Source: Planctomycetota bacterium
GTDB lineage: Bacteria; Planctomycetota; PLA2
Length of the DNA stretch: 64,000 bases
Direction: 5' to 3'
Assembly (NCBI GenBank): GCA_021776785.1
Contig: JAJFFF010000043.1
Location: 4,196-68,195, forward strand
Shown: positions 1-64,000 of the stretch, in pieces
How positions within the stretch are numbered: position 1 is the first letter of the stretch
Layout: the number at the start of each line of letters is the position of its first letter
Translations under genes and position numbers: made by a program
Notes under the pieces: generated by a model
Told to the model about the DNA's origin: nothing
Databases searched by the model: none
What the model saw: only the letters and a program-made list of their open reading frames with translations

Positions 1-1318
1 TCTGAACCGCGCGCGGGTTCGTGTAGAGCTGGCGTATTTTTTTGGCCTGCGCGCGGTCTTTGACGGCGTTGCGAACGGCGCGCACCTGCGCATCGTTGAT
101 GCCGGGTCGGAGGAACGCGGCGCGCAAGAGGTACTCACGCTTTTGTTCTTCGTCGCGAATCGGCATCGGCGGGCGACGGAACAGCTCTTTTTCGCGGACG
201 CCGTTGGCGACCCCGGTCAACACCCAAAGCGAAAGGAACGCTTCGGATCGGACTAAGTGCTGCGTGTCCTTCGGATCGTCGTCTTCGAGGAGCAAGCCAA
301 GAATGTCGATGGAGGCGGCTTCGCGGACATTCAGCGTGGCGAGACCGACCGCGACATCCACGCGGATTCCGAAGTAGGGATGGCGGTACACCGTCTTGTT
401 CAAGAACAGGTTCTTAACGCGCTCGAGCGGTGCGCTCTTGCTGAGTGCTTCCAAACAAGTGCGCTGCGTCGTGTGGTCTGGTTCGCTCTCGTCGAGAAGG
501 ATCTTCTCCAACACGTCCCAAACTTTTGGTGAACCCCAAGAGGGCCGGCGCAGAATCGACGTCATCTTCATCCGCAAGATGCGTTCGTTGTCTTTATCCG
601 CGATCACTTTCAGCGCGTGATCGAGCACGAGCTCGCGCTTGCTGTCATCGACAAAGCTCAGCGTTTCGAGCGCTTCGGCGCGCACGGACACATCGAGACT
701 CTTGTTCGAGAACAACTTGATCAGGTGCGGCGCCAACCCCTTCGTCTTGAATTGGCGCAGCGCGTTCAGCGAGCCGCGGACCGCCGCGATATCAGCCGGA
801 CTCGTGGGCGCCTTGCTAATGATCTTGATCAGATGCGGCTCGGCTTCTTTGATCTTGAACCGCGCGAGCATCAGGGCGGCGCGACCGCGCGCGTCCGCAC
901 TCTCGTCTTGCAGCCAGTCGAGCAAGATGTCAGGTGTCGACGGGTCGTTTTTGGCCAGGTCGTAGCGCACCATCACGGACGCTCGCCGCGTCGAAACGAC
1001 TTTGGACTCGGCCGAGCGATTCACCGCACGCCGTTCCCCGAACGAGCCAAGCGAATTGAGAATGGCGAGCTTGCCGGCGACCTTGCCCTCGTCTTCCAAC
1101 GCGCCTTTGAGCGCCTCGATCACCATCATTCGCTTCTCGATCTTTTGCAGCGCCTTATGGGCATCTGCTGTGCCGACGCCGTCCTCGAGCTGCGAGATCG
1201 CGCGATGGATCTTCCAGCGTGTGCCGAGGTCAAAGCTGTCGGCGACGAAGTAGCCGATGACGGATACGAATGCGACGCCGGTAACGATCCGGAGGACCGG
1301 TGTGGATTTCTTGCTCAT
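1..1318 (-). CDS. HEAT-repeat (PBS-lyase-like) domain protein with N-terminal membrane anchor; 3' end lies beyond the window start
   Basis: Reverse-strand frame is open from ATG (complement of CAT at 1316-1318) to the window edge. Translation begins MSKKSTPVLRIVTGVAFVSVIGYFVADSF (a TM helix), followed by repeated helical LxxLxxxxD/ExxVRxxAxxAL HEAT-like units. It is absent from the ORF track only because it has no stop inside the window. Confidence 0.7.
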   Translation of the reverse strand, partial: MSKKSTPVLRIVTGVAFVSVIGYFVADSFDLGTRWKIHRAISQLEDGVGTADAHKALQKIEKRMMVIEALKGALEDEGKVAGKLAILNSLGSFGERRAVNRSAESKVVSTRRASVMVRYDLAKNDPSTPDILLDWLQDESADARGRAALMLARFKIKEAEPHLIKIISKAPTSPADIAAVRGSLNALRQFKTKGLAPHLIKLFSNKSLDVSVRAEALETLSFVDDSKRELVLDHALKVIADKDNERILRMKMTSILRRPSWGSPKVWDVLEKILLDESEPDHTTQRTCLEALSKSAPLERVKNLFLNKTVYRHPYFGIRVDVAVGLATLNVREAASIDILGLLLEDDDPKDTQHLVRSEAFLSLWVLTGVANGVREKELFRRPPMPIRDEEQKREYLLRAAFLRPGINDAQVRAVRNAVKDRAQAKKIRQLYTNPRAVQ

Positions 1319-1457
1319 CTTCGAAATTCTCAGTTTGCGATTCAGCGAGTTTCCGTTGGAAGCACCGCTTTCGACCTAGCCGGGCCGATTCCCCGGCCCC
1401 TGCGAGCCAACCTCTCAGCATATCAAGTTACGCACCAAACGGCGCACATGGCTGGTC

Positions 1458-2429
1458 TTGCCGCTGTGGGGTATAGAATTCGCTGCCATGGGTGACCTGC
1501 AGTTCGATTTTGACGCGGCGGAGACGTGTACGCTCGAAGTCGATGACGAGCAGGCGGGCGTGCGCCTCGACCAGTTCTTGGCCGTGGCCCTCAACGACTT
1601 CAGTCGAGCAGGCGTGCAGCGTCTGATCAAACTCGGTGCCGTGATTTTGAACGGGACGGCGGCTACGCGCGCATCGGTGAAGGTGCAAGAGGGCGACCAG
1701 GTCGCGGTGACGGTCCCCGCACTCAAGGAGCCGTCGGTTACTCCGCAGTCCATCGAACTCACGGTCCTGCACGAGGACGATGATGTCTTAGTGATCGACA
1801 AGGCGCCGGGCATGGCCGTGCATCCCGGGGCCGGACGACCGGATGGAACGGTCGCGAACGCGGTTGCGGCGCGCATCGGCATCGTCGGACCGCGCGACCG
1901 ACCGGGCATCGTGCATCGGTTGGACCTCGCCACGAGCGGCGTCATGGCGATCGCCAAACACGAATCCGCGCACGCCAGCCTGTCCGCGGCCTTTAAGGAG
2001 CGGGCGGTCGTCAAGGTGTACCTGGCGATCACGCACGGTGTGCTGGACTACGACGAGTACGCGATCGACGCGCCGCTCGGACGGTCTCTGCGGGATCCGA
2101 AAAAGATGGCGGTGCGCCACGATCAAGGCCGCGCGTCGTTCACGGGAGTCGCGGTGAATGAGCGCTTCGAACGCGCCTCGTTCATTGAATGTCGTCCGCG
2201 GACGGGGCGCACGCACCAGATCCGCGTCCATTTGCTGAGTACCGGCCATCCGCTGCTCGGCGACGCGACCTACGCGCGCGGTCGCGCCAACCCGGTTTCC
2301 GTGCCGCGTTTGATGTTGCACGCGAGCAGTTTGACGTTCCCGCACCCGCGGACAAACGAGCCTGTCACCGTGGAGGCGCCGGTCCCCGCCGACATGAGCG
2401 CCGTGCTCGCGCTTTTGCGCGCGAGTTGA
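1458..2429 (+). CDS. RluA-family 23S rRNA/tRNA pseudouridine synthase (RluD-like, with S4 domain)
   Basis: Contains HRLD catalytic-Asp motif ([14 protein letters not shown]), an S4-like N-terminus (LDQFLA...[18 protein letters not shown]) and conserved C-terminal [10 protein letters not shown]. The TTG at 1458 is the longest start; the ATG at 1488 (MGDLQF) is a plausible alternative. Confidence 0.85.
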
Positions 2430-2460
2430 CGCTGGCCCGCGCCACGGCTACGGTCGGCCC

Positions 2461-4059
2461 ATGGACCGTCAAACCTGGGAGCGCGATGTCTACGGGCCCG
2501 CGCGCGCTAAGCACTCCGAACGCCGGGACTCGTTTCAAACGTCGAGCGGAATTCCGCTGGAACCCGTGTACGGCGACGGGCCGTTCCCCGGGGAGTACCC
2601 GTACGTGCGCGGCGTGCAGCCGACCATGTATCGCGGGCGCTTTTGGACGATGCGGCAGTACGCCGGATTTACGTCGGCCAAGGCGAGCAACGAACGGTAC
2701 CGCGCTCTGCTCGCGCAGGGCGCACGCGGTCTGTCGGTCGCGTTCGACTTGCCCACGCAGATCGGCTACGACTCCGATAGCCCCGAGGCGTTTGGCGAAG
2801 TCGGACGCGTCGGTGTGCCCATCAACTCGCTGCACGACATGGAAGTGTTGTTCGACCAGATCCCGCTCGACAAGGTGACCGTGTCGATGACGATCAATTC
2901 GACGGCGAGCATCTTGCTGGCGCTGCTGATCGCGGTTGCGAAACGGCGCGGGATTGACCCGTCGGCACTCGGCGGCACGATCCAAAACGACATCTTGAAG
3001 GAGTACATCGCGCGCGGGACGTATCGTTTTCCCGTCGGGCCCTCGATGCGCCTGATCACGGATACCTTTCGATACTGCGCGGACCACGTTCCGCGTTGGA
3101 ATCCGATCTCAATCAGCGGGTACCACATTCGCGAGGCCGGCGCGACGGCGGCGCAGGAGGTCGCGTTCACGCTGGCCGACGGGATCGCGTATGTCCAGGC
3201 GGCTCTCGACGCCGGTCTGGATGTGGATCGATTCGCCAGTCGGCTGTCATTTTTCTTCAACGCGCACAACAACCTGTTCGAGGAGGTCGCGAAGTTTCGC
3301 GCCGCCCGACGGATGTGGGCCAAGATCATGAAGGAGCGCTTCGGCGCCAAGAGCGAGCGCTCGTGTTGGCTTCGGTTCCACACGCAGACGGCGGGCTCGA
3401 CGCTGCAGAGCCGGCAGATTGACTGCAACGTCGTGCGTACCACGCTGCAGGCGCTGTCGGCCGTGCTCGGGGGCACGCAATCGCTGCACACCAACGGGCG
3501 CGACGAAGCGTTGGCGTTGCCGACCGAAGCGAGCGCTACGCTGGCGCTGCGGACGCAGCAGGTGATCGCGCACGAAAGCGGTGTCGCGGATGTTGTCGAT
3601 CCGCTCGGCGGCGCGCCGTTCATCGAGGCGCTCACCGACGAGGTGGAGGCGCGCGCTCAGGCATTGATTGACCGCATCGACGCCATGGGGGGGGCGGTTT
3701 CGTGCATCGCCTTCATGCAGGGCGAGATCGAGCGCAGTGCCTATCAGGCGCAAAAGCGAATCGAATCCGCCGAGGATGTGGTCGTCGGCGTGAATCGGTT
3801 TGAAGAGGGCGACGGGGCCCAACCGGAGCTCTTGGCGATCGACGACGCGGCCTACACGAGCATCTGCGTACAGCTCAAGGAGATGCGGTCGCAACGTGAC
3901 GGCGCGGCGGCCCAGCACGCCCTGGACGCGCTCACGGCCGCGTGTCGCTCGACCGACAACCTGATGCCGCCGATTCTGGCCGCGGTGGAAGCGCACGCGA
4001 CCGTCGGCGAGATCTGTGCCGCGATGGAGTCGGTGTTCGGCGTGTACCAGCCCGGATAG
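2461..4059 (+). CDS. Methylmalonyl-CoA mutase family, catalytic (N-terminal TIM-barrel) subunit without a fused B12-binding domain
   Basis: Strong MCM N-terminal motifs: [63 protein letters not shown]. The 532-aa length matches a split-type large subunit. No cobalamin-binding DxHxxG domain in this ORF or elsewhere in the window. Confidence 0.9.
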
Positions 4060-4065
4060 ACGCGG

Positions 4066-7000
4066 TCACTTCACTTCGATTTCGCGAATGAGCGGCCATT
4101 TCTGCGGATCGATTTCATGAGTATCGATGCGGACCAGCCGCGCGGACCCCAGCGGCGCCGGGTCGATTGCAGCGATCCCGTTTTTTGGTTTGCCAAACCC
4201 GACGATGACGGTGCCGTCGTCGCGGGTCTGGATGAGCGCTACCGATTCTTGGGCCTCGACTTGTGCGCGGCCCAGCGCGAGCGTGAACCGAATCGGTTGT
4301 TCGGGGCGCGTGACTTCGATATCGCGCCAGACCACAAGTTGACCGCGCTCTGCGCGCAAGAGGACGCGCCACTTCCCGGCATGGGGCGCGCGCAGACGAA
4401 ACACGCCGCTTTCGCCGAGCAACGCTTCGCTTCGCTGCGAACCCTGTACTTGAAAACGCGGTGGCATGAGCAGCGCGTTCCAGCCTTTCGCGTTGCCTCC
4501 GGTAATCGTCACCAGACCCTCGACACTCGGTGCGCGAGCATCGGCGACAAGCAGATCATGCTTCGTCGTGGATCCGGCGCGTACGGTGCATGTGTGGGGA
4601 ATCGGTTCGGCGCCTAAGCGCGAGCGTACGCGTTGGGCTCGCGGGTGAATCTCTTTGTCGGTCCGTGTCACAAGCCACGGGCCGGGCGTGAGCGCGTCAA
4701 AGCGAAATGCACCGTTGGCGTCGCTGCGCTGGGTTTGCGCGAATCCGTCCGCGCGCGAGATCGCGACGATGACCCCTGGAGCGGCTTTTCCGTCTTCGGT
4801 GCGCACGCGCCCCGCGATCGACCCGCCGCGTGTGATTTGCAGCGGCACGTCGTCGCCGACCGTTGCGTCGAACGCGCGTATGTCGGAACTCGCCGGAGCC
4901 AGTCCATCGGCTTCCGCGCGTACGACGAACCGTCCCTGGCCGCGCAGGGTGAGACGGTACGCTCCGTTCTTGTTGGTGCGCGTTTGGGCTGTCGGGCTTC
5001 GTTGGGATCGCACCGGGAATCTGTTCACCGTGACTATGCGGTCGGTCGGCGTCGCCTTGTGAAGCGTAACGCGCGCGTCGGCGACCGGTTTCCCGTTCGC
5101 CGTGACCGTACCGCGTATGCCTGGAAGTTCTTGAAGTTGCGCTTGCGCGTCGGCAGGGGCGGTTTCGGACGCGTAAGGACCGAGTGTTGCCAGCGCATGG
5201 TGATCCGCGTCGACGATGACCATGAACGCTCCCGCGGGCAACGGGACCTTGGCAGCGCCGTCAGCGCCGGCCTCGACATCGTCGATCGGGAGATCGAACT
5301 CGGCGTCGGGGCGCCGCATACGTACGCGGAACGTGCTCACCGCGGCGCCCTTCGTACCGGTCGCGCGAACGGTCATGTACCGAATTTTGGAAAGGCGAAG
5401 CGTGATCGTCGCTCCCGTTGCGCGGACATCAGTCCGGCGCGCCGCACCCCAGCGGCCCTCGGGATCGCGCACCTCGATGATGTAGACCGCGCCTTCCTCG
5501 GCCTCGATCTGAAACGTCCCATCGTCTTCGACGGTGGTTCCTCCGCCGCCTTCTGTGTTGTCGCCGACAAATTCGTAGGACAACTCGACGCCGCTCGCAG
5601 GTTTGCCTTCCGGGGTCAGAGCAACGCCTTGAATCGTCGCGTTCGCCGGTTTGGCTTCGAGCCTAACGATCACCCCGGCGGTCTCGCGGCCCGCGTGAAT
5701 TTCGGCCGGTGCATGCGTGCCGTTCCAGTAGTCGGCGGCTTCTACCCAGACGCGCTGCGAACCGATCGGGATTCCGGTGATCCGGAAGCGGCCATCGGCG
5801 TCCGTTGCGGTAAACGGTTGGGCCGCCACAGCCGCAAGCGGGGCATGGCGCAGGTGGTTGATATCGGCGTCGGTAAACGGGCGTTGGCTCCATCCGACCT
5901 GCGCGTGCGCAACGGGCTTACCTTCTTGATCGACGACGCGACCGACGAGCGAGCCGCCCGGTTCGAGAGCAATGTCGCCCAGGGCGGTTCGGGAGTCGCG
6001 CTTCGCCTGCGTGCGCATGGTGCGTGTGGCATACCCGTCGGCGCGAAACGAAAGATCGAGGACGGTCATGTTGTCTTTGATCTTGAGTGCGGCAACGAGC
6101 CGACCGTCAGCGCCGGCCCTCAACTCGATGATTTCGCCCGCATGGCGGATGTGGACGTCGCATCCGCTCACCGCGTTCTTGTTGGTGTCGACGACGCGAA
6201 AAGAAACGGACGAGGTCGGCGCGGCGATCGGGTTCGCGCCCGGCGCGGCCGGTGTGGAGCGCCGCGCTCGCGACGGCTCGATGCTCTCGCCGTCCTTCGA
6301 TTTAGGCACGGCATGTTTTGCGTCCGTGTCATTCGATCTTGCGTCCGCGGCGCGGGTGCGACGCGTCTCCGTGCGCGTCGGCGTGTCACTCCACGGCGCG
6401 CGGTCCGATACGTGCCATCCGAGCACGAGAAGCGCGACCACCGCGCCTCCTACGAGAAATTTTGTAGTTGTCGACAAGGCCACGGCTCCTCCAAGAGAGA
6501 GTGTTGTTCCCATGGCATCGAGGGTCGGTACGGTGAGGGCCGCGAGCGCGTTGTGCCAGCGCTTGCGATCGCCGGCGTGGCGGGCGTCCAGCGCTTGACG
6601 GAGAAGCGTCAGTCCACGTTGGATTCGCCAACGCACGGTTCCCGGCGGCGTACTTTGTTTCCGCGCGATGTCCGCAGCAGTCCAATCGCGGTAGTAGCGA
6701 AGGAGCAACGTGGTGCGGAACGGCTCTTCCAAGTTCATCACCAGCTCGGTGAGCATTTGGTGCGACTCGAGTTCGGCGAGGATCCTGTCCGGCGTGTCGG
6801 CTTGCCGATCCGGTTGGGCGACGGCGTGTTCGCGTCGACTCCGGCGGCGATTGGTTCGCGCGCGCATGCGCGCCTTGTTGCCGAGCACACGCGCAAGCCA
6901 CGGTCGCAGCGGACGGTCGGCGCGCGGGGGCTTTTCCAGGGCGGCGAGCCACGTTTCCTGTACGACGTCATCGGCCTCGGCGCGATCCCGAACCAGTCGG

Positions 7001-7077
7001 CGCGCGAGCGCGCGTGCCCATGAAGCGTGCTTGAGCAGCTCCTCGGGTCCGATCAGGGGTTCGTCGCCTCGATGCAT
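4066..7077 (-). CDS. ECF (sigma-70 group 4) sigma factor fused through a single TM helix to a large extracytoplasmic domain built of carboxypeptidase-regulatory-like beta-sandwich repeats
   Basis: Start reassigned to the ATG at 7077 (MHRGDEPLIGPEELLKHASWARALA). The ORF-track start at 7824 would overlap the epimerase gene on the other strand and its first 249 codons are R-rich noise. Sigma r2 (DDVVQETWLAALEK) and r4 (LLLRYYRDWTAADIARKQSTPPGTVRWRIQRGL) motifs, then a hydrophobic segment FLVGGAVVALLVLGW, then about 750 aa with repeated DADGRFRITGIPIG / NGAYRLTLRGQGRF / NGAFRFDALTPGPW motifs. Confidence 0.8.
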   Translation of the reverse strand: MHRGDEPLIGPEELLKHASWARALARRLVRDRAEADDVVQETWLAALEKPPRADRPLRPWLARVLGNKARMRARTNRRRSRREHAVAQPDRQADTPDRILAELESHQMLTELVMNLEEPFRTTLLLRYYRDWTAADIARKQSTPPGTVRWRIQRGLTLLRQALDARHAGDRKRWHNALAALTVPTLDAMGTTLSLGGAVALSTTTKFLVGGAVVALLVLGWHVSDRAPWSDTPTRTETRRTRAADARSNDTDAKHAVPKSKDGESIEPSRARRSTPAAPGANPIAAPTSSVSFRVVDTNKNAVSGCDVHIRHAGEIIELRAGADGRLVAALKIKDNMTVLDLSFRADGYATRTMRTQAKRDSRTALGDIALEPGGSLVGRVVDQEGKPVAHAQVGWSQRPFTDADINHLRHAPLAAVAAQPFTATDADGRFRITGIPIGSQRVWVEAADYWNGTHAPAEIHAGRETAGVIVRLEAKPANATIQGVALTPEGKPASGVELSYEFVGDNTEGGGGTTVEDDGTFQIEAEEGAVYIIEVRDPEGRWGAARRTDVRATGATITLRLSKIRYMTVRATGTKGAAVSTFRVRMRRPDAEFDLPIDDVEAGADGAAKVPLPAGAFMVIVDADHHALATLGPYASETAPADAQAQLQELPGIRGTVTANGKPVADARVTLHKATPTDRIVTVNRFPVRSQRSPTAQTRTNKNGAYRLTLRGQGRFVVRAEADGLAPASSDIRAFDATVGDDVPLQITRGGSIAGRVRTEDGKAAPGVIVAISRADGFAQTQRSDANGAFRFDALTPGPWLVTRTDKEIHPRAQRVRSRLGAEPIPHTCTVRAGSTTKHDLLVADARAPSVEGLVTITGGNAKGWNALLMPPRFQVQGSQRSEALLGESGVFRLRAPHAGKWRVLLRAERGQLVVWRDIEVTRPEQPIRFTLALGRAQVEAQESVALIQTRDDGTVIVGFGKPKNGIAAIDPAPLGSARLVRIDTHEIDPQKWPLIREIEVK

Positions 7078-7230
7078 AGAAGGTACTTGCCGCGCTTGGT
7101 CAGAGTGTTGGCGGTATTTTTTGATTCGTCGCCTGAAGCGTACGAGAACACCGTCCCGCGCGCTTAAATCCGGCCGCCAGGCGTCGAATGGGCCCTTCGC
7201 GGCATTCGTTTTTTCATCCCTCCCGGGGAT

Positions 7231-7668
7231 GTGAATAATGCGCCTGTGAAAAACATCAACCATGTGGGCGTCGCGGTCGCCGATCTTGAGGCCGCGCGCG
7301 CGATCTGGGACGAGCTGCTCGGGCAGACGCCCGACGTCGAGCATGTCGCCACGCAGCGCGTTTTTGCCGCGATGTATCCGTGCGGGATCGAGTTGATCGC
7401 GCCGGAAACTGACGACAGTCCGATTTCGAAGTTTTTGGCCAAGCGTGGGAGCGGCATCCACCACGTCACGATCGAAGTCGATGACATTGATGCGCAACTC
7501 GCGCGTTTGGCGAATCGCGATGTGCGCCTGATCAACAAGTCGGCCGTTCCCGGCGTTGGAGGCAGTCGCGTTGCGTTCCTTCACCCTGCCGCGGCCGGCG
7601 GCGTTTTGGTGGAACTCAAAGAGACCGCCAAGCAAGACAAGCACGGGGAGTCCGGCAGCGATGAATAA
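7231..7668 (+). CDS. mce: Methylmalonyl-CoA epimerase (glyoxalase/VOC family)
   Basis: 145 aa. VOC-fold motifs [14 protein letters not shown] and [14 protein letters not shown]. Its stop TAA overlaps the next gene's ATG (ATGAATAA at 7661-7668). Sits in the propionyl-CoA pathway cluster. Confidence 0.8.
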
Positions 7669-9190
7669 CCGAGAAGAGTTGCACCGTCGGCGCGAGGCTT
7701 CGCTGCTGGGCGGCGGGATGAAAGCGATTGAGAAACAGCACGCCAAGGGCAAGCTGACCGCGCGTGAGCGCATCGATTTGTTGCTCGACCCCGGGACGTT
7801 CATCGAGATCGATCCGTTCGTCACTCATCGCTGCACCGACTTCGGGATGGCTGCGAAAAAGATTCCCGGCGACGGCGTGATTACCGGGCACGGGCTTGTG
7901 GAAGGCCGCGCCCTCTTTGTGTTTTCGCAAGACTTCACCGTGTTCGGTGGATCGCTCAGCGGCGCGTATGCCCAAAAGATCTGCAAGATCATGGACCTGG
8001 CGATGAAGGCGGGCGTGCCCGTGGTTGGGTTGAACGACTCCGGTGGTGCGCGCATCCAGGAGGGCGTCGAGTCGCTTGGCGGGTACGCCGACATCTTTTT
8101 GCGCAACACACTGGCGTCCGGCGTCGTGCCGCAGATCTCCGCGATATTGGGGCCGTGCGCCGGGGGCGCCGTCTACTCGCCCGCGATTACGGACTTCGTT
8201 TGCATGGTCGAGAACACGAGCTACATGTTCGTTACCGGGCCCAACGTCGTCAAAACCGTCACGCACGAGGAAGTTTCGTTTGAGGACCTTGGTGGTGCGG
8301 CGACGCATGCCGGCAAGTCCGGCGTCGCGCATCTCACCGCTCCCGACGACGCCGCGTGCCTCGCGCAGGTCCGGCGGCTCCTTAGCTACATGCCGCTCAA
8401 CAACCGTGAGGATCCGCCGACGGTTGCCTGCGACGACGATCCCAACCGCATGGACGAGGCACTTGACACCATCGTCCCGGCCGATCCCGAAAAGCCTTAC
8501 GACATCAAAGACGTCGTCTCCCGTGTTGTGGACAAGGAGTCGTTTTTTGAAGTGATGCCCGAGTACGCCGGCAACATCGTGGTTGGCTTTGCTCGTCTCG
8601 GCGGGCGCGCGATCGGCGTGGTCGCAAACCAGCCCGCGTACCTTGCTGGCGTTCTCGACATCGACGCCAGCCTCAAGGGCGCGCGTTTCGTTCGCTTCTG
8701 CGACTGCTTCAACATTCCGCTCGTCACGTTTGAGGACGTTCCCGGTTTCTTGCCCGGCACGAATCAGGAGTGGGGCGGCATCATCAAACACGGCGCGAAA
8801 CTTCTCTACGCTTATTGCGAAGCCACCGTGCCGAAACTCACCGTCATCACGCGCAAAGCGTACGGCGGCGCCTACGACGTCATGAGCTCCAAGCACATTC
8901 GCGGCGACTTCAACTTTGCTTGGCCCAGCGCGGAGATCGCCGTTATGGGCGCCAAAGGCGCTGCCGAGATCATCTTCAAACGCGACATCCACTCGCCCGA
9001 AGACGAAGCGCGCTACACCGAAGAGTACAAACAGAAGTTCGCGAACCCGTTTATCGCTGCTGAGCTCGGCTACATCGACGACATCTTCGAGCCGAGGTTC
9101 ACCCGTCCGCGCCTCATCTCCGCCCTTTCGATCATGGCCACCAAAGTCGACCGAAACCCACCCAAAAAACACGGCAACATCCCCCTATAA
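7661..9190 (+). CDS. pccB: Propionyl-CoA carboxylase beta chain / methylmalonyl-CoA carboxyltransferase (acyl-CoA carboxylase CT subunit)
   Basis: Start taken at ATG 7661 ([19 protein letters not shown]). Classic carboxyltransferase motifs: [49 protein letters not shown]. The ORF-track start at 7556 would overlap mce. Confidence 0.9.
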
Positions 9191-9195
9191 AAAAA

Positions 9196-9226
9196 CCCCA
9201 ATGCGGTACCGGGTTGGATTTTTTCG
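9196..9226 (+). terminator. Terminator-like hairpin plus T-run (left arm of a perfect 31-bp inverted repeat pair), immediately downstream of the pccB stop
   Basis: Sequence ccccaatgcggtaccgggttggattttttcg: imperfect stem ccaa..cggtaccg..ttgg around the palindromic core CGGTACCG, followed by TTTTTT. Begins 6 nt after the pccB TAA. Confidence 0.5.
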
Positions 9227-9440
9227 TCCATAAAGCATTGTTTATTAGGGGGTTACAGCGACGAGGTGCGGCAATTTTGTCGCACTTTGGACGCCTCGCG
9301 AGGCGAAGTGACAGGGCGCTGTCGTCTAGAACCGAAGCGTGGGGCTTTTCTCGGCCTCGCGGCGTGGCACAGGCGCCTAAATTGCGTCACCAATGCCGCA
9401 TGTTGACGTCATAACATCTTATGGAATAACGCTTTAGAAC

Positions 9441-9471
9441 CGAAAAAATCCAACCCGGTACCGCATTGGGG
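9441..9471 (-). terminator. Terminator-like hairpin plus T-run on the minus strand (right arm, exact reverse complement of 9196-9226), downstream of the pdxH stop
   Basis: cgaaaaaatccaacccggtaccgcattgggg is the exact reverse complement of 9196-9226. Read on the minus strand it gives the same hairpin followed by TTTTTT, 20 nt after the pdxH stop. Confidence 0.5.
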
Positions 9472-9490
9472 AGGTGCCGCAATGCGGGGG

Positions 9491-10129
9491 TTAGGGGGCT
9501 AGGCGTTCGATTTGCCAGGTTTTGGTTTTTTTGTATTTCAGCCTGTCGTGTAGGCGGCTCTCTCGGCCCTGCCAGAACTCGATCGTCGTGGCGACCAGTT
9601 TGTAGCCGCCCCAGTGCGATGGGCGAGGGATGGGTTGGCCGTCGAGGCGAGCCGTGAGGTCGGCGACGCGGGTTTCGAGTTCGTCGCGGCTGGCAATCAC
9701 TTCGCTTTGGGCGGACGCGGTCGCGGCGATTTGACTGCCGCGCGGACGGCGCTGGAAGTACGCGTCGGAGCGCGCCGCGTCAATGGCGTGAACGGGGCCC
9801 CGGATGCGGACCTGGCGCTCAAACCGATCCCAAAAAAACAACATCGTCGCGGCGTTATTGTGAGCGAGCTGCTGACCCTTGGCGCTGTTGTAGTTCGTAT
9901 AAAAAACGAAGCCGTCGTCGTCGACGCCGCGACACAAGACAACGCGCGCATCCGGGGCGCCGTGCTCGTCCACCGTGGCCAGCGTAGCCGCGTCAGGAAT
10001 CGGCATGTGCGGCGCCGACTCGTCAAACCACTTGCGGAACTGAGCGATCGGATCGGGATCAAGCTCATCGAGTGTCAGCGTGCCCCACCGATAGTCTCCG
10101 TGCGGGTTGTCAGCGTCGCGATTGACCAT
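9491..10129 (-). CDS. pdxH: Pyridoxamine 5'-phosphate oxidase
   Basis: 212 aa with PNPOx-like fold motifs (VVLCRGVDDDGFVFYTNYNSAKGQQLAHNNAATMLFFW) and the C-terminal WGGYKLVATTIEFWQGRESRLHDRLKY signature. Confidence 0.85.
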   Translation of the reverse strand: MVNRDADNPHGDYRWGTLTLDELDPDPIAQFRKWFDESAPHMPIPDAATLATVDEHGAPDARVVLCRGVDDDGFVFYTNYNSAKGQQLAHNNAATMLFFWDRFERQVRIRGPVHAIDAARSDAYFQRRPRGSQIAATASAQSEVIASRDELETRVADLTARLDGQPIPRPSHWGGYKLVATTIEFWQGRESRLHDRLKYKKTKTWQIERLAP

Positions 10130-10375
10130 GCGTCAAGCGTACGCGGGGCGCGGCGCGACCTCCAGCCCGGGCCGCTCCGAAAGAGAGCCGGACGCCCCGG
10201 CGACCGCGCGCGGCGCCACGGGAGGAACCGAACGCCTCGCCGGCAAGCGATATCCGACGGAAAAAGCGTGAGGCCAACGACTTACGGCGGCGACCGTGAG
10301 CTTATTCACGCGCGGCGGGCGCAGGCCGGATAGTTGTGCCGTGGCGATTCGGGTGTGGTTTGCTAACTTCCCGCG

Positions 10376-11890
10376 GTGCCGATTCGAAAAGTCTGTGTCG
10401 CGAATCGCGGCGAAATCGCGGTCCGAGTGATCCGGACCCTGCGCGAGATGGGGATTCGGTCCGTCGCCGTTTTTTCCGACGCCGATCGGCGCGAACTGCA
10501 TGTGCGCGCCGCCGACGAAGCGTATCGAATCGGACCGGCCGCGCCCGGTGAATCGTATCTGCGCGGTGACGTGATCATCGCGACCGCGGTGGCAGCGGGC
10601 TGCGACGCCGTCCACCCGGGGTACGGATTCTTGAGCGAGAACGCGGCGTTCGCCGGCGCCGTCGAAGAGGCGGGCCTCGCGTTCATTGGTCCGACCGCCG
10701 CGACGATTGCGCAGGCGGGCGACAAGATCCAAGCGCGCGTCGTGATGAAAGCGGCGGGCGTGCCGGTGATCCCCGGCAGCGATTCGCCCGAGCCCGACGT
10801 CGCGTCCGCCAAAACAATCGCCGACGCGATCGGGTACCCGGTCGCGCTGAAAGCCGTCGGCGGCGGCGGCGGCAAAGGCATTCGCATCGTGCACGAAGCC
10901 GCGGAGCTGAAGTCGGCGTTCACGCGCGCGTCGTCCGAAGCGGAGACCGCGTTTGGAAACGGTGCGGTGTACGTCGAAAAGTTCCTCGTGCGTCCGCGCC
11001 ATATCGAAATCCAAGTGCTGAGCGATACGCACGGCCATCACTTTCATTTCGGTGAGCGTGAGTGCAGCATTCAACGCCGCCATCAGAAGCTCTTAGAGGA
11101 AGCGCCGTCGCCGACCGTTGACGCAACGCTTCGTGCTGCGATGGGTGCCGCCGCCGTGAAAGCCGCGCGCGCCGTGAACTACCGCGGCGCAGGAACCGTG
11201 GAGTTCTTGCTCGACCAAAGCGGGGAGTTTTACTTCCTCGAAATGAACACCCGCATTCAAGTGGAGCACCCGGTAACCGAGCTTTGCTACGGCATCGACC
11301 TCGTGCGCCAACAGGTGCGCGTCGCGGAAGGGCGCGAGCTCAAGTTTGTGCAAGATGACCTCCAACCCGTCGGACACGCGATCGAAGCGCGGCTCACGGC
11401 GGAAGATCCGGGCGGCGGATTTCTTCCGCAGACCGGCACGGTGCGCGCTGTGCGCATGCCGGAAGGGCCCGGCGTTCGGATCGACTCGAACCTGTACCCC
11501 GGGCAAGAGATCACGCTGTTTTACGACCCGATGATCGGTAAGGTCATCGTGCACGGACGCGACCGCGAGCACGCCATCGCCCGCCTCGAACGCGCGCTGA
11601 CTGAGATGCGTTTGGTCGGAATCATGACCTGCGCCCCGCTCCTGCGCGCCGTGTTGAAAGACGACGCTTACCGGCGCGGCGACGTCGACACCGGATACTT
11701 GGAACGCTTCGTCGAAGAGGTCGATTGGCAAGCGCTGCCCGAAGTGAACGATCTCCCGGCCGAACTCCCGGCCGTGCTGACGGCCGTGCTCTACGCGCAC
11801 CAACAAAAGGGCGCCAGCAAGGCGGTGGTCGCGGATCGCGCCGCGCGCAGCGAGTGGCTGACGGCCGCCCGCGCGGAGATGATGCGATGA
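10376..11890 (+). CDS. accC: Biotin carboxylase subunit of acetyl/propionyl-CoA carboxylase
   Basis: N-terminal KVCVANRGEIAVRVIRT, ATP-grasp GGGGKGIRIV and EMNTRIQVEHPVTE motifs. 504 aa. Its stop overlaps the BCCP start (ATGA at 11887-11890). Confidence 0.9.
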   Translation: MPIRKVCVANRGEIAVRVIRTLREMGIRSVAVFSDADRRELHVRAADEAYRIGPAAPGESYLRGDVIIATAVAAGCDAVHPGYGFLSENAAFAGAVEEAGLAFIGPTAATIAQAGDKIQARVVMKAAGVPVIPGSDSPEPDVASAKTIADAIGYPVALKAVGGGGGKGIRIVHEAAELKSAFTRASSEAETAFGNGAVYVEKFLVRPRHIEIQVLSDTHGHHFHFGERECSIQRRHQKLLEEAPSPTVDATLRAAMGAAAVKAARAVNYRGAGTVEFLLDQSGEFYFLEMNTRIQVEHPVTELCYGIDLVRQQVRVAEGRELKFVQDDLQPVGHAIEARLTAEDPGGGFLPQTGTVRAVRMPEGPGVRIDSNLYPGQEITLFYDPMIGKVIVHGRDREHAIARLERALTEMRLVGIMTCAPLLRAVLKDDAYRRGDVDTGYLERFVEEVDWQALPEVNDLPAELPAVLTAVLYAHQQKGASKAVVADRAARSEWLTAARAEMMR

Positions 11891-12408
11891 AGTATTACGC
11901 GAAAGTCGGCGCGCGCGAGTTTGAATGCACGATGTCTGAGGATGACGGAGCGTTGTTTGTCGAGGTGGACCAAACGCGCTACCGCGTCGATCTCGCCCAC
12001 ATCGAAGCGTCCGCGTCGTACACGCTGCTCGTGGACGGACGCTCGTACGAGTTTGCGTTGCACGAAGATGAAGACGGGATCGAACTCTCGGGCGGCGCTG
12101 GGTTGTTTCGCGTGTGCGTCGAGGACGCGCGCACCCACGCGGCGCGCGCGATGGTCAGCGCCGCGGGAGGGCCGGCGGGGCCGCGCCTCGTCAAAGCCGC
12201 GATGCCCGGAATCGTTCGTGAATTGCTCGTCGAGGACGGCGCGGTCGTAACGAAGGGCCAACCGCTTCTGATTCTGGAAGCGATGAAAATGCAGAACGAA
12301 ATTCGCGCGGATGGCCCGGGCACGGTCACCCGGGTGCACGTCAAGGCGGGCGCCACGGTGGTCAAGGGCGAAAAGCTCCTCGAGCTTGAATCGCCGCCGT
12401 CGCCGTAG
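11887..12408 (+). CDS. Biotin carboxyl carrier protein (biotin/lipoyl attachment domain)
   Basis: Start at ATG 11887 (MKYYAK), overlapping the accC stop. C-terminal biotinyl domain with the EAMKM biotinylation motif (ILEAMKMQNEIRA). The ORF-track start at 11725 lies inside accC in another frame. Confidence 0.8.
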   Translation: MKYYAKVGAREFECTMSEDDGALFVEVDQTRYRVDLAHIEASASYTLLVDGRSYEFALHEDEDGIELSGGAGLFRVCVEDARTHAARAMVSAAGGPAGPRLVKAAMPGIVRELLVEDGAVVTKGQPLLILEAMKMQNEIRADGPGTVTRVHVKAGATVVKGEKLLELESPPSP

Positions 12409-12498
12409 CGCACCGGGTACGCCGCACCCACGTTCGCCCGGGCTTGCAGGCGCCCACCGAATCTGACACGTACGGGCGGATCCTCGTACTCTATAGAT

Positions 12499-15009
12499 GT
12501 GCCGCGCGCTTTTTGGGTTGTTGTGATCGTTTTGGCCGCCGTCGGGGCTGCGGTGTTGACGCGATGGGGCCCGGCGCAGCAGAGCGACCCGAGTTATTTT
12601 CAGGTGCCGCGCGAGTCGCGGGCTTATGTCGGTTCGGTGTTTCGCGCGGGCGTGGCCGCGCCGGGGATTTCCGTTCACCTCCTCGAAAACGTGATCGACG
12701 GGGCGCGCTTTTCGACGACGACCGACGCGTCGGGACGGTTTCAGTTGGAGTGGCGGCCGACGCGGACACACCTGCGCCAAAAGTTGGTGCTCTTAGCGGA
12801 GCTTCCCGACGTGCCGAAGCCTGCGGCCACCGGTCCGAGCACGGGCGTCGTGCAAAAGGCGCGCGCCGGCGAGAACCGCATCGATCTCGCGCCTGCGGTT
12901 TCGTGGTCCGGCCGAACGTCCGGAGGCAGTTCGGTGGGCGTGGTGTGGGCCGGCACGCGTGGCAGCGGCGCCGTCACCGAGGGCGCGGGGCACCTTCCGC
13001 GAAGCGCGCCCGCGGTTGTCCTCGGATTGGCGGACGGATGTGCGCCGCGTTGGCAGACCATGCGCGCGCACGCGGACGAAACAGAATTCGTGCTTCGTTT
13101 ACGCGCGGGCGTCGATGTGTCCATCACGGCGCGGGATCCGTTTGGGAAACCGATCGTCGGCGCGGTCGCGCGACTCGCGGGCACGACCGACATCGCCGCC
13201 GCGCTTCCGCAGTTTCAGACCGACGAAGGTGGTGTCGCGGTCTTGAAGCATCAGTCCGACGGCGACTACATCTCGGTTCGGATGGAAGCGGAAGGATATC
13301 TCCCGGTCCGCGCTGGGGCGTGGCCGGGCCTGGACAACGAAGTCATCTTGTGGCCCGCGCGCACTGTGGAAGTGACGGTGTGGGACGCGTGGAATCAACG
13401 CGGCATCGACAACGCGGGCTTCGACGTCGAACTCTCCGAGGAGCGGAAAGGTCGTTGGCTAGGTCGGAAACTGGGAAGCACGTCGCGACCGATTCTCATG
13501 GCGCCCGGCAAAACGGTGGGGACGTTTCGCCTGCTGTTGCCGCAGTGCGCGTTGGAACTGACGGCGAACGCGACGGGATACTCCACGGAAACGGCGTCGA
13601 TCGGCGCGAACGACGCCCAGGCGCGCATCCGTCTCACGCCGCCGCGACGTCGACACCGCGCTGCGCACTTGGTCCTCATCGCGCCCGATCAAGTCGGCGA
13701 TCTACCGCTCGTCTTGACCGCGGACGACGGGGAATGGGGGCGGCGCGCGCGTTTGAAGGGCGGTCGCGCACGTATCCTCGTCAAGCCGAACACGAAACTG
13801 AAGTTCGCGTCGACACGCGCGGACGGCGGCCAGTGGATCGCACAAACGTCGGTCGAGCCGGTCGCTCCCGGCAAAGAACGCGAAGTGCAAGTCGCGCTCT
13901 TGCCGGCGATTGCGTTGACCGTCCGCACCAATCCGCCCGTCACGGGCACGGTGTATCTAAGCGACGCCGCCTATGAGGACACGTCCAACGCCGAGAGTCG
14001 TCCGCTGATCGATGGGCGCGCGACGTTCGCTGCGCGCCCGCTGCGCGTCATGCGCGTGCGAGTTGTGCCGGACGGAAACTACTTCGAAGAACGTGCCGAA
14101 TTCGTCACCGCCGATACTGATGAGGAGCGCGGGATCGATCTGATCTCCGCCGCCGGGTTCGAGACAACGGTCCGCGAGTTTGAATCGGGCTTACCGGTTT
14201 CGTTTGCGCGCGTTCGTGTCTGGGAGCCGACGGCAAACGGGCGCCTCGAGCTGCGCTTGCCGCCGCGCGTGTCGTTTGCGGACGCAAACGGCGTCGTCCG
14301 CGTCGTCGGACTGAGGCGCGGCGAGATGGCGTATGAGATCGATGCGCCGTATCTAACCGTGCATCGCGGCGGTGTGGTTCGGCTCGACGAAGGCGTCGTC
14401 AAGAAACTGCCGGGCGTGACGTTGCCGCCGCAGTCCCGTTGGTCGGGCATGGTCGTCGACGAGCTTGGCCACCGACAAGTCGGAAAGAAACTCGCCGTCA
14501 TGCGACCCGAGGTTTATCGCCTGAAGTTCGCCAACGGCGGCGAACGTCGTTTGTTTAACCTGACGTCGATCGCGTTGCCGACGGCGTGTGCCGATCGTGA
14601 CGGAAACTTCTCCGTACCCGACCCGTGGGTGCCCGACACCGATATCGCGGCGCTTAAGGTGGGGCGCGAGAGCCTGCTGGTGGTTCTGTCGGAGGGCAGT
14701 TCGAAGTTTGCGCATACTGTGATCACCGCGCGCAACCTCGCCGAAAACGACGGCAAGGCTGCGATCGGTGAGGGCGGGCGCGTTCAGATCTTTCTCAATG
14801 GCCGGGTGAACGGTGTCTATCTGCTTTTGCCGGGCGGTGTCAACGCGGTGCTGTTGCGCGGCGACCCGTCGATGACCGTGCGCCCGCTGCCGGTGCACCT
14901 GCCGGGGGGAACGCACACGTTGCACGTGCAAATGCGGGACGGGCGCCAGGCGACGACGACGCTCAATTGTCCGCCCGGCGAAATCGTCGATTGGCACGCC
15001 TTTCCCTAG
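12499..15009 (+). CDS. Membrane-anchored hypothetical protein with carboxypeptidase-regulatory-like beta-sandwich repeats
   Basis: GTG start. N-terminal signal anchor FWVVVIVLAAVGAAVL. Repeats with TDASGRFQLEW and CADRDGNFSVPDPW motifs. 836 aa. Confidence 0.6.
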   Translation: MPRAFWVVVIVLAAVGAAVLTRWGPAQQSDPSYFQVPRESRAYVGSVFRAGVAAPGISVHLLENVIDGARFSTTTDASGRFQLEWRPTRTHLRQKLVLLAELPDVPKPAATGPSTGVVQKARAGENRIDLAPAVSWSGRTSGGSSVGVVWAGTRGSGAVTEGAGHLPRSAPAVVLGLADGCAPRWQTMRAHADETEFVLRLRAGVDVSITARDPFGKPIVGAVARLAGTTDIAAALPQFQTDEGGVAVLKHQSDGDYISVRMEAEGYLPVRAGAWPGLDNEVILWPARTVEVTVWDAWNQRGIDNAGFDVELSEERKGRWLGRKLGSTSRPILMAPGKTVGTFRLLLPQCALELTANATGYSTETASIGANDAQARIRLTPPRRRHRAAHLVLIAPDQVGDLPLVLTADDGEWGRRARLKGGRARILVKPNTKLKFASTRADGGQWIAQTSVEPVAPGKEREVQVALLPAIALTVRTNPPVTGTVYLSDAAYEDTSNAESRPLIDGRATFAARPLRVMRVRVVPDGNYFEERAEFVTADTDEERGIDLISAAGFETTVREFESGLPVSFARVRVWEPTANGRLELRLPPRVSFADANGVVRVVGLRRGEMAYEIDAPYLTVHRGGVVRLDEGVVKKLPGVTLPPQSRWSGMVVDELGHRQVGKKLAVMRPEVYRLKFANGGERRLFNLTSIALPTACADRDGNFSVPDPWVPDTDIAALKVGRESLLVVLSEGSSKFAHTVITARNLAENDGKAAIGEGGRVQIFLNGRVNGVYLLLPGGVNAVLLRGDPSMTVRPLPVHLPGGTHTLHVQMRDGRQATTTLNCPPGEIVDWHAFP

Positions 15010-15037
15010 GCTCCATCGAAACCATGGCCCGCGTTCG

Positions 15038-16054
15038 GTGGGCCGCATCACCGCAGGATCGGCGCGCCGCATCCTCGCGGTCTCTCGTTTGGCGCAGCAT
15101 CTTTCCGTTCGCGTGAACAATGGGCGGCGTGCACGTACCATTGGGCGCGTGCGCGAACGTGATTTAGACGAATTCAACTCGATCTTTAAACGATCGATCA
15201 TTCCCACCATTGAAGTCGAGAAGATTGAGGTCTCGACCATTCTTGTGCTGGCGGATTTCTCCGCCACCTCGCAGTCGTGCGTGGACGTGGCGCAAGCGCT
15301 GGCGCGTCGGTTCGCCGGCGCGCGTGTTTGCATTCGATTTTTGCTGCACGAAGGGGACGTCGCACACCGCGCCGAAGCCGAGCAAGCGTTGGATAGGTGG
15401 AACGCCGACGAAAAGAGCATTCTCGTCGGAGATCCGGCCGGATCCATCGAGGGCATGTTCGCGGGCAAGCCGCCGTCGATGGTTGTGGCGCCGACGCCGT
15501 TTCGCCGCCATGACCCGACGCCGACGAGTGATGCCGCCGGCGCCTTCGTCGATCAATTGCTGGTCGCGACGCCGGTTCCGACGCTGCTGCTGCGCGGCAA
15601 AACCGACGAGTCGATCTTTCAATCGATCCTCGCGAAGATCCCCGGCGGTCGCCACGAGTTGATCGAACAGTTCTCGTTCGCCTTTGCGTTGTGCCCGCCG
15701 GGCGGGAAGGTGCGGCTGTTGCACGTCGTCGAAGCCGAACGTCTCAACGAGCTGGCCGAAATCTTAGAGGTCACCCCGGGCATCGACACCGACGAAGGTT
15801 CCGCTGAGCTGCTGCACGCGATCGAAATGCGCATGAACCACCTCCTGCGCGGGGCGCTGCGCACGGGCAAGGATGCCGCGTTCGAGGTCGTCGCCGATCT
15901 TAAGGTCGGGGACCCGTTCAAAATTGTTCCGGCGGCGGCTGCGGACTGCTCGATGATTATCTTGGGGTCTGCGACGAGCCACACGGAGTTCCTGGACTCG
16001 CGCGCCTATCAACTTATGAAAGCGCTGCCGGGCCTTCCGGTCTTGGCGCTTTAG
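15038..16054 (+). CDS. Universal stress protein family protein (tandem UspA domains)
   Basis: Two USP-like halves (ILVLADFSATSQ..., KVRLLHVVEAE...GDPFKIVPAAAADCSMIILGS). The true start may be downstream of 15038, since the first ~55 codons are R-rich. Confidence 0.55.
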   Translation: MGRITAGSARRILAVSRLAQHLSVRVNNGRRARTIGRVRERDLDEFNSIFKRSIIPTIEVEKIEVSTILVLADFSATSQSCVDVAQALARRFAGARVCIRFLLHEGDVAHRAEAEQALDRWNADEKSILVGDPAGSIEGMFAGKPPSMVVAPTPFRRHDPTPTSDAAGAFVDQLLVATPVPTLLLRGKTDESIFQSILAKIPGGRHELIEQFSFAFALCPPGGKVRLLHVVEAERLNELAEILEVTPGIDTDEGSAELLHAIEMRMNHLLRGALRTGKDAAFEVVADLKVGDPFKIVPAAAADCSMIILGSATSHTEFLDSRAYQLMKALPGLPVLAL

Positions 16055-16063
16055 GCAGACGCT

Positions 16064-17389
16064 GTGGAAACCATCTTTTTCGCGTCGTTGCTCATCGCGA
16101 CGCTCCTCTGTCTCGCGTTCGAAGTGTTGCCGAAAGCCGTGTTGGCGCTTGTCGTCGCGGGCATCAGCTTGTTCGCCGCCATTGCGTTCGGCATGAAGTT
16201 CGGCGACGGCCACGGCGGCGGCCATCTCATTCCCGCGCCCGTGCAACTGATTGAGTGGCCCACACTGGGCGTGATCATCGGGAGCTCGATCTTTGTCGAG
16301 ATCGCGGCGCGCTCCGGCATCTTTACCTGGTCCGCGATCCGGCTGCTCAAGGCGAGCAAGGGCGATCCGTGGAAGCTGCTTTTGCTGTTGGGCGTGCTGA
16401 CGTTGCTGTTTAGCGCGTTCCTCAACAACGTGACCGCCATGATCATCGTCGGCTCGCTGACGGTGGTGGCGTGCAAAAACCTAGGACTTGACGCGAAGCC
16501 GTACCTCCTCACCGAAGCGTTTTTGACCAACGTCGGCGGTCTGCTGACGCTGATCTCGTCGTTGCCCAACATCATCCTCGGGCAGGTCGCCGGGATCTCG
16601 TTTCTCCGCTTTTTCCTGGTCGCCGCGCCGTACTGCCTCCTTGCATCCGCCGCGACGCTGATTCTCGCGCGCCGCATCTTTAAGATTCAGCCGTTTCGCG
16701 ATGAGGAAAAACGTAAACACGCGGAGCAGCGCGTGATGGAGTTCGACGAGTGGGAGACCGTCTCGGACCGCCGCTTTTTTAACGCGGCTTGGTTCGTGAC
16801 GGGAGGCGTCGTGGTCCTGTTCGCGCTGCAGAGCTATCTGCCGGTGTTTAAGAGCGAGCACCTTGGGTTGCAGTTCGTGGCCTTTTTGGGCGCGACCGTG
16901 ATGCTTCTCCTGCGCCCCAAAGCCGTCGAGGAAGCGCTGCGCAAAGTCGAGTGGTCACTCGTTTTTTTCTTTGTCGGGTTGTTCGTGCTGATCGGCGTCT
17001 GCGAGAAAGCGGGCGTCCTCGCGATCATGGGGAAGGGGATCACGGCCCTGATCGACGGCACAGGGATTTATGCGTCCGCGATTTTGGTGTGGGTCACCGG
17101 CATTTTGAGCGGGTTGACGGATAACGTGCCGCTCGCGGCGATGCTGGGCAAGATGCTGGATCCGGCGGTCATCAAAGAGGACGTGTTTTGGGCCGCGATC
17201 ATTGGCGGCAACCTGGGCGGCAACATTACGCCGATTGGTTCGGCGGCCGTTGTGGTCGGCGTGACGTTGATGAAGCGCGAAGGGATCAAGATCACGTTCG
17301 TCGGTTTTATGAAGACCGCGGCGCCGTTTGCGATCACGCAGCTGATCATCGGATCGATCTACCTGCTGATCATCCGCACGCTACTTTGA
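16064..17389 (+). CDS. ArsB/NhaD-superfamily anion permease (citrate-transporter-like)
   Basis: 441 aa with about 10-12 TM segments and an internal repeat. Motifs SAFLNNVTAMIIV and GGNLGGNITPIGSAA are typical of the ArsB/NhaD/CitMHS permease fold. Lies 10 nt after the USP gene. Confidence 0.75.
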   Translation: METIFFASLLIATLLCLAFEVLPKAVLALVVAGISLFAAIAFGMKFGDGHGGGHLIPAPVQLIEWPTLGVIIGSSIFVEIAARSGIFTWSAIRLLKASKGDPWKLLLLLGVLTLLFSAFLNNVTAMIIVGSLTVVACKNLGLDAKPYLLTEAFLTNVGGLLTLISSLPNIILGQVAGISFLRFFLVAAPYCLLASAATLILARRIFKIQPFRDEEKRKHAEQRVMEFDEWETVSDRRFFNAAWFVTGGVVVLFALQSYLPVFKSEHLGLQFVAFLGATVMLLLRPKAVEEALRKVEWSLVFFFVGLFVLIGVCEKAGVLAIMGKGITALIDGTGIYASAILVWVTGILSGLTDNVPLAAMLGKMLDPAVIKEDVFWAAIIGGNLGGNITPIGSAAVVVGVTLMKREGIKITFVGFMKTAAPFAITQLIIGSIYLLIIRTLL

Positions 17390-19264
17390 TGGCGTTTCCA
17401 ACCGCCACCAACCACCCAGCACGGGGTGAAGACCCGTCGCGGCCGCGCGTTCCGCGGCCGCTTTCGCACCGTTTAAGAGCGCGCGAAAGTCGTCGAGCAC
17501 GTGGCCGTTGTCGCCGATATAGCTGTGGCCGCCGCTCACGCCCGACACGTCGATTGTGTCCATCCCGGGCACCGTGACCACGCGTCCAGCGCGGACTTCC
17601 CCCGCGACTTGGACGTTGCCTCGCAGACTACGCGACGCGACGAGCGCGTAGTCGTTCTTAGAAGCGTAGAGCGTCACGCGATGCGTCACGTTGACGAGAG
17701 CGGGTGCGATGTATTGCTCGAAAATATCGGCGTCGATGTCGGGCGCGGCCAAAATGACGTTCTTGTAGATGTTGGTGTGTTCGGATCCGCCGAGCGCCAA
17801 ACGGTCGAGCGCTTCGGTGAGGACGTAGCCGCCCATGGAATGGCCGACAAGGTAAATCGTTGCGGCGCCTGACTTGGCGCGCAGGTCCAGGAGGAACGCG
17901 GCGAGGTGACGCACCGCCCAACGGGCATGGCCCTTGTCGGCCTCATACATCGGGATCTCGCCCTGACTCGGCCACGAGTAGAGAATCGGCGCGCCGTCGA
18001 ACTGGACGTCCCATGCGATTTGCGCGGTGCGCCACACGGCCTCGCGAAACTCGACGTTGTAGCCGTGCACGAACACAAACGCGCGCTTGCCTTCCGACGT
18101 TGCCACCCGATCGCGGATGCCGCCAAAAAAGATGTCCTCCTCCTGCCGCTTGAGGCGCACCAGCATGATGTGCTCGTCGCGCTCGGGAAGAAGTTCGAGG
18201 CGCCAGATGCGCGGGCGCTCAATTTCGCCGGGTTCGTGGCCCGGCGGAATGCTCACGTCGCAGATCCCGACGTCGTAGCCGCGGGTCCGGACGTTTTCGT
18301 TTGTGCTTCGCTCCGTTCCGTACAGCGTGCCGAGACGTTCGTGTTCGCGCATGACCTGGAGCGTCTGGCGTGCCGTGAAAAACGTAAACACGAGCCAGGC
18401 GAGTGTGAGCGCGACCCAGACGTAGCGGCGCAACGCTACGGCCAAAAGTTTCGGCAATAAGATGACGCCAAACAACGCGAGTGCGACCCAACGGAACTGT
18501 GCGAATAGCCAGCCGCGGTCCGGCTTGAACGTGGCGCGATCGGTCGCAAAATACACGCGGACCAAACGTTCGCGGTCCGGCGCGCCGGTCTCGATTTCAT
18601 GAGCGAGGTCGGGTTCGTCGCTGAGCGGGGTCAACGGAGTCTCTCGATCGAGCGCGGCGAGCCAGTCTTGGATCTCGGGCACGTGGGGCAGCAGCTCACG
18701 CAACTCGCGCGCTGTGTTTACGGCCGCGTCCATGTCGTCCACCTGTACCGAGAGCAGCAAAAACTCGTGGTAGAAGCGCGCCGCCAGCGGAAACCAACCC
18801 AGGTCGCGTGCGCGTCGCGCCGCATCGTCGGCGAGCTCGCGCGCGGGCTTGCGTTGTTTGTCTTTGAGGAGGAGCGCGAGGCGAGCTTCATCGATGCGAA
18901 GGCGCAGGATCGGACCCGCCGCATCGATGGCGGCCAGCGCTTCGGTCGTGGACGCGCGGACCCACGCGGCGCGTGCGGTGGCATCGCGGTCGTCGGTGTT
19001 GCCGACGGCGCGCACGAGCTGCTCGTTTTGGCACGCGCGCGCCCACGCCAAAGCCGCTTGTGGCTCCCCGCGACCGATCAGTTCATCGGCGACAAGCCAC
19101 GGGCGCGCGTCGGCGCTTTTTGCAAGCGCGTCCAACGGCGCTCGATCGTCACCGCGTACGGCGGTCAGGACGGCGTCGACTTGTTCGCCCAACGGGCCAG
19201 CGGACGCACGCGCCGCCAGGGCCAACAAAACAAGCAATACCCACAAAGATCGCATCTGCCCCAT
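17381..19264 (-). CDS. Membrane-associated alpha/beta hydrolase (DUF900-type esterase/lipase) with N-terminal TPR-like region
   Basis: Signal peptide MGQMRSLWVLLVLLALAARASA, two TM helices mid-protein, and a C-terminal hydrolase domain with the GHSMGG nucleophile elbow (YLVGHSMGGYVL). Confidence 0.7.
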   Translation of the reverse strand: MGQMRSLWVLLVLLALAARASAGPLGEQVDAVLTAVRGDDRAPLDALAKSADARPWLVADELIGRGEPQAALAWARACQNEQLVRAVGNTDDRDATARAAWVRASTTEALAAIDAAGPILRLRIDEARLALLLKDKQRKPARELADDAARRARDLGWFPLAARFYHEFLLLSVQVDDMDAAVNTARELRELLPHVPEIQDWLAALDRETPLTPLSDEPDLAHEIETGAPDRERLVRVYFATDRATFKPDRGWLFAQFRWVALALFGVILLPKLLAVALRRYVWVALTLAWLVFTFFTARQTLQVMREHERLGTLYGTERSTNENVRTRGYDVGICDVSIPPGHEPGEIERPRIWRLELLPERDEHIMLVRLKRQEEDIFFGGIRDRVATSEGKRAFVFVHGYNVEFREAVWRTAQIAWDVQFDGAPILYSWPSQGEIPMYEADKGHARWAVRHLAAFLLDLRAKSGAATIYLVGHSMGGYVLTEALDRLALGGSEHTNIYKNVILAAPDIDADIFEQYIAPALVNVTHRVTLYASKNDYALVASRSLRGNVQVAGEVRAGRVVTVPGMDTIDVSGVSGGHSYIGDNGHVLDDFRALLNGAKAAAERAAATGLHPVLGGWWRLETPSK

Positions 19265-19495
19265 TGGACGAAATGGGGGGGGCCGGGTTCCAGTGCCGTT
19301 TGATGCCGCTAGACAACGAATCTTTGTGCGAGCTGGGATTCGCTTCGCTCCAAACGGGCTGCGAGCGCGGCCTCGTCCGGTTTCTTACGAGATTCCGTCA
19401 GGATGCGGCGGACTTGCGGAATACGTAACCGCCGCGGCGGCGCGGGATAGAACGAAACAAAGCAACGGTTCTGGTTCGTATCGGAAGGCGCGCGT

Positions 19496-20284
19496 CTATT
19501 CGATGTGTTCTCGCAACGCTTGTTCGCACCGCTCCGCTTGGGAGCGCAGAGGATCGACGTCGTGAGCGTTGGTCCGGGACTCGGCGAGCGCTTTTCCTCT
19601 TTCCAGCCGCTTGCGCGCTTCGTCGCGGTCGCCCGCATCGATCGCAATCTCGGCGCAACTGAGCTGCAGGATCGGCTCGTCGGGTAGCGCCGTGGCCGCG
19701 CTCTTGATCATGCGGAGTGCTGTTTGCGCGTCCCCGCATCGCCACAATGCGAGCGCATGGTTGGCCCGCAACGCCGCGCCCCGCGGTGCGAGTTTGTGGG
19801 TGTCGTCGAACACATCCGCAAGCGCCTCATCGTTGTCGGACTCACTCTGTGCTTCTCGGCGCGCGCGGTCGTCCGCCTGCGCGAAAGCCGCGAGCGCTTC
19901 TTGCCAACGCTCCTGCGTGTACAGGGCGAGACCCAACGCGGCGTAGGCGTCGACATCGGCGCGCGCCTTGACCATGGAACGGGCGATCGACTCCGCGTCG
20001 GCGGGCGCATTGCGCTTCATCGCTTTGGCGAAACTCGCATCGAATCCAAACAGGCGTTCGATAAGGACGCCGGCGACCATACCGAGCGCGGCACCCGCGA
20101 GAATCGGACCGATTTGGGCCGCCAACTGACGCCCGATCAAGTTGTGAACCATCACCGTTCCGAGCGTGAGTCCCACGAGGACCGGGATGGGCCACGAGCG
20201 TGCGTAGCGAACCGACCACCACATCGCCACCGTGCCCGCGGCTAAGAATGCAAAAAACCACGCGCTCGGGGCCATCCCGCGCAT
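19496..20284 (-). CDS. Membrane protein with C-terminal TPR-like repeats
   Basis: Start chosen at ATG 20284 (MRGMAPSAWFFAFLAAGTVAMWW), giving three TM helices then helical repeats. The longer ORF-track start at 20674 overlaps the divergent HAD gene region and is R-rich. Confidence 0.5.
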   Translation of the reverse strand: MRGMAPSAWFFAFLAAGTVAMWWSVRYARSWPIPVLVGLTLGTVMVHNLIGRQLAAQIGPILAGAALGMVAGVLIERLFGFDASFAKAMKRNAPADAESIARSMVKARADVDAYAALGLALYTQERWQEALAAFAQADDRARREAQSESDNDEALADVFDDTHKLAPRGAALRANHALALWRCGDAQTALRMIKSAATALPDEPILQLSCAEIAIDAGDRDEARKRLERGKALAESRTNAHDVDPLRSQAERCEQALREHIE

Positions 20285-20341
20285 CGTACCCGATCGCGCG
20301 CAACGCTTGACGACGCGGCTGGGCGGCGTTCTGCTGTTGGT

Positions 20342-20968
20342 GTGAGCGCATCCAGCAAGGGCCGACGACATGTGCTGTTGACCGATCTGGATGGTGTCCT
20401 GCGTCACTGGGATCCTGCGTATCAGCGCGCGGCCGAGCGCGCCGGTGGCCTGCCGCGCGACGCTGTCCGGAATGCGGCGTTTGCGCCGGACCTTCTCTTG
20501 CCCGCCGTACGCGGCGAGGTCAGCGATGATGCTTGGCGCGCGAATGTCGTCGAACGGCTCCAGCAGACGCACCCGGCGTGTGACGCCGCGGCGGCGGTGG
20601 CTACGTGGTCGGAACCGGTCGGTCGCATCGATCCGGACGTGGCCGCACTCCTGCAACGTGTGCGATCCCGGCACGTTGTCGTCCTCGTGACAAACGCGAC
20701 GACGCGCCTAGCCCAAGACCTCACCGCCGTCGGGGCGCAGGACGCATTCGATCACATCATCAACTCCGCTGATGTGGGCTGCGAAAAGCCGCGCCCCGCG
20801 ATCTACCAGGCAGCGCTGCGCGCGGCCGGAGTCGAAGCCGCATCGGCGGTCTTTGTCGACGACACGGAAGCGAATGTGCGCGGCGCGCAGCAGCTTGGAC
20901 TCGCGGGTCACCTGTTTCAGGGCGCGGCGGGCATGCAGGCGTTCTTGCAGCACCACGGACTCGGCTAG
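20342..20968 (+). CDS. HAD-superfamily hydrolase (haloacid dehalogenase-like phosphatase)
   Basis: Motif I DLDGVL near the N-terminus (VLLTDLDGVLRHW), motif III K (GCEKPRPAIY) and motif IV (VFVDDTEANVRGA). Confidence 0.8.
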   Translation: MSASSKGRRHVLLTDLDGVLRHWDPAYQRAAERAGGLPRDAVRNAAFAPDLLLPAVRGEVSDDAWRANVVERLQQTHPACDAAAAVATWSEPVGRIDPDVAALLQRVRSRHVVVLVTNATTRLAQDLTAVGAQDAFDHIINSADVGCEKPRPAIYQAALRAAGVEAASAVFVDDTEANVRGAQQLGLAGHLFQGAAGMQAFLQHHGLG

Positions 20969-21027
20969 CACGACAGCATCCATGCGCTTCGACGCGCGCT
21001 GCCCTTCGTCTTTTCTTATCGGTAGTG

Positions 21028-22362
21028 CTAGGTACGTGACCAGTCGCGCGTGCGCGCGTCGATCCAGTCGCCCAACGCGTCGATTTTGACGCGCACCTGC
21101 TCCATCGTGTCACGATCGCGCAGCGTGACGGTGTCGTCTTCGAGCGTCTGGCCGTCCACGGTCGCACAAAACGGCGTTCCGATTTCGTCCTGACGGCGAT
21201 AGCGGCGACCGATCGCGCCGCCTTGATCGTACGTACACGGGAAGCGGTCGAGATACCGCTTCATGATCTCGCGCGCCTTTTCCGGCATGCCCTCTTTTTT
21301 GACGAGCGGGAAAACAGCGAGCGTGATCGGCGCGATGCGCGGGTGGAAATGCAGGACGTTGCGGGTGTCGCCGCTTTCCAAGGTTTCGTCGTCGTACGCA
21401 TCAAGGAGCGCGACGAGCACGATCCGCGACAGGCCGGCGGCCGGCTCCACAACGTGCGGGACGATCCACTCCTTGGTCTGCGGATCCATCCACGCGAGTT
21501 TTTTGCCGGTCGCTTCGGCATGCTTGGTGAGGTCGTAGTCGGTGCGGTAGGCCACGCCTTCCAATTCGCCCCAACCTGCCGGGTACATGTACTCGATGTC
21601 GGTGCAAGCCTTCGCATAGTGCGCGAGATCTTTCGGGTCGATCACTTCACCGCGGATGTTTTCATCCTGAATGCCGATCGAACGGTACCAATCGAGCCGT
21701 TCCTTCACCCAGTACGCGTGCGTTTCCATGCCCTCTTCGGGGCGGCAGAAGTACTCCATCTCCATCTGCTCAAATTCGCGCGTTCGGAAGATGAAGTTTC
21801 CGGTCACGATCTCGTTGCGAAATGACTTCCCGATCTGGCCGACGCCGAACGGCAGCTTCAAACGCATCGACTGCTGGATGTTTAAGAAGTTGGTGAAGAT
21901 GCCCTGCGCCGTTTCCGGACGGAGATACGAAATGTTGCCGTCAACGGGGCCCACCTGCGTCTGAAACATCATGTTGAACTGACGCGGCTCGGTGAGATCG
22001 CAGGCATCGTGCTGGCCCACGCACTTGGACGGCTTGTTGGGGCACGGCGACTCTTCGAGTTGGTCCGCGCGGAAGCGTCCCTTGCACGCCTTGCAATCGA
22101 TCAGAGGATCGTTGAAACCGCCGACGTGGCCCGAGGCCTCCCAAACACGCGGCGATTGAATGATGGCGGAGTCCAACCCCACAACATCTTCACGCGCGAG
22201 CACGGTGTCGCGCCACCACGCATCCGCGATGCGCCGTTTGAGCTCCACGCCCAGCGGTCCGTAGTCCCACGTCGACTCGAAGCCGCCGTAGATCTCGCTC
22301 GCTTGAAAAACAAAGCCACGCCGCTTACAGAGCGACGTCAAAACATCAAGTGTGACCACCAT
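21028..22362 (-). CDS. glyQS: Glycine--tRNA ligase (dimeric class II GlyRS)
   Basis: Start at ATG 22362 (MVVTLDVLTSLCKRRGFVFQASEIYGGFESTWDYGPLG). Class II aaRS motifs (FRNEI...RTREFEQMEMEYF) and a C-terminal anticodon-binding domain. Confidence 0.9.
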   Translation of the reverse strand: MVVTLDVLTSLCKRRGFVFQASEIYGGFESTWDYGPLGVELKRRIADAWWRDTVLAREDVVGLDSAIIQSPRVWEASGHVGGFNDPLIDCKACKGRFRADQLEESPCPNKPSKCVGQHDACDLTEPRQFNMMFQTQVGPVDGNISYLRPETAQGIFTNFLNIQQSMRLKLPFGVGQIGKSFRNEIVTGNFIFRTREFEQMEMEYFCRPEEGMETHAYWVKERLDWYRSIGIQDENIRGEVIDPKDLAHYAKACTDIEYMYPAGWGELEGVAYRTDYDLTKHAEATGKKLAWMDPQTKEWIVPHVVEPAAGLSRIVLVALLDAYDDETLESGDTRNVLHFHPRIAPITLAVFPLVKKEGMPEKAREIMKRYLDRFPCTYDQGGAIGRRYRRQDEIGTPFCATVDGQTLEDDTVTLRDRDTMEQVRVKIDALGDWIDARTRDWSRT

Positions 22363-22496
22363 AGCGAGCGTAGGGTACCGCGCCGCTCCCGACGGTTCCG
22401 CCTTTTTGAACGGGCTCTGTTTTAAAACTCCCCGGGGTTTGACCGGCTGCGGCGGTTCGTTCGCCCTTCGCATGACGGCGAGCTTTGAAGAGGAGC

Positions 22497-22895
22497 CTAA
22501 GGCGCCATCGCGCGCACCATTTCCGCGGTGTCAGATATCTGCCGGAACCGGATGATCTTGCCGTCCGCCAGATCGTAGACGTGAGCAAACACCGACGTCA
22601 TGGAGAGCCCGGTGGTCGCGTGGGTCCCGCTGTAGCGCCCGAGAACGACGATTGTCGATCCGCCGTCGATGATCTCGTCGATGGGGGCCGCAAAGTCGCG
22701 CCACTCGGTGCGAAGTCCGCCAAAGACCTTGTCGAGGACTTCATCGACGCCGTGGCGGTGGTCCCCACCAGGAAAACCTGCGCATTGGATCCATTCGACG
22801 TCGGGCGCCAAGAGGGCGCGCGCACGGTCCGCGTCGCGCGCTGCAAACGCTTCGTAGAGCGCGCGCACGCCGTCAACGTTGCTCGAATTCGACAT
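22497..22895 (-). CDS. SnoaL-like / NTF2-fold protein (ketosteroid-isomerase-like)
   Basis: Start at ATG 22895 (MSNSSNVDGVRALYEAFAARD). 132 aa with typical NTF2-like layout (LLAPDVEWIQ...GKIIRFRQISDTAEM). Confidence 0.6.
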   Translation of the reverse strand: MSNSSNVDGVRALYEAFAARDADRARALLAPDVEWIQCAGFPGGDHRHGVDEVLDKVFGGLRTEWRDFAAPIDEIIDGGSTIVVLGRYSGTHATTGLSMTSVFAHVYDLADGKIIRFRQISDTAEMVRAMAP

Positions 22896-22922
22896 GCCCA
22901 CCAGTGTAGGAGACGGGAGGGG

Positions 22923-22963
22923 GCCCAAAAAAAGAGCGAGCCGCCGGTGGGGATCCGGCGGCT
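22923..22963 (-). terminator. Rho-independent terminator candidate on the minus strand (11-bp perfect stem, 7-nt loop, T7 run)
   Basis: Plus strand reads cccaaaaaaagagcgagccgccggtggggatccggcggctcg. On the minus strand the stem cgagccgccgg/ccggcggctcg is followed by tctttttttggg. It lies upstream of the SnoaL-like gene start within a 368-bp lower-GC intergenic region. Confidence 0.45.
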
Positions 22964-23263
22964 CGCGAAGGCATCGTGAGTTGGAATGTGTTGGGCCCGG
23001 CTGGGAGGACCGGTGGGATGCCCAACGATTTAGCAAGCGGACAAGCGAGTCTAGATATTCCGCAAGAAGGAATACTGCACGTCGCTAGGTATGCAAACGC
23101 GAGTTCCGTTATTTGTTACGAGTTTTTCGCGCCGCGCCCGCCCCTGGCCAGTTAGCATCGACGGAAGTTCCTCGCCGAACAGGGTTTGAGTCGTGTTGTC
23201 TCAGGATTAGACAGTTGTCTCGCATCGCCCATCGGTTCGGCAAGGCGCAGGGTCCCAGGGGAG

Positions 23264-25978
23264 ATGACTAGAAAAAAGCGTCAGTGGTTTGTCGTGCTGC
23301 TCTTGCTCGTCGGCGCCGTCCTGATGATGACGGCGCTGTTCGCAGAGCCGGACTGGGCGCTCGAAGTCGGTCGCACCCGGCAACAGGCGGCCGGTTCGAT
23401 GGGCGAAGCGTCCCGGGCCAAGGCAACGACCGAACCCACGACTGAAAAGGCGCCTGACGAAGACGTCGTCCTCGCGCACCCGGAAAAAGTCGTCCCCGAA
23501 CTTCCTCCGTACGGCGACAAGAGCCTGTCGCGCGAAGTTTCGATCCGCGGCCGCGTGATCGACGCCGAAGGCAAACCGGTACCCGATGCGATTGTGACAG
23601 CGAGCTACCGCGACACGTTGCAGCGCCCCTACGCCGCCGTCACGGCGAGTCGCGTGCGCACCGAATCCGACGGGACGTTTGTGTTGGGCCCGCTGGACCG
23701 GCGCAACTTCTCGGTGCTCGCGATGAAAAGCGATGTCGGGGCGGCGTTGATCGGCAATCAAATGCCCGGCGCGTACGTTGAGCTCGCGTTGGCCCCCGGC
23801 GCGAAACTGCGCGGCAAGATCACCGATGGTGAGTCCGGCGAGCCGGTCGTCGGGGCCACAGTCGTGTTGCGCGACTGGACGATGTATCTAAGTGTCGCGA
23901 CGGACGCGAAGGGCGAGTACCAATTCGGCCCGGTTCCGCCGACGATTCATACGTGGTCCGGTCTAGCGATGATCGTGGTGGCCGATGGCTACAAACCCGC
24001 GGCGCGGACCAACATGATCCTGCGCAACAAGCAGGACGACGAACTGAACTTTCAGCTGACCAAGGGCGCGACGTTGACCGGCAAAGTGTTGGATGCCCAA
24101 ACGCTGCAACCGATCTCTGGCGCTATCGTTGCGGACGGGTGGCAGCCCTATGACCGCGACGTGGAGGCCGGCGAGGACGGAACCTACGCGCTTTCCGACG
24201 TGGACACGGCTCCGAACTTAACGTTCGTTGTTCGGGCCAAGGGTTACTTGCCCCAAACGCGTCAAAGCGACGGCTCGGGCACGCTCAACTTTTCGCTCGA
24301 TGCTTCGATCGTCGTGAGCGGCAAAGTGCTGACGCTGACCGACCAGCCCGTTCCGAATGCGCGCGTGTACTTGCACCGCTTGAAGTACGCGCCCGGATTC
24401 CAGCCGACCGGCAACTCGCGGCAGCAGTGGTTCACAACCGCGAACGCGAGCGGCGAGTTCGAGTTCACTGACGTGTTGCCCGGCCAGGTCGCCGTTATCG
24501 GTTTCGGCAAGAAGCAGGCGCCCGGCGAGTTCGGTCCGATCCAAGTTCCCACCGGCGGGCCCGCGCCTGAGCCCGTGACCATCAACCTCAAAGAGGGCGT
24601 CACGGTGGAAGGCGAAGTGCGCGACCTACAAGACAACCCGTTGCCCGGCATTCGCGTGTCGCTCCAGCGCGGTTGGGGACGAATCTCGGGCTACAAGTGG
24701 GCGACCAATTACATCTGGTCCGAGATTCCGACCTGGTACACCGACGAAAAGGGCAAGTTCAAGCTCGAGGGCTCGATGCCCGGTCAGCTTTGGCTCAACG
24801 CGTGGCACAACACGTACGGGTGGACGGGCACCAGCATCAAGGGCACGGAGGGGCAACGCGTCACGGACGTGATCATCTCGTTCGCGGGATCCTCGATCTC
24901 AGGTGTGTTCTTAAACGCCGACGGCGAACCGGTGCCCGGCGCCAACGTGCAGGCGCGCGGTCCAAAGAACACGCCCAAGCCGATGTGGCGCTGGACGCAA
25001 ACCGACGGGCTTGGACGGTTCAAACTCGGCGGCTTAAAAGACGGGGCGTACGACATCAACGGGTGGTCGAGTATGGGCAACCCAGAACAGCTCAAAGACA
25101 TCCCGGCGGGAAGCGGCGCGATCGAGCTCAAGCTCAAGCGCTCGCAAACACTGCGGGGGAGTGTGACGAGCGTCTTGTCGGGCCGCGCGCTCGATCGATT
25201 CACCGTCAGCATTCAGCCCGCCCGCAAGAACGGTCGCCGCACGCGCGGCACGAGCTGGAGCGGCGAGCTGCGGACACCGGACGGCAAGTTCGATCGCTCC
25301 GTGATGCCGGGTACGTACGCCGTCACGGTGAAAGCGCGTGGGCATGCGCCGCGCGTGTTCAACAACATCGTGGTCGAACAAAACATCGAGCCGCAGGAGG
25401 TGTTCGCGACGCTTGAGCCCGGTGGCGGCATCAAGGGCGTCATCAAAGACGCCGAAGGCAAGCCGTTGCGCTCCACGTGGGTGCGGGCCAGCATTTATCG
25501 CGCGCCGGGCGAAAAGCCCGGGGCGAGCGACTGGCTGCTCGGTGGTGGCGACCAGTCCGACAGCGAAGGGCGCTACTTCATGGAAGGGTTGGCGCCGGGA
25601 ACGTACATGATCCAGCTCAACCTGGGCAGCCGCGGCTCCGCGCAGGCTCAGATCACCGTCAGCGGTACCGAGATGGCGATTCAGAACCTGCAGTTGCTGC
25701 CGACGGGCAAGATCGTGATTCGCGTCACCGACGATCAGGGCAAGCCGCTCGCGGGTGTGTACTTCCAGCTCCGCGACGCGACGACGAGCCAGTACCGCGG
25801 CTGGGTGCGCACATCCAAGGCCGACGGGGTTTCCGTGTCGGGCCCGTTGCCGATGGGGCGCGTTGCGGTCACGGCGACGCATGCGGCGCGCAAGTACGTG
25901 GCGGACAAGTTTGAAGTCGACATCCCGGCTGGGGACACGGTCACGGTCGATGTGCAGATGCGCAAAAAAGACGCGTAG
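23264..25978 (+). CDS. Membrane-anchored protein with multiple carboxypeptidase-regulatory-like (CarbopepD_reg) beta-sandwich repeats
   Basis: Start at ATG 23264 (MTRKKRQWFVVLLLLVGAVLMMTALFA). About 8 repeats of the pattern G.V.DA.G.PV..A.V.......T.(S/A)DG.F.L. 904 aa. Confidence 0.7.
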   Translation: MTRKKRQWFVVLLLLVGAVLMMTALFAEPDWALEVGRTRQQAAGSMGEASRAKATTEPTTEKAPDEDVVLAHPEKVVPELPPYGDKSLSREVSIRGRVIDAEGKPVPDAIVTASYRDTLQRPYAAVTASRVRTESDGTFVLGPLDRRNFSVLAMKSDVGAALIGNQMPGAYVELALAPGAKLRGKITDGESGEPVVGATVVLRDWTMYLSVATDAKGEYQFGPVPPTIHTWSGLAMIVVADGYKPAARTNMILRNKQDDELNFQLTKGATLTGKVLDAQTLQPISGAIVADGWQPYDRDVEAGEDGTYALSDVDTAPNLTFVVRAKGYLPQTRQSDGSGTLNFSLDASIVVSGKVLTLTDQPVPNARVYLHRLKYAPGFQPTGNSRQQWFTTANASGEFEFTDVLPGQVAVIGFGKKQAPGEFGPIQVPTGGPAPEPVTINLKEGVTVEGEVRDLQDNPLPGIRVSLQRGWGRISGYKWATNYIWSEIPTWYTDEKGKFKLEGSMPGQLWLNAWHNTYGWTGTSIKGTEGQRVTDVIISFAGSSISGVFLNADGEPVPGANVQARGPKNTPKPMWRWTQTDGLGRFKLGGLKDGAYDINGWSSMGNPEQLKDIPAGSGAIELKLKRSQTLRGSVTSVLSGRALDRFTVSIQPARKNGRRTRGTSWSGELRTPDGKFDRSVMPGTYAVTVKARGHAPRVFNNIVVEQNIEPQEVFATLEPGGGIKGVIKDAEGKPLRSTWVRASIYRAPGEKPGASDWLLGGGDQSDSEGRYFMEGLAPGTYMIQLNLGSRGSAQAQITVSGTEMAIQNLQLLPTGKIVIRVTDDQGKPLAGVYFQLRDATTSQYRGWVRTSKADGVSVSGPLPMGRVAVTATHAARKYVADKFEVDIPAGDTVTVDVQMRKKDA

Positions 25979-25998
25979 GGACAGCCGCGGAAATCGCG

Positions 25999-26277
25999 CT
26001 ACGGCGCGCGCTCGGCGTACTTGCGCACCGCCTGCTCAAGATCGATGCCGCGCAACGAGGCGAGGCTGACGAGCCACGCCGCGACGTCGCCGAACTCTTC
26101 TTCCAAGTTTTCGCGGTCGTCGCGGTGCAGCGCGCGTGCGAGTTCGCCGACTTCTTCGATGAACCAGACAAACGTCTTTTCCCAGCCGCGCGCGTTGTCT
26201 TTTTCGAAGTAGAGGCGTTCGATGTGTTGTTGAAACGCCTTCAGGCCTGCGCCCGGACTCGGCCCGTCGTGCGTCAC
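25999..26277 (-). CDS. MazG-like nucleotide pyrophosphohydrolase domain protein (small, single-domain)
   Basis: GTG start overlapping the TGA stop of the upstream phosphatase (GTGA at 26274-26277). About 92 aa with a MazG/NTP-PPase EExxE-type helical motif (FQQHIERLYFEKDNARGWEKTFVWFIEEVGELARALHRDDRENLEEEFGDVAAWL). Confidence 0.5.
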   Translation of the reverse strand: MTHDGPSPGAGLKAFQQHIERLYFEKDNARGWEKTFVWFIEEVGELARALHRDDRENLEEEFGDVAAWLVSLASLRGIDLEQAVRKYAERAP

Positions 26278-27932
26278 TTCATCCGCTTCAACGTGCAGAT
26301 CGTGATGTCGTCGTTTTGCTCGGCCTCGCCGACAAACTTGTCGACGCCCGCCGCAATGAAGTTCACAAACGCGGCGCTGTTCATCGCGCCCTGGCGCCGG
26401 ATCGCATCGAGGAAGCGCTGCTCGCCGTAGGATTCGCCGCCCTCTTGTTGCGCTGCGATCACGCCGTCGGTGTAGAGAACGATGCGGTCGTTCTTCGCCA
26501 GCGTGAATTTTTTCTCTTCCATCGTCTTGTTGAAGACGGGGCCGACGTCCAACCCGAGTGCGATTCCGCTGGGGTTGATCGTCGCGGTTTTTCCTTGGCG
26601 CCACATCACGATGGGCCGGTGTCCCGCCGATGCGGCGATGACTTCGTGCGTGGACGTATCGACCACGACCGCGAGCGCCGTTACGGCCATGCCGGATTTC
26701 AGATCGCGGGCCAGGCGGCGGTTCACGGACCGCAGCCAGTCCGCCGGGCTCGTTTCCCCGTCGATGGCCGCTCGTAGGTACGCGCGTGTCATCGCCATCA
26801 CCATCGCCGCCGGGACGCCGCGTAGGCTCTCGGAGCAATCGGCAATCAGAAGCGCGACGCGTTTCTCGTCGAGCTCGATGTAGTCGTAGTAGTCGCCGCC
26901 GATGTCGCGTCCTGCGCGGAACAGCGTTTCGAGTTCGTAGCCCAACACGCGCGGCGGATCGGACGGACGCAGGCTCTCGTGGATCTGACTTGCCGTATCC
27001 AACTCTTTCTCGATCGCTTCGTCGAGGTCGCCCGAACCGGTCTGCTGGATCAGTTGCAGGTTCTTCACCATGCGGTCGGCGGTGCGCTGCGCAAGCGCCA
27101 CCTCACCGGCGCCGTTGGTTTGAACGCGCACGTCGAAGCGTCCGCGTCCGATCGTGTCGAGATCGCGCGCGAGCGTCTTGATGCCGTCCACAAACTTCAT
27201 CGCGTACATGAGGAACAGGCCGACGCCGATCGCCACGAGGAGCGGCGTGATGAACAACCACGAACCGGGTCCGCTCTTACCGACGAGCGCGGACTTCGCG
27301 ATGATCACGTACGCATTTCCGACGGTCTTGCCGTAGACGTTTTTGTAGGCGCGGTGGTAGACGCGCGCCGGGAACGTTCCGCCCGCGGGCTGTCCCGCCG
27401 TCATGTCGGCCACACTGACGTTGTTCAGAAGTTGCCGCCCCGTCGCAAACGCGCTCGTGTCGATGCGCGCGCCGATGTTGTGATCCGACATCACCTTGGG
27501 GTCGAGCGAGACAACCGCCAGGCCGACGAACGCGCCGTTGTTGAAGAGATCGGCGACGTTGTCGAGCCGATCCTTGTTGCGCGCCATCATGCGCCCGTCG
27601 CGCATCTGCTTGTTTTTTTTGCCCTTGTCCGTGAACTCGCCCAGCTCGACGGACTTGTAATACCTCTCAAGCGTGGCCCGCGCCTCTTTCGTCGTGCCGA
27701 AGTCCTTGTGCCACGTCGACGGATCGGAAGACGTGAGCACACTCACCAAACCGGCGCCGACCGAGTCCGCGATCTGGCTGCCGCTGTCGTCTTTCGTATT
27801 GCCGGCCATGAACGCGCCGATCACGCCGCCGATGACGGCGATGAGGCTCCCGAGTAGGGCTACGGCCATCAGGCCCGCGCCGTTGGAGCGCGGGGGAGGA
27901 GACGATCGTTCGCGAGTGCGGGACTTGGCCAT
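26274..27932 (-). CDS. Membrane sensor with HAMP domain and PP2C-type (SpoIIE/RsbU-like) serine phosphatase domain
   Basis: N-terminal TM (LMAVALLGSLIAVIGGVIGAFMAG), a periplasmic region, a second TM then HAMP (IGRGRFDVRVQTNGAGEVALAQRTADRMVKNLQ). C-terminal PP2C motifs RDIGGDYYDYI, LLIADCSES and VLYTDGV. Confidence 0.8.
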   Translation of the reverse strand: MAKSRTRERSSPPPRSNGAGLMAVALLGSLIAVIGGVIGAFMAGNTKDDSGSQIADSVGAGLVSVLTSSDPSTWHKDFGTTKEARATLERYYKSVELGEFTDKGKKNKQMRDGRMMARNKDRLDNVADLFNNGAFVGLAVVSLDPKVMSDHNIGARIDTSAFATGRQLLNNVSVADMTAGQPAGGTFPARVYHRAYKNVYGKTVGNAYVIIAKSALVGKSGPGSWLFITPLLVAIGVGLFLMYAMKFVDGIKTLARDLDTIGRGRFDVRVQTNGAGEVALAQRTADRMVKNLQLIQQTGSGDLDEAIEKELDTASQIHESLRPSDPPRVLGYELETLFRAGRDIGGDYYDYIELDEKRVALLIADCSESLRGVPAAMVMAMTRAYLRAAIDGETSPADWLRSVNRRLARDLKSGMAVTALAVVVDTSTHEVIAASAGHRPIVMWRQGKTATINPSGIALGLDVGPVFNKTMEEKKFTLAKNDRIVLYTDGVIAAQQEGGESYGEQRFLDAIRRQGAMNSAAFVNFIAAGVDKFVGEAEQNDDITICTLKRMK

Positions 27933-27996
27933 CGAAGCGGAATCCTATGATCCAGCGCTGCAACCGACAAGCTGAGAAGCCGATTCGCGGCCGAAA

Positions 27997-28572
27997 TCAG
28001 GCTTCGCCAAGCTCGGCGAGGGCCCGCTGAGCGGCGCGGATGTATTGCAGGGCGCTGTAGACCGAGATAAACGCGGTGGCCCACAAGGTGATCGTGGCGA
28101 CCCACCACACCCACGCAAACGAGTGGCCCGGGTAAAAGACGATGGCGCCGCAGTAGATCGCTTGGGTCACGAGCTTAAATTTGCCCTCCCAACTCGCCCC
28201 GAACCGCACGCCGCGGCCCTCGAGGAAGCTGCGGAGGCCGGAGACGAGAAATTCCCGGCCCAAAACGACGAGCACGATCCAGGGCGGGACCAATTGGGTG
28301 GTTTGGGGCAGCGATAGGCCGAGCACCAAGATGCCGCAGATGAGGAACTTGTCGGCAAACGGGTCGGCGATCCGCCCGAAAGCGGTGATTTGTCCGCGGG
28401 AGCGAGCGAGGTAGCCGTCGAGGCTATCGCTCAAGATCGTGACCATGTAGATCGCGAATGCGCCATACCAGATCCATCCATCGGCGGCACCGCGACACCA
28501 CACATCAAGAATGCTGAAGAGGATGGTCGCCAAGACGAGGCGACCGACGGTGATTTGATTGGGAAGGTTCAA
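27997..28572 (-). CDS. pgsA: CDP-diacylglycerol--glycerol-3-phosphate 3-phosphatidyltransferase
   Basis: CDP-alcohol phosphatidyltransferase signature DGYLAR...G...DPFADK (SDSLDGYLARSRGQITAFGRIADPFADKFL). 191 aa with multiple TM helices. Confidence 0.85.
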   Translation of the reverse strand: MNLPNQITVGRLVLATILFSILDVWCRGAADGWIWYGAFAIYMVTILSDSLDGYLARSRGQITAFGRIADPFADKFLICGILVLGLSLPQTTQLVPPWIVLVVLGREFLVSGLRSFLEGRGVRFGASWEGKFKLVTQAIYCGAIVFYPGHSFAWVWWVATITLWATAFISVYSALQYIRAAQRALAELGEA

Positions 28573-28621
28573 CGCGCCCGAACGTGCTTTCTAGGACGCG
28601 CTACTGTACCGACGGCCCGCG

Positions 28622-30433
28622 CTATTCCAAAGGACGACCGCGCCAGTCAAACGACGTGTAGCTTCGATCCTCTTCCTCCGGCGGCAGCATCGTGCGCGGC
28701 GCTTGCTGGAGGCGACGCAGGAGGCCGCCGCTGGCATACGGGTCATCGGAGTCGTCAGCGCCTGCACCGTCCGCCTGAGCGGCCGCGTAGGCGGGTCGTT
28801 CGGGCTCGACGTGGATGCGACCACCCTTGTCTTGCTGCGTCGCAGCGGCTTGGTCGTCGTCGGTACGGTCTTCAAACGCCCAAAGCTCGGCCTGGACGGG
28901 TCGGGCCGCTTGCTCCTCGTCGAGCGCCTCCTCGTCCGCCTCGTCTTCGTCGTCGAGTTCTTCTTCCTCGTCTTCGTCAGCTTGGTCGTCGACTTCGTCG
29001 TCCTCGAACTCCTCGTCGTCATCCTCTTCTTCTTCTTCCTCGTCTTCTTCCTCGTCTTCTTCGTCGCCGTCCTCGTCGAGTTCGTCGAGCTCGTCTTCGT
29101 CCGCCTCCTCCTCTAGCTCGTCGTCATCCTCGTCTTCGTACTCCTCGTCCTCTTCTTCTTCGTCGCCGTCTTCGCCCTCTTCTTCGTACTCCTCGTCCTC
29201 CTCGACGTCGTCATCCTCGACATCGTCGTCTTCTTCCTCTTCGGCTTCTTCGTCGTCGTCCTCCTCGGCATCCTCAGCGCTGTCGACGTATTCTTCTTCT
29301 TCGTCCTCTTCGTGGTCTTCGTCGTCTTCGCTGTCTTGGGCCTCCGCGGCGGGCTCGGCCGGGACGGCCCGCAACGGGTGGGCGGAGATCAGCTCCTCAA
29401 CCTCTTCCTCGTCCTCCTCGTGGCTACTCGCACGGGCGCCCTCGGTGGCGTCCTTCGTGGCGTCCTCCGTGGTACCTGCGGCGTCTGTGGCCGTTTCGGC
29501 ACGGGGCACCCACTTCGAGGGAATGACCTCGGTGGGCGTAACGTCGATGGTGCCGTCGTCGTATTCGTCTTTTGCATAGCTGGGCGCCGGCAGGGCGGCG
29601 GGCATGTCGGCGACGCTCAAAATCTCGGAAACTTCCGCGAGTCCCGCCTGCACCTCCGCTTCCTCGGTGCCGGCGGCGGGCGCCGGTGCATCCTCGACGT
29701 CTTCGCCGATGCTCGGCCGATTGGATTCCACGTCCACGATGCGCACCCCCTGCTGTCGCTCAATCTCTTCCATCGCTTGGGTCACGGCGAACGTTCGTTC
29801 GTCGGCGGTCGGATCGCCGTCGTCGGGGAGCGCCGGTCCATTCTGGAAGCGCGATTCCGGCGGCGGAAGGTCGAGGCCGAATCCGCCCGAGAGCGATCCG
29901 GTCGGCGCGCGTGTGGCGGCATCTCCGGCCAAAGCCGGCTCCCGAATCGCCGTCCATGCGCCTTGGCTGGCGAGATGAACGCCGAGCATCATGAGCACCA
30001 AAAGCAGCGGGAAACCCGCGCTCGGTCCCATCGTGTTGTTCAGCGCCGCGCCAATCGTATGCCCGAGGCTTCCCGCGGACTGCAGTTGGGCGATGCCAAG
30101 GGCGCCGGAAACGCCGAGTGCGACACACGCCGCGGCAAACATCCGTCCGCCGAGCGGCGCGACGTCCGCTACTTTTTCACCCTTGAAGTAAATGAGGCCC
30201 GACCACACCAAGACGATGCCGTACATCGCCAGGATGCCGCCACCGACCGCCTTACAAATCATCGCCACAAGAGATGAAACAGGATTTCCAGCTTCACCCG
30301 CGTAGGCGCGATCACCGGCGAACAACGTCAGCAGACAAAGCACCAACGTGATCCCCAACACCAAGAGCGCGACCTTTTCGCGCGGCGTCAAAAAACGGCC
30401 CCCGGGGCCTTTGATGGGGAGAAACGACCTCAT
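28622..30433 (-). CDS. Hypothetical 4-TM membrane protein with an extremely acidic (poly-Asp/Glu) ~230-residue region
   Basis: N-terminal ~170 aa carry four hydrophobic helices. A long D/E low-complexity stretch follows (EEDEEEVEEL...DEDEEEELDDEDEADEEALDEEQ), encoded by GAR/GAY repeats that appear as tcctcgtc-type repeats on the plus strand (about 28860-29300). Confidence 0.65.
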   Translation of the reverse strand: MRSFLPIKGPGGRFLTPREKVALLVLGITLVLCLLTLFAGDRAYAGEAGNPVSSLVAMICKAVGGGILAMYGIVLVWSGLIYFKGEKVADVAPLGGRMFAAACVALGVSGALGIAQLQSAGSLGHTIGAALNNTMGPSAGFPLLLVLMMLGVHLASQGAWTAIREPALAGDAATRAPTGSLSGGFGLDLPPPESRFQNGPALPDDGDPTADERTFAVTQAMEEIERQQGVRIVDVESNRPSIGEDVEDAPAPAAGTEEAEVQAGLAEVSEILSVADMPAALPAPSYAKDEYDDGTIDVTPTEVIPSKWVPRAETATDAAGTTEDATKDATEGARASSHEEDEEEVEELISAHPLRAVPAEPAAEAQDSEDDEDHEEDEEEEYVDSAEDAEEDDDEEAEEEEDDDVEDDDVEEDEEYEEEGEDGDEEEEDEEYEDEDDDELEEEADEDELDELDEDGDEEDEEEDEEEEEEDDDEEFEDDEVDDQADEDEEEELDDEDEADEEALDEEQAARPVQAELWAFEDRTDDDQAAATQQDKGGRIHVEPERPAYAAAQADGAGADDSDDPYASGGLLRRLQQAPRTMLPPEEEDRSYTSFDWRGRPLE

Positions 30434-30594
30434 ACCGACCTCCTGGCATCCCCCTTTGCGGTTTCGCGAAACAGCTACAGATGGGGGAGCTACTTTCGTA
30501 ACTCCACAAGATAATGGATGGAGCCCCTGGAATTTCCAAAAAATCTCTCAAGGCATCCAGAAGCCCGACCGAAGCGCGGCGTTATAAGTCTTAG

Positions 30595-33024
30595 ATGCGA
30601 CGTCCGGTCCCCCTTCTCCTCGCGCTCGTCTTCTTGCTCGCGCCCCTCGGGATCGCGCCTCCGGCGACGGCGGAACCGGACGCCGATGCCCCCAAACAGG
30701 CGGAACCGGCAAAACCGACGGCGGACGACGCCTCGGTCAAGGCCGCCTCGACCAACCCGGAGTACCGCGAGCGCGGGGCGAAGATGTATGCCGAGATCGG
30801 CGGGACGGACTCGGCCAAAATTTTGGTCGCGATGACCAAGGACCGCGACTGGGGCGTGCAGGTGGCCGCGATCGAGGGCCTGATGCAGGTCCCGTTTGAG
30901 AAATCGCTGCCGGTTTTGCGCGATCTGGCGCTGAGCGGCGACATTCGCCGGGTGCGGGTGGCCGCGGCCCGAGCTCTGCGCCAACTGGATGGCGATCGCA
31001 CGGCCGCGCGGTTTGCGGCGCGACTGGCCAAGATGAAGAAGAAATTGCGGCTGCCGTACATCGAGGCGCTCGGCGTGCTCGGGAACACGACCGCCATCGA
31101 GGCCCTCGCGGGTCAGCTCCGCGCGCCCGACCCCGATCACCGCCTGGCGGCCGCGAAAGCGCTGCTGCGACTGCGGGCCGGGAGCAAATCACTGATCGGC
31201 GCGCTCAAGGATCGGCGCTTTGAGATTCGCATCACCGCGGCCGTTGCCTTGGCCGGCATCGACAACGACGACGCGCGCGCGGCCCTCGTAAAGTTCTTAG
31301 ACAAGGCGACGAAGCCGCACGAGAGCTATGTGCTGCGTCGCATCGGTCGTCGCTCCGTCAAAGTCAACCGCGCGGCGATGGAAAAACGGATCTCCGAACG
31401 GATCTCGGCCAAGAAAAAGCCCATCCACTTTTTGGAGGTGGCAGCGTACGGAAGGATGGCCGGCTGCGCCGAGGCGGCACGCAAGCACCTCGACCATCGG
31501 GATCCGCTGACAGCCGCGTGGGCCTTTTCGGTGGTGGCGTTCGGGGATCAGCCGATCGAGCGCGCCGCGCTCGACAAAGCGCTCAAGAGTCGCGATCGTC
31601 GCTTGCGCTATGCCGCCGCCAAGGCAGCGCTTGCGGCAGAGGAAGGCGCGAAGCGCATCGATGTCGTGCGTCACTTGCTGGCCAACAAGTACGGCGACGT
31701 GACCGATGTTGGTGTGCGGTTCGCCGTCGAGACCGACATGTCGCAGGTGTTGGACGAACTCTTTTATCTCGCGGTCGGCAACACGGCCGCCAAGAAGGAG
31801 TGGTTGGCGCGCACGGCGGCGTGCGTCGCGCTCGGTCGTATCGGCGGCGGCAGTTCGCTCAACCGACTCGCCGCGTTCGCCAAGGCGCGCGAGTGGTGGT
31901 TGCGGGGCGCGGCCTACGAGGGGCTGTATCACACCAAGCGTAAAGAAGCCGTCCCGCTCATGATCGCCAACTTCGACGATAAGAACGCCGCCGTTCGTCT
32001 TACCGTCCGCCGCAATCTCAAGTACATGACCGGCAAGCACTATCCCAACCAGCGCTTTTACCAGGACTGGTGGAGCAAGGTCAGTCGGACGTGGGAGTTT
32101 CAACCGCCGAAAGAAGTCATCACGCAATTGAAACGCGACGGCTACGCCACACGCCAAGTGCGCGAGATCTTGAGCGGCACCGACATTGTTGCCATCAAGG
32201 GCCGTTGGGACAAAGTCGAGTTGATCCTTCAGGATCTGCGCGTCAAACATGACGCGCTTCGCGCGCAGGAACTCAAGGTTCGCGGCGTCACGCCGAAGCA
32301 GATTGTTTTGGTCAACTGCGAGGGCAGCGTCGACAACACCGTTACCAAGCTTCTGCAGTGGTACGTCAGCGCGGGCGGCTACATGGCGACCACGGATTGG
32401 GCGCTGGTGAACGCAACGACGAAGACGTTTCCGAATGTCGTCGTGGGCTACGTGAAGCAATCCACGGGCAACGATGTCGTGATCGTCGAACCGGGCGATC
32501 CGGATCATCCGTCGGTCCAGTCCGTATTTCAGGACTACGTGGACTTGCAGTGGTGGTTAGAAATCCAAGCGTTTCCGATCAAAGTCGAGGACCCGATTCG
32601 CTCGCGCGTGCTCGTCGATAGTCTGCAGATGCTCTCGCGCTACGGATCGAGCGCGATGATGGTCGAGTTCCCGGCGGGGTTGGGCAAGGTCTTGCACTCC
32701 ACGAGTCACTTCTACTTGCAAAAAGAGGGGTTCGCGCACGCGAGCAACGTGCAGGAGCGGCGCGTGTTCGCGGCGGACAACCTTGGGCTGTCGTTTGAGG
32801 AGATCCGCCGCCTTGATCTGAAGCACGCCTTCGACAACGTCAACAACACGACACCGATTTCGCGCAGCTACTCGATGTTCCGGTTGCTCGTGAACTTCAT
32901 CACAGAAAAACGAAACATCGACTTGGGCTTCGCGTCGCGTACCGAGGAGATCGTACGCAAGCCGAAACCAAAGGACGAGAAGCCGGAAAAGAAACCGGAC
33001 GAGAATCCGCCCGCGGACGGTTAG
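30595..33024 (+). CDS. Secreted HEAT-repeat (PBS-lyase-like) protein with a C-terminal domain of unknown function
   Basis: Signal peptide MRRPVPLLLALVFLLAPLGIAPPATA. Repeated (D/N)xxVRxxAxxALxxL HEAT-like units. 809 aa. Confidence 0.65.
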   Translation: MRRPVPLLLALVFLLAPLGIAPPATAEPDADAPKQAEPAKPTADDASVKAASTNPEYRERGAKMYAEIGGTDSAKILVAMTKDRDWGVQVAAIEGLMQVPFEKSLPVLRDLALSGDIRRVRVAAARALRQLDGDRTAARFAARLAKMKKKLRLPYIEALGVLGNTTAIEALAGQLRAPDPDHRLAAAKALLRLRAGSKSLIGALKDRRFEIRITAAVALAGIDNDDARAALVKFLDKATKPHESYVLRRIGRRSVKVNRAAMEKRISERISAKKKPIHFLEVAAYGRMAGCAEAARKHLDHRDPLTAAWAFSVVAFGDQPIERAALDKALKSRDRRLRYAAAKAALAAEEGAKRIDVVRHLLANKYGDVTDVGVRFAVETDMSQVLDELFYLAVGNTAAKKEWLARTAACVALGRIGGGSSLNRLAAFAKAREWWLRGAAYEGLYHTKRKEAVPLMIANFDDKNAAVRLTVRRNLKYMTGKHYPNQRFYQDWWSKVSRTWEFQPPKEVITQLKRDGYATRQVREILSGTDIVAIKGRWDKVELILQDLRVKHDALRAQELKVRGVTPKQIVLVNCEGSVDNTVTKLLQWYVSAGGYMATTDWALVNATTKTFPNVVVGYVKQSTGNDVVIVEPGDPDHPSVQSVFQDYVDLQWWLEIQAFPIKVEDPIRSRVLVDSLQMLSRYGSSAMMVEFPAGLGKVLHSTSHFYLQKEGFAHASNVQERRVFAADNLGLSFEEIRRLDLKHAFDNVNNTTPISRSYSMFRLLVNFITEKRNIDLGFASRTEEIVRKPKPKDEKPEKKPDENPPADG

Positions 33025-33031
33025 CGGTTCG

Positions 33032-33769
33032 TTAGCCGGCGTCCGTCTTGCGCATGAGATCGGCCAGCTCTTCTTTAGGGATCGGCAACGCGACCGTCTC
33101 GCCCGGCTTCTCGATCATGATCGGGACGGGCGTGTCGGAGTCGAAGCCGGAGCCGCTACGGACCGAAGGGCTTGACCCGGCGCGGTACCGCATGACGCGC
33201 CAACGAACCTGCCACGCACCGATCTGCGGGACGAAGAGCGAAACCGAACGCGTCTTGGGATCCACGCTCAATTCCGGCCACGGGTCTCGATCCACCCACG
33301 GCACATCCCAGTGCTTATCTGTCGCCACGAACTCACCGAGCACCGACGCCCAACGCTTGGTCTCGCCGACCGGCTCGAGCTCGACTTCAAGGGTCTGGCC
33401 GGCATCCGGCAGCGCGAATGCGCCGGGAACGGCGAGCGTGACCCGGTGGCCGAAGGGCAACACGATCTCATTCCCCCAAGGCACGTTCGTCTCAACAACT
33501 TCGCAGCCGGGTGCGCCGACAATCAGCTTGGTCCAGGGCCAGCACTTGCCGCGCGCGATCTGGGTCCACCCGTCGCCGCTGGAGACGGCGGCGCCGTAGT
33601 CGTGCTGTCCATTGGCGTCGCGGATGTAGACCACCGCGTGCATGACAACGTTGCCTTCGGTGTTGACGATGCGCAGATGCTTTGGACCCAGCGGACCGAC
33701 TTCGGCGAAGTACGAGACGACGGCGCCGACGAGTAAGAACGCAATGATCAAGAGCACGCGTTTGCGCAT
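33032..33769 (-). CDS. Hypothetical secreted/membrane-anchored protein
   Basis: N-terminal anchor MRKRVLLIIAFLLVGAVVSYFA. No recognisable catalytic motifs. 245 aa. Confidence 0.5.
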   Translation of the reverse strand: MRKRVLLIIAFLLVGAVVSYFAEVGPLGPKHLRIVNTEGNVVMHAVVYIRDANGQHDYGAAVSSGDGWTQIARGKCWPWTKLIVGAPGCEVVETNVPWGNEIVLPFGHRVTLAVPGAFALPDAGQTLEVELEPVGETKRWASVLGEFVATDKHWDVPWVDRDPWPELSVDPKTRSVSLFVPQIGAWQVRWRVMRYRAGSSPSVRSGSGFDSDTPVPIMIEKPGETVALPIPKEELADLMRKTDAG

Positions 33770-33795
33770 TCAATCCACTGTAAACTCTTGCTGGG

Positions 33796-34989
33796 ATGGA
33801 TGGAACGAGCGACTCGGTGCGCGCACCGCGATGGCGGATAGTCGTCGAAGCCACGCTGATTTCCGCGGCGAGTTTCGGCGTGTTCTTGGCCGCGGATCAA
33901 TGGATGCGCGACTGGTCGCTGCCGCCGCGCTGGCGGGATCCGATCTTCCGCGCGCCGGCGATCCTGTTCCTCCTCGCCGTGCTGACGGCGGCTCGTTGGT
34001 GGAAGTCATCCGGCGCGCTCACGATCTCCACAGCGCGACAGATCTTTCACATTCGTCGCTGGTGGCCGCTGTGGATCTATTTTGCATGGACGATCTCGCT
34101 CGTTGATTGGCGCGCCGAGCACGATGTCTGGAGCATTCTCGGCACAGCCGCGGCGGTCGCCGTTTTTGAAGAGTTTACGTTTCGCGGGATCGTACTGAAC
34201 CGGCTTCAATCGCTCGGTCGCGCCCGGGCGGTTGGAATCAGCGCGGTCCTCTTCTCCGCTGCGCATTCGTGGAACTTCGTTCACGCGTCGGGATGGGAAT
34301 CTGGGTGGCAGTACTACTGGCCGCTCGTCGCTGGCATCATGCTCGGGCAGCTTTGGTGGGAGACGAAGTGCTTGTGGCTCTGCGTCGCACTGCACCTGGT
34401 CAACAACGGGCTTAACGACATGACGTTTGGCCCGCATCGTTGGAGTCGTTGGGCCTTGGGTGAGGTCCCCGTCGAGTTGTTGCTGTTTAGCATTCTGTTC
34501 GCCGCCATCGCCATCCGCCATCGCGCCGCCGCGTTCGTTCGGGCCGGCATCGCTTTCGCGCTCGTATGGAGCGTTGTGATCGGGTTCGCCGAGGGCGGTC
34601 CACATGCCGACTGGAAGGGCCCGGCCGCATCGATCAAAATCACGATCAAATCGAACTCGGTCACAGGGATGTCAGGCGCTAGAAAATGGGCGCGGTACAC
34701 CTACAGCGTGCGGCTCACCCCATCGCCATCCGACACCAAGTTGTCACGGATCGTGGTTCGCGGCCCGTTTGCCGGGGCGACGTCGTACGTTGCCGAGCAC
34801 AAACGCACGAAGTGGAGCGGCACAAAAAAAAGCGACCACGAAATCTCGTGGCGCGCCGGTGAACCGGGAACGACCTACAAGATCGAAACGACGAAGAAAC
34901 TTACGCGTCTGACGACCGAAGTGTATTACGTGAATCGACTCGGGTACGAACGAGTTGACCGGCACACTCACTACTTTAGCGCCAAGTAG
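33796..34989 (+). CDS. CPBP-family intramembrane glutamic endopeptidase (CAAX protease / Abi family) with ~150-aa C-terminal extension
   Basis: CPBP motif 1 EExxxR (FEEFTFRGIV), motif 2 FxxxH (LFSAAHSW) and motif 3 HxxxN/D (ALHLVNNGL). Multiple TM helices. The start may be downstream, as it lies only 26 bp from the divergent gene. Confidence 0.7.
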   Translation: MDGTSDSVRAPRWRIVVEATLISAASFGVFLAADQWMRDWSLPPRWRDPIFRAPAILFLLAVLTAARWWKSSGALTISTARQIFHIRRWWPLWIYFAWTISLVDWRAEHDVWSILGTAAAVAVFEEFTFRGIVLNRLQSLGRARAVGISAVLFSAAHSWNFVHASGWESGWQYYWPLVAGIMLGQLWWETKCLWLCVALHLVNNGLNDMTFGPHRWSRWALGEVPVELLLFSILFAAIAIRHRAAAFVRAGIAFALVWSVVIGFAEGGPHADWKGPAASIKITIKSNSVTGMSGARKWARYTYSVRLTPSPSDTKLSRIVVRGPFAGATSYVAEHKRTKWSGTKKSDHEISWRAGEPGTTYKIETTKKLTRLTTEVYYVNRLGYERVDRHTHYFSAK

Positions 34990-35085
34990 AGGCGGCTCGG
35001 GAGCGAAGGGCGGACCCTCGTTCCAATGCGTTGGGAGCGCATCGTATCGGCGAAGCTCTTCTCGTGAATCGGGAGCTGGATCGAG

Positions 35086-35973
35086 TTACGTGCTTGAGCC
35101 TGCCGGCGGGCTCCGCAGGCTCGCAAGCCAAGCGGCGCCGAGCGCGAGAAGCACGGCGGCGCCGATGTCTCGCTTTTCCGGCAGGCGGTCCAGCACCACG
35201 TAGGACAACACGAACACCACAGCGGGTTGCACGCGATTCATGAGGGCGGCCTTGCCGGCGTCGATGCGCTGGAGTGCGTAGAGGAAAAACAGGCCGTGGA
35301 GGTAGGGCCCGAAGACACCCCCCGCGATCGCGGCGCAGGCGGTCGGCAGCGTGATCGTGAACGGCTCGGGATTCAGGGCGTAGTAGACGCCGACGATGAC
35401 GAACGCGATCAGGTTGCGCCAAAACATCAGCACACTCGCCGGTGTGCCCGTGATCCATTTTTTGGCGCCGATCGTGGCTAGCGACGCGGCGACGAGGCCC
35501 GCCATCAGGATGAGGAATCCACGCAGCTCGACGCCACCGCCGCTCCACGGGGCAAACACAAACACGCCGGCAAAGATCACCGATGTCGCGATCCACTGCA
35601 TGCGGGAAAATCGTTCGCCGAGAAGCCATACCGAGAGGCCGATCGTCAATAGGATGCTTGTCTGCGACAGGCTCGTAAGCAGCGTCTCGTTGAGGTAATG
35701 CAGCGCCCAAAAGTGTGCGAGCGTGCCGAGTCCCATGAGAAGCCCATAGGTCAGCGCGTGCCACCAGCGGCCCGCCAACGGTCGAAATCCAGCCGCGCCG
35801 TCCTTGATCAAGACGTGCACGCCGCTGCACAAAACGCCGACGGCCAGGATGCACGCGAGGAACGGGATGTAGCTGAGCCCGCGTGGCTCGGAATAGACGG
35901 CGAGGTTGTACCGGATGGCGCCGGTGACCGCGGAAAGAAACGCGAAGAGGTAACCCGCGCGCGTTGCCGACAT
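35086..35973 (-). CDS. DMT-superfamily (EamA-like) transporter
   Basis: 295 aa with ten TM segments in a 5+5 arrangement typical of EamA/DMT permeases. Confidence 0.7.
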   Translation of the reverse strand: MSATRAGYLFAFLSAVTGAIRYNLAVYSEPRGLSYIPFLACILAVGVLCSGVHVLIKDGAAGFRPLAGRWWHALTYGLLMGLGTLAHFWALHYLNETLLTSLSQTSILLTIGLSVWLLGERFSRMQWIATSVIFAGVFVFAPWSGGGVELRGFLILMAGLVAASLATIGAKKWITGTPASVLMFWRNLIAFVIVGVYYALNPEPFTITLPTACAAIAGGVFGPYLHGLFFLYALQRIDAGKAALMNRVQPAVVFVLSYVVLDRLPEKRDIGAAVLLALGAAWLASLRSPPAGSST

Positions 35974-36582
35974 CTAAAGGCCCATAGCTTCCAGCAGGCA
36001 TCGCGCCAACACGCTTTTGTCCACGGTGCCGAGGTCCGTGGTGGTTCCGTCGCGCGCGACGAGCAAGAACTCCGCGCCCTCCGCGCCGATCGCCGCGGGC
36101 GTGTTGAGTACGCACCAGTCCGCGTTCTTGCTTTCCAGTTTGCGGTGGGCGTGCTCGAGACCGTCGGTTGTCTCGAGTGCGAAAATCGCGAACGGTTTGT
36201 CGTGTCGTCGCGCGCCGACGTTGGCGGCAATGTCTGGGTTTTCGATGAGCTCGAGCGTCGTCATTTCACCGCGCTTAAGCTTGCGTACGCTCTGCGTCGC
36301 GGGGCGGTAGTCGCACACGGCGGCGGCGCAGATGATCGCATCGCAGCTCGGCAAAAACTCAAGGACGGCGTGAAGCATCTCGTCGGTTGTTTCGACGGCG
36401 TAAACATCAACGCTCGGCGGCGGCTGCACGGCGACCGGTCCGAGAACAAGTTGTACGTCGTGCCCGCGATCATAGGCCACTTCAGCAAGCGCTAAGCCCA
36501 TGCGCCCCGAGGAGCGATTCGAGATGAAGCGAACCGGATCGATGGGCTCGCGCGTCGGGCCCGCCGTGATCAGGACCCTCAC
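35974..36582 (-). CDS. coaB: Phosphopantothenate--cysteine ligase (CoaB domain as a separate ORF)
   Basis: GTG start overlapping the coaC TGA (ctGTGA at 36579-36584). The translation begins [30 protein letters not shown], the canonical CoaB N-terminus. About 202 aa. Confidence 0.65.
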
Positions 36583-37112
36583 AGCGCGTTTCGAATGGCG
36601 GCCAAGATTGTGTCCGTGGCGGCGAGGCGACCTTTGCCGTAGTCGCCGCACGCCAAGAACCCATCGTCGGGTTCGATCACCGTAACTCCGCGCGCGCGGA
36701 GGGTGGCCACGTTCTCGCGCACGGTCACGTGATCGTACATGCGTGTGTTCATCGCGGGCGCGACCATCACGGGGCACGTCACCGAAATGTACGTCGTCGA
36801 CACGATGTCGTCGGCGAGTCCGTGCGCCATCTTCGCCAGGATGTTGGCCGTCGCCGGTGCCACGACGAAGAGGTCGGCCACGTCGCCGAGCGCGAGGTGC
36901 TCGGGGCGGTCCGCAAAATCGCCGACGTTCGCGTCGGTGATGACGGGGCGCCCTGACAGCGTCGAGAACGTGAGCTCGCCGATGAAACGCTTGGCGTACG
37001 CGCTCATCACGACGCGCACGTCGATACCCTCCTTGCGCAAGGCCGATGTGACATCGGCCGCGCGAAACGCAGCGATCGAACCGGTAACACCTAACACGAC
37101 GGTTTTGCTCAC
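36579..37112 (-). CDS. coaC: Phosphopantothenoylcysteine decarboxylase (flavoprotein, CoaC domain as a separate ORF)
   Basis: [21 protein letters not shown] flavodoxin-like N-terminus, PAMN motif ([14 protein letters not shown]). 177 aa, ending 4 nt inside the coaB start. Confidence 0.8.
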
Positions 37113-37177
37113 GCCGTGATTCTAGCGCGCCGACAACTTCGAAGACAGGCACTTGCGTCGCCCTCGATAATTGGTGG

Positions 37178-37975
37178 ATGGTTCAAAAGCCCGGCGGCGG
37201 TTACATCGACGATCTGCCCGAGACCGCAGAGGGAAGCGGGTACTACGAACTCGACGCCACGCGCGACGAGTACTTGGCGTTTCACTATCCGGACGGTGAT
37301 CCGTTGGCATCGCTGCTCGGTGAGCGCACGCCGCCGCTGGAGGACCGCTACCCGTTCGGTGTGCGCAAGTTGTGGCACGCGCGGCCCGAGGGCGATGCGC
37401 TCGATGTCGGTGGGGCCGTCGGGCGCGTGACGTTTGACTTGGCGCGGGACCATCGCCACGCGTATGGATTCGACTTCTCCAAGACGTTGGTCCGTGGTGC
37501 GTACGACGTGGCCCGCCATGGCCGCGCCGTCTACACGACCGTCATCGAAGGTGATCTGCGCGCGCGTCACGATGTCGCCGTCGCGACACCGCCGAATGTG
37601 TCGTTCGTCGTCGCCAACGCCTTGGCGATTCCGTTTCCCGAGGCGCACTTTGCCACCGTTGTCGCGCTAAACTTGGTCGATCGGGTTCCGGACCCGCTTC
37701 GGTTGCTCGCGGAACTCACCCGCGTCACAGCGCCCGGCGGCACCCTTCTCGTGGGGTCGCCGTTTACGTGGTTGGCCACATTTACCCCGCGCGCGAAGTG
37801 GTTGGGCGGCCGCGAGGAAGAGGGGCAGCCGATGCGCGGCGCCGCGACGTTACGCGCGGAGCTGGCGGCTGCGTTCGAGTTTAAAAGTGAGTGTCGCGTG
37901 CCGTTTTACATCCCGCACCACGACCGGTCGGGACAGTTCGGCGTGTCGCACGTGCAACACTTCGTTCGTCGCTAG
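37178..37975 (+). CDS. Class I SAM-dependent methyltransferase
   Basis: Glycine-rich SAM-binding motif I (ALDVGGAVGRVTFDLA) and an acidic residue after beta-2 (AYGFDFS). 265 aa. Confidence 0.6.
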   Translation: MVQKPGGGYIDDLPETAEGSGYYELDATRDEYLAFHYPDGDPLASLLGERTPPLEDRYPFGVRKLWHARPEGDALDVGGAVGRVTFDLARDHRHAYGFDFSKTLVRGAYDVARHGRAVYTTVIEGDLRARHDVAVATPPNVSFVVANALAIPFPEAHFATVVALNLVDRVPDPLRLLAELTRVTAPGGTLLVGSPFTWLATFTPRAKWLGGREEEGQPMRGAATLRAELAAAFEFKSECRVPFYIPHHDRSGQFGVSHVQHFVRR

Positions 37976-39093
37976 CGCGGGCCGGGCGTCGGCATCTCGA
38001 CGGAAACTTCTCGCGTTTGCCCGACGACGATCAACGAGGACTGTCCCCATTCCCGTGGGGCCCGTTCGCCTGTGTAGTGACACCGCATGCGCCACACGGC
38101 GACGCCGGGAGGGAGCGTCGTTTGGACCGTCGTGTTGGCGGCGGGCGGTGCCCTGCGGATGGCGCGCCACGTCCCATCCCGGAGTTGCACTTCCAACCGA
38201 AACAGACGGATGTTTACCTCGGTTTTTTTCTTCGGAAACCGGAACAAGAGCTCGCCGGCGGGTTCCATCTCGATGACGACGTCGGTCGTCGCGCCGGATG
38301 CAACGACGACGGTCTGCTCTCCATACCAACCGGGGCGCGAAACCGTCATCGGTATCGTCAGTCCGGCGGCGACGTCGTGGATCGTGAACTCATAGCTGTC
38401 GGCGCGACGGAGCTCATGCGAGCTCCCGACGAAGGCCCGTTTTCCACCCGACTGAAAGGAGCCGCGAACCGAGTTCGGCAACCGAAGCAGCAGTGTGCCG
38501 GGGCGATTCATGGGCGCATGGGCTGCAAAACGAACGCGCGCGTGAATCGCTCCGGACGGCGCAACGAACACGAGCAGAGGCCGGTCCGGTATGGCATTTC
38601 CATCGACGATGGTGGCGGAGTAGCCGCCGCCGACCGATCGGATCAAAAGCACATGGCGTGTCGGCGGGAGGTTTCGGATCTCCGCGCCGCCTTCGCGAAT
38701 CACGATCGTTGGCGATGGGTTCGAGCCGGTGGAGGCGGCGGACGTATCCCGGGCCGTGGACGACCCGTCATCGAGAGGCCACACGGAGACATCGTGCGGC
38801 CGGATCGGAAGGCGCGTGCGCAGATCCAGCGTCTCGACCTGGAGGGTCCGCTCCCTTTCTTGTTTCGGATCCTTGGCGTCGCCATGGGCGTCGTCTGCTG
38901 GCTGTGTTTCTTGCGTCCGCACCGCAGGACGCGCGTCACCACGGTCGCGTTCGTTTGGTTTAGATTCGTTGGGTTTTCGCGCCGCCGCCGCGCGTCGATC
39001 CACACGTTCCGAAAGGAGCGCTATCAAAAAAACGAGCGACATGACGAATCCAGCGATCGTCGCTTTGAGGCGCATGCGGCTCATCTTCTTCAC
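37972..39093 (-). CDS. Hypothetical membrane-anchored protein
   Basis: N-terminal TM (ATIAGFVMSLVFLIALL), a charged linker, then a beta-rich domain. 373 aa. Overlaps the methyltransferase stop by 4 nt (convergent). Confidence 0.5.
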   Translation of the reverse strand: MKKMSRMRLKATIAGFVMSLVFLIALLSERVDRRAAAARKPNESKPNERDRGDARPAVRTQETQPADDAHGDAKDPKQERERTLQVETLDLRTRLPIRPHDVSVWPLDDGSSTARDTSAASTGSNPSPTIVIREGGAEIRNLPPTRHVLLIRSVGGGYSATIVDGNAIPDRPLLVFVAPSGAIHARVRFAAHAPMNRPGTLLLRLPNSVRGSFQSGGKRAFVGSSHELRRADSYEFTIHDVAAGLTIPMTVSRPGWYGEQTVVVASGATTDVVIEMEPAGELLFRFPKKKTEVNIRLFRLEVQLRDGTWRAIRRAPPAANTTVQTTLPPGVAVWRMRCHYTGERAPREWGQSSLIVVGQTREVSVEMPTPGPR

Positions 39094-39113
39094 TCCGTGC
39101 TGCGGCGCGAGGG

Positions 39114-39971
39114 CTATGGCGAAAACACCGAGTGGAACTCGAAGACGGCTTCCATCGAGATCATGAACACGGTGGTCGAGCTAAACACGACGATCCAGGT
39201 GGCCCACCGCGGGAGGCGCAATCGCCCGGCGACGGCTTGGGTTGCGAAAAACAACGTTTGGACGCCGAGGAGTTCTGGGACGGCGGTCCAGAACAGATAT
39301 TCGTGCAGCAAAGCGCTGTAGGTGAACCCGGCGATGAGACCGCGATTGGGGTGGCGCGCTCCGCCGATGGGTCGATAGATGTTGTCTTTGAGCCACAGGT
39401 GCACCATCAAATCGAACCGCGCCCAAAAATCGAGCACGCTGCGGGCGCGCAAAACGTGGCGGAAAAACCCATCGACTTTCCAGCCGCCGATTGCCATCAC
39501 GCCGACGATGAGATCGCTCGCTCCGCCGATGCAAAAAAAGATCTCCCACACTTTGAGGCAGTGGCTCAAAAACCACGCGCGGTGGTCGAGATCGAAGTGG
39601 GCGCCGAGATAGATCAACGCGAGACCGATCCCAAACCGCGGGGCGGCGCGCCACAGTTCGGGAACGACGGTCGGGCCGTCATGTCGTCGGAACGCGCGCG
39701 GCCACGTCAGCGTGTTGGGCCACACAAAAAAAAGCAGGTAACGACGAACCGTGAACGCGGGCCGCCGGCGCAAGAGATCCACGCTCTTGGCGCAGATCGT
39801 CGCGGCGAAGACGGCCAGTCCCCAGCGCGGCAACTTTGCGAGTTCGTCGAGCTGGAGTGGCGCCGCCAACGCGCATGCCCAGAGCGGAAGGCCGAACGCC
39901 CAGTGCGCGCGTCGGCGCACCAGAAAAAACGTCCCGGCGATCGGGACCAGGAGGAGCAGCGTGGCGATCAT
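39114..39971 (-). CDS. MBOAT-family membrane-bound O-acyltransferase (short form)
   Basis: Motif FWARFDLMVHLWLKDNIYRPIGG resembles the AlgI/DltB MBOAT signature (FWRRWHISL..WFRDYLYIPLGG) with the conserved His. Multiple TM helices. The start ATG overlaps the upstream gene's stop (ATGA at 39968-39971). Confidence 0.55.
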   Translation of the reverse strand: MIATLLLLVPIAGTFFLVRRRAHWAFGLPLWACALAAPLQLDELAKLPRWGLAVFAATICAKSVDLLRRRPAFTVRRYLLFFVWPNTLTWPRAFRRHDGPTVVPELWRAAPRFGIGLALIYLGAHFDLDHRAWFLSHCLKVWEIFFCIGGASDLIVGVMAIGGWKVDGFFRHVLRARSVLDFWARFDLMVHLWLKDNIYRPIGGARHPNRGLIAGFTYSALLHEYLFWTAVPELLGVQTLFFATQAVAGRLRLPRWATWIVVFSSTTVFMISMEAVFEFHSVFSP

Positions 39972-42900
39972 CGCGGCAACGACAATACATCCCCGGCGTC
40001 ATCGCCGTCGGCCGCGTACCCGCCCACGTGGTAGACGTGGTCGCGATAGTTCAAAACGTCGATGAGCGCGAGCGTCTGCACGGCGCGCAACGTGACGATC
40101 TGTTCGCTGATGCGTTCCGGGTGACGCATCAGGTCCGCAAGGACAGCCCGGCCCTCCGTCACGGCCTGTTCACCGCACTGATTCCAGTACCGCAAAGCGT
40201 CAGCCGCGCCTTCCACGTTGTGCGACGTCGCGCGCCACGCGGCGCGGCGGGCGTCGGCGTCGTCCACGCCATGCTGCTTCCAGTAGCGCCCGAACTGACG
40301 TCGCCGGCGCCAGCGCGGCCGCCACGAAAACGGTGCGAGTTCGCCCGCGGCCGCGCGGCCAAACACTTCGTCGAGGATTTCGCGTGCGCTGAGCAAGCTG
40401 CGCAGCCCGCGCATGTCGGCCACGTACGCGCACGCCGCCGCGCGCACGCGTTCGCGGTCGTAGCCGCTGTCCTTGAGGATGCGACTGAGGCGGGCCATGT
40501 CGCGCGCGATGCGCTGGCGCTCGGTTTCGAGCTCCCGCTCGAGCTCCGCATCGCCGCCCAGGAACCGGATGTCATCTTGGACGTCTGCGGTTTCGAGACC
40601 GCTTGTTTCGGTGCCCGGGAGGCGCACGCCGCAGTACTCAGGATCGAAGCGTGCACGCATCTTGGTCGCCAGAAGCGCGACGGGACCGCGCATCCGATGA
40701 ATCTTGCGGAGTGCGGTGTAGTAGTCCGCGCCTTCGACGGCATCGAGGTCCACATTGAAGCTCGGCCGACGGATCTCGCCCATGCACCGAATGAGCCACT
40801 TCACGAAACGCACGATGTAGAGCACCACCGCGCGCACGGCGTAGAGCGGAATGAACAGGGCGCGACCATGGGCGAGCCACCGCGAGTAGGCGCGGTACAG
40901 GTTGAGCACGCGTTCTTCGCGCGGGAGTTTATGTAACGGATACGTGCCGAACGTCCGGCGCAATAGATGTCGGCGGTCGCGCTGCATGCGGGCAAGCAAG
41001 TCCGCGCCGAAGCGCAGCCGAATCGTGGCGTCGCGCTGCTCGTCGTCGTCGAGGAAGTGAAGTGCTGTGAACTGGGTAGTGACGTAGACCGTCTGTTCGT
41101 TGGGAATCTCCGGCTCGCCCTCCGCGCGCACCCAGTGTTGGTATTTTTCCATCTCGTCGGGTGTGGAAGCGGCGTGTTGGGAGCGCGGCAGCGCGTTTCT
41201 GTTGTAGTCCACAACGAGGCGCGCCACGCCGTGGGCGATGGATTGACAACCCAGCGCAAACCAGAGGTACGGACCGCGGAGAAACGACTTCTGACGATCC
41301 AAGTCGAGTTTCATCAGCTCCTTGCGGTCTTTCTTTGTGAATCGGTTCGCCATCTTGCGCAGATTGCGGATCGCGAGGTTGCCGAGGAGCTGCGATGTCG
41401 TGCGCGTGTCCGACGAAACAAAAAGCGCGCCGTCGATGCCGTCGCGATACAGCAACACGGTCGTTTCCATCGGGCTAAAGACCCACTCCTTCGCGTCACC
41501 GGCCTGCGCCTCGATGAGCCAGTCCGTCACGCCTTGGACGAAACGTTCCTCGACGTCCTCTTCGATGTGCCCGTGCACGATGCGTTCCGGCCCAAGGACG
41601 CGCCCCTCCATAATGGCAGCGTCGCGCGCGAGGTGGCGTCCCTTGATGGCTTCGGTGAGCGATAGGAACTGTGCTTGCGCGGATTTCTCCAAGAACTCTG
41701 TCGCTTGTCCCGCGATGCGGCGCAGCCACCACCCGAATGCCAGCACAACAATGCAAATTCCGCCGAGGATCTCAATGAAGCTTGTCAGCGAATCGCCGAG
41801 CTTGTCTGCCCATGCCGCGTCGCCGATGAGAGTTCGCACGATGAAAATGAACAGCCCGAACAGGACCAGGCGATACGCCGGCCGGAACGAAGCCTTGATC
41901 ATCGTACGCCCGACGCGGTCCACGAACTGCGCCGGCGTGATGATGCCGTAGAGATCCGCGAACCAGAGCCAGCGTTGGTGCTGGCGCCTTAGTTCCGAAG
42001 CCGACGTTTGGGCGGCCGCGGCCACAACGTCGCCGTCCGTCATCTTCTTGTGCACCGACGGCACGTAGGAGCGCACAAACGGGAGCCAGCGCAGCATGGG
42101 CGACGCGAACAGGCGCACCGCGCGCGCGACACGCGTGACGAAGTCTGCCCCCATCTCGGCTTCGATCTCTTCCGGCGTCACCTTGGACAAGAGATCGAGC
42201 GCCTCTTCGGCGGAGCGATCCCGCGCGATACCGGATTCGGCCGGACGCTGCGTGTGGCGGAGCGGTTTTGTGTCCTTAGAAACTGCCGTCGCCAGGCGTT
42301 GCACGCGCAGCTGCGCAATCGACTCGCGCGTCTCGTCGGGCGCGGACAGGATCAACCGGCGCCAGCGGCGATTGAGGCGCGCTTGGATGCGGTGGACCTG
42401 GACCCCTAACCCCTCGTGGCGCTGGGCCATTTGGTTGCGCTCGGCGCGCGTCGGGTACAGCACGATGTTGCGGTTGAGCACTTCGCCGTACTTGCGGACG
42501 AGGCGGTCGATGCCGCGGCTCAAGAAGCCGAACGCGCGCGCGAAGCGGGCGATGCGCAGCAACCGGACGGCGCGGACGATGCGAATCTTATCCGCGCGCC
42601 GTGCGGCGACGCCGCCGCTTCCGACGGCTAGGTGGAAAAACAGCGCGAAGGGAATCGACGGCACAATGTCCACGAGAAGGTGCCGCCAAAACCACCGCCA
42701 TCGCCCGCGCACGAACACGAGCTTCACGACGATCTCAAAGAGAAAGAACGCGCAGGCGGCGGTGTCGAGGGCCACGAGCCACGTGGGGGGCGGGAGGGCA
42801 GCGCCGGTTTCGGGGTCTAGATCGTTAAGGAAAAACACCTCGACGGCGAGCAGTCCTAAGACGAGCACGATCAACCACAGGATGATCTGGTCGAACTTCG

Positions 42901-43672
42901 CGACGCGTTCGGCGCCGAACCGGAGTTCGAGCCGGTGTTGGAGGTCGCGCTCTTGGAGTTCGGCGGTAAGGCGGCGAATGCGGCGGCGCAAGCGCTTCCG
43001 GCGCCACGATTTATGGGCTTCGACAAACGTTGTGTGCCACGACACGTCGCGCATGACAAGGCGCAAGCGCGCGACGGCTTGGTCGGGATCGACGCCGTCC
43101 ACCGACGCGAGCACGGCGTCCGCGCGATCGAGCAGTTGCGTGGCCCAGTCGTCGCGCGTGTCTTCGCTCGGCGGGTGGGACTCGATCGCGGCGAGCATGG
43201 CGTTGCGCAATTCGGGGCGCACTTCGGCGAGCGGTGACGCGCCCCGCTGCCGCGCGAGAGCTTCGAGGTCGAACTCACGGGCGGACACGATGGCGCGAAA
43301 GCATGCGCGCGGGTCGTTGCGGTCGAGTGGCGCGAGCACTTGCGCGCGCCACGCGTCCGCGATGTCTTGGACGAGCTGATCGACGAGTTCCGTGGACGCT
43401 TGCGCGGCCTGGGGAAGCTTCATGTCGAGGGTTAGGTCGCGCCAACTCGCGAGGTCGGCGAGGATTGGATGGCCGCGGTCGTCGGACAGGTCCGTGCCGA
43501 GCGCGACGAGCGCTCCAATCGTCGCCGTGACATCCGCTTCCGCTGTCGCAAGGTGCTCCGCTTCCGCGAGCGGCTCGGGTTCGGTCGCGCCAAGATGGTC
43601 GTCGATGCGGCGTTCGAGTTCGCGGAAAAGCTCGTCCGCGGCGGAAGGGTCAGCCATCGCCGTCGCCGCCAC
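39968..43672 (-). CDS. Large (1234-aa) membrane protein containing a voltage-sensor-like S1-S4 module and a possible pore-like TM pair
   Basis: S1 (LWLIVLVLGLLAVEVFF), S2 (WLVALDTAACAFFLFEIVVKLVFV), S3 (HLLVDIVPSIPFALFFHLAV) and an S4-like segment with Arg at every third position (RIVRAVRLLRIARFARAFGFL). About 200 aa later a TM pair flanks RTLIGDAAWADKLGDSL. Long soluble N- and C-terminal regions. The M6 start (43657) is an alternative. Confidence 0.6.
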   Translation of the reverse strand: MAATAMADPSAADELFRELERRIDDHLGATEPEPLAEAEHLATAEADVTATIGALVALGTDLSDDRGHPILADLASWRDLTLDMKLPQAAQASTELVDQLVQDIADAWRAQVLAPLDRNDPRACFRAIVSAREFDLEALARQRGASPLAEVRPELRNAMLAAIESHPPSEDTRDDWATQLLDRADAVLASVDGVDPDQAVARLRLVMRDVSWHTTFVEAHKSWRRKRLRRRIRRLTAELQERDLQHRLELRFGAERVAKFDQIILWLIVLVLGLLAVEVFFLNDLDPETGAALPPPTWLVALDTAACAFFLFEIVVKLVFVRGRWRWFWRHLLVDIVPSIPFALFFHLAVGSGGVAARRADKIRIVRAVRLLRIARFARAFGFLSRGIDRLVRKYGEVLNRNIVLYPTRAERNQMAQRHEGLGVQVHRIQARLNRRWRRLILSAPDETRESIAQLRVQRLATAVSKDTKPLRHTQRPAESGIARDRSAEEALDLLSKVTPEEIEAEMGADFVTRVARAVRLFASPMLRWLPFVRSYVPSVHKKMTDGDVVAAAAQTSASELRRQHQRWLWFADLYGIITPAQFVDRVGRTMIKASFRPAYRLVLFGLFIFIVRTLIGDAAWADKLGDSLTSFIEILGGICIVVLAFGWWLRRIAGQATEFLEKSAQAQFLSLTEAIKGRHLARDAAIMEGRVLGPERIVHGHIEEDVEERFVQGVTDWLIEAQAGDAKEWVFSPMETTVLLYRDGIDGALFVSSDTRTTSQLLGNLAIRNLRKMANRFTKKDRKELMKLDLDRQKSFLRGPYLWFALGCQSIAHGVARLVVDYNRNALPRSQHAASTPDEMEKYQHWVRAEGEPEIPNEQTVYVTTQFTALHFLDDDEQRDATIRLRFGADLLARMQRDRRHLLRRTFGTYPLHKLPREERVLNLYRAYSRWLAHGRALFIPLYAVRAVVLYIVRFVKWLIRCMGEIRRPSFNVDLDAVEGADYYTALRKIHRMRGPVALLATKMRARFDPEYCGVRLPGTETSGLETADVQDDIRFLGGDAELERELETERQRIARDMARLSRILKDSGYDRERVRAAACAYVADMRGLRSLLSAREILDEVFGRAAAGELAPFSWRPRWRRRRQFGRYWKQHGVDDADARRAAWRATSHNVEGAADALRYWNQCGEQAVTEGRAVLADLMRHPERISEQIVTLRAVQTLALIDVLNYRDHVYHVGGYAADGDDAGDVLSLPR

Positions 43673-45350
43673 TCCCCTCCGCGTCGTCAGGCCGCGTTCC
43701 GATCACTACCGGCGGCGGCACATCGCGCCCCGTAAACTCGTCGACGATGGCGCGCGCCACTTGGCGTCCGCCGCGGTGCGCTGCCGGCATGGAGTCGTAC
43801 TCTTGGTGCTCCGGCATCTCGCTTTGCACAACATGCAGTGTCTGCGTCGGAAACGCGAACTCGATGCCGAGTTTGTTCGCCAGGCGCAAGATGTCGAGCA
43901 TCAGGCGCTGGCGCTCGCGCAGCTCTGTTGACCAGTCGCCGCAGTTGAAAAACAGATACATCAAGATGTTGAGCGACGACTCTCCAAAGCTATGGAAATA
44001 GACGTGGTAGTAGTCTTTGCGTGTGTACGGATGCAGCCGGATGAGCTCGCGAATGCCCTCCGTGAATGCCGCGACTTTTTGCGGCGGCGTGTCGTACGCG
44101 ATACCGAGTGACTCCTTGCAGCGGCGGTACTTGCGCGCCCCGAGGTTGTCGACCGATGTGCGAATGAGCATCGCGTTGGGAAACGTGATGAGTGAGTTGT
44201 AAAACGTGCGCACGCGCGTCGATCGGAAGCCGACTTCTTCGACCGCTCCTTCGATGCCGCCCGTCTTGATCCAGTCGCCCACCTGAAACGGTTGGTCCGT
44301 GAGAATGCCGACCGCTCCAAAAAAGTTCTCGACCGTGTCCTTGCTCGCCATCGCGATCGCCAAGCCACCGATGCCGAGGCCGGCCAGCAACGCGCTGATG
44401 TTCATGCCGAGGTTATCGGCGATCCACACGAGGCCGAGCACGACGATGAACACTTTGAGCGCGCGCCGCAACATCGGGACGAGCAAGTCGTCAACGCGGT
44501 TGTCCGACCGCTTCGCGAATCCGGCAAAAATATCGCTGGCCCAATCGACGATGCGCGAAAGCGACCAGATCACCGCGACCATCAAGACCAGCCGTGCCGC
44601 GAAGTTTAGGATCTCGTACGTCGTGTCGGACAGGTCGAGGAACGGAATGCCGGCGAGCCAAACCGCGGCCGTCGCGAAGAGCGCGAACGGGCGCCCTGAT
44701 TTTCGATTCGGATGGAACTCGACGTCGCGACGCTCCGCAATCTCGCGTTTCATCGAGCCGATGACAAGCCGCGCGATGAGGCCGGCCATCAGGCCGAGGA
44801 TCGTGATCAATAAGATCCCGAGCCACTGCCAGTTTTGCAAGACGAACGGTTTGGCGAGCATCCACGCGGGGAGGCGCGGCCGCAGCCAACTCGAAAAGCT
44901 GTTCGGCTCTGGCTCCACGCGTTGCTTGTCGCTCGAGACGGCCGCGAAGTAGTCGCTTACGTTTTCGCGCGTGCGCTTCGTAAACACCCAGCCGTTCTCG
45001 CTGAGAACGCACTCGAGCGTGCCTTGCTCTGTGGGGTGAAGATAGATCGCGCCGGTAAACGTCGCGTCCGGAACGTCGGATAGGTCGAGTCGCTTCGTGA
45101 GTCGATCGAGGTAGCCGACGAGATACGCGCCTGCCTTTTGGCCCGCTTGGTGGCGGCGCGCTTCGGGGAGGTCGCTGAGGTCGAAGAGACTCGCGAGTTG
45201 GTCCGGCGTGGCGCTGTGGCGGGCGTCCGCGACCGCCAGGGCCCTCTCGAACAGTGCGCGCGGGCCCTCGTTCGTGGATTGCGCGGCCAAAACGGCCGTC
45301 AGCAATGTGATCCCGATCCCAATCCGCCATGCGCCCAAGTTACGAAGCAT
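43650..45350 (-). CDS. MscS-family mechanosensitive ion channel with N-terminal periplasmic domain
   Basis: Signal/anchor segment, then TM helices and the MscS pore/beta-domain signature (IGGLAIAMASKDTVENFFGAVGILTDQPFQVGDWIKTGGIEGAVEEVGFRSTRVRTFYNSLITFPNAMLIRTSVDN). 566 aa. Confidence 0.85.
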   Translation of the reverse strand: MLRNLGAWRIGIGITLLTAVLAAQSTNEGPRALFERALAVADARHSATPDQLASLFDLSDLPEARRHQAGQKAGAYLVGYLDRLTKRLDLSDVPDATFTGAIYLHPTEQGTLECVLSENGWVFTKRTRENVSDYFAAVSSDKQRVEPEPNSFSSWLRPRLPAWMLAKPFVLQNWQWLGILLITILGLMAGLIARLVIGSMKREIAERRDVEFHPNRKSGRPFALFATAAVWLAGIPFLDLSDTTYEILNFAARLVLMVAVIWSLSRIVDWASDIFAGFAKRSDNRVDDLLVPMLRRALKVFIVVLGLVWIADNLGMNISALLAGLGIGGLAIAMASKDTVENFFGAVGILTDQPFQVGDWIKTGGIEGAVEEVGFRSTRVRTFYNSLITFPNAMLIRTSVDNLGARKYRRCKESLGIAYDTPPQKVAAFTEGIRELIRLHPYTRKDYYHVYFHSFGESSLNILMYLFFNCGDWSTELRERQRLMLDILRLANKLGIEFAFPTQTLHVVQSEMPEHQEYDSMPAAHRGGRQVARAIVDEFTGRDVPPPVVIGTRPDDAEGSGGDGDG

Positions 45351-45397
45351 GGCGGAATCTTACGGGATGGGGAGGCCAGTTCGACCGATTCGCAACG

Positions 45398-45943
45398 TTA
45401 GCGCAACGCGGCAGCGATTTCGTCGGCGGCGCGTTCCGGCGTCGTGTTCACGACACGGACGTCAAATTCGTCGGCGCGTTCCATTTCGGCGCGCGCCACA
45501 GCGAGTCGACGCGCGACGGTTGCGTCGTCGTCGGTGCCGCGGCTGCGCAAACGCGCTTCGAGTTCTTCCAGGGACGGCGGCAGGAGGAACACGGTTATGC
45601 AAGGCAACGACCCGGCGCGAATCGACGCCGCACCTTGCACGTCGATGTTGAGGAGTGCGTGGCGCCCGGCAGCGAGGATTTGCTCGGCTTGCGAGCGCGG
45701 CGAGCCGTACCGCTGTCCGTACACATCGGCCCACTCCAAGAAGCGCCCTTCATCGATCCAGGTTTGAAACACAGCCTCGGTGAGGAAGAAGTAGTCCTCG
45801 CCGTGACGTTCCTGACCGCGGGCGGCGCGAGTCGTTGCCGTCACGACGCGCTCGAACTCCCGACGCCTTAGAAGCTGCGTGCACACGGTCGTTTTTCCGA
45901 CGCCCGACGGGCCCGAGACGACGGCCAAGCGCGGCTGGCTCAT
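45398..45943 (-). CDS. gmk: Guanylate kinase
   Basis: Start at ATG 45943 (MSQPRLAVVSGPSGVGKTT, the P-loop), overlapping the yicC stop (ATGA). TTR...REGE-like motifs (VTATTRAARGQERHGEDYFF). Confidence 0.9.
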   Translation of the reverse strand: MSQPRLAVVSGPSGVGKTTVCTQLLRRREFERVVTATTRAARGQERHGEDYFFLTEAVFQTWIDEGRFLEWADVYGQRYGSPRSQAEQILAAGRHALLNIDVQGAASIRAGSLPCITVFLLPPSLEELEARLRSRGTDDDATVARRLAVARAEMERADEFDVRVVNTTPERAADEIAAALR

Positions 45944-46821
45944 TCCAGGTTGGCGACCTGCTCTTTGAGCCGATCGATGTCGGACTTGAGCTCGATGACG
46001 CGGCGGGCGATCTCGACGTCGCCGCTCTTCGAGCCGATCGTGTTGGTTTCGCGCAGGAGTTCTTGGCACAAGAAGTCGAGTGTGCGCCCGATTTCTTCGT
46101 CCAACGCCAAGTAGCGGTCGAATTCGTCGAAGTGCGCGGCTAAGCGCGTCAGTTCTTCGGTGATGTCGCAGCGGTCCGCGTAGACCGCCACCTCGCGGGC
46201 GAGCGTCGCGTCGTCGAGATGCGCGCCGCTGCCGTCGAGCAGTTGCGCCACGCGCTCACGCAGTCGATCGCGATACTCGGTGACGACGTGCGGCGCGCGC
46301 TTGCGAATACCGGCTAGCGTCTTGCGCATCCGCTTCAAGATGACGCGCAGGTCCTTGATCAGGTGCGTTGCTTCGCGACCGCGCATTTCCTCAAGCGCAT
46401 CGAGGGCCGCGGTCACGGTGTTGCGCACAACTTTTAGATCGGCGGGACGCAGCGGCTCGGACGCGCCGGACTCTACGACGCCGGGCAGCGCGGCCAGCGC
46501 GGCGGCGGTCAATTTCGGCTCGACCAGTCCCTCTTTCGCCAGCGCGGCGATCGCGTTGGCAAACCCACGGACGATCTCGGGCTTGATGCGGAGAAGATCG
46601 TCGGCTTTGAGGAACGAGAGACGAACAAAGCAGGTGAGGGATCCACGGCGCACGCGCTTGCGGATCCAGCTCTCGATCTCCGACTCGCGCGCATTGAGCA
46701 CCGACGGGGTGCGCAACGAGATCTTCAGCGAGCGCGAGTTAACCGTCCGGATCTCGCACTCTACGTGGATGCGGCTGCCAGCAACGCTCGCCGCACCGTA
46801 GCCCGTCATGCTTCGGGGCAT
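45940..46821 (-). CDS. yicC: YicC-family stress-induced protein
   Basis: N-terminal MPRSMTGYG, typical of YicC (SMTGFG). C-terminal DUF1732-like region. Conserved position upstream of gmk. Confidence 0.8.
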   Translation of the reverse strand: MPRSMTGYGAASVAGSRIHVECEIRTVNSRSLKISLRTPSVLNARESEIESWIRKRVRRGSLTCFVRLSFLKADDLLRIKPEIVRGFANAIAALAKEGLVEPKLTAAALAALPGVVESGASEPLRPADLKVVRNTVTAALDALEEMRGREATHLIKDLRVILKRMRKTLAGIRKRAPHVVTEYRDRLRERVAQLLDGSGAHLDDATLAREVAVYADRCDITEELTRLAAHFDEFDRYLALDEEIGRTLDFLCQELLRETNTIGSKSGDVEIARRVIELKSDIDRLKEQVANLE

Positions 46822-46830
46822 AGGTTCCGG

Positions 46831-47229
46831 CTAGTCTCCGTCGGTGCCGTCGCCGGAGCCGCCGGTCGAGTCGTTTTTGGCCGGTTCGTTCGAGGTGGCT
46901 CCGACCTTGGAATCGGGCCCGTCCCAGTCCATTTCCTTCTCGGCCTGGATGTCGGAAGCCGCGGGGGCTTCACCCTCCGGCCACGCGGCGTAAATCACCG
47001 CGAGCAGCATCCAGGTAAAGGCCAGCCACGCGGTGAATTTATTCACGCCGCCGGCCTGGACGCCAAACGTCTCTTGGCCCGCGCCGCCGAACGCCGCCGA
47101 CAGGCCGCCGCCCTTGGGCTCCTGGAGTAACACCACCAGCATGAGCAGCAAGGCCAGGAGAATAAAAAAGACGAGCATCATGCCTTTGAGGAAGGCTTGG
47201 ACGCTGAAGGCTAAGAGCAAGAGTTCCAT
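46831..47229 (-). CDS. secG: Preprotein translocase subunit SecG
   Basis: Two TM helices with the LLQEPKGGGLSAAFGG signature between them (compare LLQSGKGGGL). Acidic/Gly-rich C-terminus. The start may be the internal MM at about 47181. Confidence 0.75.
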   Translation of the reverse strand: MELLLLAFSVQAFLKGMMLVFFILLALLLMLVVLLQEPKGGGLSAAFGGAGQETFGVQAGGVNKFTAWLAFTWMLLAVIYAAWPEGEAPAASDIQAEKEMDWDGPDSKVGATSNEPAKNDSTGGSGDGTDGD

Positions 47230-47301
47230 AGTGTCTGATCCGAACCGCGGATTGTACTACGGTCTCAACGGAGATTCCCCAATACGGAGCACCTCTCGAC
47301 T

Positions 47302-48054
47302 TCAGCTTGTCGCGGCGATGATTCCGGCGAAACTTGGGGCGGACAGGCTTGCCCCGCCGACCAGCGCGCCATTCACGTGGGGGACCCCTAAGAGCTCCCG
47401 CGCATTGGCCGGCTTCACGCTGCCGCCATACAGAATGCGGACGGTTTCGCCCGCCGCCGCCCACAGGTCCTGGAGCAGAGCTCGAATCTGCGCGTGCACT
47501 GCGCCGGCCTGCGCCGGAGTCGCCGTCAGCCCCGTTCCGATCGCCCAAACAGGCTCGTAGGCAACGGTGACTTCGCCCGTTTTGTCAGCACCGACGCCCG
47601 CCAGGCCCGCTCGCACCTGGCGTTCCACAACGGCCGCGGTCTGACCGGCCTCGCGCTCCGCCAAGGTCTCCCCGACGCAAAGGGTGGGCAAAATGTCATG
47701 ACCCAGCGCCGCGAGCACCTTCTGATTCACAAAGTCGTCGCTCTCGCCAAACAGTTGGCGGCGTTCGCTATGCCCGCAGAGCACCCGCGTGGCGCCCACA
47801 TCGAGGAGCATGCTCGGCGAGATCTCCCCCGTGAACGCGCCCTGATCTTGGGGATGCATGTTTTGGGCGCCCACGCTGATTTCGGAGTCCGAAACGGCAC
47901 CCAGCACGTCGCTGAGACAGGTAAAAGGCGGATAGAGAGCTACATCCGCCGCTTCCAAGGGGTCTGGAATCGAACGCACCAGAGCGGTGGCCAGCTCCCG
48001 CGCGGCCGAGCGAGTCATGTGCATCTTCCAGTTGCCAGCGATCAACGGCTTCAT
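47302..48054 (-). CDS. tpiA: Triosephosphate isomerase
   Basis: MKPLIAGNWKMH N-terminus, catalytic VLCGHSERR and AYEPVWAIGTG motifs. 250 aa. Confidence 0.95.
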   Translation of the reverse strand: MKPLIAGNWKMHMTRSAARELATALVRSIPDPLEAADVALYPPFTCLSDVLGAVSDSEISVGAQNMHPQDQGAFTGEISPSMLLDVGATRVLCGHSERRQLFGESDDFVNQKVLAALGHDILPTLCVGETLAEREAGQTAAVVERQVRAGLAGVGADKTGEVTVAYEPVWAIGTGLTATPAQAGAVHAQIRALLQDLWAAAGETVRILYGGSVKPANARELLGVPHVNGALVGGASLSAPSFAGIIAATS

Positions 48055-48267
48055 ATCGATACTTTATCGGCAGATCGCCGCGTCCGGCAGCGTGGGGGAG
48101 CGTGACTGCGCTCGCTCGGCTCGATGGGACGAGTGGTGCACGGATTGGTGCCGCGGAAACCGCCTAGATCTAAACTTTTTGTCTCAATGTGGCCCGGCAT
48201 GAGGTTAAACGGGACAAAAAGGGAGCAATCTATTGGTTTGTTCCCGGATCAGCGATAGAGCTTCTAC

Positions 48268-51135
48268 GTGGAATCAGTTCAGCACCAGCTCCGTGACCTA
48301 GTCGCGCTTACCGATTTGCGCGAGCGGGTCCGGTTCGCCCAGGCACGAGTCCGCCAAGGCTTGGGGACCGCGTTGCTCGACGCCGCGCGCAAGCAGATGC
48401 GCGAAGATCCGACCGAGGCCGCCCAATTGGCCCTTTGCGCTCGAGTGGCGGTAACGCGTGAATCATCCGACGAACGAGTCGAAGCCCTTTCGCTCCTTGG
48501 TCAAGCCCAGACCCTCCGTGGGAAGTTTGCCGCCGCGGTCCGCGCCTACGAGCGCGCCATCGAGCGCGCCGTCGCGCAGCGTGACAAGACTCGGCTCCGA
48601 GCCCTGTCCTTGCACGCGCGGATTCACCTTGGTCGCGATGACGAGGTGCGCGCGATTGGCGCCGACTGCCTGACGGCCCTCGCCAAAGATCCCGACCCGA
48701 GGCTGATCGTGTTGACGCGTATGTCCTTGGCCGACCAAGCGTTTCGTCTCGACAATCCGCAGCGGGCGCTCGAGCACTACGCGGCGCTGGCGTCGATTGC
48801 GGCGCAGGCGTCGCCGCAACTGCGCGCCGTGATTGCGTGCAACCGCGCGAACGCGCTGGCGGCTTCTTACTTGTTCGAGGAAGCGGCGGCGAGTTTCGCC
48901 GAAGCGCGCGCGTTGCTGTCTGACGATCGGTTCCGCCACACGCGCGCCCAGGTACAGTCCAACACCGCGTACTTGGAGCTTTCGCAGGGTCAGTATGACG
49001 CGGCGCTGCGCCGCTACGACGACGCGAGCGCGTCGTTTGAGGAGCTCGGCGACGCGCGGCATCTCGCGCTGATCGACTTGGAGCGCGCCGAAGTGCATCT
49101 TCGGTTGAACATGCCGGCGGATGCGACACGACTCGCCGCCGCGGCATCCGCACGCTTTCGCCATCTGGGAATGAAAAAGGAGCATGCCCAGATCGAATTC
49201 GTGCGCGGGCAGGCCCTGCAAGCCCTAGGGGAGGGCCGGCAGGCGTCGGAGACTTTCCAGCTCGCGCAGGAGCTCTTTTTGGCGCTCAGCATGTACGGTC
49301 GCGTCGCGGCCTGCATGCTGCAGCGCGCGTTTCTTGCCTTGAAGCAGGGCGACGCAGATTCCGCCACCGAGCAAGTCGAGCAGGCGTCGATCCTGGTCGA
49401 GAACAGCGACGACGTTTTGTTGGCCGCGCGCGTCGAACTCATGCGCGCACGGCTCGCCGTAGAACGGGGGCTCGACTCCGACGCGACCGTTGCGCTGCAC
49501 GCCGCATCGAACGCGATTGAAGGCATTCACGCTCCGTGGCTCTCCATGGAAATCGATCGTTGGTTTGGGAAAACACGCCGCGCGCGCGGTGATACGCGCG
49601 GCGCGGTGGAGGCGTTTCGCCGCGCGATTGACACGCTGGAATCGTACCGAGGCGGAGTTCCGTCCGACGAGTACATGGCCAGCTTTCTTTCCGCGCGCGC
49701 CGACCTCTACACGGACTGCGTTGAGCTGCTCGTTTCGCTCGGCGAGATCGAGGCCGCCTACGAACTCACGGAACGCGGTAAATCGCGTGCCCTCGTGGAC
49801 TTGCTCGACGGCAAAGTCGGTCGGCCCGACGAACAGGCGCGCGACATGCTCGGCCGCGTCAATCGGTTGCGCGGCGACCTGCACGCGGTCTACAAGCGCC
49901 TCTTTGATCACGACTCCGGCCGTGAACAACGAAGCGCGCGCGCTGTGCGGGAAGCGCGTTCGATGGCCGTTCAAATCGAAGGTGAAATCCACACGTTGTT
50001 GCGCGACGCGCGCCGTGTCGACGCCGAAGCCGTGTCCCTCCAAGACGTGGTCGGTTTGTCCGTCGCCGACGTGCAAGCGACGTTGGACCCCGGTGTTGCG
50101 CTCATCGAGTACGTCACAACCGAGCGCGCGCTGGTCGCCTTCTTGCTCACGCGAGACGACCTGCACGTTGTCGTTTCTGACGTCGCCGAAGCGACCCTGC
50201 GCATGAACCTCGACCGCTTCCGTTTCCATCTCGCAAAATTCGACCGCGACACAAAAGATTCCGGGGACCTCGTCTTGGCGGCGACGCGCGCCAACCTCGC
50301 GCAGCTATCAGAACTGGTGATGGAACCGATGTCGGAGCTGCTCGACGGCGTCGACCGTCTCGTCGTCGTGCCGCACGGCGTGTTGCACGGCGCGCCGTTT
50401 CACGCGCTGCCCCTGGGCGAAGACGGATGGCTGAGCGATCGATTCGAGATCACCTACGCGCCGAGCGCGGCGGTGTATCGTTTCTGCCGCGAACGCGGAG
50501 AGGCGACGACAACCGGGGCCGCCGTGTTTGGCCTGCCGGACGAGTTGGCGCCGCTGATCGAACAGGAAGCGCGCGCGGTAGCGGCGCACTTGGGCACCGA
50601 AAACCTGCACTTGCGCGAAGACGCCACGTTGGAGGCGTTTTCTCGCAACTGTAAAGATGCACGGTTCATCCACATCGCGACGCACGGCATGTTTCGGCCG
50701 GAGCGACCGATGCTCAGCGCCATCCGGTTTGCGGACCGTTGGCTCAATCTCTACGACTTTTATGATTTCACGTTGGACGCCGAACTTGTCGTGCTGTCTA
50801 CGTGCGAGAGCGGGATTGCGGGCGTTACAGCCAGTGACGAAGTCTTCGGACTGACGCGCGGGCTTCTCTATGCCGGCGCCCGCGCGATGGTTACCAGTCA
50901 ATGGCGCGTCAACGACGCAGCGACGACGACCTTCATGGATTGCTTTTATGGCGCGTTGAGTGCGGGCACAAGCCCCGCGGCAGCGATGCAGCAAGCCATG
51001 CGCACCGTTCGAGAAACAAAACCGCACCCGTACTACTGGGCGCCGTTTTTTCTCACGGGTTGGACACAAATGACGCACTCGGGGCGGGGACGAAGGACCC
51101 GCACGAGTTCGACTCTAGTAGCTACGGGAACGTAA
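48268..51135 (+). CDS. TPR-repeat protein with C-terminal CHAT (caspase-like HetF-associated) peptidase domain
   Basis: About 600 aa of TPR-like helical repeats, then a CHAT domain with a caspase-type His/Cys dyad: FIHIATHGMF (His, near 50670) and LVVLSTCESG (Cys, near 50800), followed by LLYAGARAMVTSQWRVND. 955 aa. No signal peptide. Confidence 0.85.
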   Translation: MESVQHQLRDLVALTDLRERVRFAQARVRQGLGTALLDAARKQMREDPTEAAQLALCARVAVTRESSDERVEALSLLGQAQTLRGKFAAAVRAYERAIERAVAQRDKTRLRALSLHARIHLGRDDEVRAIGADCLTALAKDPDPRLIVLTRMSLADQAFRLDNPQRALEHYAALASIAAQASPQLRAVIACNRANALAASYLFEEAAASFAEARALLSDDRFRHTRAQVQSNTAYLELSQGQYDAALRRYDDASASFEELGDARHLALIDLERAEVHLRLNMPADATRLAAAASARFRHLGMKKEHAQIEFVRGQALQALGEGRQASETFQLAQELFLALSMYGRVAACMLQRAFLALKQGDADSATEQVEQASILVENSDDVLLAARVELMRARLAVERGLDSDATVALHAASNAIEGIHAPWLSMEIDRWFGKTRRARGDTRGAVEAFRRAIDTLESYRGGVPSDEYMASFLSARADLYTDCVELLVSLGEIEAAYELTERGKSRALVDLLDGKVGRPDEQARDMLGRVNRLRGDLHAVYKRLFDHDSGREQRSARAVREARSMAVQIEGEIHTLLRDARRVDAEAVSLQDVVGLSVADVQATLDPGVALIEYVTTERALVAFLLTRDDLHVVVSDVAEATLRMNLDRFRFHLAKFDRDTKDSGDLVLAATRANLAQLSELVMEPMSELLDGVDRLVVVPHGVLHGAPFHALPLGEDGWLSDRFEITYAPSAAVYRFCRERGEATTTGAAVFGLPDELAPLIEQEARAVAAHLGTENLHLREDATLEAFSRNCKDARFIHIATHGMFRPERPMLSAIRFADRWLNLYDFYDFTLDAELVVLSTCESGIAGVTASDEVFGLTRGLLYAGARAMVTSQWRVNDAATTTFMDCFYGALSAGTSPAAAMQQAMRTVRETKPHPYYWAPFFLTGWTQMTHSGRGRRTRTSSTLVATGT

Positions 51136-51147
51136 AGGACACTGGGA

Positions 51148-52296
51148 ATGAACATGAACTGGGGACGAATGCGCCAGCTGACAGGAATGTTGGCGCTGCT
51201 TTGTCTTTGTACGCACAGCGTCGAAGCTGGCGATAAAGGCAAGGGGAACAACAAGACGACGGAATCGTCGTCGGACGGCGGGATCAACCCGTCCAACGTG
51301 GCGGTCACCGAGTCGGATTTCGAGGCTTCGAGCTCGCCGAAGGAAGAGTCGACGTCCACCGAGTCGTCGACCTACGACGCGAATGCGGGCTCTTCGCAAG
51401 AGCCGACGCCCAGCGAGCCGTCGACGTACGACGCGAATGCGGGGTACTCGCAGGAGCCGATGTCGCCGGAAGAACAGATGCACATCTACGAGGCGCATCA
51501 GCGCGCAACGGGTAGTGGCGTCGTGATTGCCGTGCTGGATGCCGGCTTCGACGCCGCGCATCCGGCCATCGCAGCCAACGTCGTGGGCGGCTATGACGCC
51601 ATCGATGGCGACAGCGACCCGACGGATTTGGGGAACGGCTGGGACGATGACGGAGACGGCATCGTCGACAATGGCGTCGGGCACGGCACCTTCGTTACGG
51701 GCATGATCTTGCGTGCGGCGCCGGACGCGATGATCGTTCCGATCCGCGTGCGCAACGACGAAGGTTGGGGCAGCAACGACGTGACAGCCGACGGCCTCGA
51801 AATGGCCATTCGCATGGGTGTCGACGTGATCAACATGTCGCTCTCGACCGGCAGCGGCGGGTTCACTCGGATCCGAAGGCTGCTAGCTAAGGCCGAGAGG
51901 CAGGGCATCTTCGTTGTAGTCTCGGCTGGCAACGCGTCAAGCAGCGAGCTCGATGCGCTCGGCAAGATCAAGTCCACGATCGTCGTGGGCGCAGTAGATG
52001 CAACGAACACAGTCGCGACCTTCTCGAACGTGTCGAACACCACTTACTGGATGGTCTACGCTCCCGGCGTCGACCTCCTTGGGCCCACGACGCGTGGTGA
52101 GTACCGCTACTGGAGCGGAACGTCGTTCGCGGCCGGCTTCGTGACCGGCGGCGCGGCGCTCGCGCTGGAAGCACACAAGAACATCGCGCTTTGGGAACTG
52201 CGCCAACTCCTGCGCGATTCGATCGATCCGGTCAAGAGCGCGGACGGCGGCTACATCGACAGTGGTTTGCTAAACCTCGCACAGGTCGTCCGATGA
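51148..52296 (+). CDS. Secreted S8-family subtilisin-like serine peptidase
   Basis: Signal peptide MNMNWGRMRQLTGMLALLCLCTHSVEA. Catalytic triad motifs D (VIAVLDAGFD), H (GVGHGTFVTG) and S (GTSFAAGFVTG). The Ser/Thr-rich pro-region contains a tandem ~57-bp duplication. 12 bp downstream of the CHAT gene. Confidence 0.85.
   Translation: MNMNWGRMRQLTGMLALLCLCTHSVEAGDKGKGNNKTTESSSDGGINPSNVAVTESDFEASSSPKEESTSTESSTYDANAGSSQEPTPSEPSTYDANAGYSQEPMSPEEQMHIYEAHQRATGSGVVIAVLDAGFDAAHPAIAANVVGGYDAIDGDSDPTDLGNGWDDDGDGIVDNGVGHGTFVTGMILRAAPDAMIVPIRVRNDEGWGSNDVTADGLEMAIRMGVDVINMSLSTGSGGFTRIRRLLAKAERQGIFVVVSAGNASSSELDALGKIKSTIVVGAVDATNTVATFSNVSNTTYWMVYAPGVDLLGPTTRGEYRYWSGTSFAAGFVTGGAALALEAHKNIALWELRQLLRDSIDPVKSADGGYIDSGLLNLAQVVR
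51361..51474 (+). repeat. Tandem ~57-bp duplication inside the S8 peptidase pro-region (encodes STYDANAG[S/Y]SQEP twice)
   Basis: tcgacctacgacgcgaatgcgggctcttcgcaagagccg...tcgacgtacgacgcgaatgcggggtactcgcaggagccg: two near-identical in-frame units. Confidence 0.6.
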
Positions 52297-52673
52297 CAGC
52301 GGCGACAATCGCTCTGCCGCAGGGCTGGATCGCCCCGAAACGGGCGATCGCCGCGTCCGGCGTGCGCGGCGGCGGCAGCGAGTTTCAACTCGTTTGCGGC
52401 GTCGGGACCTACGAGCTCGACTTGTTGGTCCGCGACTTTCATGAAGTCTTCGAACTGATGGGCCAAGTCACAGAAGGCGAAAGCATTTATGCACCCGTGC
52501 GCGGGCTGCCCGTGCAACTCGTCGACGCGGATGGAAATCCGATCGGCGAACTTGGATCGACGAACGAGTTTGGTGAATTCGAGTCGAAAGCGGATGAGCG
52601 CGGGCTCATCGGGCTTCGGCTCGGGACGGGCGAGGACGCCCCGTGTGTTCTCGTTAGAGGTGAATCACAATGA
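52293..52673 (+). CDS. Small hypothetical protein with a single CarbopepD_reg-like beta-sandwich (paralog of the next ORF)
   Basis: Start at ATG 52293 overlapping the S8 stop (ATGA). Segment PVRGLPVQLVDADGNPIGELGSTNEFGEFES fits the carboxypeptidase-regulatory-like pattern. 126 aa, no signal peptide. Confidence 0.5.
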   Translation: MTAATIALPQGWIAPKRAIAASGVRGGGSEFQLVCGVGTYELDLLVRDFHEVFELMGQVTEGESIYAPVRGLPVQLVDADGNPIGELGSTNEFGEFESKADERGLIGLRLGTGEDAPCVLVRGESQ

Positions 52674-53029
52674 AAACTATCAAAGCCGTCGTCCGTTTCG
52701 ACTCGGACGCCGAACTGGCGCGTATCGGCACTCGCGGATTTGCGAGCGTGAACACGCGCACGCTGATGTTTCAGGGGGAAGGCATGTCGATTGACGTGCT
52801 GATGCAGGATGCCGGTTCGATGAAGATCATGCACGGCCAAGCTGTGCGGATTCCGGTGGGCGCGCCTGTGGATGACGCAGCGGTCATCGCGGGCGACAAC
52901 GAAGCGCAAACCGATCGCATGGGGCAGTTTGTCCTCTCACTGATGGATTCCCATCACGAGTGCTTTTACGTGCGTCGCGGCGACGTGCAACTGGTCTGCG
53001 AGATACCGCAGGCGCCCGTGCTGCCGTGA
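52670..53029 (+). CDS. Small hypothetical protein, paralog-like to the preceding ORF
   Basis: ATGA overlap with the previous ORF. 119 aa. Same layout as the preceding ORF (SIDVLMQDAGSMKIMHGQA...PVGAPVDDAAVIAGDNEAQTDRMGQFVL). Confidence 0.45.
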   Translation: MKTIKAVVRFDSDAELARIGTRGFASVNTRTLMFQGEGMSIDVLMQDAGSMKIMHGQAVRIPVGAPVDDAAVIAGDNEAQTDRMGQFVLSLMDSHHECFYVRRGDVQLVCEIPQAPVLP

Positions 53030-53052
53030 ACAAGAAGTTAGACGCAAAAAAA

Positions 53053-53799
53053 ATGGCGAGCGCTGGAGCAATGTCCAGCGCTCGCGCGCGTCGTGCGGCC
53101 CAGAACGAAGTCGTCATGCTGAAGGAGCTCTTGGAGCACCAGCAACGCGTGTCGCAGGCCGGCCTGATTACGGCGGCGCTCGCGCATGACGTGGACAACC
53201 ACGCACAGGTGCTGACGGGCGCGACGTTTCTCGCGTTGCGCAGCGACGATCCCGCCGAGTGGCGGCGCGCCTTGGAGATCGTGCAGGAGCGCTGTTTCGC
53301 GATGACCGAAGTCACCCGCTCGTTTCTGGGCTTCTTGCGGCGCAAGGACGTGCATGGGGTAGGAGCTTTCGGGCTCATGCGCGCCGTCAAGGAAGCGCGG
53401 CAACTCGTCGAGCTCCTTGCGAAACAGGAAGACGTGACGCTGAGCGTCGTGGTCGATGACGACGCGAACCTGATGGGCGAGCACCGGGTGCTGGTCCAGG
53501 CATTGGTGAACTTGTTGTCGAATGCTGTGAAGGCTGTCGCCGGTCGAAACGAAGGAGCGGTCGTCTTGGAGGTCACACTCCTGGAAACGGAGGCGCGCGT
53601 TGTTGTGTCGGACAACGGGCCCGGCATTCCCGACGAGATCCGGTCGCGCATCTTCCGGCCGATGGCGACAACCGATGGACACGGCATTGGACTGTTCATC
53701 GTCCGCCAAAACATCCGGCGCCTCGGCGGCTCGATCCGTGTCGAGAGCTCCGATGCTGGAACCACGTTCGAGTTGCGCCTGCCGTTGCTCGACCACTAG
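53053..53799 (+). CDS. Soluble sensor histidine kinase (HisKA + HATPase_c, no TM segments)
   Basis: H-box ITAALAHDVDNHAQVL, N-box VNLLSNAVKA and G-boxes DNGPGIPDEI / GIGLFIV. Start chosen at ATG 53053 (MASAGAM). The ORF-track start at 52960 would overlap the previous gene by 70 nt. No response-regulator gene adjacent. Confidence 0.75.
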   Translation: MASAGAMSSARARRAAQNEVVMLKELLEHQQRVSQAGLITAALAHDVDNHAQVLTGATFLALRSDDPAEWRRALEIVQERCFAMTEVTRSFLGFLRRKDVHGVGAFGLMRAVKEARQLVELLAKQEDVTLSVVVDDDANLMGEHRVLVQALVNLLSNAVKAVAGRNEGAVVLEVTLLETEARVVVSDNGPGIPDEIRSRIFRPMATTDGHGIGLFIVRQNIRRLGGSIRVESSDAGTTFELRLPLLDH

Positions 53800-53899
53800 C
53801 CTGTCGAGGGCGAGCCGATTCGCGGCCGGTCGTGATCGTTTGCCGTCGCTGTCTCCAGGAGACCCAGCGAGAAAGCGATGCAAAATCGGCGCGATCGTT

Positions 53900-54931
53900 C
53901 TAGACGCCGGGAAGCTCGGCGACATTACCGCGCGCGATCTCTCGGATCGCGTGCAATTGCGGCACCAACGCGGCGAGCGTCTCGGGCAACAGCGCTTGCG
54001 CCGCGTCACTGCGCGCGGCCTTCGGCTTCGGATGCATTTCGATCAGGAGGCCATCGGCCCCCGCCGCCACCGCCGCCCGCGCCATCGCCGGCACCAGATC
54101 CGCGCGCCCCGTGCCGTGACTCGGGTCCACGACGATCGGAAGGTGGGACAGGCGCTTGACGAGCGGAACCGAGCTCAGATCGAGTTGGTTGCGCACGGCT
54201 GTATCGAACGACACCAAGCCGCGTTCGCACAAGATCACACGATCGTTGCCACCGTTGAGAATGTACTCGGCGGCGCACAACCACTCTTCTACGGTGCACG
54301 CGCGCCCGCGCTTGAGCAGGATCGGTGAATCCGTCTTCGCGGCCGCTTTTAGCAGCGCGAAGTTTTGCATGTTGCGAGTGCCGATCTGAATGATGTCGGC
54401 GTGCTCCGCAACCTGGTCGATGTGACGCGTGTCCATCGCTTCCGTGATGACGGCGAGGCCGAAGTGGCGACCGGCGTCGCGCAGCATCTTGAGCCCCGGC
54501 TTACCGAGACCTTGGAACTGGTAGGGCGACGTTCGCGGTTTGAACGCGCCGCCGCGCAGGATCGTCGCGCCGGCCGCGCGCACGGCTTCCGCCGCGGCGA
54601 AAATACCCTCTTCGGACTCCACCGCACAAGGCCCCGCCATCACGACGAGGTGCGCGCCGCCGATTCCGTCCGTGCCCACCTCGACGACGGTGTCGCGCGG
54701 GTGAAACTCGCGCGCCGCCAGCCGGTAGGGCTTTTTGAACGCGACGACTTTTTCCACGCCGTCGAACGCCGCGAGGGACACGCCACGGATGCGATCTTCG
54801 TCGCCGCCGACCGTGATCACGACGCGGTGGTGGTCCTCGGAGACTCGGGCACGGAGACCCGCCGCTTCGATGGCGCGGACCAACGCGATCCGCTGCTCGG
54901 GCGTGCAGCCGGCACGCAAAACGACGATCAT
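53900..54931 (-). CDS. 3-deoxy-7-phosphoheptulonate (DAHP) synthase, type I-beta with N-terminal regulatory domain
   Basis: KdsA/AroG-Ibeta core motifs (LVVMAGPCAVESEE, KPRTSPYQFQGLG, VVDPSHG) preceded by a ~70-aa ACT/ferredoxin-like domain. 343 aa. Confidence 0.85.
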   Translation of the reverse strand: MIVVLRAGCTPEQRIALVRAIEAAGLRARVSEDHHRVVITVGGDEDRIRGVSLAAFDGVEKVVAFKKPYRLAAREFHPRDTVVEVGTDGIGGAHLVVMAGPCAVESEEGIFAAAEAVRAAGATILRGGAFKPRTSPYQFQGLGKPGLKMLRDAGRHFGLAVITEAMDTRHIDQVAEHADIIQIGTRNMQNFALLKAAAKTDSPILLKRGRACTVEEWLCAAEYILNGGNDRVILCERGLVSFDTAVRNQLDLSSVPLVKRLSHLPIVVDPSHGTGRADLVPAMARAAVAAGADGLLIEMHPKPKAARSDAAQALLPETLAALVPQLHAIREIARGNVAELPGV

Positions 54932-55033
54932 GGGGCCCAGAGTTTACCAGCGCGACCGTGCGGGCCCAGCATCATCAAATCAGCCGAGCGAAACCTGCCA
55001 CGCGGACCGAAAACCCGCCCTCCGCGCGCCGTC

Positions 55034-55993
55034 TTAGACGGTTTCTTCGACGGGCGTCTCTAAGATGACCTGCGCGAGACGAGCGTAGTCCTTGGCGCCT
55101 TTTGAATTGGGGAACGCGAACCCGACCGGCGTTCGCATCATGGGCGCGCGCACCAGGTTGGCGTCGGTGCGGATTGGGGCGAGGACGCGATCTTTTAGAC
55201 CGCTCTCAATCGCCGTCAATATCTCGCGCCCGACCTTTAAGCGCCCGTCGATCTTGGTCGGCAAGAACCGAAGGGTGACGCCGCGGTCCAACCGGCTGCG
55301 AATCAGTGCGACGGTGTTGGTTAAGTCGCTAATCGCTTTGATCGAATAGCTCTGTGCTTCGATCGGCACAATCGCCTCGCGGCACGCGACCAGAGCGTTC
55401 ACCGTCACCAGGCTCAGGTTGGGCGGACAGTCGATCACGATGAAATCGAACTGGTCGTGAATCGGCTCCAACTTGCGGTCCAGGATGGTTTCGCGCAAAA
55501 ACGCGTCGAAGATCTTGATCTCGACGCCCGCCAGGCGCGGGCGGGCCGGAATGCACGACAGGCCGGGGAACAGCGTCGCTTGGATGACCGATTGCGCGTC
55601 CATCTTTTCGTCGACGAACAGCTCCTCGACCGAACTCTCATCGTCGGTCAGCTCCAAGCCCAACGATGCCGTGAGGTTGGCTTGCGGATCGAGGTCGATC
55701 GCCAACACGCGGCGTCCGCGCGCGACGAGCGCGCCAGCGAGGTTGAACGCCGTGGTCGTTTTGCCGACGCCGCCCTTCTGATTGACGACGGCGATGCGGC
55801 GATTTTGCGGCCCCTGCATCTGATGCACGATGCGCCGCGCCTCGTCAAAATCGTAGATGCGGTGGTTGGATTCATCGCGCCGGGCGGCCGGGACACGGCC
55901 GTCGGCCTCCCAGTCTCTCAGGGCACGCGACTCGATCCCCGCCATGCGGGCGACCTCGCCAATTGTGAAGTGGGGCTTTATCTTGCGGATCAA
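55034..55993 (-). CDS. ParA/MinD-family P-loop ATPase fused to an N-terminal MerR-type HTH domain
   Basis: N-terminal FTIGEVARMAGIESRALRDWEADGRV...ESNHRIYDFDEARR is a MerR-like HTH. Then the deviant Walker A VVNQKGGVGKTTTAFNLA and ParA-type Walker A' / B (IVIDCPPNL). 319 aa. Confidence 0.75.
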   Translation of the reverse strand: MIRKIKPHFTIGEVARMAGIESRALRDWEADGRVPAARRDESNHRIYDFDEARRIVHQMQGPQNRRIAVVNQKGGVGKTTTAFNLAGALVARGRRVLAIDLDPQANLTASLGLELTDDESSVEELFVDEKMDAQSVIQATLFPGLSCIPARPRLAGVEIKIFDAFLRETILDRKLEPIHDQFDFIVIDCPPNLSLVTVNALVACREAIVPIEAQSYSIKAISDLTNTVALIRSRLDRGVTLRFLPTKIDGRLKVGREILTAIESGLKDRVLAPIRTDANLVRAPMMRTPVGFAFPNSKGAKDYARLAQVILETPVEETV

Positions 55994-56329
55994 CGGTTCT
56001 TATCCTACGAGATGCTGTATGTACCGGCAAGGGCGCGGGTCCGAAAACGGGCCCGGAGCCGAATGCTCCGGCGCGGCGTTGGCCCTCAGCGCTCGGCCGC
56101 GATGACCGGAATCCGCCGGATCGGAAACCGTCGCTTTCTCCCGGGCTGCGCTGTCGTAAAATCCATGGACCGAGAGGGTTGCGACCGAGCGGGCAGAGCG
56201 ACGACGACGCAAGTCGACCCTCCGCGTGCGAAATCGCTCCCTTTTGAACATCGCTGTCGGATACTGGGTCTGACGAACGGGGGCCTTGGTTGGGCACTTC
56301 AAAGTCTCAACATCATCAGATGTTGAACC

Positions 56330-58282
56330 ATGAACACGCGCGAGGACATCCCATTGCCGACGTTTTTTGTTGTCGAGGACGGTGAGACGACGCAGGTCCG
56401 CGTCGATAAATCGACAATCACGGTCGGGCGCTCGTCCGCGCGCGACATCTACGTCAAAGACATTCGGGTCTCCCGCCACCACTGCACCTTAGACAGCGCG
56501 GGGGACGACCTGCTCGTGCTCGATAAGGGGACGCCGAACGGCACGTACGTGAACGGCGCGCGCGTCGATAAGCAGCCGGTCGTGGCCGGGGATCGCATCG
56601 ATGTGGGCGCCGCGCGCATTTACGTCGAGCGGTTGCCGGTCGAGGAGCAGCGCGAAGAGTCGACTTGGACCGGCGAGGGCGACCGCCTGTACAAGGCCCC
56701 GCTCCCGACCGAACATGATCAGTTGGAGCGTTTGCAACGCATCGCGGCCGCGCTCAACTCCGAGCTCGATCTCGATCGCATCCTCGACCTGATCATGGAT
56801 CACGTCGTTGAAATTGCGCAGGCCGAGCGCGGCTTTTTGGTGCTGAAGTCGGGCGACACGATCACGGTGCCGGTGGCGCGCAACTTCCAGCGCGAAGATG
56901 TCATGCGGCCGGAACAGTCGTTTAGCCGTTCGATCGCCGATCGCGTGGCGCTCGGCGGCGACGCGGTCGTCACGGTCGATGCGCGCTCCGACAACCGTTT
57001 TGCGGAGTTTCAATCGATCCATGAGATCGCGCCGCGTTCGGTTCTGTGTATGCCGTTTCGCGAGCGCGGCCGGACCGTCGGTGTCGTCTACATCGACAAC
57101 CGCATCGCGCGCGGGGTCTTTGGGCGTGAGCACTTGGACGCGTTACAAAGTTTCGCCGACCTCGCCGCGGGCGCGATCTTGCGTGCGCAGGTGGAGCGGG
57201 AGCGCGACAACGCTCTGCTCCGCGTCAAGGCCATGTACGCCGAACTCAAGAACAAGTACGAGGAGCAGGGCGGACGCCTCCAGGAGATGGAGCGTGTGCT
57301 GGAGGCACGCCAAGCGTCACGTTCGACCAAACACGAGTACCCCGAAATCGTGGGCGAGAGCGATGTCATGCGCGCCGTGCTGGCGTTGCTCGACAAAATT
57401 GTTGCTTCCGACGAGACCGTCCTCATCGAAGGCGAGAACGGAACCGGTAAGGAGCTCATCGCGCAAGCGATCCATCGCAATAGCCGCCGGCAAAAAGGGC
57501 CGTTCATTGCGGAGAACGTGGCGGCGATCCCAGAGACTTTGGTCGAGAGCGAACTGTTCGGTCATACGCGCGGATCGTTCACCGGCGCGGACCGCGACAA
57601 ACGCGGGCTGTTCGAGCAAGCCGACGGCGGCACGCTGTTTCTCGATGAGGTCGGCGACATGCCGCTCGACGTGCAAAAGAAGCTGTTGCGCGTGCTCGAG
57701 ACGCGCGAAGTGCGCCGCGTCGGCGGCAAGGACACGATCAAGGTGGACGTGCGGATCATCTCCGCGACCAACCGTGACCTGCGCCGCATGGTGGAGGAGA
57801 ACGATTACCGCGAGGATCTGTTCTATCGCCTGCGCGTTCTCGCGATCGAGCTCCCGTCGCTGCGGGAGCGGCGTGGCGATGTCGCGCTTCTCGCGACTCA
57901 TTTTCTCCAGTCCCACGCCCCGAAGGGGGGCCGCGGCAAACAGATGACGTCGGCCGCGTTGAAGGCGATGGAGGCCTACCACTGGCCGGGCAACATCCGC
58001 GAGCTACAAAACGAGGTCCGTCGGCTGGTCACGTTTGCCGGGGACGTGATTCACGAGGAGGACCTGTCGGATCAGGTGCGGCAGGGGCCCCGCGCGTTCG
58101 CGGGCGTTCCGGGCGATTCCGACGAAGTTAGGAATCTGGACCAACTTGTCCGACAAGTAGAAGTGGACGAGATCCGCAAAGCGCTGGCTCTGGCGAGTAA
58201 TAACAAGACAAAGGCCGCCAAGATGTTGGGCATCTCGCGCTTCACACTTCAACGGAAAATGGAAAAGTACAACCTCGGATGA
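56330..58282 (+). CDS. Sigma-54-dependent transcriptional activator with N-terminal FHA and GAF domains (Fis-type HTH C-terminus)
   Basis: FHA ([25 protein letters not shown]...[10 protein letters not shown]), a GAF-like region, AAA+ sigma54-interaction motifs GENGTGKE, the GAFTGA-equivalent GSFTGA and ESELFGH, and a C-terminal Fis HTH ([19 protein letters not shown]). 650 aa. Confidence 0.9.
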
Positions 58283-59877
58283 ACCGCTCGATCGCTGCCC
58301 TGATGGTATTCGGACTGATCGCACTCCAAGCGCGCGCGCGGGCCGATGTGCTCTACGCCAAAGAGGGCGGCCGCGCGATGATTTCCAACGTGCGCGTCGT
58401 CGAGGAAAAGAACGGCAAGGTCTACTATCAGGACAAGACGCTCAAGGTGCGCGCGTTCCCGAAGAAAATGATCGGGCGCATTGAAGAGAAGCGTTGCGAC
58501 GTCCACGTGTACTTGGCGCGGCTGGAAAAAGCCGAGTCGGCCGATGAGGTCGTCGCCTTGGTCGAATGGGCGCAAGCTCGAAAGTTTCGCGGGGACGCGA
58601 TCGACCGCCTTTACAAGCGCGCGCTCGAACTCGATCCCGACAACGAAGCCGCCAACAAGGCGATGGGGCGCGTGCAATACGACGGGGCGTGGATGACGCC
58701 CGCCGAGAAAGCGAAACGCGAGGCCGACAGCGGCGCCGCCGAGATGCGCGCGAAAGGACTCGTTCCTTGGAAGGGCAAGTGGGTTACCCCTGAGGACAAA
58801 GAACAACTCGAACGCGGCCTCGTGAAGTACCGCGGGCGTTGGATGACCGAGGACCAGGTCAAGCGCGCCCAAGGTTTTGTGAAACACGAGGGGCGCTGGA
58901 TCAAGAAAGACGATCTCGCCGCGGCGGAGCTGATTGGTCCGGCCCGGCGCGACACCGGACTCGGCGCGCGTTTGCTCGTCGTGCAAACCGAGCACTTCGC
59001 GGTGTTGGGCGACCTGCCGCAACCGCAGCTCCAGGAGTTGGGCGGCGTCCTCGAGCGGACGTTCTCGGAATGGCTGCGCCTGTTTCCGGACACGGCCGAC
59101 AATATTTTGGAAGGCAAGTGCCGGGTCTTTGTTTTTCGCAAGGCGCCGCCGTACCAGCGGTTGGTTCGCGCGAAGCACAAGCGTCTCCTCGCAAGCGGCC
59201 GATTTACCGGCGATCGTCTCAAGATCGAAACGCTGCGGATGAAGATGCGCCTGCGCGAGACGAACTTCTGGGAGGTTGTGCCCAACCCGATGACGGTGCA
59301 CGTGCAGATGCCCGACTCGATCGAGGCGCTTCGTTCGCGGTGCGTGCACTACGCCACCAACGTGTTGATGAGTCGCTATCGCGAGATTCGCTTCCCCACG
59401 TGGTGGCTGAACGAGGGCGTGGCGTACTACCTCGAGAAGCGCGTTACGGGCATGATCGTGACGTACAACGTCGATGTGGGAGGCGGCGGCAGCGGTCGCT
59501 ACGCCGGCGAAGGCGGGCCCGTCAACGAGGGCCAAGCCAACCCGTGGATGGACGCCAAGAAGTGGGAGTCCATGCTCAAGCAGCTGGTCATCGCTGGCAA
59601 GGCGCCGTCGCTCGACAAGATGAAGAGCAAGGACCTGTTCACGCCCGGCAACAAGTTGACCGTGCCCGACATCGCCAAGGCGTACACGCTGGTCCGGCTG
59701 CTCGTGCGCATGGATCCAAAAAAGTTCGCCAAGTTTGTCGGCGACGCCAAGACCGGCAAGAGCGAAAACCCGGTCGAGCGCGAAGTCTCCGCGGTGATCA
59801 AGCACTACGGCGGCTACAAGAAAATCGAAGCAAGCTGGGTCGAATACGCGACCAACGGTTTCCGCGTCGGCCGTTAA
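58279..59877 (+). CDS. Secreted hypothetical protein with four G(R/K)W(M/V/I)T(P/E)ED(K/Q) short repeats
   Basis: ATGA overlap with the activator gene. Signal peptide [22 protein letters not shown]. Repeats GAWMTPAEK, KGKWVTPEDK, RGRWMTEDQ and EGRWIKKDD. 532 aa. Confidence 0.6.
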   Translation: MNRSIAALMVFGLIALQARARADVLYAKEGGRAMISNVRVVEEKNGKVYYQDKTLKVRAFPKKMIGRIEEKRCDVHVYLARLEKAESADEVVALVEWAQARKFRGDAIDRLYKRALELDPDNEAANKAMGRVQYDGAWMTPAEKAKREADSGAAEMRAKGLVPWKGKWVTPEDKEQLERGLVKYRGRWMTEDQVKRAQGFVKHEGRWIKKDDLAAAELIGPARRDTGLGARLLVVQTEHFAVLGDLPQPQLQELGGVLERTFSEWLRLFPDTADNILEGKCRVFVFRKAPPYQRLVRAKHKRLLASGRFTGDRLKIETLRMKMRLRETNFWEVVPNPMTVHVQMPDSIEALRSRCVHYATNVLMSRYREIRFPTWWLNEGVAYYLEKRVTGMIVTYNVDVGGGGSGRYAGEGGPVNEGQANPWMDAKKWESMLKQLVIAGKAPSLDKMKSKDLFTPGNKLTVPDIAKAYTLVRLLVRMDPKKFAKFVGDAKTGKSENPVEREVSAVIKHYGGYKKIEASWVEYATNGFRVGR

Positions 59878-59945
59878 GAGGCCGAATCGCCCCGAATCGA
59901 GAACTTCCGTCCGACGCGCGTCGTCCCGCGTTCTAAACTAGTGCT

Positions 59946-61511
59946 GTGCAGCGGGCTCTCGTACTTGCTCTCTTCTTGTTGATCGGTCACCCGGGGGCGC
60001 TCCGTGCCGCGCCGGAAGAAGGGCGCACGTGGTCCACGCCGGTGTTGTTCCGCGTCCCCGATTCCAAGTCGCGCCAAGAGATCCGCGAGTTGATCGGCTC
60101 CAAACACCTCGGATCCAGTACAGACGGCGAACGAAAGAAAGCGCGCACCAAACTCACCGAATTCGGGGAGTGGGCCGTTCCGGAACTGTCCAAGAGCGTC
60201 ATGGGGCGTGGCAAAGCGCGCGTGCGCATGAACGCGGCGATCGTGCTCGTGCGCATCGGCTCGCGCCGTGGCATCGATCCGCTCGGCACGGCTCTCGCCA
60301 AGGGGGGCGACGCGGGCCTGGAGCTGGTTATACCCGCGCTGGGGCTCGGGCTGTTTCAGCGTCCCCGCGACATCGCCGTGCTCGATGCGGCGTCGCGCAA
60401 GTACAAGTCGCGCTCCGCGATCGCTGCGCTGCTTGCGCTGGCGAAGATGCCCGGGCGCGAACCCGAACGCTTGTTGCGCGCGTACCTAGATGACATGCCG
60501 CGCCGGCCGGGCCTGGTGGCCGCCGCGCGCATCGCGACGACCTTGGTGTTCCCGGACGAAAAACCGGAAGTCGCCTTGGCGAGCAAGGATCGCGTGGTGC
60601 GGATGGCCGCCGCCGTGTGCGTCTGCCTCCGCCCGAGCGCGGCGGCGCGCGACCCGCTGTTGAAGCTGATCGAAAAGGCGCCGCGCGAACGGGACGAAGT
60701 GCGGACGCTTCAGATCCACGCGCTGGCGGCGCTGCCGCGTGACGAATCAATTCGCAATGCTCTCCTCAAGCTCGCGCAAAAGTCCGGCAAGCGTTCCGCT
60801 GCGCGCTGGGCGGCGCTCATGGGGCTGTGCGACGAGCGCGGTCACAAGGAAGATTTCCCAAAACTCGCGCGCCTGTTGCGCGACACCGATGATCGCAACC
60901 CGGCCATGGGGGCGCTGCTGACAGCGATCGTCCGCACGGGGCACGAGGAAGCGACGCCGACCGCGATGCGCGTCTTGGCGCGGCACAAGGCGTCTTCGTT
61001 TGCGGCGGCCTGCGCACTCCTTGTCGAATTCGCGCGCGCCACCGATAAAAAAGTATCGAACGCGGGTATCGACGAGTTGGTGAACCACAGGCGTGACGCG
61101 AAAACGGAAGCGCTCCAAGATCTCCTTCGGGCGGCGGGCAGTGTTGCTCTTGCACCCCTCGCCGACCGTACAAAGCTCGTGCGCGAAACACTGCGCGCCC
61201 TCGACGACGAATTCGTTTTGGACCACTGGTGGCGGGATCGCGACCAGCGCGCGTTCGTGTTGCTGCACCGATTCTTGCCGCGGTTGTTCGAACTCGACGA
61301 GATCGTGGAACGCGCCGACCCGTCCCGCAACGCGCCCGGACTTCCCGGCGGCATCGCCGTCGACCCGAATGCGGGCGGGCCGGGTTCCGGTGACACCGAA
61401 AGAGAAACGCGCAAGCCGGCGCGCGCGAATCCGGAAGAGCAAGACGTGTTCGCCTTCTTGGATGAACGCCCGTACTTCGCACGCGAGGACCGGCGGGAGC
61501 GCACGCGATGA
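59946..61511 (+). CDS. Secreted HEAT/ARM-like repeat protein (hypothetical)
   Basis: Signal peptide MQRALVLALFLLIGHPGALRA, then helical repeats rich in (V/I)R..AA.AL units. 521 aa. Its stop overlaps the kinase start (ATGA at 61508-61511). Confidence 0.6.
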   Translation: MQRALVLALFLLIGHPGALRAAPEEGRTWSTPVLFRVPDSKSRQEIRELIGSKHLGSSTDGERKKARTKLTEFGEWAVPELSKSVMGRGKARVRMNAAIVLVRIGSRRGIDPLGTALAKGGDAGLELVIPALGLGLFQRPRDIAVLDAASRKYKSRSAIAALLALAKMPGREPERLLRAYLDDMPRRPGLVAAARIATTLVFPDEKPEVALASKDRVVRMAAAVCVCLRPSAAARDPLLKLIEKAPRERDEVRTLQIHALAALPRDESIRNALLKLAQKSGKRSAARWAALMGLCDERGHKEDFPKLARLLRDTDDRNPAMGALLTAIVRTGHEEATPTAMRVLARHKASSFAAACALLVEFARATDKKVSNAGIDELVNHRRDAKTEALQDLLRAAGSVALAPLADRTKLVRETLRALDDEFVLDHWWRDRDQRAFVLLHRFLPRLFELDEIVERADPSRNAPGLPGGIAVDPNAGGPGSGDTERETRKPARANPEEQDVFAFLDERPYFAREDRRERTR

Positions 61512-64000
61512 GTTCGGTGCGCGAAGATCAGCTGATTGCCGAGTACGTGCGGCAACAGAAGTTCGCGACGGACGCGCAGATTGCGGAGTGCGTGGGGCTC
61601 GCGGAGCGCATGAGAGCCGAGATGCAGCTCAAGACGTCGCTTTCCGACGTCTTGCTCAAGCGCGGCTACATCAACAAGGCACAGTTCACAGCGCTTGAGC
61701 AAGCCTTTGATCCGGCGGGTGCGGCACGCCGGCGCAACGTGATCCCCGGCTATCAGCTCCTGGATCGCGTTGGCGTTGGTGCGATGGGTTCGGTGTATCG
61801 TGCGAACGATCTTCAATTGGAGATCCCGGTCGCGATCAAGATCTTGCGGCTCGCGCTCGCGTCGTCACCGACGCAGATCGAACGTCTCAAGCGCGAGGCG
61901 CGATTGGTCGCCAAGCTGTCGCATCCCAACATCGTGACCAGCCGCGCCGTCGGTGAGTCGGCGGGGCTGCACTACCTGGTGATGGAGTTCGTGGACGGCG
62001 AAACCGTACGCCAAGCGTTGCGCGGCGGGCCGTTGCCCGAAAAGACAGCGTTGTCGATCGCGCGCGACGTCGCCTTGGCGTTGGAGCACGCGCACGCCGC
62101 GGGCATCATCCATCGCGACGTAAAACCCGGCAACGTCATGCGTGCGACGGACGGCACGATCAAGCTCGCGGACTTCGGATTGGCGCGCGGGAAGGCGCCG
62201 AGCGATCTTACGCTTGAACACGCGTCCATCGGAACACCGCACTACGTCGCGCCCGAGCAGATGCGCCGCGCGTCCGACGCGACCGAGCGCTCCGACCTGT
62301 TCAGCTTGGGGGCGACGATCTATCACATGGTGACGGGGCGTCCGCCGTTTCAGGGCCAGACTCTGGGCGAGATCGTGCAAAACGTCATGGCGTGCCGCTT
62401 CGATCCGCCGGAGAAACTGCGCCCCGACCTCAGCCTCGACGCGATCTTTTTGATCCACAAGCTCATGCGTCCCGATCCGCGCGAACGCTACGCGAACGCG
62501 CGCGCCGTCGTCGAGGACATCGAGCGGTTGGAGCGCGGCGAGTCGATCGCTCCCAACACGTTTCGCGGCGAGTACCGCGCGCACCTGACCGCAAAGCGAT
62601 GGCGCGGCGCGCTCATCGGGGTGGCTGGGTTGTTGCTTGCGGCGATCCCGCTCCTCTGGTGGCTCAACTCGCGCGGCGAACAGCGCGAGCAGGAGAAGTT
62701 TGCCAAGCAGTGTCAGGCGCTGCGTGCCACCGGAAAAAACAAGTGGGATAAAGCCAAGACGATCCCCGAGCTGCGGGCGACGGCCGCCGCCATGGACAAA
62801 GCGTGGCTCGCTGCTGAAACGTGCGGCGGAACGCGCGAGCTCGAAGCCCGTCGGCTGAGGGTAAACGAGAACTTAGACGCGTTGGATCAAGCCGCCGCGG
62901 CGAGCCGGGAAGCGGCGGAACCCGGCAAGAACTATCGGCTCCTGCGCGCCCAAGCGCGAGCCGCGTTGCAGCGCGCGACACTGGACCCCGTGCGCGCCGC
63001 GATCGCGGTCCACGTCGACGCCATCGTCACCGCGTCGGCGCGGGCACTCGAAAAGCGCAAAACCGTGTGGGAGGCAACACCGATCCCGGACCGTAAGGCG
63101 GCGCGCGCGGCCCTCGCTGCGTTCGCGAAGGACGTTCCGGATGCGTTTGTCGATGCGGCCGGGCATGAAAGCCTGGCGCTAAGAAACTCGTTTTCGGAAC
63201 TGGAAGCGTTCGAGAAACTCCAGCGACCGGACTACCTGGCGTTGGAAACCGACGACAACTTTGCGAGCTGGCGCCAGCGGCACAACATCTACACGAAAGC
63301 CTTGAACGAGCGACTCGCGTCGTCGGGTCTCAGCAGTCGCTACCAAGACCTGTTTCGCGATCCCAGATTGGTGACGGCGCACGAAGCGCGCGAGTTCGAA
63401 CATTGGAAGGCCATTGAGAAAAAGGTCGATGCGGCGCTGGCGCGGCGTGATGTCGCGGCGGCGCGCAAGGCGCTCGGTGACTACCCAAGGCGAGCAAACA
63501 AATATCGCAAGGAAGCGGAGGAGAAGGCGACCGCGATCGACCAGTTTGGCAAGAGCAAGAGTGCGGAACAGCAGAAACGACTGGGCGCCTTTCGAATCAC
63601 CTTGCTCCAGGCGCTGACGCGACGTGACTACGCCGCCGCCGCGCGCGTGGGGCGCGACGCGAAGGACGCGCTGGGGTGGACCGACGCCGTCCAGCGCGAC
63701 GTCGATGTGTTCTCCGCTCACGCCCAGCGCTTCGGGCAACTCGCGGGCCTTTTGGAAACAACGCGGAAGGTGCCGCGCCCTTGGACACGGAAGAAAGTCG
63801 AAGCGGCGTTGGCCTCGGACGTGCCGGCGGATGCGTGGCCGATGGCGTACTACTTGTTTGGCGAGTCGTACGCCGCCGTTGACCCACGCGCCGGACGACG
63901 CGGCCTCGACGAAGCCGTTAGCTACTTCCGTGGCGCGAACCGCTGGCGTCTCGTCGATGAGCGCAGCGACGAACTCAACGAGTTGTTGAAACAGCGCGAG
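61508..64000 (+). CDS. Hanks-type serine/threonine protein kinase with one TM helix and a large extracytoplasmic helical domain (3' end beyond window)
   Basis: Kinase motifs GVGAMGSVYRA (Gly-loop), VAIKIL (VAIK), HRDVKPGNV (catalytic loop), DFGLA and GTPHYVAPE. TM WRGALIGVAGLLLAAIPLLWW after the kinase domain. Frame open to the window end, so it is absent from the ORF track. Confidence 0.85.
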   Translation, partial: MSSVREDQLIAEYVRQQKFATDAQIAECVGLAERMRAEMQLKTSLSDVLLKRGYINKAQFTALEQAFDPAGAARRRNVIPGYQLLDRVGVGAMGSVYRANDLQLEIPVAIKILRLALASSPTQIERLKREARLVAKLSHPNIVTSRAVGESAGLHYLVMEFVDGETVRQALRGGPLPEKTALSIARDVALALEHAHAAGIIHRDVKPGNVMRATDGTIKLADFGLARGKAPSDLTLEHASIGTPHYVAPEQMRRASDATERSDLFSLGATIYHMVTGRPPFQGQTLGEIVQNVMACRFDPPEKLRPDLSLDAIFLIHKLMRPDPRERYANARAVVEDIERLERGESIAPNTFRGEYRAHLTAKRWRGALIGVAGLLLAAIPLLWWLNSRGEQREQEKFAKQCQALRATGKNKWDKAKTIPELRATAAAMDKAWLAAETCGGTRELEARRLRVNENLDALDQAAAASREAAEPGKNYRLLRAQARAALQRATLDPVRAAIAVHVDAIVTASARALEKRKTVWEATPIPDRKAARAALAAFAKDVPDAFVDAAGHESLALRNSFSELEAFEKLQRPDYLALETDDNFASWRQRHNIYTKALNERLASSGLSSRYQDLFRDPRLVTAHEAREFEHWKAIEKKVDAALARRDVAAARKALGDYPRRANKYRKEAEEKATAIDQFGKSKSAEQQKRLGAFRITLLQALTRRDYAAAARVGRDAKDALGWTDAVQRDVDVFSAHAQRFGQLAGLLETTRKVPRPWTRKKVEAALASDVPADAWPMAYYLFGESYAAVDPRAGRRGLDEAVSYFRGANRWRLVDERSDELNELLKQRE

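What the first reader, a model, noticed from the sequence alone, without database searches (positions are those of the whole stretch)
4066..7077. One-polypeptide ECF sigma factor, TM helix and giant CarbopepD_reg-repeat ectodomain
A complete ECF sigma (regions 2 and 4 readable) continues without a stop into a short anti-sigma-like linker, a single hydrophobic helix and ~750 aa of carboxypeptidase-regulatory-like beta-sandwich repeats. That makes the sigma factor its own membrane-tethered sensor. The likely activation route is regulated intramembrane proteolysis or an ectodomain-binding signal. ECF sigmas with C-terminal extensions are an established class. An ectodomain of this size and fold, in a window with two further membrane-anchored CarbopepD_reg repeat proteins (12499-15009, 23264-25978), is unusual. 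It suggests a lineage-specific surface-sensing module. The gene is divergent from the propionyl-CoA module, and the 153-bp shared promoter region (7078-7230) may carry an autoregulated ECF promoter.
Basis: partly seen in the sequence, partly recalled or inferred. Interest (0 to 1): 0.65.

Follow-up and report, generated by a model that had tools for sequence, protein, structure and literature searches.

The report
Membrane-anchored ECF sigma factor fusion
This gene encodes a transcription-initiation (sigma) factor that is fused through one membrane-spanning helix to a large outward-facing stack of beta-sandwich domains. It belongs to a very large, unstudied family in uncultured Planctomycetota and Myxococcota, and these genes carry a shared promoter-like motif in front of them.

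Summary
Window 4066-7077 (-) is one uninterrupted 1003-aa gene. It encodes an ECF sigma domain (sigma2 aa 11-85, sigma4 aa 96-166), a conserved short amphipathic helix, one hydrophobic helix (aa ~205-224), a 60-aa disordered linker and about eight beta-sandwich domains.

The fusion is not an artefact. More than 100 full-length homologues (28-36% identity, ~99% coverage) share the architecture. The N-terminal sigma+TM module alone recovers 2037 clusters (50% identity level) at E<=1e-30, and most are 800-1190 aa.

- Only 3 of the 8 ectodomain modules pass the CarboxypepD_reg cut-off.
- No anti-sigma domain is detectable in the ~38-aa linker.
- The two other repeat proteins in the window are not close paralogues, and no neighbouring gene is conserved.

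A bipartite motif, CCAAC-N12/13-GCGGCA, lies 34-42 nt before the start codon in 16 of 23 family loci (0.15 expected) and in 3 held-out loci. In the window it is at 7088-7111 (-).

The most likely mechanism is a membrane-tethered pro-sigma that is released by regulated proteolysis and autoregulates, as in Pseudomonas putida IutY. This is inferred, not shown. I rate it a new variant of a known kind, of moderate interest.

The parts
4066..7077 (-). Complete gene for the 1003-aa sigma-TM-ectodomain protein (stop codon 4066-4068)
   Evidence: The identical 1003-aa product was called in NCBI and Logan assemblies.
6823..7047 (-). ECF sigma region 2 (aa 11-85)
   Evidence: Pfam Sigma70_r2, 43.3 bits against a cut-off of 24. 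AF2 helices have pLDDT >90. Mean identity to family members is 57%.
6580..6792 (-). ECF sigma region 4 (aa 96-166)
   Evidence: Pfam Sigma70_r4_2, 27.2 bits against a cut-off of 25.7. TIGR02937 covers aa 18-163. Foldseek matches SigL, AlgU, SigE and RpoE.
6532..6579 (-). Conserved post-sigma4 segment (aa 167-182) with the motif GDRxxWxxxL. It is predicted as an amphipathic helix at aa 171-182.
   Evidence: G169, R171 and W174 are >=90% conserved. AF2 helix pLDDT is about 76-89. It matches no Pfam family.
6406..6465 (-). Single hydrophobic, Gly-rich transmembrane helix (aa ~205-224)
   Evidence: Hydropathy analysis. AF2 helix at aa 202-225. Conserved in 112/119 and 128/130 relatives.
6226..6405 (-). 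Disordered juxtamembrane linker (aa 225-284), rich in Ala, Arg, Pro and Thr. It is a candidate site-1 cleavage region.
   Evidence: pLDDT <50. It is the least conserved and most gapped segment (13% identity, 19% gaps). The cleavage role is inference only.
4069..6225 (-). Ectodomain of about eight tandem beta-sandwich domains (aa 285-1003). D2, D5 and D6 are CarboxypepD_reg.
   Evidence: AF2 pLDDT >90. Per-domain Pfam scan. Colinear across 73 homologues, with about 1% gaps. Foldseek finds only generic tandem beta-sandwich proteins, TM-score <=0.12 normalised to the query.
7088..7111 (-). Bipartite promoter-like motif CCAAC(7111-7107)-N13-GCGGCA(7093-7088). CCAAC begins 34 nt upstream of the ATG, and GCGGCA ends 10 nt before it.
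   Evidence: It is the only exact match in the 64-kb window. The same motif sits at the same position in 16/23 family loci, against 0.15 expected, and in 3 held-out loci. It is the top non-training PWM class.
7078..7230 (.). Divergent intergenic region between the sigma-fusion gene and the methylmalonyl-CoA epimerase-like gene

Best explanation
The gene encodes a self-contained, single-pass (N-in, C-out) membrane-anchored ECF sigma factor, in effect a 'pro-sigma'. The sigma2-sigma4 domain sits in the cytoplasm. It is held at the inner membrane by about 38 residues of linker and a Gly-rich TM helix. About eight beta-sandwich domains project into the periplasm as the input or stability module.

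Proposed mechanism. A signal acting on the ectodomain exposes it to a periplasmic protease, which trims the protein down to the disordered juxtamembrane linker. A site-2 protease then cuts within the TM helix. The freed sigma domain binds core RNA polymerase and transcribes promoters of the type CCAAC-N12/13-GCGGCA, including its own, which would give positive autoregulation.

Shown here: the architecture, its conservation, the absence of a detectable anti-sigma domain, and the gene-linked conserved motif.

Inferred: the topology, the proteolytic release, and the assignment of the motif as the cognate promoter.
For: - Domain architecture and fold.
- The fusion is conserved in more than 100 full-length homologues and about 2000 clusters.
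- The TM helix is conserved.
- There is no partner anti-sigma gene and no conserved neighbour, so the protein must carry its own control.
- The ectodomain is colinear and conserved, and it is built from domain types typical of extracytoplasmic proteins.
- Some relatives end in a PDZ domain. One locus has an S41 (Prc/Ctp-type) peptidase gene 47 nt downstream.
- The motif is strongly enriched and position-locked. CCAAC-type -35 boxes are reported for other ECF groups, ECF128 and ECF213 (supplement of 10.1101/2019.12.11.873521).
- Precedent: IutY, a sigma-TM-periplasmic-domain hybrid, is activated by Prc and RseP (PMC5411451). ECF52, ECF53 and ECF48 are predicted to work the same way (PMC8999054).
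Against: - There is no experimental or expression data.
- No protease gene is consistently linked to the family. S41 appears in 1 of 7 contexts and S9 in another.
- The positive-inside rule at the helix flanks is not decisive: K+R averages 1.1 on the N-side and 1.5 on the C-side. No dedicated topology predictor was available.
- The -10-like block GCGGCA is unlike the common ECF CGT-type -10. The spacing to CCAAC (12-13 nt) is shorter than the usual 16-17 nt, so the exact promoter register is uncertain.
- No second strong site was found in the window or in about 200 kb of related loci, so no regulon is defined.
- The conserved GDRxxW helix has no assigned role in this model.
Confidence: 0.55

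Rival explanations
1. The sigma factor works while still membrane-tethered, with no proteolytic release, like ToxR or CadC-type membrane-bound transcription factors. Ligand binding or oligomerisation of the ectodomain would reposition the conserved juxtamembrane amphipathic helix (GDRxxW). In the off state that helix would mask the RNA-polymerase-binding surface of sigma4 or sigma2, acting as a cis mini anti-sigma comparable in size to class II (CnrY-type) anti-sigma peptides.
For: - The conserved helix directly after sigma4 has an invariant-like Trp and is confidently predicted, with pLDDT up to about 89.
- About 20 disordered residues between this helix and the membrane helix could give reach.
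- No protease is consistently linked to the family.
Against: - No precedent is known to me for an ECF sigma that functions while membrane-anchored. The only characterised hybrid, IutY, needs RseP.
- The helix matches no anti-sigma profile.
- I could not inspect model contacts. The sigma2/sigma4 arrangement in the model matched neither inhibited nor holoenzyme states well: best rmsd 7.1 A, TM-score 0.40 normalised to the target.
Confidence: 0.2
2. The hydrophobic segment is not membrane-spanning, or the orientation is reversed. The beta-sandwich region would then be cytoplasmic and act as a soluble regulatory extension, as proposed for WD40 or TPR extensions in ECF57 and ECF42.
For: The query's 19-residue hydropathy is moderate at 1.82. 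The flank charges do not follow positive-inside.
Against: - The family mean hydropathy is 2.19, and the segment is present in more than 94% of relatives at the same place.
- It is followed by a low-complexity linker and by domain types (CarboxypepD_reg, Big_1, SdrD_B-like, and PDZ in relatives) that are characteristically extracytoplasmic.
- A folded N-terminal sigma domain without a signal peptide is expected to stay inside the cell.
Confidence: 0.07
3. The conserved upstream motif is not the cognate promoter of this sigma. It would instead be the binding site of another regulator or sigma factor that controls all genes of this family.
For: The GCGGCA block and the 12-13 nt spacing are atypical for ECF -10 elements. 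No further sites were found in front of other genes.
Against: - The motif travels with the gene across unrelated genomic contexts in two phyla and keeps a fixed distance to the start codon.
- ECF sigmas commonly autoregulate (PMC7826278).
- Sigma2 and sigma4 are the most conserved parts of the protein, which fits a conserved target sequence.
Confidence: 0.2
4. The fusion is an assembly or frameshift artefact that joins a sigma gene to a downstream anti-sigma or surface-protein gene.
For: None found.
Against: The same continuous architecture occurs in more than 100 homologues from independent assemblies, at 28-36% identity over about 99% of the length. The identical protein appears in two assemblies. 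Both halves are predicted with high confidence in one frame.
Confidence: 0.01

Closest known systems
IutY of Pseudomonas putida (sigma/anti-sigma hybrid of a cell-surface signalling system, ECF243), PMC5411451
   Same: One polypeptide with an N-terminal cytosolic ECF sigma domain, a single TM segment soon after sigma4 and a periplasmic C-terminal domain. There is no separate anti-sigma gene. Activity requires removal of the periplasmic part and cleavage at the membrane by Prc then RseP. This is the model I adopt by analogy.
   Different: IutY is 374 aa with a FecR-type periplasmic domain, and it is paired with a TonB-dependent receptor gene (iutA). Here the protein is 1003 aa with about eight beta-sandwich domains. 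It has no FecR hit and no adjacent receptor, and it belongs to a different sigma clade with a different promoter motif.
Actinobacterial ECF52/ECF53/ECF48 sigma factors (e.g. SCO4117), PMC5826349, PMC8999054
   Same: [quoted passage not shown] Proteolytic release is proposed for them, and autoregulation was observed for SCO4117.
   Different: Those carry a zinc-finger (ZAS) anti-sigma domain between sigma4 and the membrane, and a carbohydrate-binding module. Here there is no zf-HC2 or other anti-sigma hit and no Cys in aa 1-305. The phylum also differs.
Planctomycetal ECF57 (formerly ECF01-Gob); supplement of 10.1101/2019.12.11.873521
   Same: [quoted passage not shown] There are several copies per genome, and CarboxypepD_reg proteins are noted in their neighbourhoods.
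   Different: ECF57 is defined by a fully conserved Cys pair (one in sigma2, one in sigma4), about 2 TM helices and WD40 or homeodomain-like extension domains. This protein has none of these.
Canonical ECF sigma / single-pass anti-sigma pairs (RpoE-RseA, SigW-RsiW)
   Same: A cytoplasmic sigma held at the membrane and a periplasmic sensor domain. Release is by site-1 and site-2 proteolysis. The sigma fold is the same.
   Different: The pair is two proteins, with inhibition through a ~70-90-aa anti-sigma domain. Here the link to the membrane is covalent and no anti-sigma domain is present.

Membership tests
ECF (group 4) sigma-70 family | Sigma region 2 and region 4 are present. Regions 1.1 and 3 are absent. 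| tested here: met
   Sigma70_r2 scores 43.3 bits (cut-off 24), Sigma70_r4_2 scores 27.2 (cut-off 25.7) and TIGR02937 scores 61.6 (cut-off 42.9). There is no r3 or r1 hit. The fold matches SigL, AlgU and SigE.
ECF sigma with fused transmembrane C-terminal extension (IutY-like hybrid) | Sigma domain, a single TM helix and an extracytoplasmic domain in one polypeptide | tested here: met
   Conserved in the family. The orientation is inferred, not predicted by a dedicated tool.
ECF sigma with fused transmembrane C-terminal extension (IutY-like hybrid) | FecR-type periplasmic domain and an adjacent TonB-dependent receptor with a signalling domain | tested here: not met
   No FecR hit. The neighbours are methylmalonyl-CoA mutase and epimerase genes.
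ECF sigma with fused transmembrane C-terminal extension (IutY-like hybrid) | Activation by site-1 and site-2 proteolysis | not testable with these tools
   This needs experiments. The only circumstantial evidence is an S41 peptidase gene downstream in one related locus.
ECF52/53/48 (ZAS-containing fused sigma factors) | Zinc-finger anti-sigma domain between sigma4 and the TM helix | tested here: not met
   No zf-HC2 or any other anti-sigma family at E<=0.01 in the linker or in 25 family N-termini. There is no Cys in aa 1-305.
ECF57 (Planctomycetes) | Completely conserved Cys pair in sigma2 and sigma4, about 2 TM helices, and WD40-like or homeodomain-like extension domains | tested here: not met
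   There are 0 Cys in the sigma domain here, and 151 of 255 relatives have none. There is one TM helix and no WD40 hit. The defining features are taken from the supplement read.
Class I anti-sigma domain in cis ('anti-sigma-like linker') | A helical bundle of about 70-90 aa that binds sigma2 and sigma4 | tested here: not met
   Only about 38 residues (aa 167-204) with one 12-residue helix lie between sigma4 and the TM helix. There is no profile hit. A short class II-like inhibitory peptide cannot be excluded.
CarboxypepD_reg (PF13620) repeat proteins | Tandem domains that match PF13620 above its gathering score | tested here: met
   The whole protein scores 124 bits. Taken individually, D2 scores 42.6, D5 41.2 and D6 43.8 bits (cut-off 32.3). 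D1 is sub-threshold, and D3, D4, D7 and D8 have no hit although they are beta-sandwich in the model.
Autoregulated ECF promoter | A conserved bipartite -35/-10-like motif upstream of the sigma gene across orthologues | tested here: met
   16/23 loci match >=10/11 positions, against 0.145 in shuffles and 0/23 in the distal control. The motif is also present in 3/3 held-out loci, at 11/11, 10/11 and 9/11 positions. Whether this sigma recognises the motif cannot be tested here.

The most novel reading that the evidence does not exclude
These proteins form a very large, previously undescribed class of one-component transmembrane sigma factors that need no anti-sigma domain at all. Control would come either from the membrane tether plus a conserved cis-acting GDRxxW helix that gates RNA-polymerase binding, with the sigma possibly acting while still anchored. 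Or it would come from a dedicated proteolytic route that reads the state of an eight-domain periplasmic rod. Their near-leaderless, family-specific promoter (CCAAC-N13-GCGGCA) would define a separate ECF group spanning Planctomycetota and Myxococcota.
Probability: 0.15. Interest if true: 0.75.

Novelty: new variant of a known kind. Interest (0 to 1): 0.42.

Why it matters
[quoted passage not shown] This gene is one member of a family with about 2000 clusters at 50% identity, in which the sigma factor is itself the membrane receptor and no anti-sigma domain is detectable. Only one such hybrid, IutY, has been studied experimentally.

The family is abundant in Planctomycetota and Myxococcota. These are phyla with very large ECF repertoires and few characterised members. 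Some genomes carry tandem copies.

The conserved promoter motif found here gives a direct handle for defining regulons in complete genomes. It also gives a simple reporter for testing whether release from the membrane is required.

The practical value is for annotation. These genes are currently labelled only 'sigma-70 family RNA polymerase sigma factor'.

Tried and rejected
1. Artefactual fusion. Rejected, because the architecture is conserved in more than 100 homologues.

2. Anti-sigma domain in the linker. No Pfam hit in the linker or in 25 family N-termini.

3. Functional module with the two other repeat proteins of the window. BLASTP shows only repeat-level similarity or none. There is no further sigma-like gene in the window (tblastn).

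4. Conserved partner gene. Seven contexts showed no shared neighbour.

5. Regulon search with a two-block PWM in the window and 20 related loci. Only the sites in front of the family genes score high. The next best window hit (41813-41836, 16.6 bits) lies inside a 1234-aa ORF.

6. Fold search of the full model. It returned only generic tandem beta-sandwich proteins (alpha-2-macroglobulins, pilins), with TM-score <=0.12 normalised to the query, and no functional lead.

7. Fold search of the N-terminal model, to decide between an inhibited and an open sigma conformation. Not decisive. I could not inspect model coordinates, so whether the GDRxxW helix contacts the sigma core remains untested.

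The window's own genome was not recovered. The first attempt, with a 32-sequence alignment, failed for lack of a conserved stretch.

9. Literature. No paper links CarboxypepD_reg to a sigma C-terminal extension. In the ECF classification 2.0 supplement this domain turned up only as a neighbourhood feature in the groups I could read (ECF54, ECF57, ECF216, ECF241). The tool shows only some occurrences, so I did not read every passage. The Jogler 2012 and Wiegand 2020 papers are not held.

10. Rfam and tRNA scans of the window found nothing.
Full report
**Observation**

The minus strand carries an ORF that is open from 7824 to 4066. The biologically supported start is the ATG at 7077, which gives 1003 aa.
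- The N-termini of the homologues align there, about 11 residues before the conserved EELLxHAxW.
- Independent gene calls in an NCBI contig of 132 kb and a Logan assembly give exactly this 1003-aa product.
- The sequence upstream of 7077 is covered on the + strand by a Glyoxalase-type (methylmalonyl-CoA epimerase-like) gene and a carboxyltransferase gene.

The gene is convergent with a methylmalonyl-CoA mutase gene, which ends at 4059. It is divergent from the epimerase gene, which starts at 7231 or 7246.

**Anatomy**

Pfam gives Sigma70_r2 (aa 16-79, 43.3 bits, cut-off 24) and Sigma70_r4_2 (aa 107-157, 27.2 bits, cut-off 25.7). NCBIfam gives the general ECF model TIGR02937 (61.6 bits, cut-off 42.9), and no specific subfamily reaches its cut-off. 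The nearest solved structure by sequence is M. tuberculosis SigL, E=7e-13.

AlphaFold2 was run on a 73-sequence family alignment (pLDDT 85.4, pTM 0.71) and on the N-terminal 245 aa (pLDDT 85.0). Together the models give this layout:

| Segment | Residues | Note |
|---|---|---|
| sigma2 helices | 11-85 | |
| Short variable linker | 86-95 | |
| sigma4 helices | 96-166 | |
| Extra helix | 171-182 | pLDDT 76-89 |
| Disordered stretch | ~183-201 | |
| Hydrophobic helix | 202-225 | |
| Disordered linker | 225-284 | pLDDT <50; rich in Ala, Arg, Pro, Thr |
| About eight beta-sandwich domains | 289-1003 | pLDDT mostly >90 |

I scanned the ectodomain domain by domain.
- D2 (aa 373-478), D5 (aa 651-748) and D6 (aa 749-848) pass the CarboxypepD_reg cut-off.
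- D1 is sub-threshold.
- D3, D4, D7 and D8 hit nothing.
- The linker region aa 160-290 hits nothing.

Foldseek of the N-terminal model finds ECF sigmas: SigL, AlgU, SigE, RpoE, SigW, SigK and CnrH. The full model only finds generic multi-beta-sandwich proteins, with TM-score <=0.12 normalised to the query.

**The fusion is real and common**

A word-indexed search found 399 proteins at E<=1e-5. More than 100 of the best 120 are 990-1120 aa, carry the same sigma plus CarboxypepD_reg domain list, and are 28-36% identical over about 99% of the query. Where the sources name them, they are called only 'sigma-70 family RNA polymerase sigma factor', from Planctomycetota MAGs and Kofleriaceae.

In a 73-sequence alignment the eight-domain ectodomain is colinear, with about 1% gaps. 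Identity to the query is 57% in sigma2, 45% in sigma4, 38% in the post-sigma4 helix and 18-36% in the ectodomain domains.

An exhaustive HMMER search with aa 1-235 alone (sigma, linker and TM helix) found 2037 cluster representatives at the 50% identity level with E<=1e-30.
- All of the best 150 have E<=2.4e-41.
- About 100 of those 150 are 800 aa or longer.
- 128 of the 130 that are long enough have the hydrophobic helix at the same position.

The module also occurs with other C-terminal parts. Myxococcota variants end in a PDZ domain. One group of about 400 aa ends in a conserved ...ECVQETMYAA.FP.P...YPF.F motif.

A glycyl-tRNA synthetase in the window is 82% identical to proteins of Planctomycetota MAGs and 62% identical to that of the cultured strain Pla163. 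The window therefore comes from an uncultured planctomycete.

**What is not there**

No anti-sigma family (zf-HC2, RskA, FecR, RseA and others) is detected at E<=0.01, either in this protein's linker or in the N-terminal 245 aa of 25 family members. Only about 38 residues separate sigma4 from the membrane helix, which is too short for a class I anti-sigma domain.

What is conserved there is the motif GDRxxWxxxL, with G169, R171 and W174 at >=90%. It lies on a predicted amphipathic helix. Its role is unknown.

There is no Cys in aa 1-305. This excludes the ZAS-type groups and the Cys-pair hallmark of ECF57.

No neighbouring gene is conserved in seven contexts. Some MAGs have tandem paralogues. 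One has an S41 peptidase gene directly downstream and another has an S9 peptidase.

The two other repeat proteins in the window are not close relatives of the ectodomain. The window holds no other related sigma gene.

**A conserved cis element**

I aligned the 160 nt upstream of 23 non-redundant family genes. This revealed CCAAC(A/G)(C/G)T-N10-GCGGCA(A/T)G.
- 16 of 23 loci match CCAAC-N12/13-GCGGCA at >=10 of 11 positions within 123 nt of the start.
- Shuffled sequences give a mean of 0.145 loci (maximum 2), and the distal control regions give 0 of 23.
- CCAAC always starts 34-42 nt before the start codon.
- Three loci fetched afterwards also carry the motif: L167 at 11/11, L165 at 10/11 and L166 at 9/11.

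In the window the motif is CCAAC 7111-7107 and GCGGCA 7093-7088, with the ATG at 7077. It is the only exact match in 64 kb.

A two-block PWM scan of the window and 20 related loci gave at least 18 bits only for sites in front of family genes. L163's own site scored 16.9 bits. The best non-family hit was also 16.9 bits, and the hits I checked were intragenic.

CCAAC-type -35 boxes are listed for ECF128 and ECF213 in the ECF classification supplement. The simplest reading is an autoregulated cognate promoter with a very short leader. That the sigma itself recognises it is an inference.

**Mechanism**

The closest characterised analogue is IutY of P. putida. It has a cytosolic ECF sigma domain, one TM segment and a periplasmic domain in one chain. 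It is activated when Prc trims the periplasmic part and RseP cuts at the membrane (PMC5411451). The review PMC8999054 predicts the same for ECF52, ECF53 and ECF48.

By analogy I propose a membrane-tethered pro-sigma that is released by regulated proteolysis and then amplifies itself through its own promoter (confidence about 0.55).

The rivals, with my confidence in each:
- A sigma that works while anchored, gated by the GDRxxW helix (0.2).
- A cytoplasmic, non-membrane reading (0.07).
- The motif belonging to another regulator (0.2, and compatible with either mechanism).
- An assembly artefact (0.01).

**Comparison and novelty**

Fused sigma-TM-sensor proteins are an established kind, so the finding is not categorically new. 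It differs from each described group.
- IutY has a FecR-type periplasmic domain and a TonB-dependent receptor partner. Neither is present here.
- ECF52/53/48 carry a ZAS domain. None is present here.
- ECF57 has a Cys pair and WD40 extension domains. Neither is present here.

In the passages of the ECF classification 2.0 supplement that I could read, CarboxypepD_reg appears only as a neighbourhood domain and never as a C-terminal extension. I found no paper that describes this architecture.

I therefore rate it a new variant of a known kind. It is one ordinary member of a very large, uncharacterised family. The value added here is the family definition and its promoter-like motif. Interest is moderate, at 0.42.

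Noticed in passing
window 2461-4059 (+), 7231-7668 (+), 7556-9190 (+), 10376-11890 (+), 11725-12408 (+): A propionyl-CoA / methylmalonyl-CoA gene set surrounds the sigma gene. It comprises MM_CoA_mutase, a Glyoxalase-type epimerase, a carboxyltransferase (Carboxyl_trans), a biotin carboxylase and a biotin-lipoyl carrier protein. The sigma gene interrupts this otherwise metabolic cluster.
   Followed up: partly
window 23264-25978 (+): A protein of about 905 aa (930 aa if read from the first TTG of the ORF at 23186) with an N-terminal signal-anchor-like segment (MTRKKRQWFVVLLLLVGAVLMM...). It has at least 8 CarboxypepD_reg stretches (228 bits) and a SpaA-like C-terminal domain. It is only distantly similar to the sigma protein's ectodomain (22% identity).
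   Followed up: partly
window 12499-15009 (+): An 836-aa ORF with one weak N-terminal CarboxypepD_reg match (43 bits) and no detectable similarity to the sigma ectodomain. I did not check whether it is membrane-anchored.
   Followed up: partly
L164 2774-5872, 6001-9108, 9155-10504; L162 3121-5928, 6001-9126: In other Planctomycetota MAGs the family occurs as tandem paralogue pairs next to further CarboxypepD_reg proteins. In L164 the pair is followed, 47 nt downstream, by a Peptidase_S41 (C-terminal processing protease) gene and then by a separate small ECF sigma and a vWA protein.
   Followed up: partly
L010 3953-6421 (Myxococcales MAG); proteins P0096, P0098, P0119: Myxococcota members of the family carry a PDZ domain at the extreme C-terminus of the ectodomain. 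This could bear on protease recognition.
   Followed up: no
proteins P0130, P0137, P0147, P0159, P0179, P0235, P0249: A subgroup of about 400 aa has the same sigma+TM module but a short ectodomain. It ends in a conserved motif resembling ...ECVQETMYAA.FP.P..GG.V.V.YPF.F. The domain was not identified.
   Followed up: no
window 39968-43672 (-): A 1234-aa ORF of unknown function. It contains the second-best (probably chance) match to the promoter-like motif, at 41813-41836.
   Followed up: no
window 21028-22470 (-): A class II aminoacyl-tRNA synthetase gene. By its homologues it is glycyl-tRNA synthetase, 82% identical to proteins of Planctomycetota MAGs and 62% to strain Pla163. This places the window in an uncultured planctomycete lineage.
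   Followed up: yes
window 1-64000: No tRNA gene and no Rfam family at gathering threshold in the whole 64 kb.
   Followed up: yes
window 17381-19264 (-), 16064-17389 (+), 15038-16054 (+): A DUF900 alpha/beta-hydrolase protein (626 aa), a CitMHS/ArsB-type transporter and a Usp-domain protein lie between the two repeat-protein genes. They were not examined further.
   Followed up: no

Follow-up and report, generated by a model that had tools for sequence, protein, structure and literature searches.

In the 64-kb window (the whole stretch of 64,000 nucleotides of planctomycete DNA analysed here), two genes converge on an intergenic region. On its left, pccB (7661..9190, + strand, stop codon at 9188-9190) encodes a 509-aa acyl-CoA carboxylase beta subunit with a carboxyltransferase domain (PF01039, E 1.6e-196); on its right, pdxH (9491..10129, - strand, stop codon at 9491-9493) encodes a 212-aa pyridoxamine 5'-phosphate oxidase with the domains PF01243 and PF10590. 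These Pfam domains confirm the gene calls made for both flanks, pccB and pdxH, in an earlier note on this DNA. The best matches of PccB were from Planctomycetota, and the nearest pdxH was just 60% identical. The biotin carboxylase gene accC (10376..11890, + strand), which lies directly behind pccB in relatives, is separated from it here by the reversed pdxH and by a palindrome at 9196-9471.

A 276-bp imperfect palindrome

The earlier note had described exact 31-bp inverted repeats in this region, and we reproduced them: the left arm (9196..9226, + strand, facing pccB; CCCCAATGCGGTACCGGGTTGGATTTTTTCG) is the perfect reverse complement of the right arm (9441..9471, - strand, facing pdxH). Dinucleotide shuffling of the 64-kb window did not yield a single match (0/100 shuffles). 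The extension to about 41 bp with 4 mismatches, also claimed before, is correct as well, as arm bases 32-35 are mispaired and bases 36-41 are paired. What had been overlooked is that the in-register complementarity continues further inward without indels, giving arms of 101 nt (9196-9296 and 9371-9471) that are 74% complementary. In the inner 70 nt, the left inner arm (9227..9296) pairs in register with the right inner arm (9371..9440) at 44/70 positions, i.e., 63%, against 25% expected (binomial p = 2.4e-11), and if a 9-nt indel is allowed, the pairing is prolonged to about 9305/9353. The fall in arm identity is abrupt, from 31/31 to about 60% immediately past base 31. In-register palindromy is absent from the centre of the foldback (9297..9370), which holds a small hairpin, GACAG-GGCG-CTGTC (9310-9323), and part of a 14-bp palindrome, CGCCTCGCGAGGCG, which had been reported before and which we located at 9292-9305.

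The 101-nt in-register arms and the pairing of 44/70 inner positions show that the entire 276-bp unit is a single imperfect palindrome (foldback), which is real, statistically unambiguous, and bigger than the earlier note stated. When folded as RNA, the + strand of the unit forms one long hairpin of -151.4 kcal/mol (z = -11.0), and the - strand folds to -134.2 kcal/mol (z = -9.8).

An assembly artefact is an unlikely source of this structure. In run SRR15505517, two Logan contigs, assembled independently, match the flanks on the pccB and pdxH sides with 100% identity; they end 28 nt inside the left arm and 30 nt inside the right arm, respectively. The Logan graph is built with k=31, and a contig break is expected where such a graph meets a 31-bp inverted repeat. 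Both outer junctions are therefore present in separate contigs, and the inner arms prolong the palindrome imperfectly, unlike a collapsed hairpin.

A 13-nt near-repeat, GAGGTGC(G/C)GCAAT, joins positions 9263-9275 within the unit to positions 9471-9483 across its right boundary. It may be a trace of the construction of the unit.

Possible termination signals in the arms and the content of the core

Both arms have the make-up that had been attributed to them, a CGGTACCG core followed by T6, on the + strand in the left arm and on the - strand in the right arm. In the left arm, the imperfect hairpin CCAATGCG-GTAC-CGGGTTGG occupies 9198-9217 and is followed by A and by T6 at 9219-9224; as RNA, this is an 8-pair stem with one G.G mismatch, one U.G pair, and a GUAC loop, then A and U6. 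The right arm presents the same hairpin and U6 to pdxH. Immediately outside the left arm, an A7 run can be read from the sequence (9189..9195; U7 on the - strand).

This pair of arms had been proposed as a matched bidirectional terminator. The position and the orientation of the arms and the T6 runs near both stop codons agree with the proposal: the left-arm hairpin with T6 begins 7 nt past the pccB stop codon on the + strand, its right-arm equivalent begins 21 nt past the pdxH stop codon on the - strand, and behind both genes a stem-loop followed by a U-run, the form of an intrinsic terminator, thus lies past the stop codon on the coding strand. Runs of A6 or T6 are scarce in the window (41 in 64 kb of 64% GC DNA). 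However, the hairpin is weak. The stem-loop alone, with its one mismatch and one wobble, gives -7.7 kcal/mol; in a 45-nt context the arm gives -9.6 kcal/mol, and the z values against shuffled sequences are -0.36 and +0.09 for the two arms. Folding energy had been named beforehand as a test that could speak against the arms as terminators, and it did so, since at z = -0.36 the arm folds no better than shuffled sequence. This poor folding energy weakens the terminator claim without refuting it. To our knowledge, termination signals in planctomycetes are poorly characterised. The strongest terminators in the window have folding energies of -24 to -27 kcal/mol, and other small candidates have -9.3 and -9.4 kcal/mol. 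Clear terminators with a hairpin and T-run are found elsewhere in the window at 22936-22966, 53056-53085, and 34835-52, and in two blocks of 20 kb of the window we counted 35 and 38 sites of this kind, where 23.4 and 20.6, respectively, were expected. Owing to the mismatch in its stem, the arm hairpin escaped our pattern scan for terminators, which flagged just one site here, on the - strand at 9213-9197, with GTTTTTTTAT behind it.

The two strands differ in what lies behind the first hairpin. On the - strand, the A7 run at 9189-9195 supplies U7 directly behind the left-arm hairpin and also behind the 31-bp closing stem of the whole foldback. From the order of these elements, the U7 behind the full foldback is predicted to be a second, much stronger stop for read-through from pdxH. 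The + strand has no such backup for the left arm, because the right arm precedes AGGTG, without a U-run. On the pdxH side, an alternative hairpin (9461..9487, - strand, -19.7 kcal/mol) can form by pairing of CCGCATTG (9461-9468) with CAATGCGG (9480-9487); in the pdxH 3' RNA it stops 3 nt short of the U6 run. The latter segment, just beyond the right arm, duplicates the outer arm motif and competes with the arm's own hairpin in the same RNA.

In having a hairpin followed by a U-run close behind each stop codon of a convergent pair, the unit is like known intrinsic and bidirectional terminators, and the left arm, with an A-run before it and a T-run after it, is like a classic bidirectional terminator. 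The known cases, however, usually consist of one shared hairpin, whereas the unit has two identical copies 245 bp apart on a long palindrome, and its hairpins are weak (-7.7 kcal/mol).

The core between the 31-bp repeats (9227-9440, 214 nt) is AT-richer than the window (GC 0.537 vs 0.638) and has no credible ORF, as had been noted. Its ORFs are at most 66 aa long, have no Pfam match, and are arginine-rich, with a low GC3 of 0.55-0.64 vs 0.76-0.79 in pccB, pdxH, and accC. A concatenated six-frame translation of the unit found no homologue among 5.8 billion protein clusters. On the strength of GC3, composition, and the lack of any match in Pfam or in the six-frame search, we rejected a micro-protein.

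The idea that the core encodes a small RNA with insulating terminators had also been put forward, and it found no support. The whole 64-kb window gave no Rfam match at the gathering thresholds, the best sub-threshold match in 9100-9560 had E = 1.3, and a 6S-like or other known RNA was rejected, as no Rfam match was obtained. No sigma-70-like promoter passed our scan of the core. Moreover, the arms would stop transcripts that enter the core, not those that leave it, with the exception of leftward transcripts at the left arm. In favour of an RNA, the core alone folds better than its shuffles (-88.1 kcal/mol, z = -4.5), a weak outward-facing motif (TTGACG-16-AATAAC) is present at 9404-9431, and the left arm, with its hairpin and U7, could stop a leftward transcript. 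Yet the fold excess is simply the palindromy of the core, and the in-register pairs (14 G.U vs 9 A.C) show no clear strand preference and are uninformative about strand-specific selection on an RNA. With no Rfam match at E < 1, no promoter passing the scan, and ORFs of low GC3 that are arginine-rich and lack homologues, we consider it very improbable that the core encodes a small or structured RNA or a micro-protein.

The junction in relatives and its possible history

In two relatives (L013 and L014; PccB 86-87% identical), the epimerase gene (mce), pccB, accC, and accB lie in this order on one strand, and the gap between pccB and accC is 43-155 nt. Two others (L016 and L017) have other inserts behind pccB. 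In the nearest relative, PccB is 90% and accC 79% identical, and the accC leader matches that of the window across a 22-nt stretch. Among the loci compared, pdxH is divergent from accC in the window and in this nearest relative (L008/L009) alone; there, pdxH is followed by a gene for a 122-aa protein, an OEP gene, and others. On a further contig (L012), pccB is followed by convergent genes including one for an AcrB-type transporter. Provided that the L008/L009 and L012 contigs come from the same genome, the nearest relative carries an efflux block at the position of the unit. From this comparison of gene orders, the colinear order in L013/L014 and the confinement of the pdxH arrangement to the window and L008/L009 indicate that the convergence of pccB and pdxH is a derived arrangement, specific to this lineage, at a site prone to rearrangement.

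The 276-bp unit was absent from all six junctions of pccB and pdxH that we retrieved from relatives. When the unit was compared with these junctions by blastn, nothing was matched past the coding end of pccB, and the homology halts at the pccB stop codon. The possibility that the unit is a remnant of genes of the relative was rejected, as tblastn searches with the 122-aa, OEP, 493-aa, 140-aa, 65-aa, 112-aa, and AcrB-type proteins of L009/L012 gave no match in or near the unit. A parent transposon in the relative was also rejected, as no inverted repeats were found at the ends of the gene block.

The methylmalonyl/propionyl-CoA cluster around the junction (mutase, epimerase, pccB, accC, accB, and a large CarboxypepD_reg protein; window 2398-15009) is kept in the planctomycete MAGs L013, L014, L016, L017, L012, and L008. 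The insert at the pccB-accC junction differs in nearly every lineage: none, an ARPP-1 gene, a 58-aa membrane ORF with a convergent gene, the efflux block, or the reversed pdxH. Elsewhere in the cluster, a 1252-aa ORF (window 4066-7824, - strand) has regions 2 and 4 of an ECF-type sigma-70 factor (residues about 265-410) fused to a long array, at the C-terminus, of beta-sandwich domains (CarboxypepD_reg, DUF4198, and Big_1-like). This ORF sits on the opposite strand between the genes for methylmalonyl-CoA mutase and epimerase-pccB, which in L014, L016, and L017 are adjacent or have just nadA between them.

Taking the arms and the gene order together, our preferred reading, which we hold tentatively and with a probability of roughly 45%, is that the unit, situated where the 3' ends of pccB and pdxH meet, is a lone 276-bp foldback specific to this lineage, with identical 31-bp ends that act as inward-facing intrinsic terminators. 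Transcription of pccB would meet the left-arm hairpin and U6 7 nt past the stop codon, and transcription of pdxH would meet the right-arm hairpin and U6 21 nt past the stop codon, where the hairpin may be enlarged to -19.7 kcal/mol by way of the CAATGCGG copy. Read-through from pdxH across the unit would produce the full foldback, in which the 31-bp perfect closing stem is followed by U7. The unit would thus insulate two colliding transcription units, a collision that probably arose when pdxH landed reversed within a formerly co-transcribed mce-pccB-accC-accB operon. The foldback itself may have originated by a local inverted duplication or by the insertion of a foldback element, and its outer 31 bp may have been kept or made identical by gene conversion or owe their identity to a recent origin, while the inner arms drifted to 63%.

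The unit may instead have no present function and be an inert scar (for example, a foldback from break repair), left behind when a rearrangement or deletion brought the 3' ends of pccB and pdxH together. Lineage-specific changes are concentrated at the pccB-accC junction, which has different inserts in L016, L017, and L012 and pdxH in the window; an efflux-gene block stands in the unit's place in the nearest relative; and the arm hairpins are weak. Against this, with 37% divergence between the inner arms, an outer identity of 31/31 would have a probability of about 0.63^31 if neutral, and the placement and orientation of two T6 runs rightly for both genes would have to be a coincidence. We consider such a scar improbable.

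The identity of the outer arms is also more than our preferred reading can draw from termination as its sole cause, since it spans the loop, the G.G mismatch, and the bases past the T-run, beside inner arms that are 63% complementary. Termination alone does not explain it. The explanations that remain are a short gene-conversion tract bounded by the end of the outer homology, a recent insertion of an element with ends that are conserved for a protein, and recombination between the repeats. The last of these recalls an inverton, in which the 214-bp core would be flipped by recombination between the 31-bp repeats, keeping them identical. Invertons likewise have perfect inverted repeats of tens of bp that bracket a segment of hundreds of bp, as the 31-bp repeats do here, and recombination inside the repeats would account for their having stayed perfect while the interior diverged. 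However, the window encodes no recombinase or invertase among the approximately 46 proteins scanned, the core has no promoter-like site, its quasi-palindromic interior would change little on flipping, and the unit lies between two 3' ends, with no obvious target for a switch. An inverton is, in our judgement, a very remote prospect.

Copy number and likeness to mobile elements

The earlier note had also compared the unit with a miniature inverted-repeat transposable element (MITE). The size of 276 bp, within the range of about 50-500 bp, the terminal inverted repeats (TIRs) at both ends, and the lack of a credible ORF stand in favour of this comparison, but a target-site duplication (TSD) is absent, and no second copy or related transposase was found where we searched. 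No direct repeat of at least 2 bp is present at any TIR boundary (the left flank ends in TATAAAAAAA and the right flank starts with AGGTGCCGCA), and palindromic target duplications (TA, TTAA) are likewise absent from the tips of the inverted repeats. No transposase, recombinase, or RAYT (Y1_Tnp) was found among the approximately 46 window proteins scanned.

Our searches for copies covered the 64-kb window, the related loci, the GTDB representatives, metagenome and viral contigs, plasmids, and phages, while most of the source genome lies outside them. The window and 105 kb of related loci contained no second copy of the arm (at most 3-4 mismatches) or of the unit; in the window, there is one doublet and no singlet (at most 4 mismatches), and no third copy of the arm, as a singlet, was found near pdxH or accC. 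The GTDB representative genomes gave no match to the arm pattern or to the pattern of positions conserved between the inner arms. No copy was found in viral contigs by an exact-pattern scan, nor in plasmids and phages by BLAST. An exact-pattern scan of JGI/ENA metagenome contigs gave no copy of the unit, and its sole match was one unrelated locus. A high-copy family would yield several copies in 64 kb; a low-copy population may exist.

The sole metagenome match is a hairpin, CCCCAAGGCGGTACCGGTTTGGATTTTCGG, located about 20 nt behind a tRNA-Leu(taa) gene in marine contigs (L003:84-108, L004:2402-2426, L005:3219-3243 on the - strand, L006:24-48, and L007:2768-2792 on the - strand). The search pattern fixed 21 positions; further features in common with the arm are the CCCC prefix, the G.G mismatch, which has the same place in the stem, a wobble pair that is flipped, and CGG behind the T-run. 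The GTAC loop is the same. This look-alike could be due to chance, as a very large collection may plausibly contain about one random match to such a pattern, or could be a sign of a wider family of hairpins. In L005, the hairpin divides a side of about 60% GC from a block of 34-42% GC (L005:1-3000). L004 departs from the other marine contigs right behind GGAGTAATTTGCAG, which looks like an island junction beside a tRNA gene.

Two groups of elements resemble the unit. REPINs have conserved hairpin ends, a less conserved spacer, and a hairpin that comprises the whole unit (Bertels & Rainey; PMC3337134). REPs carry a GTAG or CGTC tetranucleotide at one end, and dimers of REPs with structured spacers are also described (PMC3733652). 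In the unit, each arm holds a 20-nt imperfect palindrome, the two being inverted to each other, the spacer pairs at 63%, and the doublet folds to -151 kcal/mol. The unit is thus like REPINs and REP doublets in its two inverted imperfect palindromes, highly conserved relative to a hairpin-forming spacer, in the lack of a target duplication, and in its extragenic position between convergent genes. However, its spacer of 214 bp is twice the usual maximum (20-110 bp), and no tag is common to both arms: there is no GTAG, CGTC occurs behind the T-run in the left arm only (9225-9228), and the right arm has CGGT. REPs have tens to hundreds of copies per genome, whereas there is one doublet in 64 kb, and no RAYT was found among the window proteins. 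The architecture of the unit is closest to that of a REPIN or REP doublet; we propose that it works like the terminator ends of such an element and do not class it as a member.

Bacterial MITEs such as the Correia elements, ERIC, and SPRITE form long hairpins and may serve as terminators or RNase III substrates (reviewed in PMC10969869). The unit is like these hairpin MITEs in size class, TIRs, lack of coding capacity, whole-element hairpin, and terminator-like ends; unlike them, it has no TSD, and no other copy or parent IS was found where we searched. It has no sequence in common with Correia, ERIC, or SPRITE elements. The insertion site of Correia elements is TA, and ERIC has a length of about 127 bp and many copies.

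Two further classes were rejected. The attC site of integrons consists of RYYYAAC and GTTRRRY in that order over 57-141 bp and adjoins intI or cassettes; in the unit, GTTGGAT (9212) comes before ATCCAAC (9449), which is the reversed order, 276 bp is too long, and no integrase is present in the window. Tn3-type TIMEs have 5'-GGGG ends and a 5-bp TSD, whereas the ends of the unit are 5'-CCCC, without a TSD.

These comparisons bear on a second reading, in which the unit would be one copy of a non-autonomous foldback element (a MITE or REPIN-like doublet), mobilised by a transposase encoded elsewhere in the genome, and any terminator activity would be a by-product. This reading concerns origin and is compatible with terminator function. 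It would account for perfect 31-bp TIRs with a sharp drop to about 60% identity just inside them, for a non-coding unit of 276 bp that is AT-richer than the genome, and for the absence of the unit from all six pccB and pdxH junctions of relatives. Movement of the IS200/IS605 type (RAYT) is not expected to duplicate the target, and the missing target duplication agrees with this. The conserved hairpin ends, less conserved spacer, and whole-unit hairpin are the REPIN architecture (PMC3337134), MITEs with 1-22 copies per genome are on record (PMC10969869), and the hairpin behind the tRNA-Leu gene in unrelated marine contigs is very similar (same G.G mismatch, GTAC loop, and flipped wobble). On the other hand, no second copy was found in the window, the 105 kb of related loci, GTDB representatives, metagenome and viral contigs, plasmids, or phages, and the six-frame search of 5.8 billion protein clusters gave no homologue. 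A TSD of any length is missing despite the perfect TIRs, the arms have no GTAG or CGTC tag in common, the approximately 46 window proteins include no transposase, RAYT, or recombinase, and REPINs are typically about 90-150 bp with tens to hundreds of copies. We therefore regard a mobile origin of this kind as possible, although rather unlikely.

A more speculative proposal, which we think quite improbable, is that the unit is the first representative seen of a family of REPIN-like foldbacks that occurs in few copies in Planctomycetota. The hairpin at the ends of the unit, CCCCAAKGCGGTACCGGKTTGG with a T-run and the conserved G.G mismatch, would be a module recognised by a protein and would also occur as a singlet behind the marine tRNA-Leu gene; the family would have spread without target duplication and would have been domesticated as terminators or insulators at convergent junctions.

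If the arms do terminate transcription, the locus would be an example of how a gene that landed reversed in an operon is insulated, by a mirrored pair of terminators on one palindrome. If the unit is one of several copies, it would represent a family of REPIN- or MITE-like repeats, of which there is hardly any description from this deep, uncultured lineage of planctomycetes. Neither case involves a new principle: other phyla are well known to have palindromic elements with terminator-like ends between genes, and we consider the unit a real but fairly ordinary feature.

Two other hairpins in the window were observed in the course of this analysis. At 22932-23030 (- strand), a hairpin with the form of a very strong terminator (12 pairs, of which 11 are G-C; -26.9 kcal/mol; then T7) marks the end of an intergenic stretch of about 100-200 nt that has no ORF and lies upstream of a small gene on the minus strand. 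Rfam gave a weak, sub-threshold match to the sRNA family ar14 there (24.5 bits vs a gathering threshold of 58.8, E = 0.025), and the stretch is a candidate for an unannotated small RNA. At 53056-53085 (- strand), another very strong terminator-like hairpin (12 pairs, -24.2 kcal/mol, then T8), with no Rfam match, lies between plus-strand genes for a subtilase and a histidine-kinase-like ATPase. The hairpins at 53056-53085 and 22936-22966 have the same GCGAGC...GCTCGC stem ends.

Follow-up and report, generated by a model that had tools for sequence, protein, structure and literature searches.

Sequence evidence for a Planctomycetota family of large membrane proteins with a voltage-sensor domain and cytoplasmic helical domains

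A large membrane protein encoded within 64,000 nucleotides of Planctomycetota DNA (contig JAJFFF010000043.1, referred to as the window) has four helices, S1-S4, that its sequence identifies as a genuine voltage-sensor domain (VSD), fused to about 1,100 residues of all-helical protein for which no relative was found. Profile, conservation and model data indicate that the protein has no P-loop pore. It is a stand-alone unit and belongs to an uncharacterised family spread across Planctomycetota, and comparison of related loci indicates that the MscS-like and MBOAT genes on either side of it are recent, lineage-specific operon neighbours, not required parts.

The family comprised at least 141 species matches and 673 clusters at 50% identity, with named sources that were nearly all Planctomycetota. 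Conservation extended over the entire open reading frame in more than 140 species. Of the 673 clusters, 150 were listed; all of these were fragments or full-length proteins in which the module kept its position, and the architecture was unchanged in every full-length member seen, at lengths of about 1,230-1,500 residues. When the word-index search for homologues was repeated with the alignment as the query, the same 19 proteins were returned. Residue conservation was counted over 65 family members and Pfam domains were scanned in 16 homologues; the sequences compared reached down to about 28% identity.

The gene and its voltage-sensor domain

Three tightly packed ORFs, encoding an MscS-like protein (566 aa), the VSD protein (1,229 or 1,234 aa) and a short MBOAT protein (285 aa), lie on the minus strand of the window (Table 1). 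The longer version of the VSD protein begins at a GTG. The true start is probably the ATG at 43657, five codons downstream, which gives 1229 aa and is favoured by the N-termini of the homologues and by the public gene call (P0001), a protein 100% identical to this one. The stop of the MscS gene overlaps the start of the VSD gene by 23 nt if the GTG is used and by 8 nt (ATGGCTGA) if the ATG is used, and the stop of the VSD gene overlaps the MBOAT start in an ATGA, so that the overlapping junctions described in an earlier note on this DNA are real. No frameshift interrupts the ORF, and its full length is shared by relatives of 79% identity.

Table 1. Positions of the genes and protein segments in the window
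Feature	Position	Strand	Size or residues	Basis and remarks
MscS-family mechanosensitive channel gene	43650..45350	-	566 aa	ORF list, Pfam
VSD protein gene	39968..43672	-	1234 aa from GTG	ORF list; P0001; full-length homologues
N-terminal cytoplasmic helical domain	42908..43672	-	residues 1-255	AF2 model m49dbb07bc5e0
VSD S1-S4	42521..42907	-	residues 256-384	Ion_trans, PDB profile search, conservation
S4	42530..42601	-	residues 358-381	RRADKIRIVRAVRLLRIARFARAF; six Arg, one at every third position; also R358, R359 and K362
Post-S4 helix	42470..42538	-	residues 379-401	RAFGFLSRGIDRLVRKYGEVLNR; conservation, AF2
Cytoplasmic helical region S4-TM5	41888..42520	-	residues 385-595	AF2 secondary structure, conservation
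TM5-TM6 helical hairpin	41708..41887	-	residues 596-655	Hydropathy, AF2
C-terminal cytoplasmic all-helical module	39971..41707	-	residues 656-1234	Conservation, AF2
Short MBOAT-family gene	39114..39971	-	285 aa	Pfam MBOAT
Co-directional ORF after MBOAT	37972..39093	-	373 aa	N-terminal membrane anchor

The S1-S4 module that had been recognised in the earlier note was recovered by profile searches. The VSD protein matched Pfam Ion_trans at 31.3 bits (cut-off 25) over residues 260-384, which correspond to profile positions 4-115 of 241, the S1-S4 half only; positions 116-241 were unmatched. The same profile was matched in all 16 homologues scanned. A profile search of the PDB gave S2-S4 of Kv4.2, hERG, HCN1 and NavAb and nothing else, with a best E value of 4e-5. 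The canonical charge-transfer centre was present and conserved across the 65 family sequences: D303 was found in all 65, F310 was Phe in 55 and Leu in 10, E313 was Glu in 45 and Asp in 20, K317 was Lys in 44 and Arg in 20, and D335 was Asp in 57 and Glu in 6. P341 was conserved family-wide alongside these residues. The only acidic residues of S1 (FDQIILWLIVLVLGLLAVEVFF) were D261 and E278, both at its ends. In a Foldseek search with the AF2 model of the multi-domain N-terminal part, the best channel match was Kv3.1, which was not significant (E 0.65, probability 0.77); since this leaves the check at the level of the fold weak, the VSD assignment rests on sequence.

S4 carries Arg at every third position, as previously noted: the string RIVRAVRLLRIARFARAF spans residues 364-381 and has Arg at 364, 367, 370, 373, 376 and 379. 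Family members typically had 10-11 basic residues in S4, with 6 (window protein) to 8 consecutive [RK]xx repeats, and a weaker charge was seen in 11 of the 65, which had just 2-4 such repeats. In the AF2 model residues 362-401 formed one helix, S4 running straight into the post-S4 segment. That segment was near-invariant (R379 in 65/65, R386 in 64/65, D389 in 65/65, R390 in 64/65 and N400 in 60/65), and conservation and model together make it a candidate coupling element.

Cytoplasmic domains and a proposed mode of action

The large soluble domains were said earlier to have no known fold, and searches of Pfam, PDB profiles and PDB structures by Foldseek likewise produced no relative. The N-terminal domain was entirely helical in its AF2 model, with a pLDDT of about 85-95 over most of its length, and was weakly conserved (only 3 positions at 92% or above), ending in a conserved pre-S1 helix, QERxLQxxLExxFG. 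It had no Pfam match in the window protein or in the 16 homologues scanned. Pfam and PDB sequence searches also gave no match to the region between S4 and TM5, which closes with a conserved ADLYGxxTPxQFxDRxG motif immediately N-terminal of TM5. Conservation was highest in the C-terminal module, with 63 positions at 92% or above, including 15 Arg and 11 Asp; D755, H872, K990 and D1010 are among its invariant residues. Its AF2 model had a pLDDT of 82 (mostly 80-95) and a pTM of 0.81. No Pfam match, no PDB sequence match at E<=10 and no Foldseek PDB match below E 0.2 were obtained for it, and neither the N- nor the C-terminal AF2 model gave a significant Foldseek match to the PDB. A terpene-synthase-like DDxxD motif was considered in FLDDDEQRD and rejected, as D877 alone is invariant (R880 is also near-invariant). 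The C-terminal module is presumed to be the effector; as no activity could be identified for the cytoplasmic module, this role is drawn from its conservation.

The reading that we prefer, with slightly less than even confidence, is that of a six-TM inner-membrane protein in which S1-S4 is a functional voltage sensor without a P-loop pore and a novel cytoplasmic module is driven by S4. The Arg-rich S4 would move when the membrane potential changes, as the conserved gating charges and countercharges suggest. According to the model and the conservation, S4 would continue as a single helix into the invariant R379-F383-R386-G387-D389-R390, and the post-S4 helix would pass the movement on to a helical assembly made of the 210-aa linker and the 580-aa C-terminal module, which the TM5-TM6 hairpin may anchor to the membrane. 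The assembly, rich in invariant Arg and Asp, would then switch conformation and its putative catalytic or binding activity would change. It is possible, though we hold this with rather less than even confidence, that the protein is the first bacterial VSD to control a cytoplasmic effector, an enzyme or signalling module with a previously unseen all-helical fold, and acts as a phylum-wide transducer from membrane potential to cytoplasm. No description of a bacterial pore-less VSD protein was found in the literature searched, the coverage of which was incomplete, so that this is not proof of absence. If the reading is correct, 1) electromechanical coupling to non-pore effectors exists in bacteria too, 2) a new effector fold becomes available for the study of how S4 motion is transmitted, and 3) there is a concrete way to approach the question of how bacteria might sense their own membrane potential.

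In canonical channels the linker from S4 to S5 is short, about 15 residues. In the VSD protein S4 and TM5 are about 210 residues apart, and an S5, re-entrant P-loop and S6 module on a short linker was not found by Ion_trans, hydropathy, AF2 or conservation, in agreement with the earlier statement that a contiguous S5-P-S6 pore is missing. The TM pair flanking RTLIGDAAWADK occupied residues 597-652 by hydropathy, and AF2 placed helices at 580-616 and 620-678, joined by a 3-residue turn. The proposal that RTLIGDAAWADK recalls a T-x-[ED]-x-W selectivity-filter loop was abandoned: the connector is unconserved, varies from 20 to 66 aa across the family and forms the helical tip of a continuous hairpin in the AF2 model. 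Sequence and model thus indicate that the hairpin is not a P-loop pore domain, and the "Ion transporter" annotation of proteins of this family is unjustified by sequence. Residues 933-960 were also considered as a possible seventh TM helix, which was rejected: the segment is studded with Arg and Lys in all homologues and is more likely amphipathic or buried.

The hairpin could nevertheless belong to a voltage-gated channel whose pore is non-canonical, an oligomer in which TM5-TM6 hairpins line a P-loop-free pore that the VSDs gate via the cytoplasmic module. TM6 has conserved residues (G637, C640, G647 and W649) and is followed by a highly conserved AGQATxFxExxAxAQ[FY]LxLTE extension; the small-residue face of G637, C640 and G647 together with this long cytoplasmic extension could equally form an oligomeric pore, and the motif before TM5 could serve as an S4-S5 linker. 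The bacterial VSD proteins discussed in a 2024 review are, moreover, all channels (PMC13095418). We consider such a channel a serious rival but less likely than the preferred reading, as a re-entrant loop and a conserved filter are absent, TM5 is poorly conserved, TM5 and TM6 are both devoid of polar residues, the spacing from S4 to TM5 is far from that of a short linker, and the S5-P-S6 half of the Ion_trans profile is wholly unmatched.

A relic S1-S4 that serves only to anchor the protein in the membrane or to interact with lipids and senses no voltage, with the helical domains as a scaffold, would suit a protein that has no known function, has all-helical, Arg-rich and scaffold-like cytoplasmic domains, and in 11 of 65 members shows the reduced S4 repeats described above. 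Down to about 28% identity, however, purifying selection has kept the gating ladder and the S3 Asp and, within S2, both acidic residues, the Phe and the Lys or Arg. A passive anchor is hard to reconcile with selection that specifically preserves the gating-charge system, and we regard it as improbable.

The MscS-like and MBOAT neighbours

Both flanking genes had been correctly identified in the earlier note. The 566-aa protein matched MS_channel_1st, MS_channel_2nd and MS_channel_3rd, all above their cut-offs (PF21088, 39.7 bits; PF00924, 76.1 bits; PF21082, 27.6 bits), and these matches include the MscS hallmark of a TM3 pore helix, beta-domain and C-terminal domain. An N-terminal signal or periplasmic part and several TM helices precede the MscS core, and matches to the NCBIfam MscS subfamilies were partial. 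The 285-aa protein matched Pfam MBOAT PF03062 at 32.1 bits (cut-off 27) over only positions 192-289 of the 337 in the profile; the N-terminal portion usual in MBOAT proteins was not detectable. It aligned with DGAT1 residues 391-453, the catalytic stretch that includes the His of SALLHE (FHE/LHE). Only four clusters had this short form, and in three of them the gene immediately follows a VSD gene with an identity of at least 70%.

The three genes sit within a longer co-directional string of housekeeping genes (tpiA-secG-yicC-gmk-...), so that adjacency alone carries little weight, and they may be co-expressed at the window locus. An MscS gene was directly upstream of the VSD gene in one monophyletic subclade only (the window and loci L001, L007-L009 and L087). 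In about 80 loci of other species, an MBOAT gene followed the VSD gene only where the VSD protein was at least 70% identical (L001, L087 and L088). The order MscS-VSD-MBOAT was kept in L001 and L087, and VSD-MBOAT in L088, where the 4-nt overlap was retained. The VSD gene had no adjacent MBOAT gene in 79 species-level loci, nor in L007 and L009, sister lineages that contain the MscS gene; no neighbour family recurred in more than 10 of the approximately 80 loci, and a survey of the neighbours for functional hints gave only clade-level synteny with housekeeping genes.

An apparent VSD-MBOAT fusion from a metagenome (P0002), which might have served as a Rosetta-stone protein, proved to be a frameshift artefact: the true C-terminus and stop are present in another frame of a contig with 3x coverage, and in L087, from the same sample, the VSD and MBOAT proteins are encoded by two separate genes. 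The annotation of P0002 is corrected here. Recurrent synteny of the three genes was not borne out, nor was the coupling of a voltage- or tension-sensing module to an acyltransferase that had been proposed for this locus.

That the three products work together in the membrane as a single stoichiometric machine, with tension and voltage sensing in control of lipid or polymer acylation, is very improbable: the overlaps at both junctions, the gene orders kept in L001, L087 and L088 and the three short-MBOAT clusters that adjoin a VSD gene speak for it, but the MBOAT-linked cases are all close relatives that may descend from one insertion event, an adjacent MscS gene is limited to one clade, the fusion is artefactual, all three genes lie inside a co-directional housekeeping string, and the species that have neither partner imply that the VSD protein functions normally there.

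The 373-aa ORF that follows the MBOAT gene had no match in Pfam or PADLOC searches. Its counterpart in L001 and L087 had weak CarboxypepD_reg matches, it is missing from L088, and it is probably unrelated to the VSD protein. None of the four genes matched a PADLOC defence model.

Comparison with known voltage-sensor proteins

The VSD protein has an S1-S4 homologous to that of the voltage-gated channel superfamily (PF00520; Kv, HCN, BacNav and MVP). It shares with these channels the S2 centre of acidic-x6-Phe-x2-acidic-x3-basic, the S3 Asp...Pro and the S4 Arg at every third position, and the length of its S4, which has up to 8-11 basic residues, is reminiscent of sensors of the HCN and MVP type. 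Unlike these channels, it has no S4-S5 linker, S5, P-loop and S6 module; in their place are approximately 210 cytoplasmic residues, followed by a plain hairpin and a helical domain of 580 aa. It also has an N-terminal domain of roughly 255 aa, for a total of about 1,230-1,500 aa.

In the 2024 review, voltage sensors that act on targets other than a P-loop pore are those of voltage-sensing phosphatases, Hv1, TMEM266 and SLC9C1, all of them eukaryotic (PMC13095418). Like the Hv1 proton channel, the VSD protein has no separate pore, and ion conduction through the VSD itself is conceivable by analogy. However, it lacks the mid-S1 Asp selectivity residue and the RxWRxxR signature of Hv1, its S4 has no Trp, and with six TM helices it is about 1,000 residues larger than Hv1, a four-TM, VSD-only protein with a C-terminal coiled coil.

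In SLC9C1 and TMEM266/HVRP1, as here, the VSD is part of a protein other than a P-loop channel. The long S4 helix of SLC9C1, the sperm Na+/H+ exchanger, talks to cytoplasmic helical domains in a manner that resembles the arrangement proposed for the VSD protein, while TMEM266 resembles the Planctomycetota protein as a VSD protein without a known output. The NhaA-fold transporter domain, the CNBD and the Hv1-like coiled coil of these proteins are absent from the VSD protein, and they are eukaryotic, whereas its family is found almost only in Planctomycetota.

The voltage-sensing phosphatases (Ci-VSP/TPTE) differ in that their effector is a PTEN-like phosphatase with C2, for which no Pfam match was found after S4 in any of 16 members; the effector of the VSD protein would be all-helical and without a detectable relative, and the protein is bacterial and has two additional TM helices. 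The logic would nevertheless be the same, a single VSD whose S4 leads through a conserved basic linker to a cytoplasmic, non-pore effector.

Gene arrangement at the locus

The gene for the voltage-sensor domain (VSD, S1-S4) protein was found near the end of a longer co-directional string, tpiA-secG-yicC-gmk-MscS-VSD-MBOAT-ORF373. The overlapping start and stop junctions described in the earlier note were present at both ends of the big ORF. Its stop and the MBOAT start overlapped as ATGA, while the overlap of the MscS stop with its own start was 23 nt with GTG and 8 nt (ATGGCTGA) with an ATG five codons downstream. Judging by the N-termini of homologues and by P0001, the public call for this gene, the ATG is the more likely start and would give a protein of 1229 residues; residue numbers refer to the longer form. 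The identity of both flanking genes was also upheld. Three MscS domains, each over the Pfam cut-off, were matched in the upstream gene, and the downstream product matched MBOAT (Pfam) with 32.1 bits (cut-off 27) over profile positions 192-289 of 337 and aligned with the DGAT1 catalytic stretch, including the His of SALLHE.

ORF373, downstream of MBOAT, is membrane-anchored and had no family match. Its counterpart in L001 and L087, two loci in other genomes with relatives of the VSD gene, has 500 residues and weak CarboxypepD_reg matches; it is absent from a third such locus, L088, where a methyltransferase gene directly follows MBOAT. Elsewhere in the window, the ECF ORF has sigma-70 regions 2 and 4 at residues 265-410 followed by a long C-terminal stretch that carries CarboxypepD_reg, DUF4198 and Ig-like repeats, and its first ~260 residues may be an over-extension of the ORF. 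The TPR-CHAT gene is divergent and adjoins the tpiA end of the string. Phosphopantothenoylcysteine decarboxylase (Flavoprotein) and synthetase (DFP) are encoded by separate overlapping genes, not a fused coaBC, as they are in L001, L002 and L088.

Positions of the features discussed, in window coordinates
Feature	Position	Strand	Description
TPR-CHAT gene	48268-51135	+	955 aa, N-terminal TPR repeats, C-terminal CHAT (caspase-like) domain
MscS-like ORF	43650-45350	-	566 aa
VSD ORF	39968-43672	-	1234 aa from GTG
S4 of the VSD ORF	42530-42601	-	residues 358-381
Short MBOAT ORF	39114-39971	-	285 aa
ORF373	37972-39093	-	373 aa
Decarboxylase and synthetase genes	35974-37112	-	decarboxylase at 36579-37112
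ECF ORF	4066-7824	-	1,252 aa

The voltage-sensor domain

Several observations bore out the S1-S4 voltage sensor proposed earlier, 1) Ion_trans (Pfam) matched residues 260-384 with 31.3 bits (cut-off 25), the match being limited to profile positions 4-115 of 241, the S1-S4 half, 2) Ion_trans was matched in all 16 of the homologues scanned, which had no second family in common, 3) a family profile run against PDB sequences matched only S2-S4 of Kv4.2, hERG, Kv2.1, HCN1 and NavAb (best E 4e-5), with no match beyond the sensor region and 4) the canonical charge-transfer centre is strongly constrained across 65 sequences, the window protein and 64 full-length relatives from species-representative genomes. 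D303 in S2 and P341 in S3 were invariant (65/65 each), while the other S2 positions were F310 (55 F, 10 L), E313 (45 E, 20 D) and K317 (44 K, 20 R), and D335 in S3 was Asp in 57 and Glu in 6.

The window S4 has Arg at each third position, six in all; in most relatives S4 is five residues longer, contains 10-11 basic residues and can show as many as eight [RK]xx repeats in a row. The short S4 (36 vs 41 residues in most relatives; six consecutive repeats vs 7-8 in most of the family) marks the window lineage together with L087 and P0002, the public call on L001. The longer form is HCN-like, with a Pro mid-segment.

The AlphaFold2 pLDDT was ~90 for S1-S3 and 70-83 for S4. A Foldseek search of the PDB with a 695-residue multi-domain model gave nothing significant, the top channel match being Kv3.1 (E 0.65, probability 0.77). 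Consequently, the fold-level check is weak, and the assignment of a genuine VSD is based on sequence.

The post-S4 region and the question of a pore

S4 continued to residue 401 as a single helix in the AlphaFold2 model, and near-invariant post-S4 residues were R379 and D389 (65/65 each) and R386 and R390 (64/65 each). About 210 cytoplasmic, mainly helical residues lie between the post-S4 segment and two hydrophobic helices (597-652), which in a post-S4 model (850 residues, pLDDT 82, pTM 0.81) formed a plain helical hairpin, with helices 580-616 and 620-678 and a three-residue turn. This arrangement agrees with the earlier note in that a contiguous canonical S5-P-S6 pore is missing, and a P-loop pore is absent from the VSD protein. 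The likeness of the TM5/TM6 connector to a selectivity filter was not sustained, since the segment is unconserved and 20 to 66 residues long across the family. TM5 is weakly conserved; TM6 retains G637, C640, G647 and W649.

Conservation was highest in the C-terminal 579 residues, where 63 positions reached 92% or more (among them 15 Arg, 11 Asp, one His and one Lys), against just three in the N-terminal 255 residues. The soluble domains were of unmatched fold, as previously suggested: the parts outside the VSD had no Pfam match in any member scanned, the post-S4 profile had none among PDB sequences even at E≤10, Foldseek with the post-S4 model gave nothing under E 0.2 in the PDB, and PADLOC gave no match. 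The C-terminal part is a large, conserved, helical cytoplasmic module without a detected relative.

We propose that the post-S4 helix would carry S4 movement on to the cytoplasmic module, which the TM5-TM6 hairpin would keep at the membrane, and that this movement would switch some activity of the module. The chief competing reading is a voltage-gated channel in which TM6 helices of an oligomer would build a pore lacking a P-loop; this reading is kept in play because TM6 has a conserved small-residue face and a conserved cytoplasmic extension. A relic VSD with no voltage sensing is less likely, as it would hardly explain why gating and counter charges are selectively conserved.

Family distribution, neighbours and known systems

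A word-index search yielded just 19 relatives, which their sources call "ion transporter" or "hypothetical". Among species-representative genomes, 141 loci encoding the protein were detected, nearly all in Planctomycetota (Pirellulales, Gemmatales, Planctomycetales and Isosphaeraceae; one complete genome, CP043547). Family loci in MAGs labelled Verrucomicrobia and Ectothiorhodospiraceae (L031 and L059) may reflect mis-binning or rare transfer. An exhaustive profile search with the post-S4 part alone gave 673 clusters (50% identity) at E≤1e-3 and 369 at E≤1e-30. The best 150 of the 673 were either obvious fragments or proteins of 1,200-1,650 residues in which the module begins at residue 360-650 or further on, and no other architecture was found among them.

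The conserved three-gene system envisaged in the earlier note was not recovered. When the window neighbours were compared with all loci by tblastn, MBOAT adjoined the VSD gene only in L001, a 78%-identical relative, and MscS was directly upstream only in L001, L007, L008 and L009; gmk/yicC/secG/tpiA were upstream in eight loci. No MBOAT was downstream in L007 or L009. The MscS-linked members formed one clade of a neighbour-joining tree, with a sister clade in which gmk adjoins the VSD gene without MscS, and a single insertion fits this distribution. Searching for homologues of the short MBOAT gave four clusters only, among them the L087 and L088 proteins (75% and 63% identical), whose genes immediately follow VSD genes with 79% and 70% identity to that of the window, and one in an unrelated gene context. 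De novo clustering of flanking ORFs gave no family in more than 10 of ~80 loci. MBOAT adjacency is limited to VSD genes at least 70% identical to that of the window and MscS adjacency to one clade. The VSD gene is stand-alone and conserved across the phylum; a tripartite MscS/VSD/MBOAT machine is not a likely general mechanism, and the arrangement may be local co-expression in the window lineage.

P0002, an apparent 1,523-residue VSD-MBOAT fusion in a public metagenome (L001:4300-4800), was rejected as an artefact. Its contig has 3x coverage and at least two frameshifts, and the genuine VSD C-terminus, LNYRDHVYHVGGYAEDGDEAGATLSLP followed by a stop, and the MBOAT N-terminus are in other frames than the call. 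In L087, from the same sample, VSD and MBOAT are two separate genes.

The VSD proteins without a canonical pore that are covered in a 2024 review of voltage sensors (PMC13095418), VSP, Hv1, TMEM266 and SLC9C1, are all eukaryotic. In a full-text literature search, of incomplete coverage so that earlier work is possible, neither this family nor any bacterial VSD protein lacking a pore was described. A VSD joined to something other than a pore is an already known kind of arrangement, and the family could be more novel should its effector turn out to act in a new way. The coupling proposed here would follow the same logic as that of the voltage-sensing phosphatases and SLC9C1.

Follow-up and report, generated by a model that had tools for sequence, protein, structure and literature searches.

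A sigma-less TPR-CHAT, subtilase and histidine kinase cassette of Planctomycetota as a possible offshoot of a regulatory-proteolysis gene cluster

The cassette of five genes at 48268-53799 of the window (the whole stretch of 64,000 nucleotides of Planctomycetota DNA that was analysed) is proposed to derive from a widespread regulatory-proteolysis cluster, as an offshoot that has no sigma factor and is coupled to a kinase, a proposal to which we give an even chance of being right. Its two small proteins, designated sm1 and sm2, are, as judged by profile and sequence comparison, homologous to the C-terminal domain of the zinc-finger anti-sigma-like protein of that cluster, and this homology provides a concrete answer to the question, raised in the first-pass annotation, whether they are substrates, inhibitors or adaptors. 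The descent from an ECF sigma/anti-sigma-type cluster, which we infer here, was missed in that annotation and is the new point; its proposal of protease-based signalling stands as the best reading of the cassette.

All five ORFs were found where they had been annotated, co-directional on the plus strand and overlapping or nearly so on the ORF map. The features, with the basis of each, are as follows.

48055..48267, no strand assigned: divergent intergenic region of 213 bp between tpiA (minus strand) and the CHAT gene (ORF map and sequence)
48268..51135, plus strand: TPR-CHAT protease, 955 aa, cytoplasmic (Pfam, AF2, translation)
51148..52296, plus strand: exported subtilase (Peptidase_S8), 382 aa (Pfam 4.5e-43, translation)
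52293..52673, plus strand: sm1, 126 aa, standalone beta-sandwich domain (ATGA overlap with S8, alignments, hhalign, AF2)
52670..53029, plus strand: sm2, 119 aa, paralog of sm1 (ATGA overlap with sm1, hhalign, alignment)
53026..53799, plus strand: soluble sensor-less histidine kinase, DHp and CA only, about 248-257 aa (HATPase_c 2.7e-24, start context)
53056..53085, no strand assigned: strong hairpin with a 12-bp stem right after ATG 53053, preceded by an A8 run (terminator scan)

The CHAT and S8 genes are separated by 12 bp, and the S8/sm1 and sm1/sm2 junctions are ATGA overlaps, as annotated previously; the gap of about 20 bp given before the kinase gene is less secure, because a candidate kinase start, GTG 53026 (alternative, ATG 53053), overlaps the sm2 stop codon (GTGA). 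If GTG 53026 is the start, all the junctions may therefore be coupled. Terminator and promoter scanning detected no convincing internal terminator or promoter on the plus strand of the cassette. The cassette is real, conserved and probably co-transcribed. The divergent region 48055..48267 is its presumed promoter region, in which a sigma-70 consensus scan gave no promoter. A short stretch, ATTGGTTTG...CAGCG, located 25-45 nt 5' of the CHAT start codon, is common to the window and its closest relative, L084.

The gene order of the cassette is found again, at 40-55% protein identity, in at least 13 further loci, and the flanks that are visible there differ. All five genes are present in L001, in a genomic context other than that of the window, and in L004, where the flanking ORFs gave no Pfam match; L002 carries CHAT-S8-sm1-sm2-sm1-sm2. 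The 10 metagenomic loci retrieved with the sm1 query alone all showed (CHAT)-S8-sm1-sm2-(HK) up to the contig ends (10/10); searches starting from CHAT and from sm1 thus led independently to the same order.

Full-length relatives of the TPR-CHAT protein, mostly from Acidobacteriota, sit in a strongly conserved cluster with the order (Opp/Dpp-type ABC importer)-ECF sigma-TPR-CHAT-soluble anti-sigma-like protein-exported S8-(HD-GYP), which was also found in Chloroflexota, Methylomirabilota, Verrucomicrobiia and Rubrobacter. Neighbourhood scanning of 84 loci, using home-made profiles on naive ORFs, identified an ECF sigma gene upstream in 71 loci, the anti-sigma-like protein in 76, an HD domain in 35 and an Opp-type importer in 48; in 75 loci CHAT is followed downstream by an S8 gene, most of the S8 products having an N-terminal hydrophobic segment and the H/S motifs. 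The ECF sigma of L003 matched TIGR02937 (NCBIfam) at 82.7 bits against a cutoff of 42.9, and the same locus encodes S8, an HD-GYP-like protein and an Opp4A/NikA/DppA-family binding protein (Pfam, NCBIfam). The SBP_bac_5 family binds nickel and opines in addition to peptides. In the actinobacterial locus L073 (Rubrobacter) the order is sigma, anti-sigma-like, CHAT and S8, and one relative, P0012, is a fused zf-HC2+TPR+CHAT protein. In the window, single-sequence searches, which are of limited sensitivity, detected neither Opp genes nor a sigma factor nor a response regulator.

The anti-sigma-like protein of the cluster is soluble, without a TM segment; its N-terminal part is an H-x3/4-C-x2-C zinc-finger domain and its C-terminal part a beta-sandwich. 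By sequence, the N-domain is anti-sigma-like: three of the four top PDB matches of the N-domain profile were the anti-sigma domains of DdvA, RsiW and RslA, at weak similarity, and Pfam zf-HC2 was matched in 2 of 36 members. The homology of its C-domain to the small proteins was detected by hhalign for both sm1 (E 1.3e-27) and sm2 (E 1e-13), by BLASTP (2.5e-5 and 2e-3), and by shared motifs in the alignment: sm2 keeps the N-terminal 'FDS...G-x-R' motif of the anti-sigma-like proteins, and sm1 carries the conserved motif W-I-x-P-x-R...G-x-R-G-G within a flexible N-terminal segment. The annotated paralogy of sm1 and sm2 is not visible by direct BLASTP (E 0.23), but was established by family profile-profile comparison (hhalign 94.5%, E 7.7e-8). 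Their proposed likeness to CarboxypepD_reg is limited to sub-threshold Pfam matches of orthologs (1.6e-5 and 1.7e-4) and to the AF2 model of sm1, which is all-beta (core pLDDT 70-84, residues 1-34 below 50); Pfam gave no match for either protein of the window. The sm1 profile search retrieved 178 relatives, and many of them are about 180 aa long and begin with an HLxxGCxxC domain; sm2 always follows sm1 in relatives. The zinc-finger is kept on sm1 in some sigma-less relatives (L085-L087, L089), which hints at a sigma factor encoded elsewhere and a different wiring. Both sm1 and sm2 of the window lack this domain, and therefore no classical anti-sigma action is possible.

The first gene encodes, as annotated, a TPR-CHAT protein with an intact His/Cys dyad. 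The CHAT domain was matched by Pfam at 7.9e-59 (residues 676-931), together with TPR_12, TPR_1 and TPR_2; in the AF2 model (pLDDT 86.8, pTM 0.83) a TPR superhelix of about 29 helices (residues 2-584) is followed by the caspase-like domain at about 600-931 with catalytic His806 and Cys846. The protein contains FIHIATHG and LSTCESG, and the dyad is kept in 83 of the 84 family members. Foldseek gave separase, Craspase Csx29 and DdvA as the best matches (E 1e-14 to 1e-12), and the TPR part resembles NprR and RapI in a generic way (E about 5e-5). Inspection of the translation indicated no N-terminal signal peptide or TM segment. The conserved dyad and the fold matches point to an active protease of the expected type.

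The S8 enzyme carries the annotated signal and D/H/S triad: the translation begins with a hydrophobic, signal-like segment, followed by a Ser/Thr/Glu-rich linker, in which a 54-bp tandem repeat (51344-51464) is located, and by the catalytic domain. The I9 propeptide is absent from the S8 of the window, and among PDB sequences subtilisin BPN' and thermitase were matched at about 1e-30. S8 is exported and all the other components are cytoplasmic, and a direct S8-CHAT cascade was therefore ruled out; S8 could be no more than an output.

The H-box (AHDxxN) and the N, G1, F and G2 boxes of the kinase are conserved in six orthologs, of which the similarity starts just about 20 aa before the H-box; the PDB relatives are ThkA, FixL and ZraS. 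No REC-domain gene was detected in the window, and these data support the annotation as a soluble orphan kinase. Since it is intact yet without a sensor domain, the kinase needs a partner. Its ortholog was found only in the sigma-less form of the cluster.

The genomic context of ECF54 reportedly goes back to Huang et al. 2015 and Casas-Pastor et al. 2021. This catalogued context includes an ECF sigma, CHAT, a subtilase and a CarboxypepD_reg-like protein (PMC8999054 section 3.3; PMC7826278), and the claim in the first-pass annotation of an uncharacterised combination is thus correct as to characterisation, but too strong as to novelty of the parent combination. Proteolytic regulation of ECF54 was proposed from synteny only, and the group was described as being without an anti-sigma factor (PMC8999054). 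The parent cluster resembles this context by its partner genes: the trio of CHAT-domain protein, subtilase and 'carboxypeptidase' (CarboxypepD_reg-like) is the same, and Rubrobacter is represented by L073. In contrast, the CarboxypepD_reg-like protein here carries the N-terminal domain weakly similar to those of DdvA, RsiW and RslA, and the window lacks any sigma gene and has a second small paralog and a histidine kinase.

Type III-E CRISPR Craspase likewise has a cytoplasmic TPR-CHAT protease beside an ECF-type sigma and the sigma-inhibiting protein that it cleaves (PMC10028731), and Csx29 belongs to the nearest relatives of solved structure (sequence E 4e-7 to 2.5e-6; fold E about 1e-13, TM up to 0.57); here, however, Cas7-11/gRAMP, CRISPR and Csx30/Csx31 homologs are absent, the TPR part has roughly double the length, the window lacks a sigma factor, and target RNA cannot be the activating signal. 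DdvA, in which a zinc-binding anti-sigma domain and a TPR-CHAT module are linked with an ECF sigma factor, is matched both by fold (E 5e-13) and by the anti-sigma-like N-domain profile, but here TPR-CHAT is separate and cytoplasmic and the anti-sigma-like partner is soluble, without a TM segment. In RRNPP-type peptide signalling of Firmicutes, Rap/NprR/PlcR receptors are combined with Opp import and extracellular subtilisin-type processing. The parent cluster shares the exported subtilase, Opp-family importer and cytoplasmic TPR receptor, but no propeptide gene was identified here, Opp is unlinked in the window, and the output is a caspase-like protease instead of a phosphatase or DNA-binding domain.

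That a TPR-CHAT protein should target the inhibitor of a sigma factor has precedents in Csx29, which cleaves Csx30, the inhibitor of CASP-sigma (PMC10028731), in DdvA, an anti-sigma factor that itself carries a TPR-CHAT domain (PMC11506125), and in ECF54, for which proteolytic control was proposed in a context of CHAT, subtilase and carboxypeptidase-like proteins (PMC8999054). In the offshoot model the sigma-bearing form is presumably ancestral; the lineage of the window would have lost the sigma gene, duplicated the beta-sandwich domain into sm1 and sm2, lost the zinc-finger domain retained on sm1 in some relatives, and taken up the sensor-less kinase in place of HD-GYP. The long TPR array of the cytoplasmic protease would sense a signal, most likely a peptide of which the extracellular production or processing involves the exported S8, and the activated CHAT domain would cleave or release sm1/sm2. 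The candidate cleavage site is the conserved, probably flexible N-terminal G-x-R/K motif of sm1/sm2, though conservation of the FDS/G-x-R motif could instead reflect a structural role. The small proteins would then turn the kinase on or off, and the kinase would hand the signal to an unlinked response regulator. We infer in this manner the identity of the substrate, the nature of the signal and the roles of S8 and the kinase.

The linkage of an exported S8 with a peptide-type ABC importer in one co-directional cluster in 48 of the 84 relatives also fits a regulon for protein foraging, in which TPR-CHAT/sm (or sigma/anti-sigma) is only the regulator, S8, joined by Opp in relatives, is an output that serves to digest proteins outside the cell and take up peptides and does not make any signal, and the kinase or HD-GYP is a second output. 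This reading, which we consider rather unlikely, agrees with S8 being an ordinary subtilisin-like enzyme and with the remark that conserved gene neighbours of ECF sigma factors may be targets as well as regulators (Casas-Pastor et al., PMC7826278), but the window has neither Opp nor a sigma factor to drive such a regulon, and the tight coupling to S8 of a sensor-less kinase and two anti-sigma-derived domains is left unexplained. It overlaps the offshoot model and does not exclude it, since a feedback of imported peptides on the TPR sensor is conceivable. The fold match to separase, itself held by securin, raises another reading, improbable in our estimate, that sm1/sm2 are pseudosubstrate inhibitors or chaperones keeping TPR-CHAT inactive, the true substrate being the kinase or an unlinked protein. 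The two small paralogous partners are indeed co-encoded every time, and the conserved basic-residue motif sits in a low-confidence N-terminal segment; the homolog in the parent cluster, however, is fused to an anti-sigma-like domain beside an ECF sigma gene, which is simpler to explain as a signal-transmitting substrate or adaptor.

The role in defence, toxin activation or cell fate raised by the annotation was not borne out, and an anti-phage or abortive-infection module with CHAT and/or S8 as toxic effector is very unlikely. CHAT proteases do take part in cascades linked to type III CRISPR, and a defence island is under the control of DdvA (PMC10028731, PMC11506125, bioRxiv 10.1101/2023.06.23.546230), but the weak PADLOC matches, BovA (6.9e-9) and 'subtilase' (9e-20), are limited to the catalytic domains, with none for sm1, sm2 or the kinase, and NCBIfam Csx29 scored 33.8 bits against a cutoff of 300. 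The flanks are the housekeeping genes tpiA, secG, yicC, gmk and DAHP synthase, no Rfam family, CRISPR repeats included, was matched anywhere in the window, a search of viral contigs found no relatives, and the genes linked with the relatives are a sigma/anti-sigma pair, HD-GYP and an ABC importer of nutrient type. Finally, the mixed cellular locations of the products would suit five functionally unrelated genes adjacent by chance, which is hardly credible against an order kept at such protein identity between flanks that differ where visible, and against junctions formed by overlapping stop and start codons.

The hairpin at 53056..53085 looks like a putative intrinsic terminator on the minus strand; the fold of 53020-53100 gave -37.8 kcal/mol (z -3.4).

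The five-gene cassette recognized in the first-pass annotation was confirmed, with small corrections only, on the plus strand at 48268-53799 of the window, and its open reading frames are as follows.

48268-51135, plus strand: TPR-CHAT protease (hereafter CHAT protein), 955 aa; Pfam CHAT, E = 7.9e-59, residues 676-931, and several TPR models
51148-52296, plus strand: S8 subtilase, 382 aa; Peptidase_S8, E = 4.5e-43; signal-like N-terminus and D/H/S motifs
52293-52673, plus strand: small protein sm1, 126 aa; no Pfam match
52670-53029, plus strand: small protein sm2, 119 aa; no Pfam match
ending at 53799, plus strand: histidine kinase; HATPase_c, E = 2.7e-24

The junctions are, in order, a 12-bp gap and two ATGA overlaps, and the kinase gene starts either at GTG 53026, overlapping the sm2 stop (GTGA), or at ATG 53053. 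A sequence scan for internal promoters or plus-strand terminators, which had been named beforehand as evidence against a single unit, gave no convincing candidate within the cassette. The G+C content is even throughout the cassette region, and the flanks are housekeeping genes, all on the minus strand (tpiA, secG, yicC and gmk upstream, DAHP synthase downstream). The window also encodes, with no obvious link to the cassette, a 1234-aa protein with an ion-transport domain (39968-43672, minus strand), an MscS-type channel (43650-45350, minus strand), a MerR-HTH/ParA-like ATPase fusion (55034-55993, minus strand) and an FHA-GAF-sigma54 activator (56330-58282, plus strand).

The gene order is conserved in related genomes. 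The nearest homologs of the CHAT protein, with 44-55% identity, were found in MAGs labelled Planctomycetota (taxon labels here and below are those of the depositors). One such locus, L001, carries CHAT-S8-134 aa-121 aa-kinase within flanking genes that differ from those of the window, and another, L004, carries all five genes between flanking ORFs with no Pfam match. As a test of this linkage independent of CHAT, metagenome contigs were scanned using a 13-sequence sm1 alignment alone as the query, and all 10 loci thus retrieved show the order (CHAT)-S8-sm1-sm2-(kinase) as far as the contigs extend. At a third related locus, L002, gmk-CHAT-S8 is followed by two sm1-sm2 pairs in a row (L002:6766-8280; 130, 116, 141 and 118 aa) with 4-bp overlaps throughout, and no kinase gene lies within the 318 bp remaining to the contig end.

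The CHAT domain of the window protein matched Pfam PF12770 (CHAT/clan CD caspase-like peptidases) at 199.9 bits against a cutoff of 24. The His-Cys dyad proved intact as originally noted, at His806 (HIATHG) and Cys846 (LSTCESG), and it is kept in 83 of 84 relatives. In the AF2 model of the protein, made from a 23-sequence alignment (pLDDT 86.8, pTM 0.83), about 29 helices precede the CHAT domain, for which the nearest solved relatives by sequence are the type III-E TPR-CHAT proteins; the best Foldseek matches of the model are separase, Csx29 and DdvA, with E-values from 1e-14 to 1e-12. The predicted architecture, an N-terminal TPR superhelix and a C-terminal CHAT domain in one polypeptide, is thus of the separase/Craspase type with a match in fold. 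A relic of the cassette was observed at a syntenic site in Planctomycetota bacterium OFTM341 (locus L005:9109-12450; neighbours 5600-13637), where the order is DAHP synthase-tpiA-yicC-gmk-CHAT; neither catalytic residue survives in the CHAT homolog there (37% identity; His to Arg, Cys to Thr), and a GT4 glycosyltransferase follows it in place of S8, sm1, sm2 and the kinase.

The assignment of the second gene as an S8 peptidase with a complete D/H/S triad was borne out by the Peptidase S8 score (148 bits, cutoff 21.8) and by the motifs LDAGFD, GHGT and SGTSFA in the translation. Its N-terminus, MNMNWGRMRQLTGMLALLCLCTHSVEA, is Sec signal peptide-like by the look of the translation, and in most S8 relatives the N-terminus has a hydrophobic segment and the H/S motifs are intact. 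The linker of the window S8 includes a 54-bp tandem repeat (51344-51464; 2.2 copies, 83% matches) encoding two copies of a STYDANAG(S/Y)SQEP-like motif, and the linkers of S8 orthologs hold other acidic low-complexity stretches, for example a poly-Asp run in L001.

The two small proteins gave no significant match to each other by direct BLASTP (E = 0.23), and the paralogy proposed for them in the first-pass annotation was upheld by profile-profile comparison between alignments of positional orthologs from related loci (94.5%, E = 7.7e-8), which shows that sm1 and sm2 are paralogs. Their proposed resemblance to CarboxypepD_reg domains is real but falls short of established membership. Orthologs score 22-26 bits against a gathering score of 32, sm1 and sm2 of the window gave no match to PF13620 or PF13715 at E<=0.1, and the fold is that of a generic beta-sandwich. 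The AF2 model of sm1, built on a 3-sequence alignment, is all-beta with a pLDDT of 61.7 (70-84 in the core, below 50 in the first 34 residues), and its best PDB matches by Foldseek are generic beta-sandwich domains only. Word-indexed homolog searches were nearly empty (3 matches for sm1, 1 for sm2); exhaustive profile search with sm1 gave 178 relatives in two size classes, a short class of about 110-145 aa resembling the window sm1 and a long class of about 177-193 aa with an N-terminal HLxxGCxxC domain.

The window kinase scored 86.2 bits with HATPase_c (cutoff 26.4) and gave no match to the Pfam HisKA model. An AHDxxN H-box and the N, G1, F and G2 boxes are kept in six orthologs, among which similarity starts only about 20 residues before the H-box, and on this ground we consider the kinase to be without a sensor domain. 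A CheY-seeded phmmer search of the window, L001, L002 and L004, of limited sensitivity, brought up no REC domain.

A wider set of relatives was obtained by scanning GTDB, one genome per species, with the CHAT alignment, giving at least 587 stretches that encode TPR-CHAT relatives. The best 80 of these loci all encode near-full-length proteins (about 950 aa) with about 30% identity, and belong mostly to Acidobacteriota, the others to Chloroflexota, Methylomirabilota, Verrucomicrobiia, Rubrobacter and Planctomycetota. Most of the best 80 carry a gene cluster that includes an ECF sigma factor gene and a gene for a soluble protein, here called anti-sigma-like, with an N-terminal H-x3/4-C-x2-C domain and a C-terminal beta-sandwich. 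The neighbourhoods of 84 loci were profiled using HMMs made from the first loci, with the following result.

Genes near CHAT in 84 loci (naive ORF calls and home-made profiles, with a curated-library cross-check at a few loci; many loci are from closely related acidobacterial MAGs, and the counts are not of independent events)
ECF sigma gene just upstream of CHAT, often overlapping the CHAT start: 71/84
Anti-sigma-like protein, about 210-250 aa: 76/84
S8 gene downstream: 75/84
HD-domain gene after S8: 35/84
Co-directional ABC importer upstream of sigma (two ATPases, two permeases, an SBP_bac_5 protein): 48/84

The commoner gene order is Opp-sigma-CHAT-anti-sigma-like-S8-HD, and the other is sigma-anti-sigma-like-CHAT-S8. 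At L003, a representative of these sigma-type clusters, the sigma factor scores above the cutoff of TIGR02937, a general ECF model, and curated libraries indicate that the HD protein is HD-GYP-like and that the binding protein has its closest matches in Opp4A, NikA and DppA; the Opp/Dpp-type importer of this locus (L003:240-5691) lies immediately 5' of the ECF sigma gene. A bipartite TGGGA-N17-TGAT sequence upstream of the sigma genes, taken at one stage for an ECF-type promoter, was rejected after it was found to be coding sequence for the C-terminal part of the upstream SBP_bac_5 gene, and this led to recognition of the Opp linkage. Neither a sigma factor nor an Opp gene was found in the window, L001, L002 or L004, the absence of sigma, Opp and response regulator genes applying to 64 kb of sequence, and among the loci profiled an ortholog of the sensor-less kinase is confined to this sigma-less form.

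The two forms are also connected through the small proteins. The 231-aa anti-sigma-like protein of L003 matched sm1 and sm2 orthologs by BLASTP with E-values of 2.5e-5 and 2e-3, and when 56 anti-sigma-like proteins and the small proteins were aligned, they had motifs in common over about 130 residues (FDS...AGVRS...RQLLY.AG.Y.IDL...GQV...TN.FGEF), of which sm2 retains FDS at the position where sm1 has WIxPxR. By hhalign against the anti-sigma-like profile, the sm2 family gave an E-value of 1e-13 and the sm1 family 1.3e-27, the latter inflated because the profile takes in five zinc-finger-sm1 sequences. The proteins sm1 and sm2 are firmly established as homologs of the C-terminal domain of the anti-sigma-like protein, and the window cassette firmly belongs to the same family as the sigma-type clusters. 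The N-terminal half of the anti-sigma-like proteins, which have no TM segment, carries H-x3/4-C-x2-C in 56 of 71; the four best PDB matches of its profile include the anti-sigma domains of DdvA (1.1e-3), RsiW (1.5e-3) and RslA (0.026), and Pfam zf-HC2 matches 2 of 36 members, weak but consistent indications of a zinc-binding anti-sigma domain. CarboxypepD_reg was matched at E<=0.01 by 7 of 36 anti-sigma-like relatives. In the window, sm1 and sm2 are without the H-x3-C-x2-C domain expected of a ZAS/zf-HC2 anti-sigma factor. Zinc-finger-sm1 proteins sit within S8-sm1-sm2-kinase loci (L085-L087 and L089), which indicates that loss of the zinc finger is recent and repeated in this sigma-less clade. 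From its much wider distribution and from these zinc-finger remnants on some sm1 orthologs, we infer that the sigma-bearing form is ancestral.

The gene clusters resemble the catalogued context of the ECF sigma group ECF54, which holds CHAT, subtilase and 'carboxypeptidase' genes. The window holds the three partner genes, and no sigma gene was found in it with the sigma profile. Casas-Pastor et al. (PMC7826278) state that a putative anti-sigma factor is lacking for ECF54 and ECF58; if the present family is ECF54-like, our data suggest that the ECF54-type sigma factors do have one. In a literature search of limited breadth, neither the Opp linkage, nor the zinc-finger character of the 'carboxypeptidase' protein, nor the sigma-less, kinase-coupled form was found described.

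Among known systems, the ECF-type CASP-sigma is bound and inhibited by Csx30, which is cleaved by Csx29 (PMC10028731), and DdvA is a transmembrane anti-sigma factor with a TPR-CHAT domain as its periplasmic portion (PMC11506125); a preprint reports a protease cascade of the type III-B SAVED-CHAT kind and takes up sigma factors as well (bioRxiv 10.1101/2023.06.23.546230). The window protein is not itself a Csx29, scoring 33.8 bits with NCBIfam NF041237 against a cutoff of 300 and lying among tpiA, secG, yicC, gmk and DAHP synthase rather than beside Cas7-11/gRAMP and Csx30/31, with no CRISPR repeat matched by Rfam in the window, nor is it a DdvA-type fusion, its N-terminus having on inspection of the translation no H-x3-C-x2-C motif, TM helix or signal peptide. 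A DdvA-like architecture was met in one CHAT homolog, P0012 (1245 aa), in which a zf-HC2 anti-sigma domain, TPR and CHAT are fused in one protein, a further tie of the CHAT family to anti-sigma factors. The role in defence considered in the first-pass annotation found no support in these flanks and scores, and PADLOC-DB gave only partial catalytic-domain matches (BovA, 33 bits; 'subtilase', 69.5 bits) and none for sm1, sm2 or the kinase.

By analogy with Craspase, DdvA and separase, together with the anatomy of the cassette, the TPR array would sense a signal, the CHAT domain would act on sm1/sm2, with a conserved basic-residue motif in the flexible N-terminus as the candidate site, and sm1/sm2 would in turn control the kinase. 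A direct cascade between the two proteases was rejected, as S8 is probably exported and the CHAT protein lies in the cytoplasm. The probable export of S8 and the Opp linkage in relatives suggest a peptide-related signal; S8 might just as well be an output of the system rather than the source of its signal. For the wider family one can propose a hitherto unrecognized peptide-sensing pathway in which a peptide produced by S8 would be imported by Opp and bound by the TPR array, with caspase-like cleavage of the zinc-finger anti-sigma protein to follow, the lineage of the window being rewired from sigma factor to kinase with sm1/sm2 as a portable adaptor, a scheme that we regard as rather doubtful. 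It would follow the logic of RRNPP systems, but with a caspase as the output; Opp-type genes were not found in the window and are linked in 48 of the 84 relatives.

Non-CRISPR TPR-CHAT proteases are abundant in bacteria, and we know of almost none for which a substrate or a signal has been identified. The cassette and the sigma-type cluster provide a specific candidate for substrate or adaptor, the beta-sandwich domain, free or fused to an anti-sigma-like domain, and they define its partners, a probably exported subtilase with either a kinase or a sigma factor. The family is scattered yet sizeable. It offers a natural experiment in which one protease-sensor is joined to two different outputs, and if the proposed mechanism is right, regulated proteolysis of the caspase-like type, as by separase and Craspase, would extend to ordinary bacterial signal transduction.

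As to non-coding features, Rfam gave no family match, CRISPR repeats included, anywhere in the window, and no upstream motif common to five sigma-less loci was found. Between the window (48225-48260) and its closest relative, L084 (about 205-245), the sequence ATTGGTTTG...TTC(A/C)GGA...CAGCG is shared 25-45 nt 5' of the CHAT start codon; it was not seen in more distant loci and may be a regulatory site. Directly after ATG 53053 of the kinase gene and preceded by an A8 run, a hairpin at 53056-53085 has a 12-bp stem with 9 G-C pairs, and the fold of its 81-nt context has an energy of -37.8 kcal/mol (z = -3.4). Taken on the minus strand, the hairpin resembles an intrinsic terminator, placed within the kinase gene and about 800 nt past the end of DAHP synthase.
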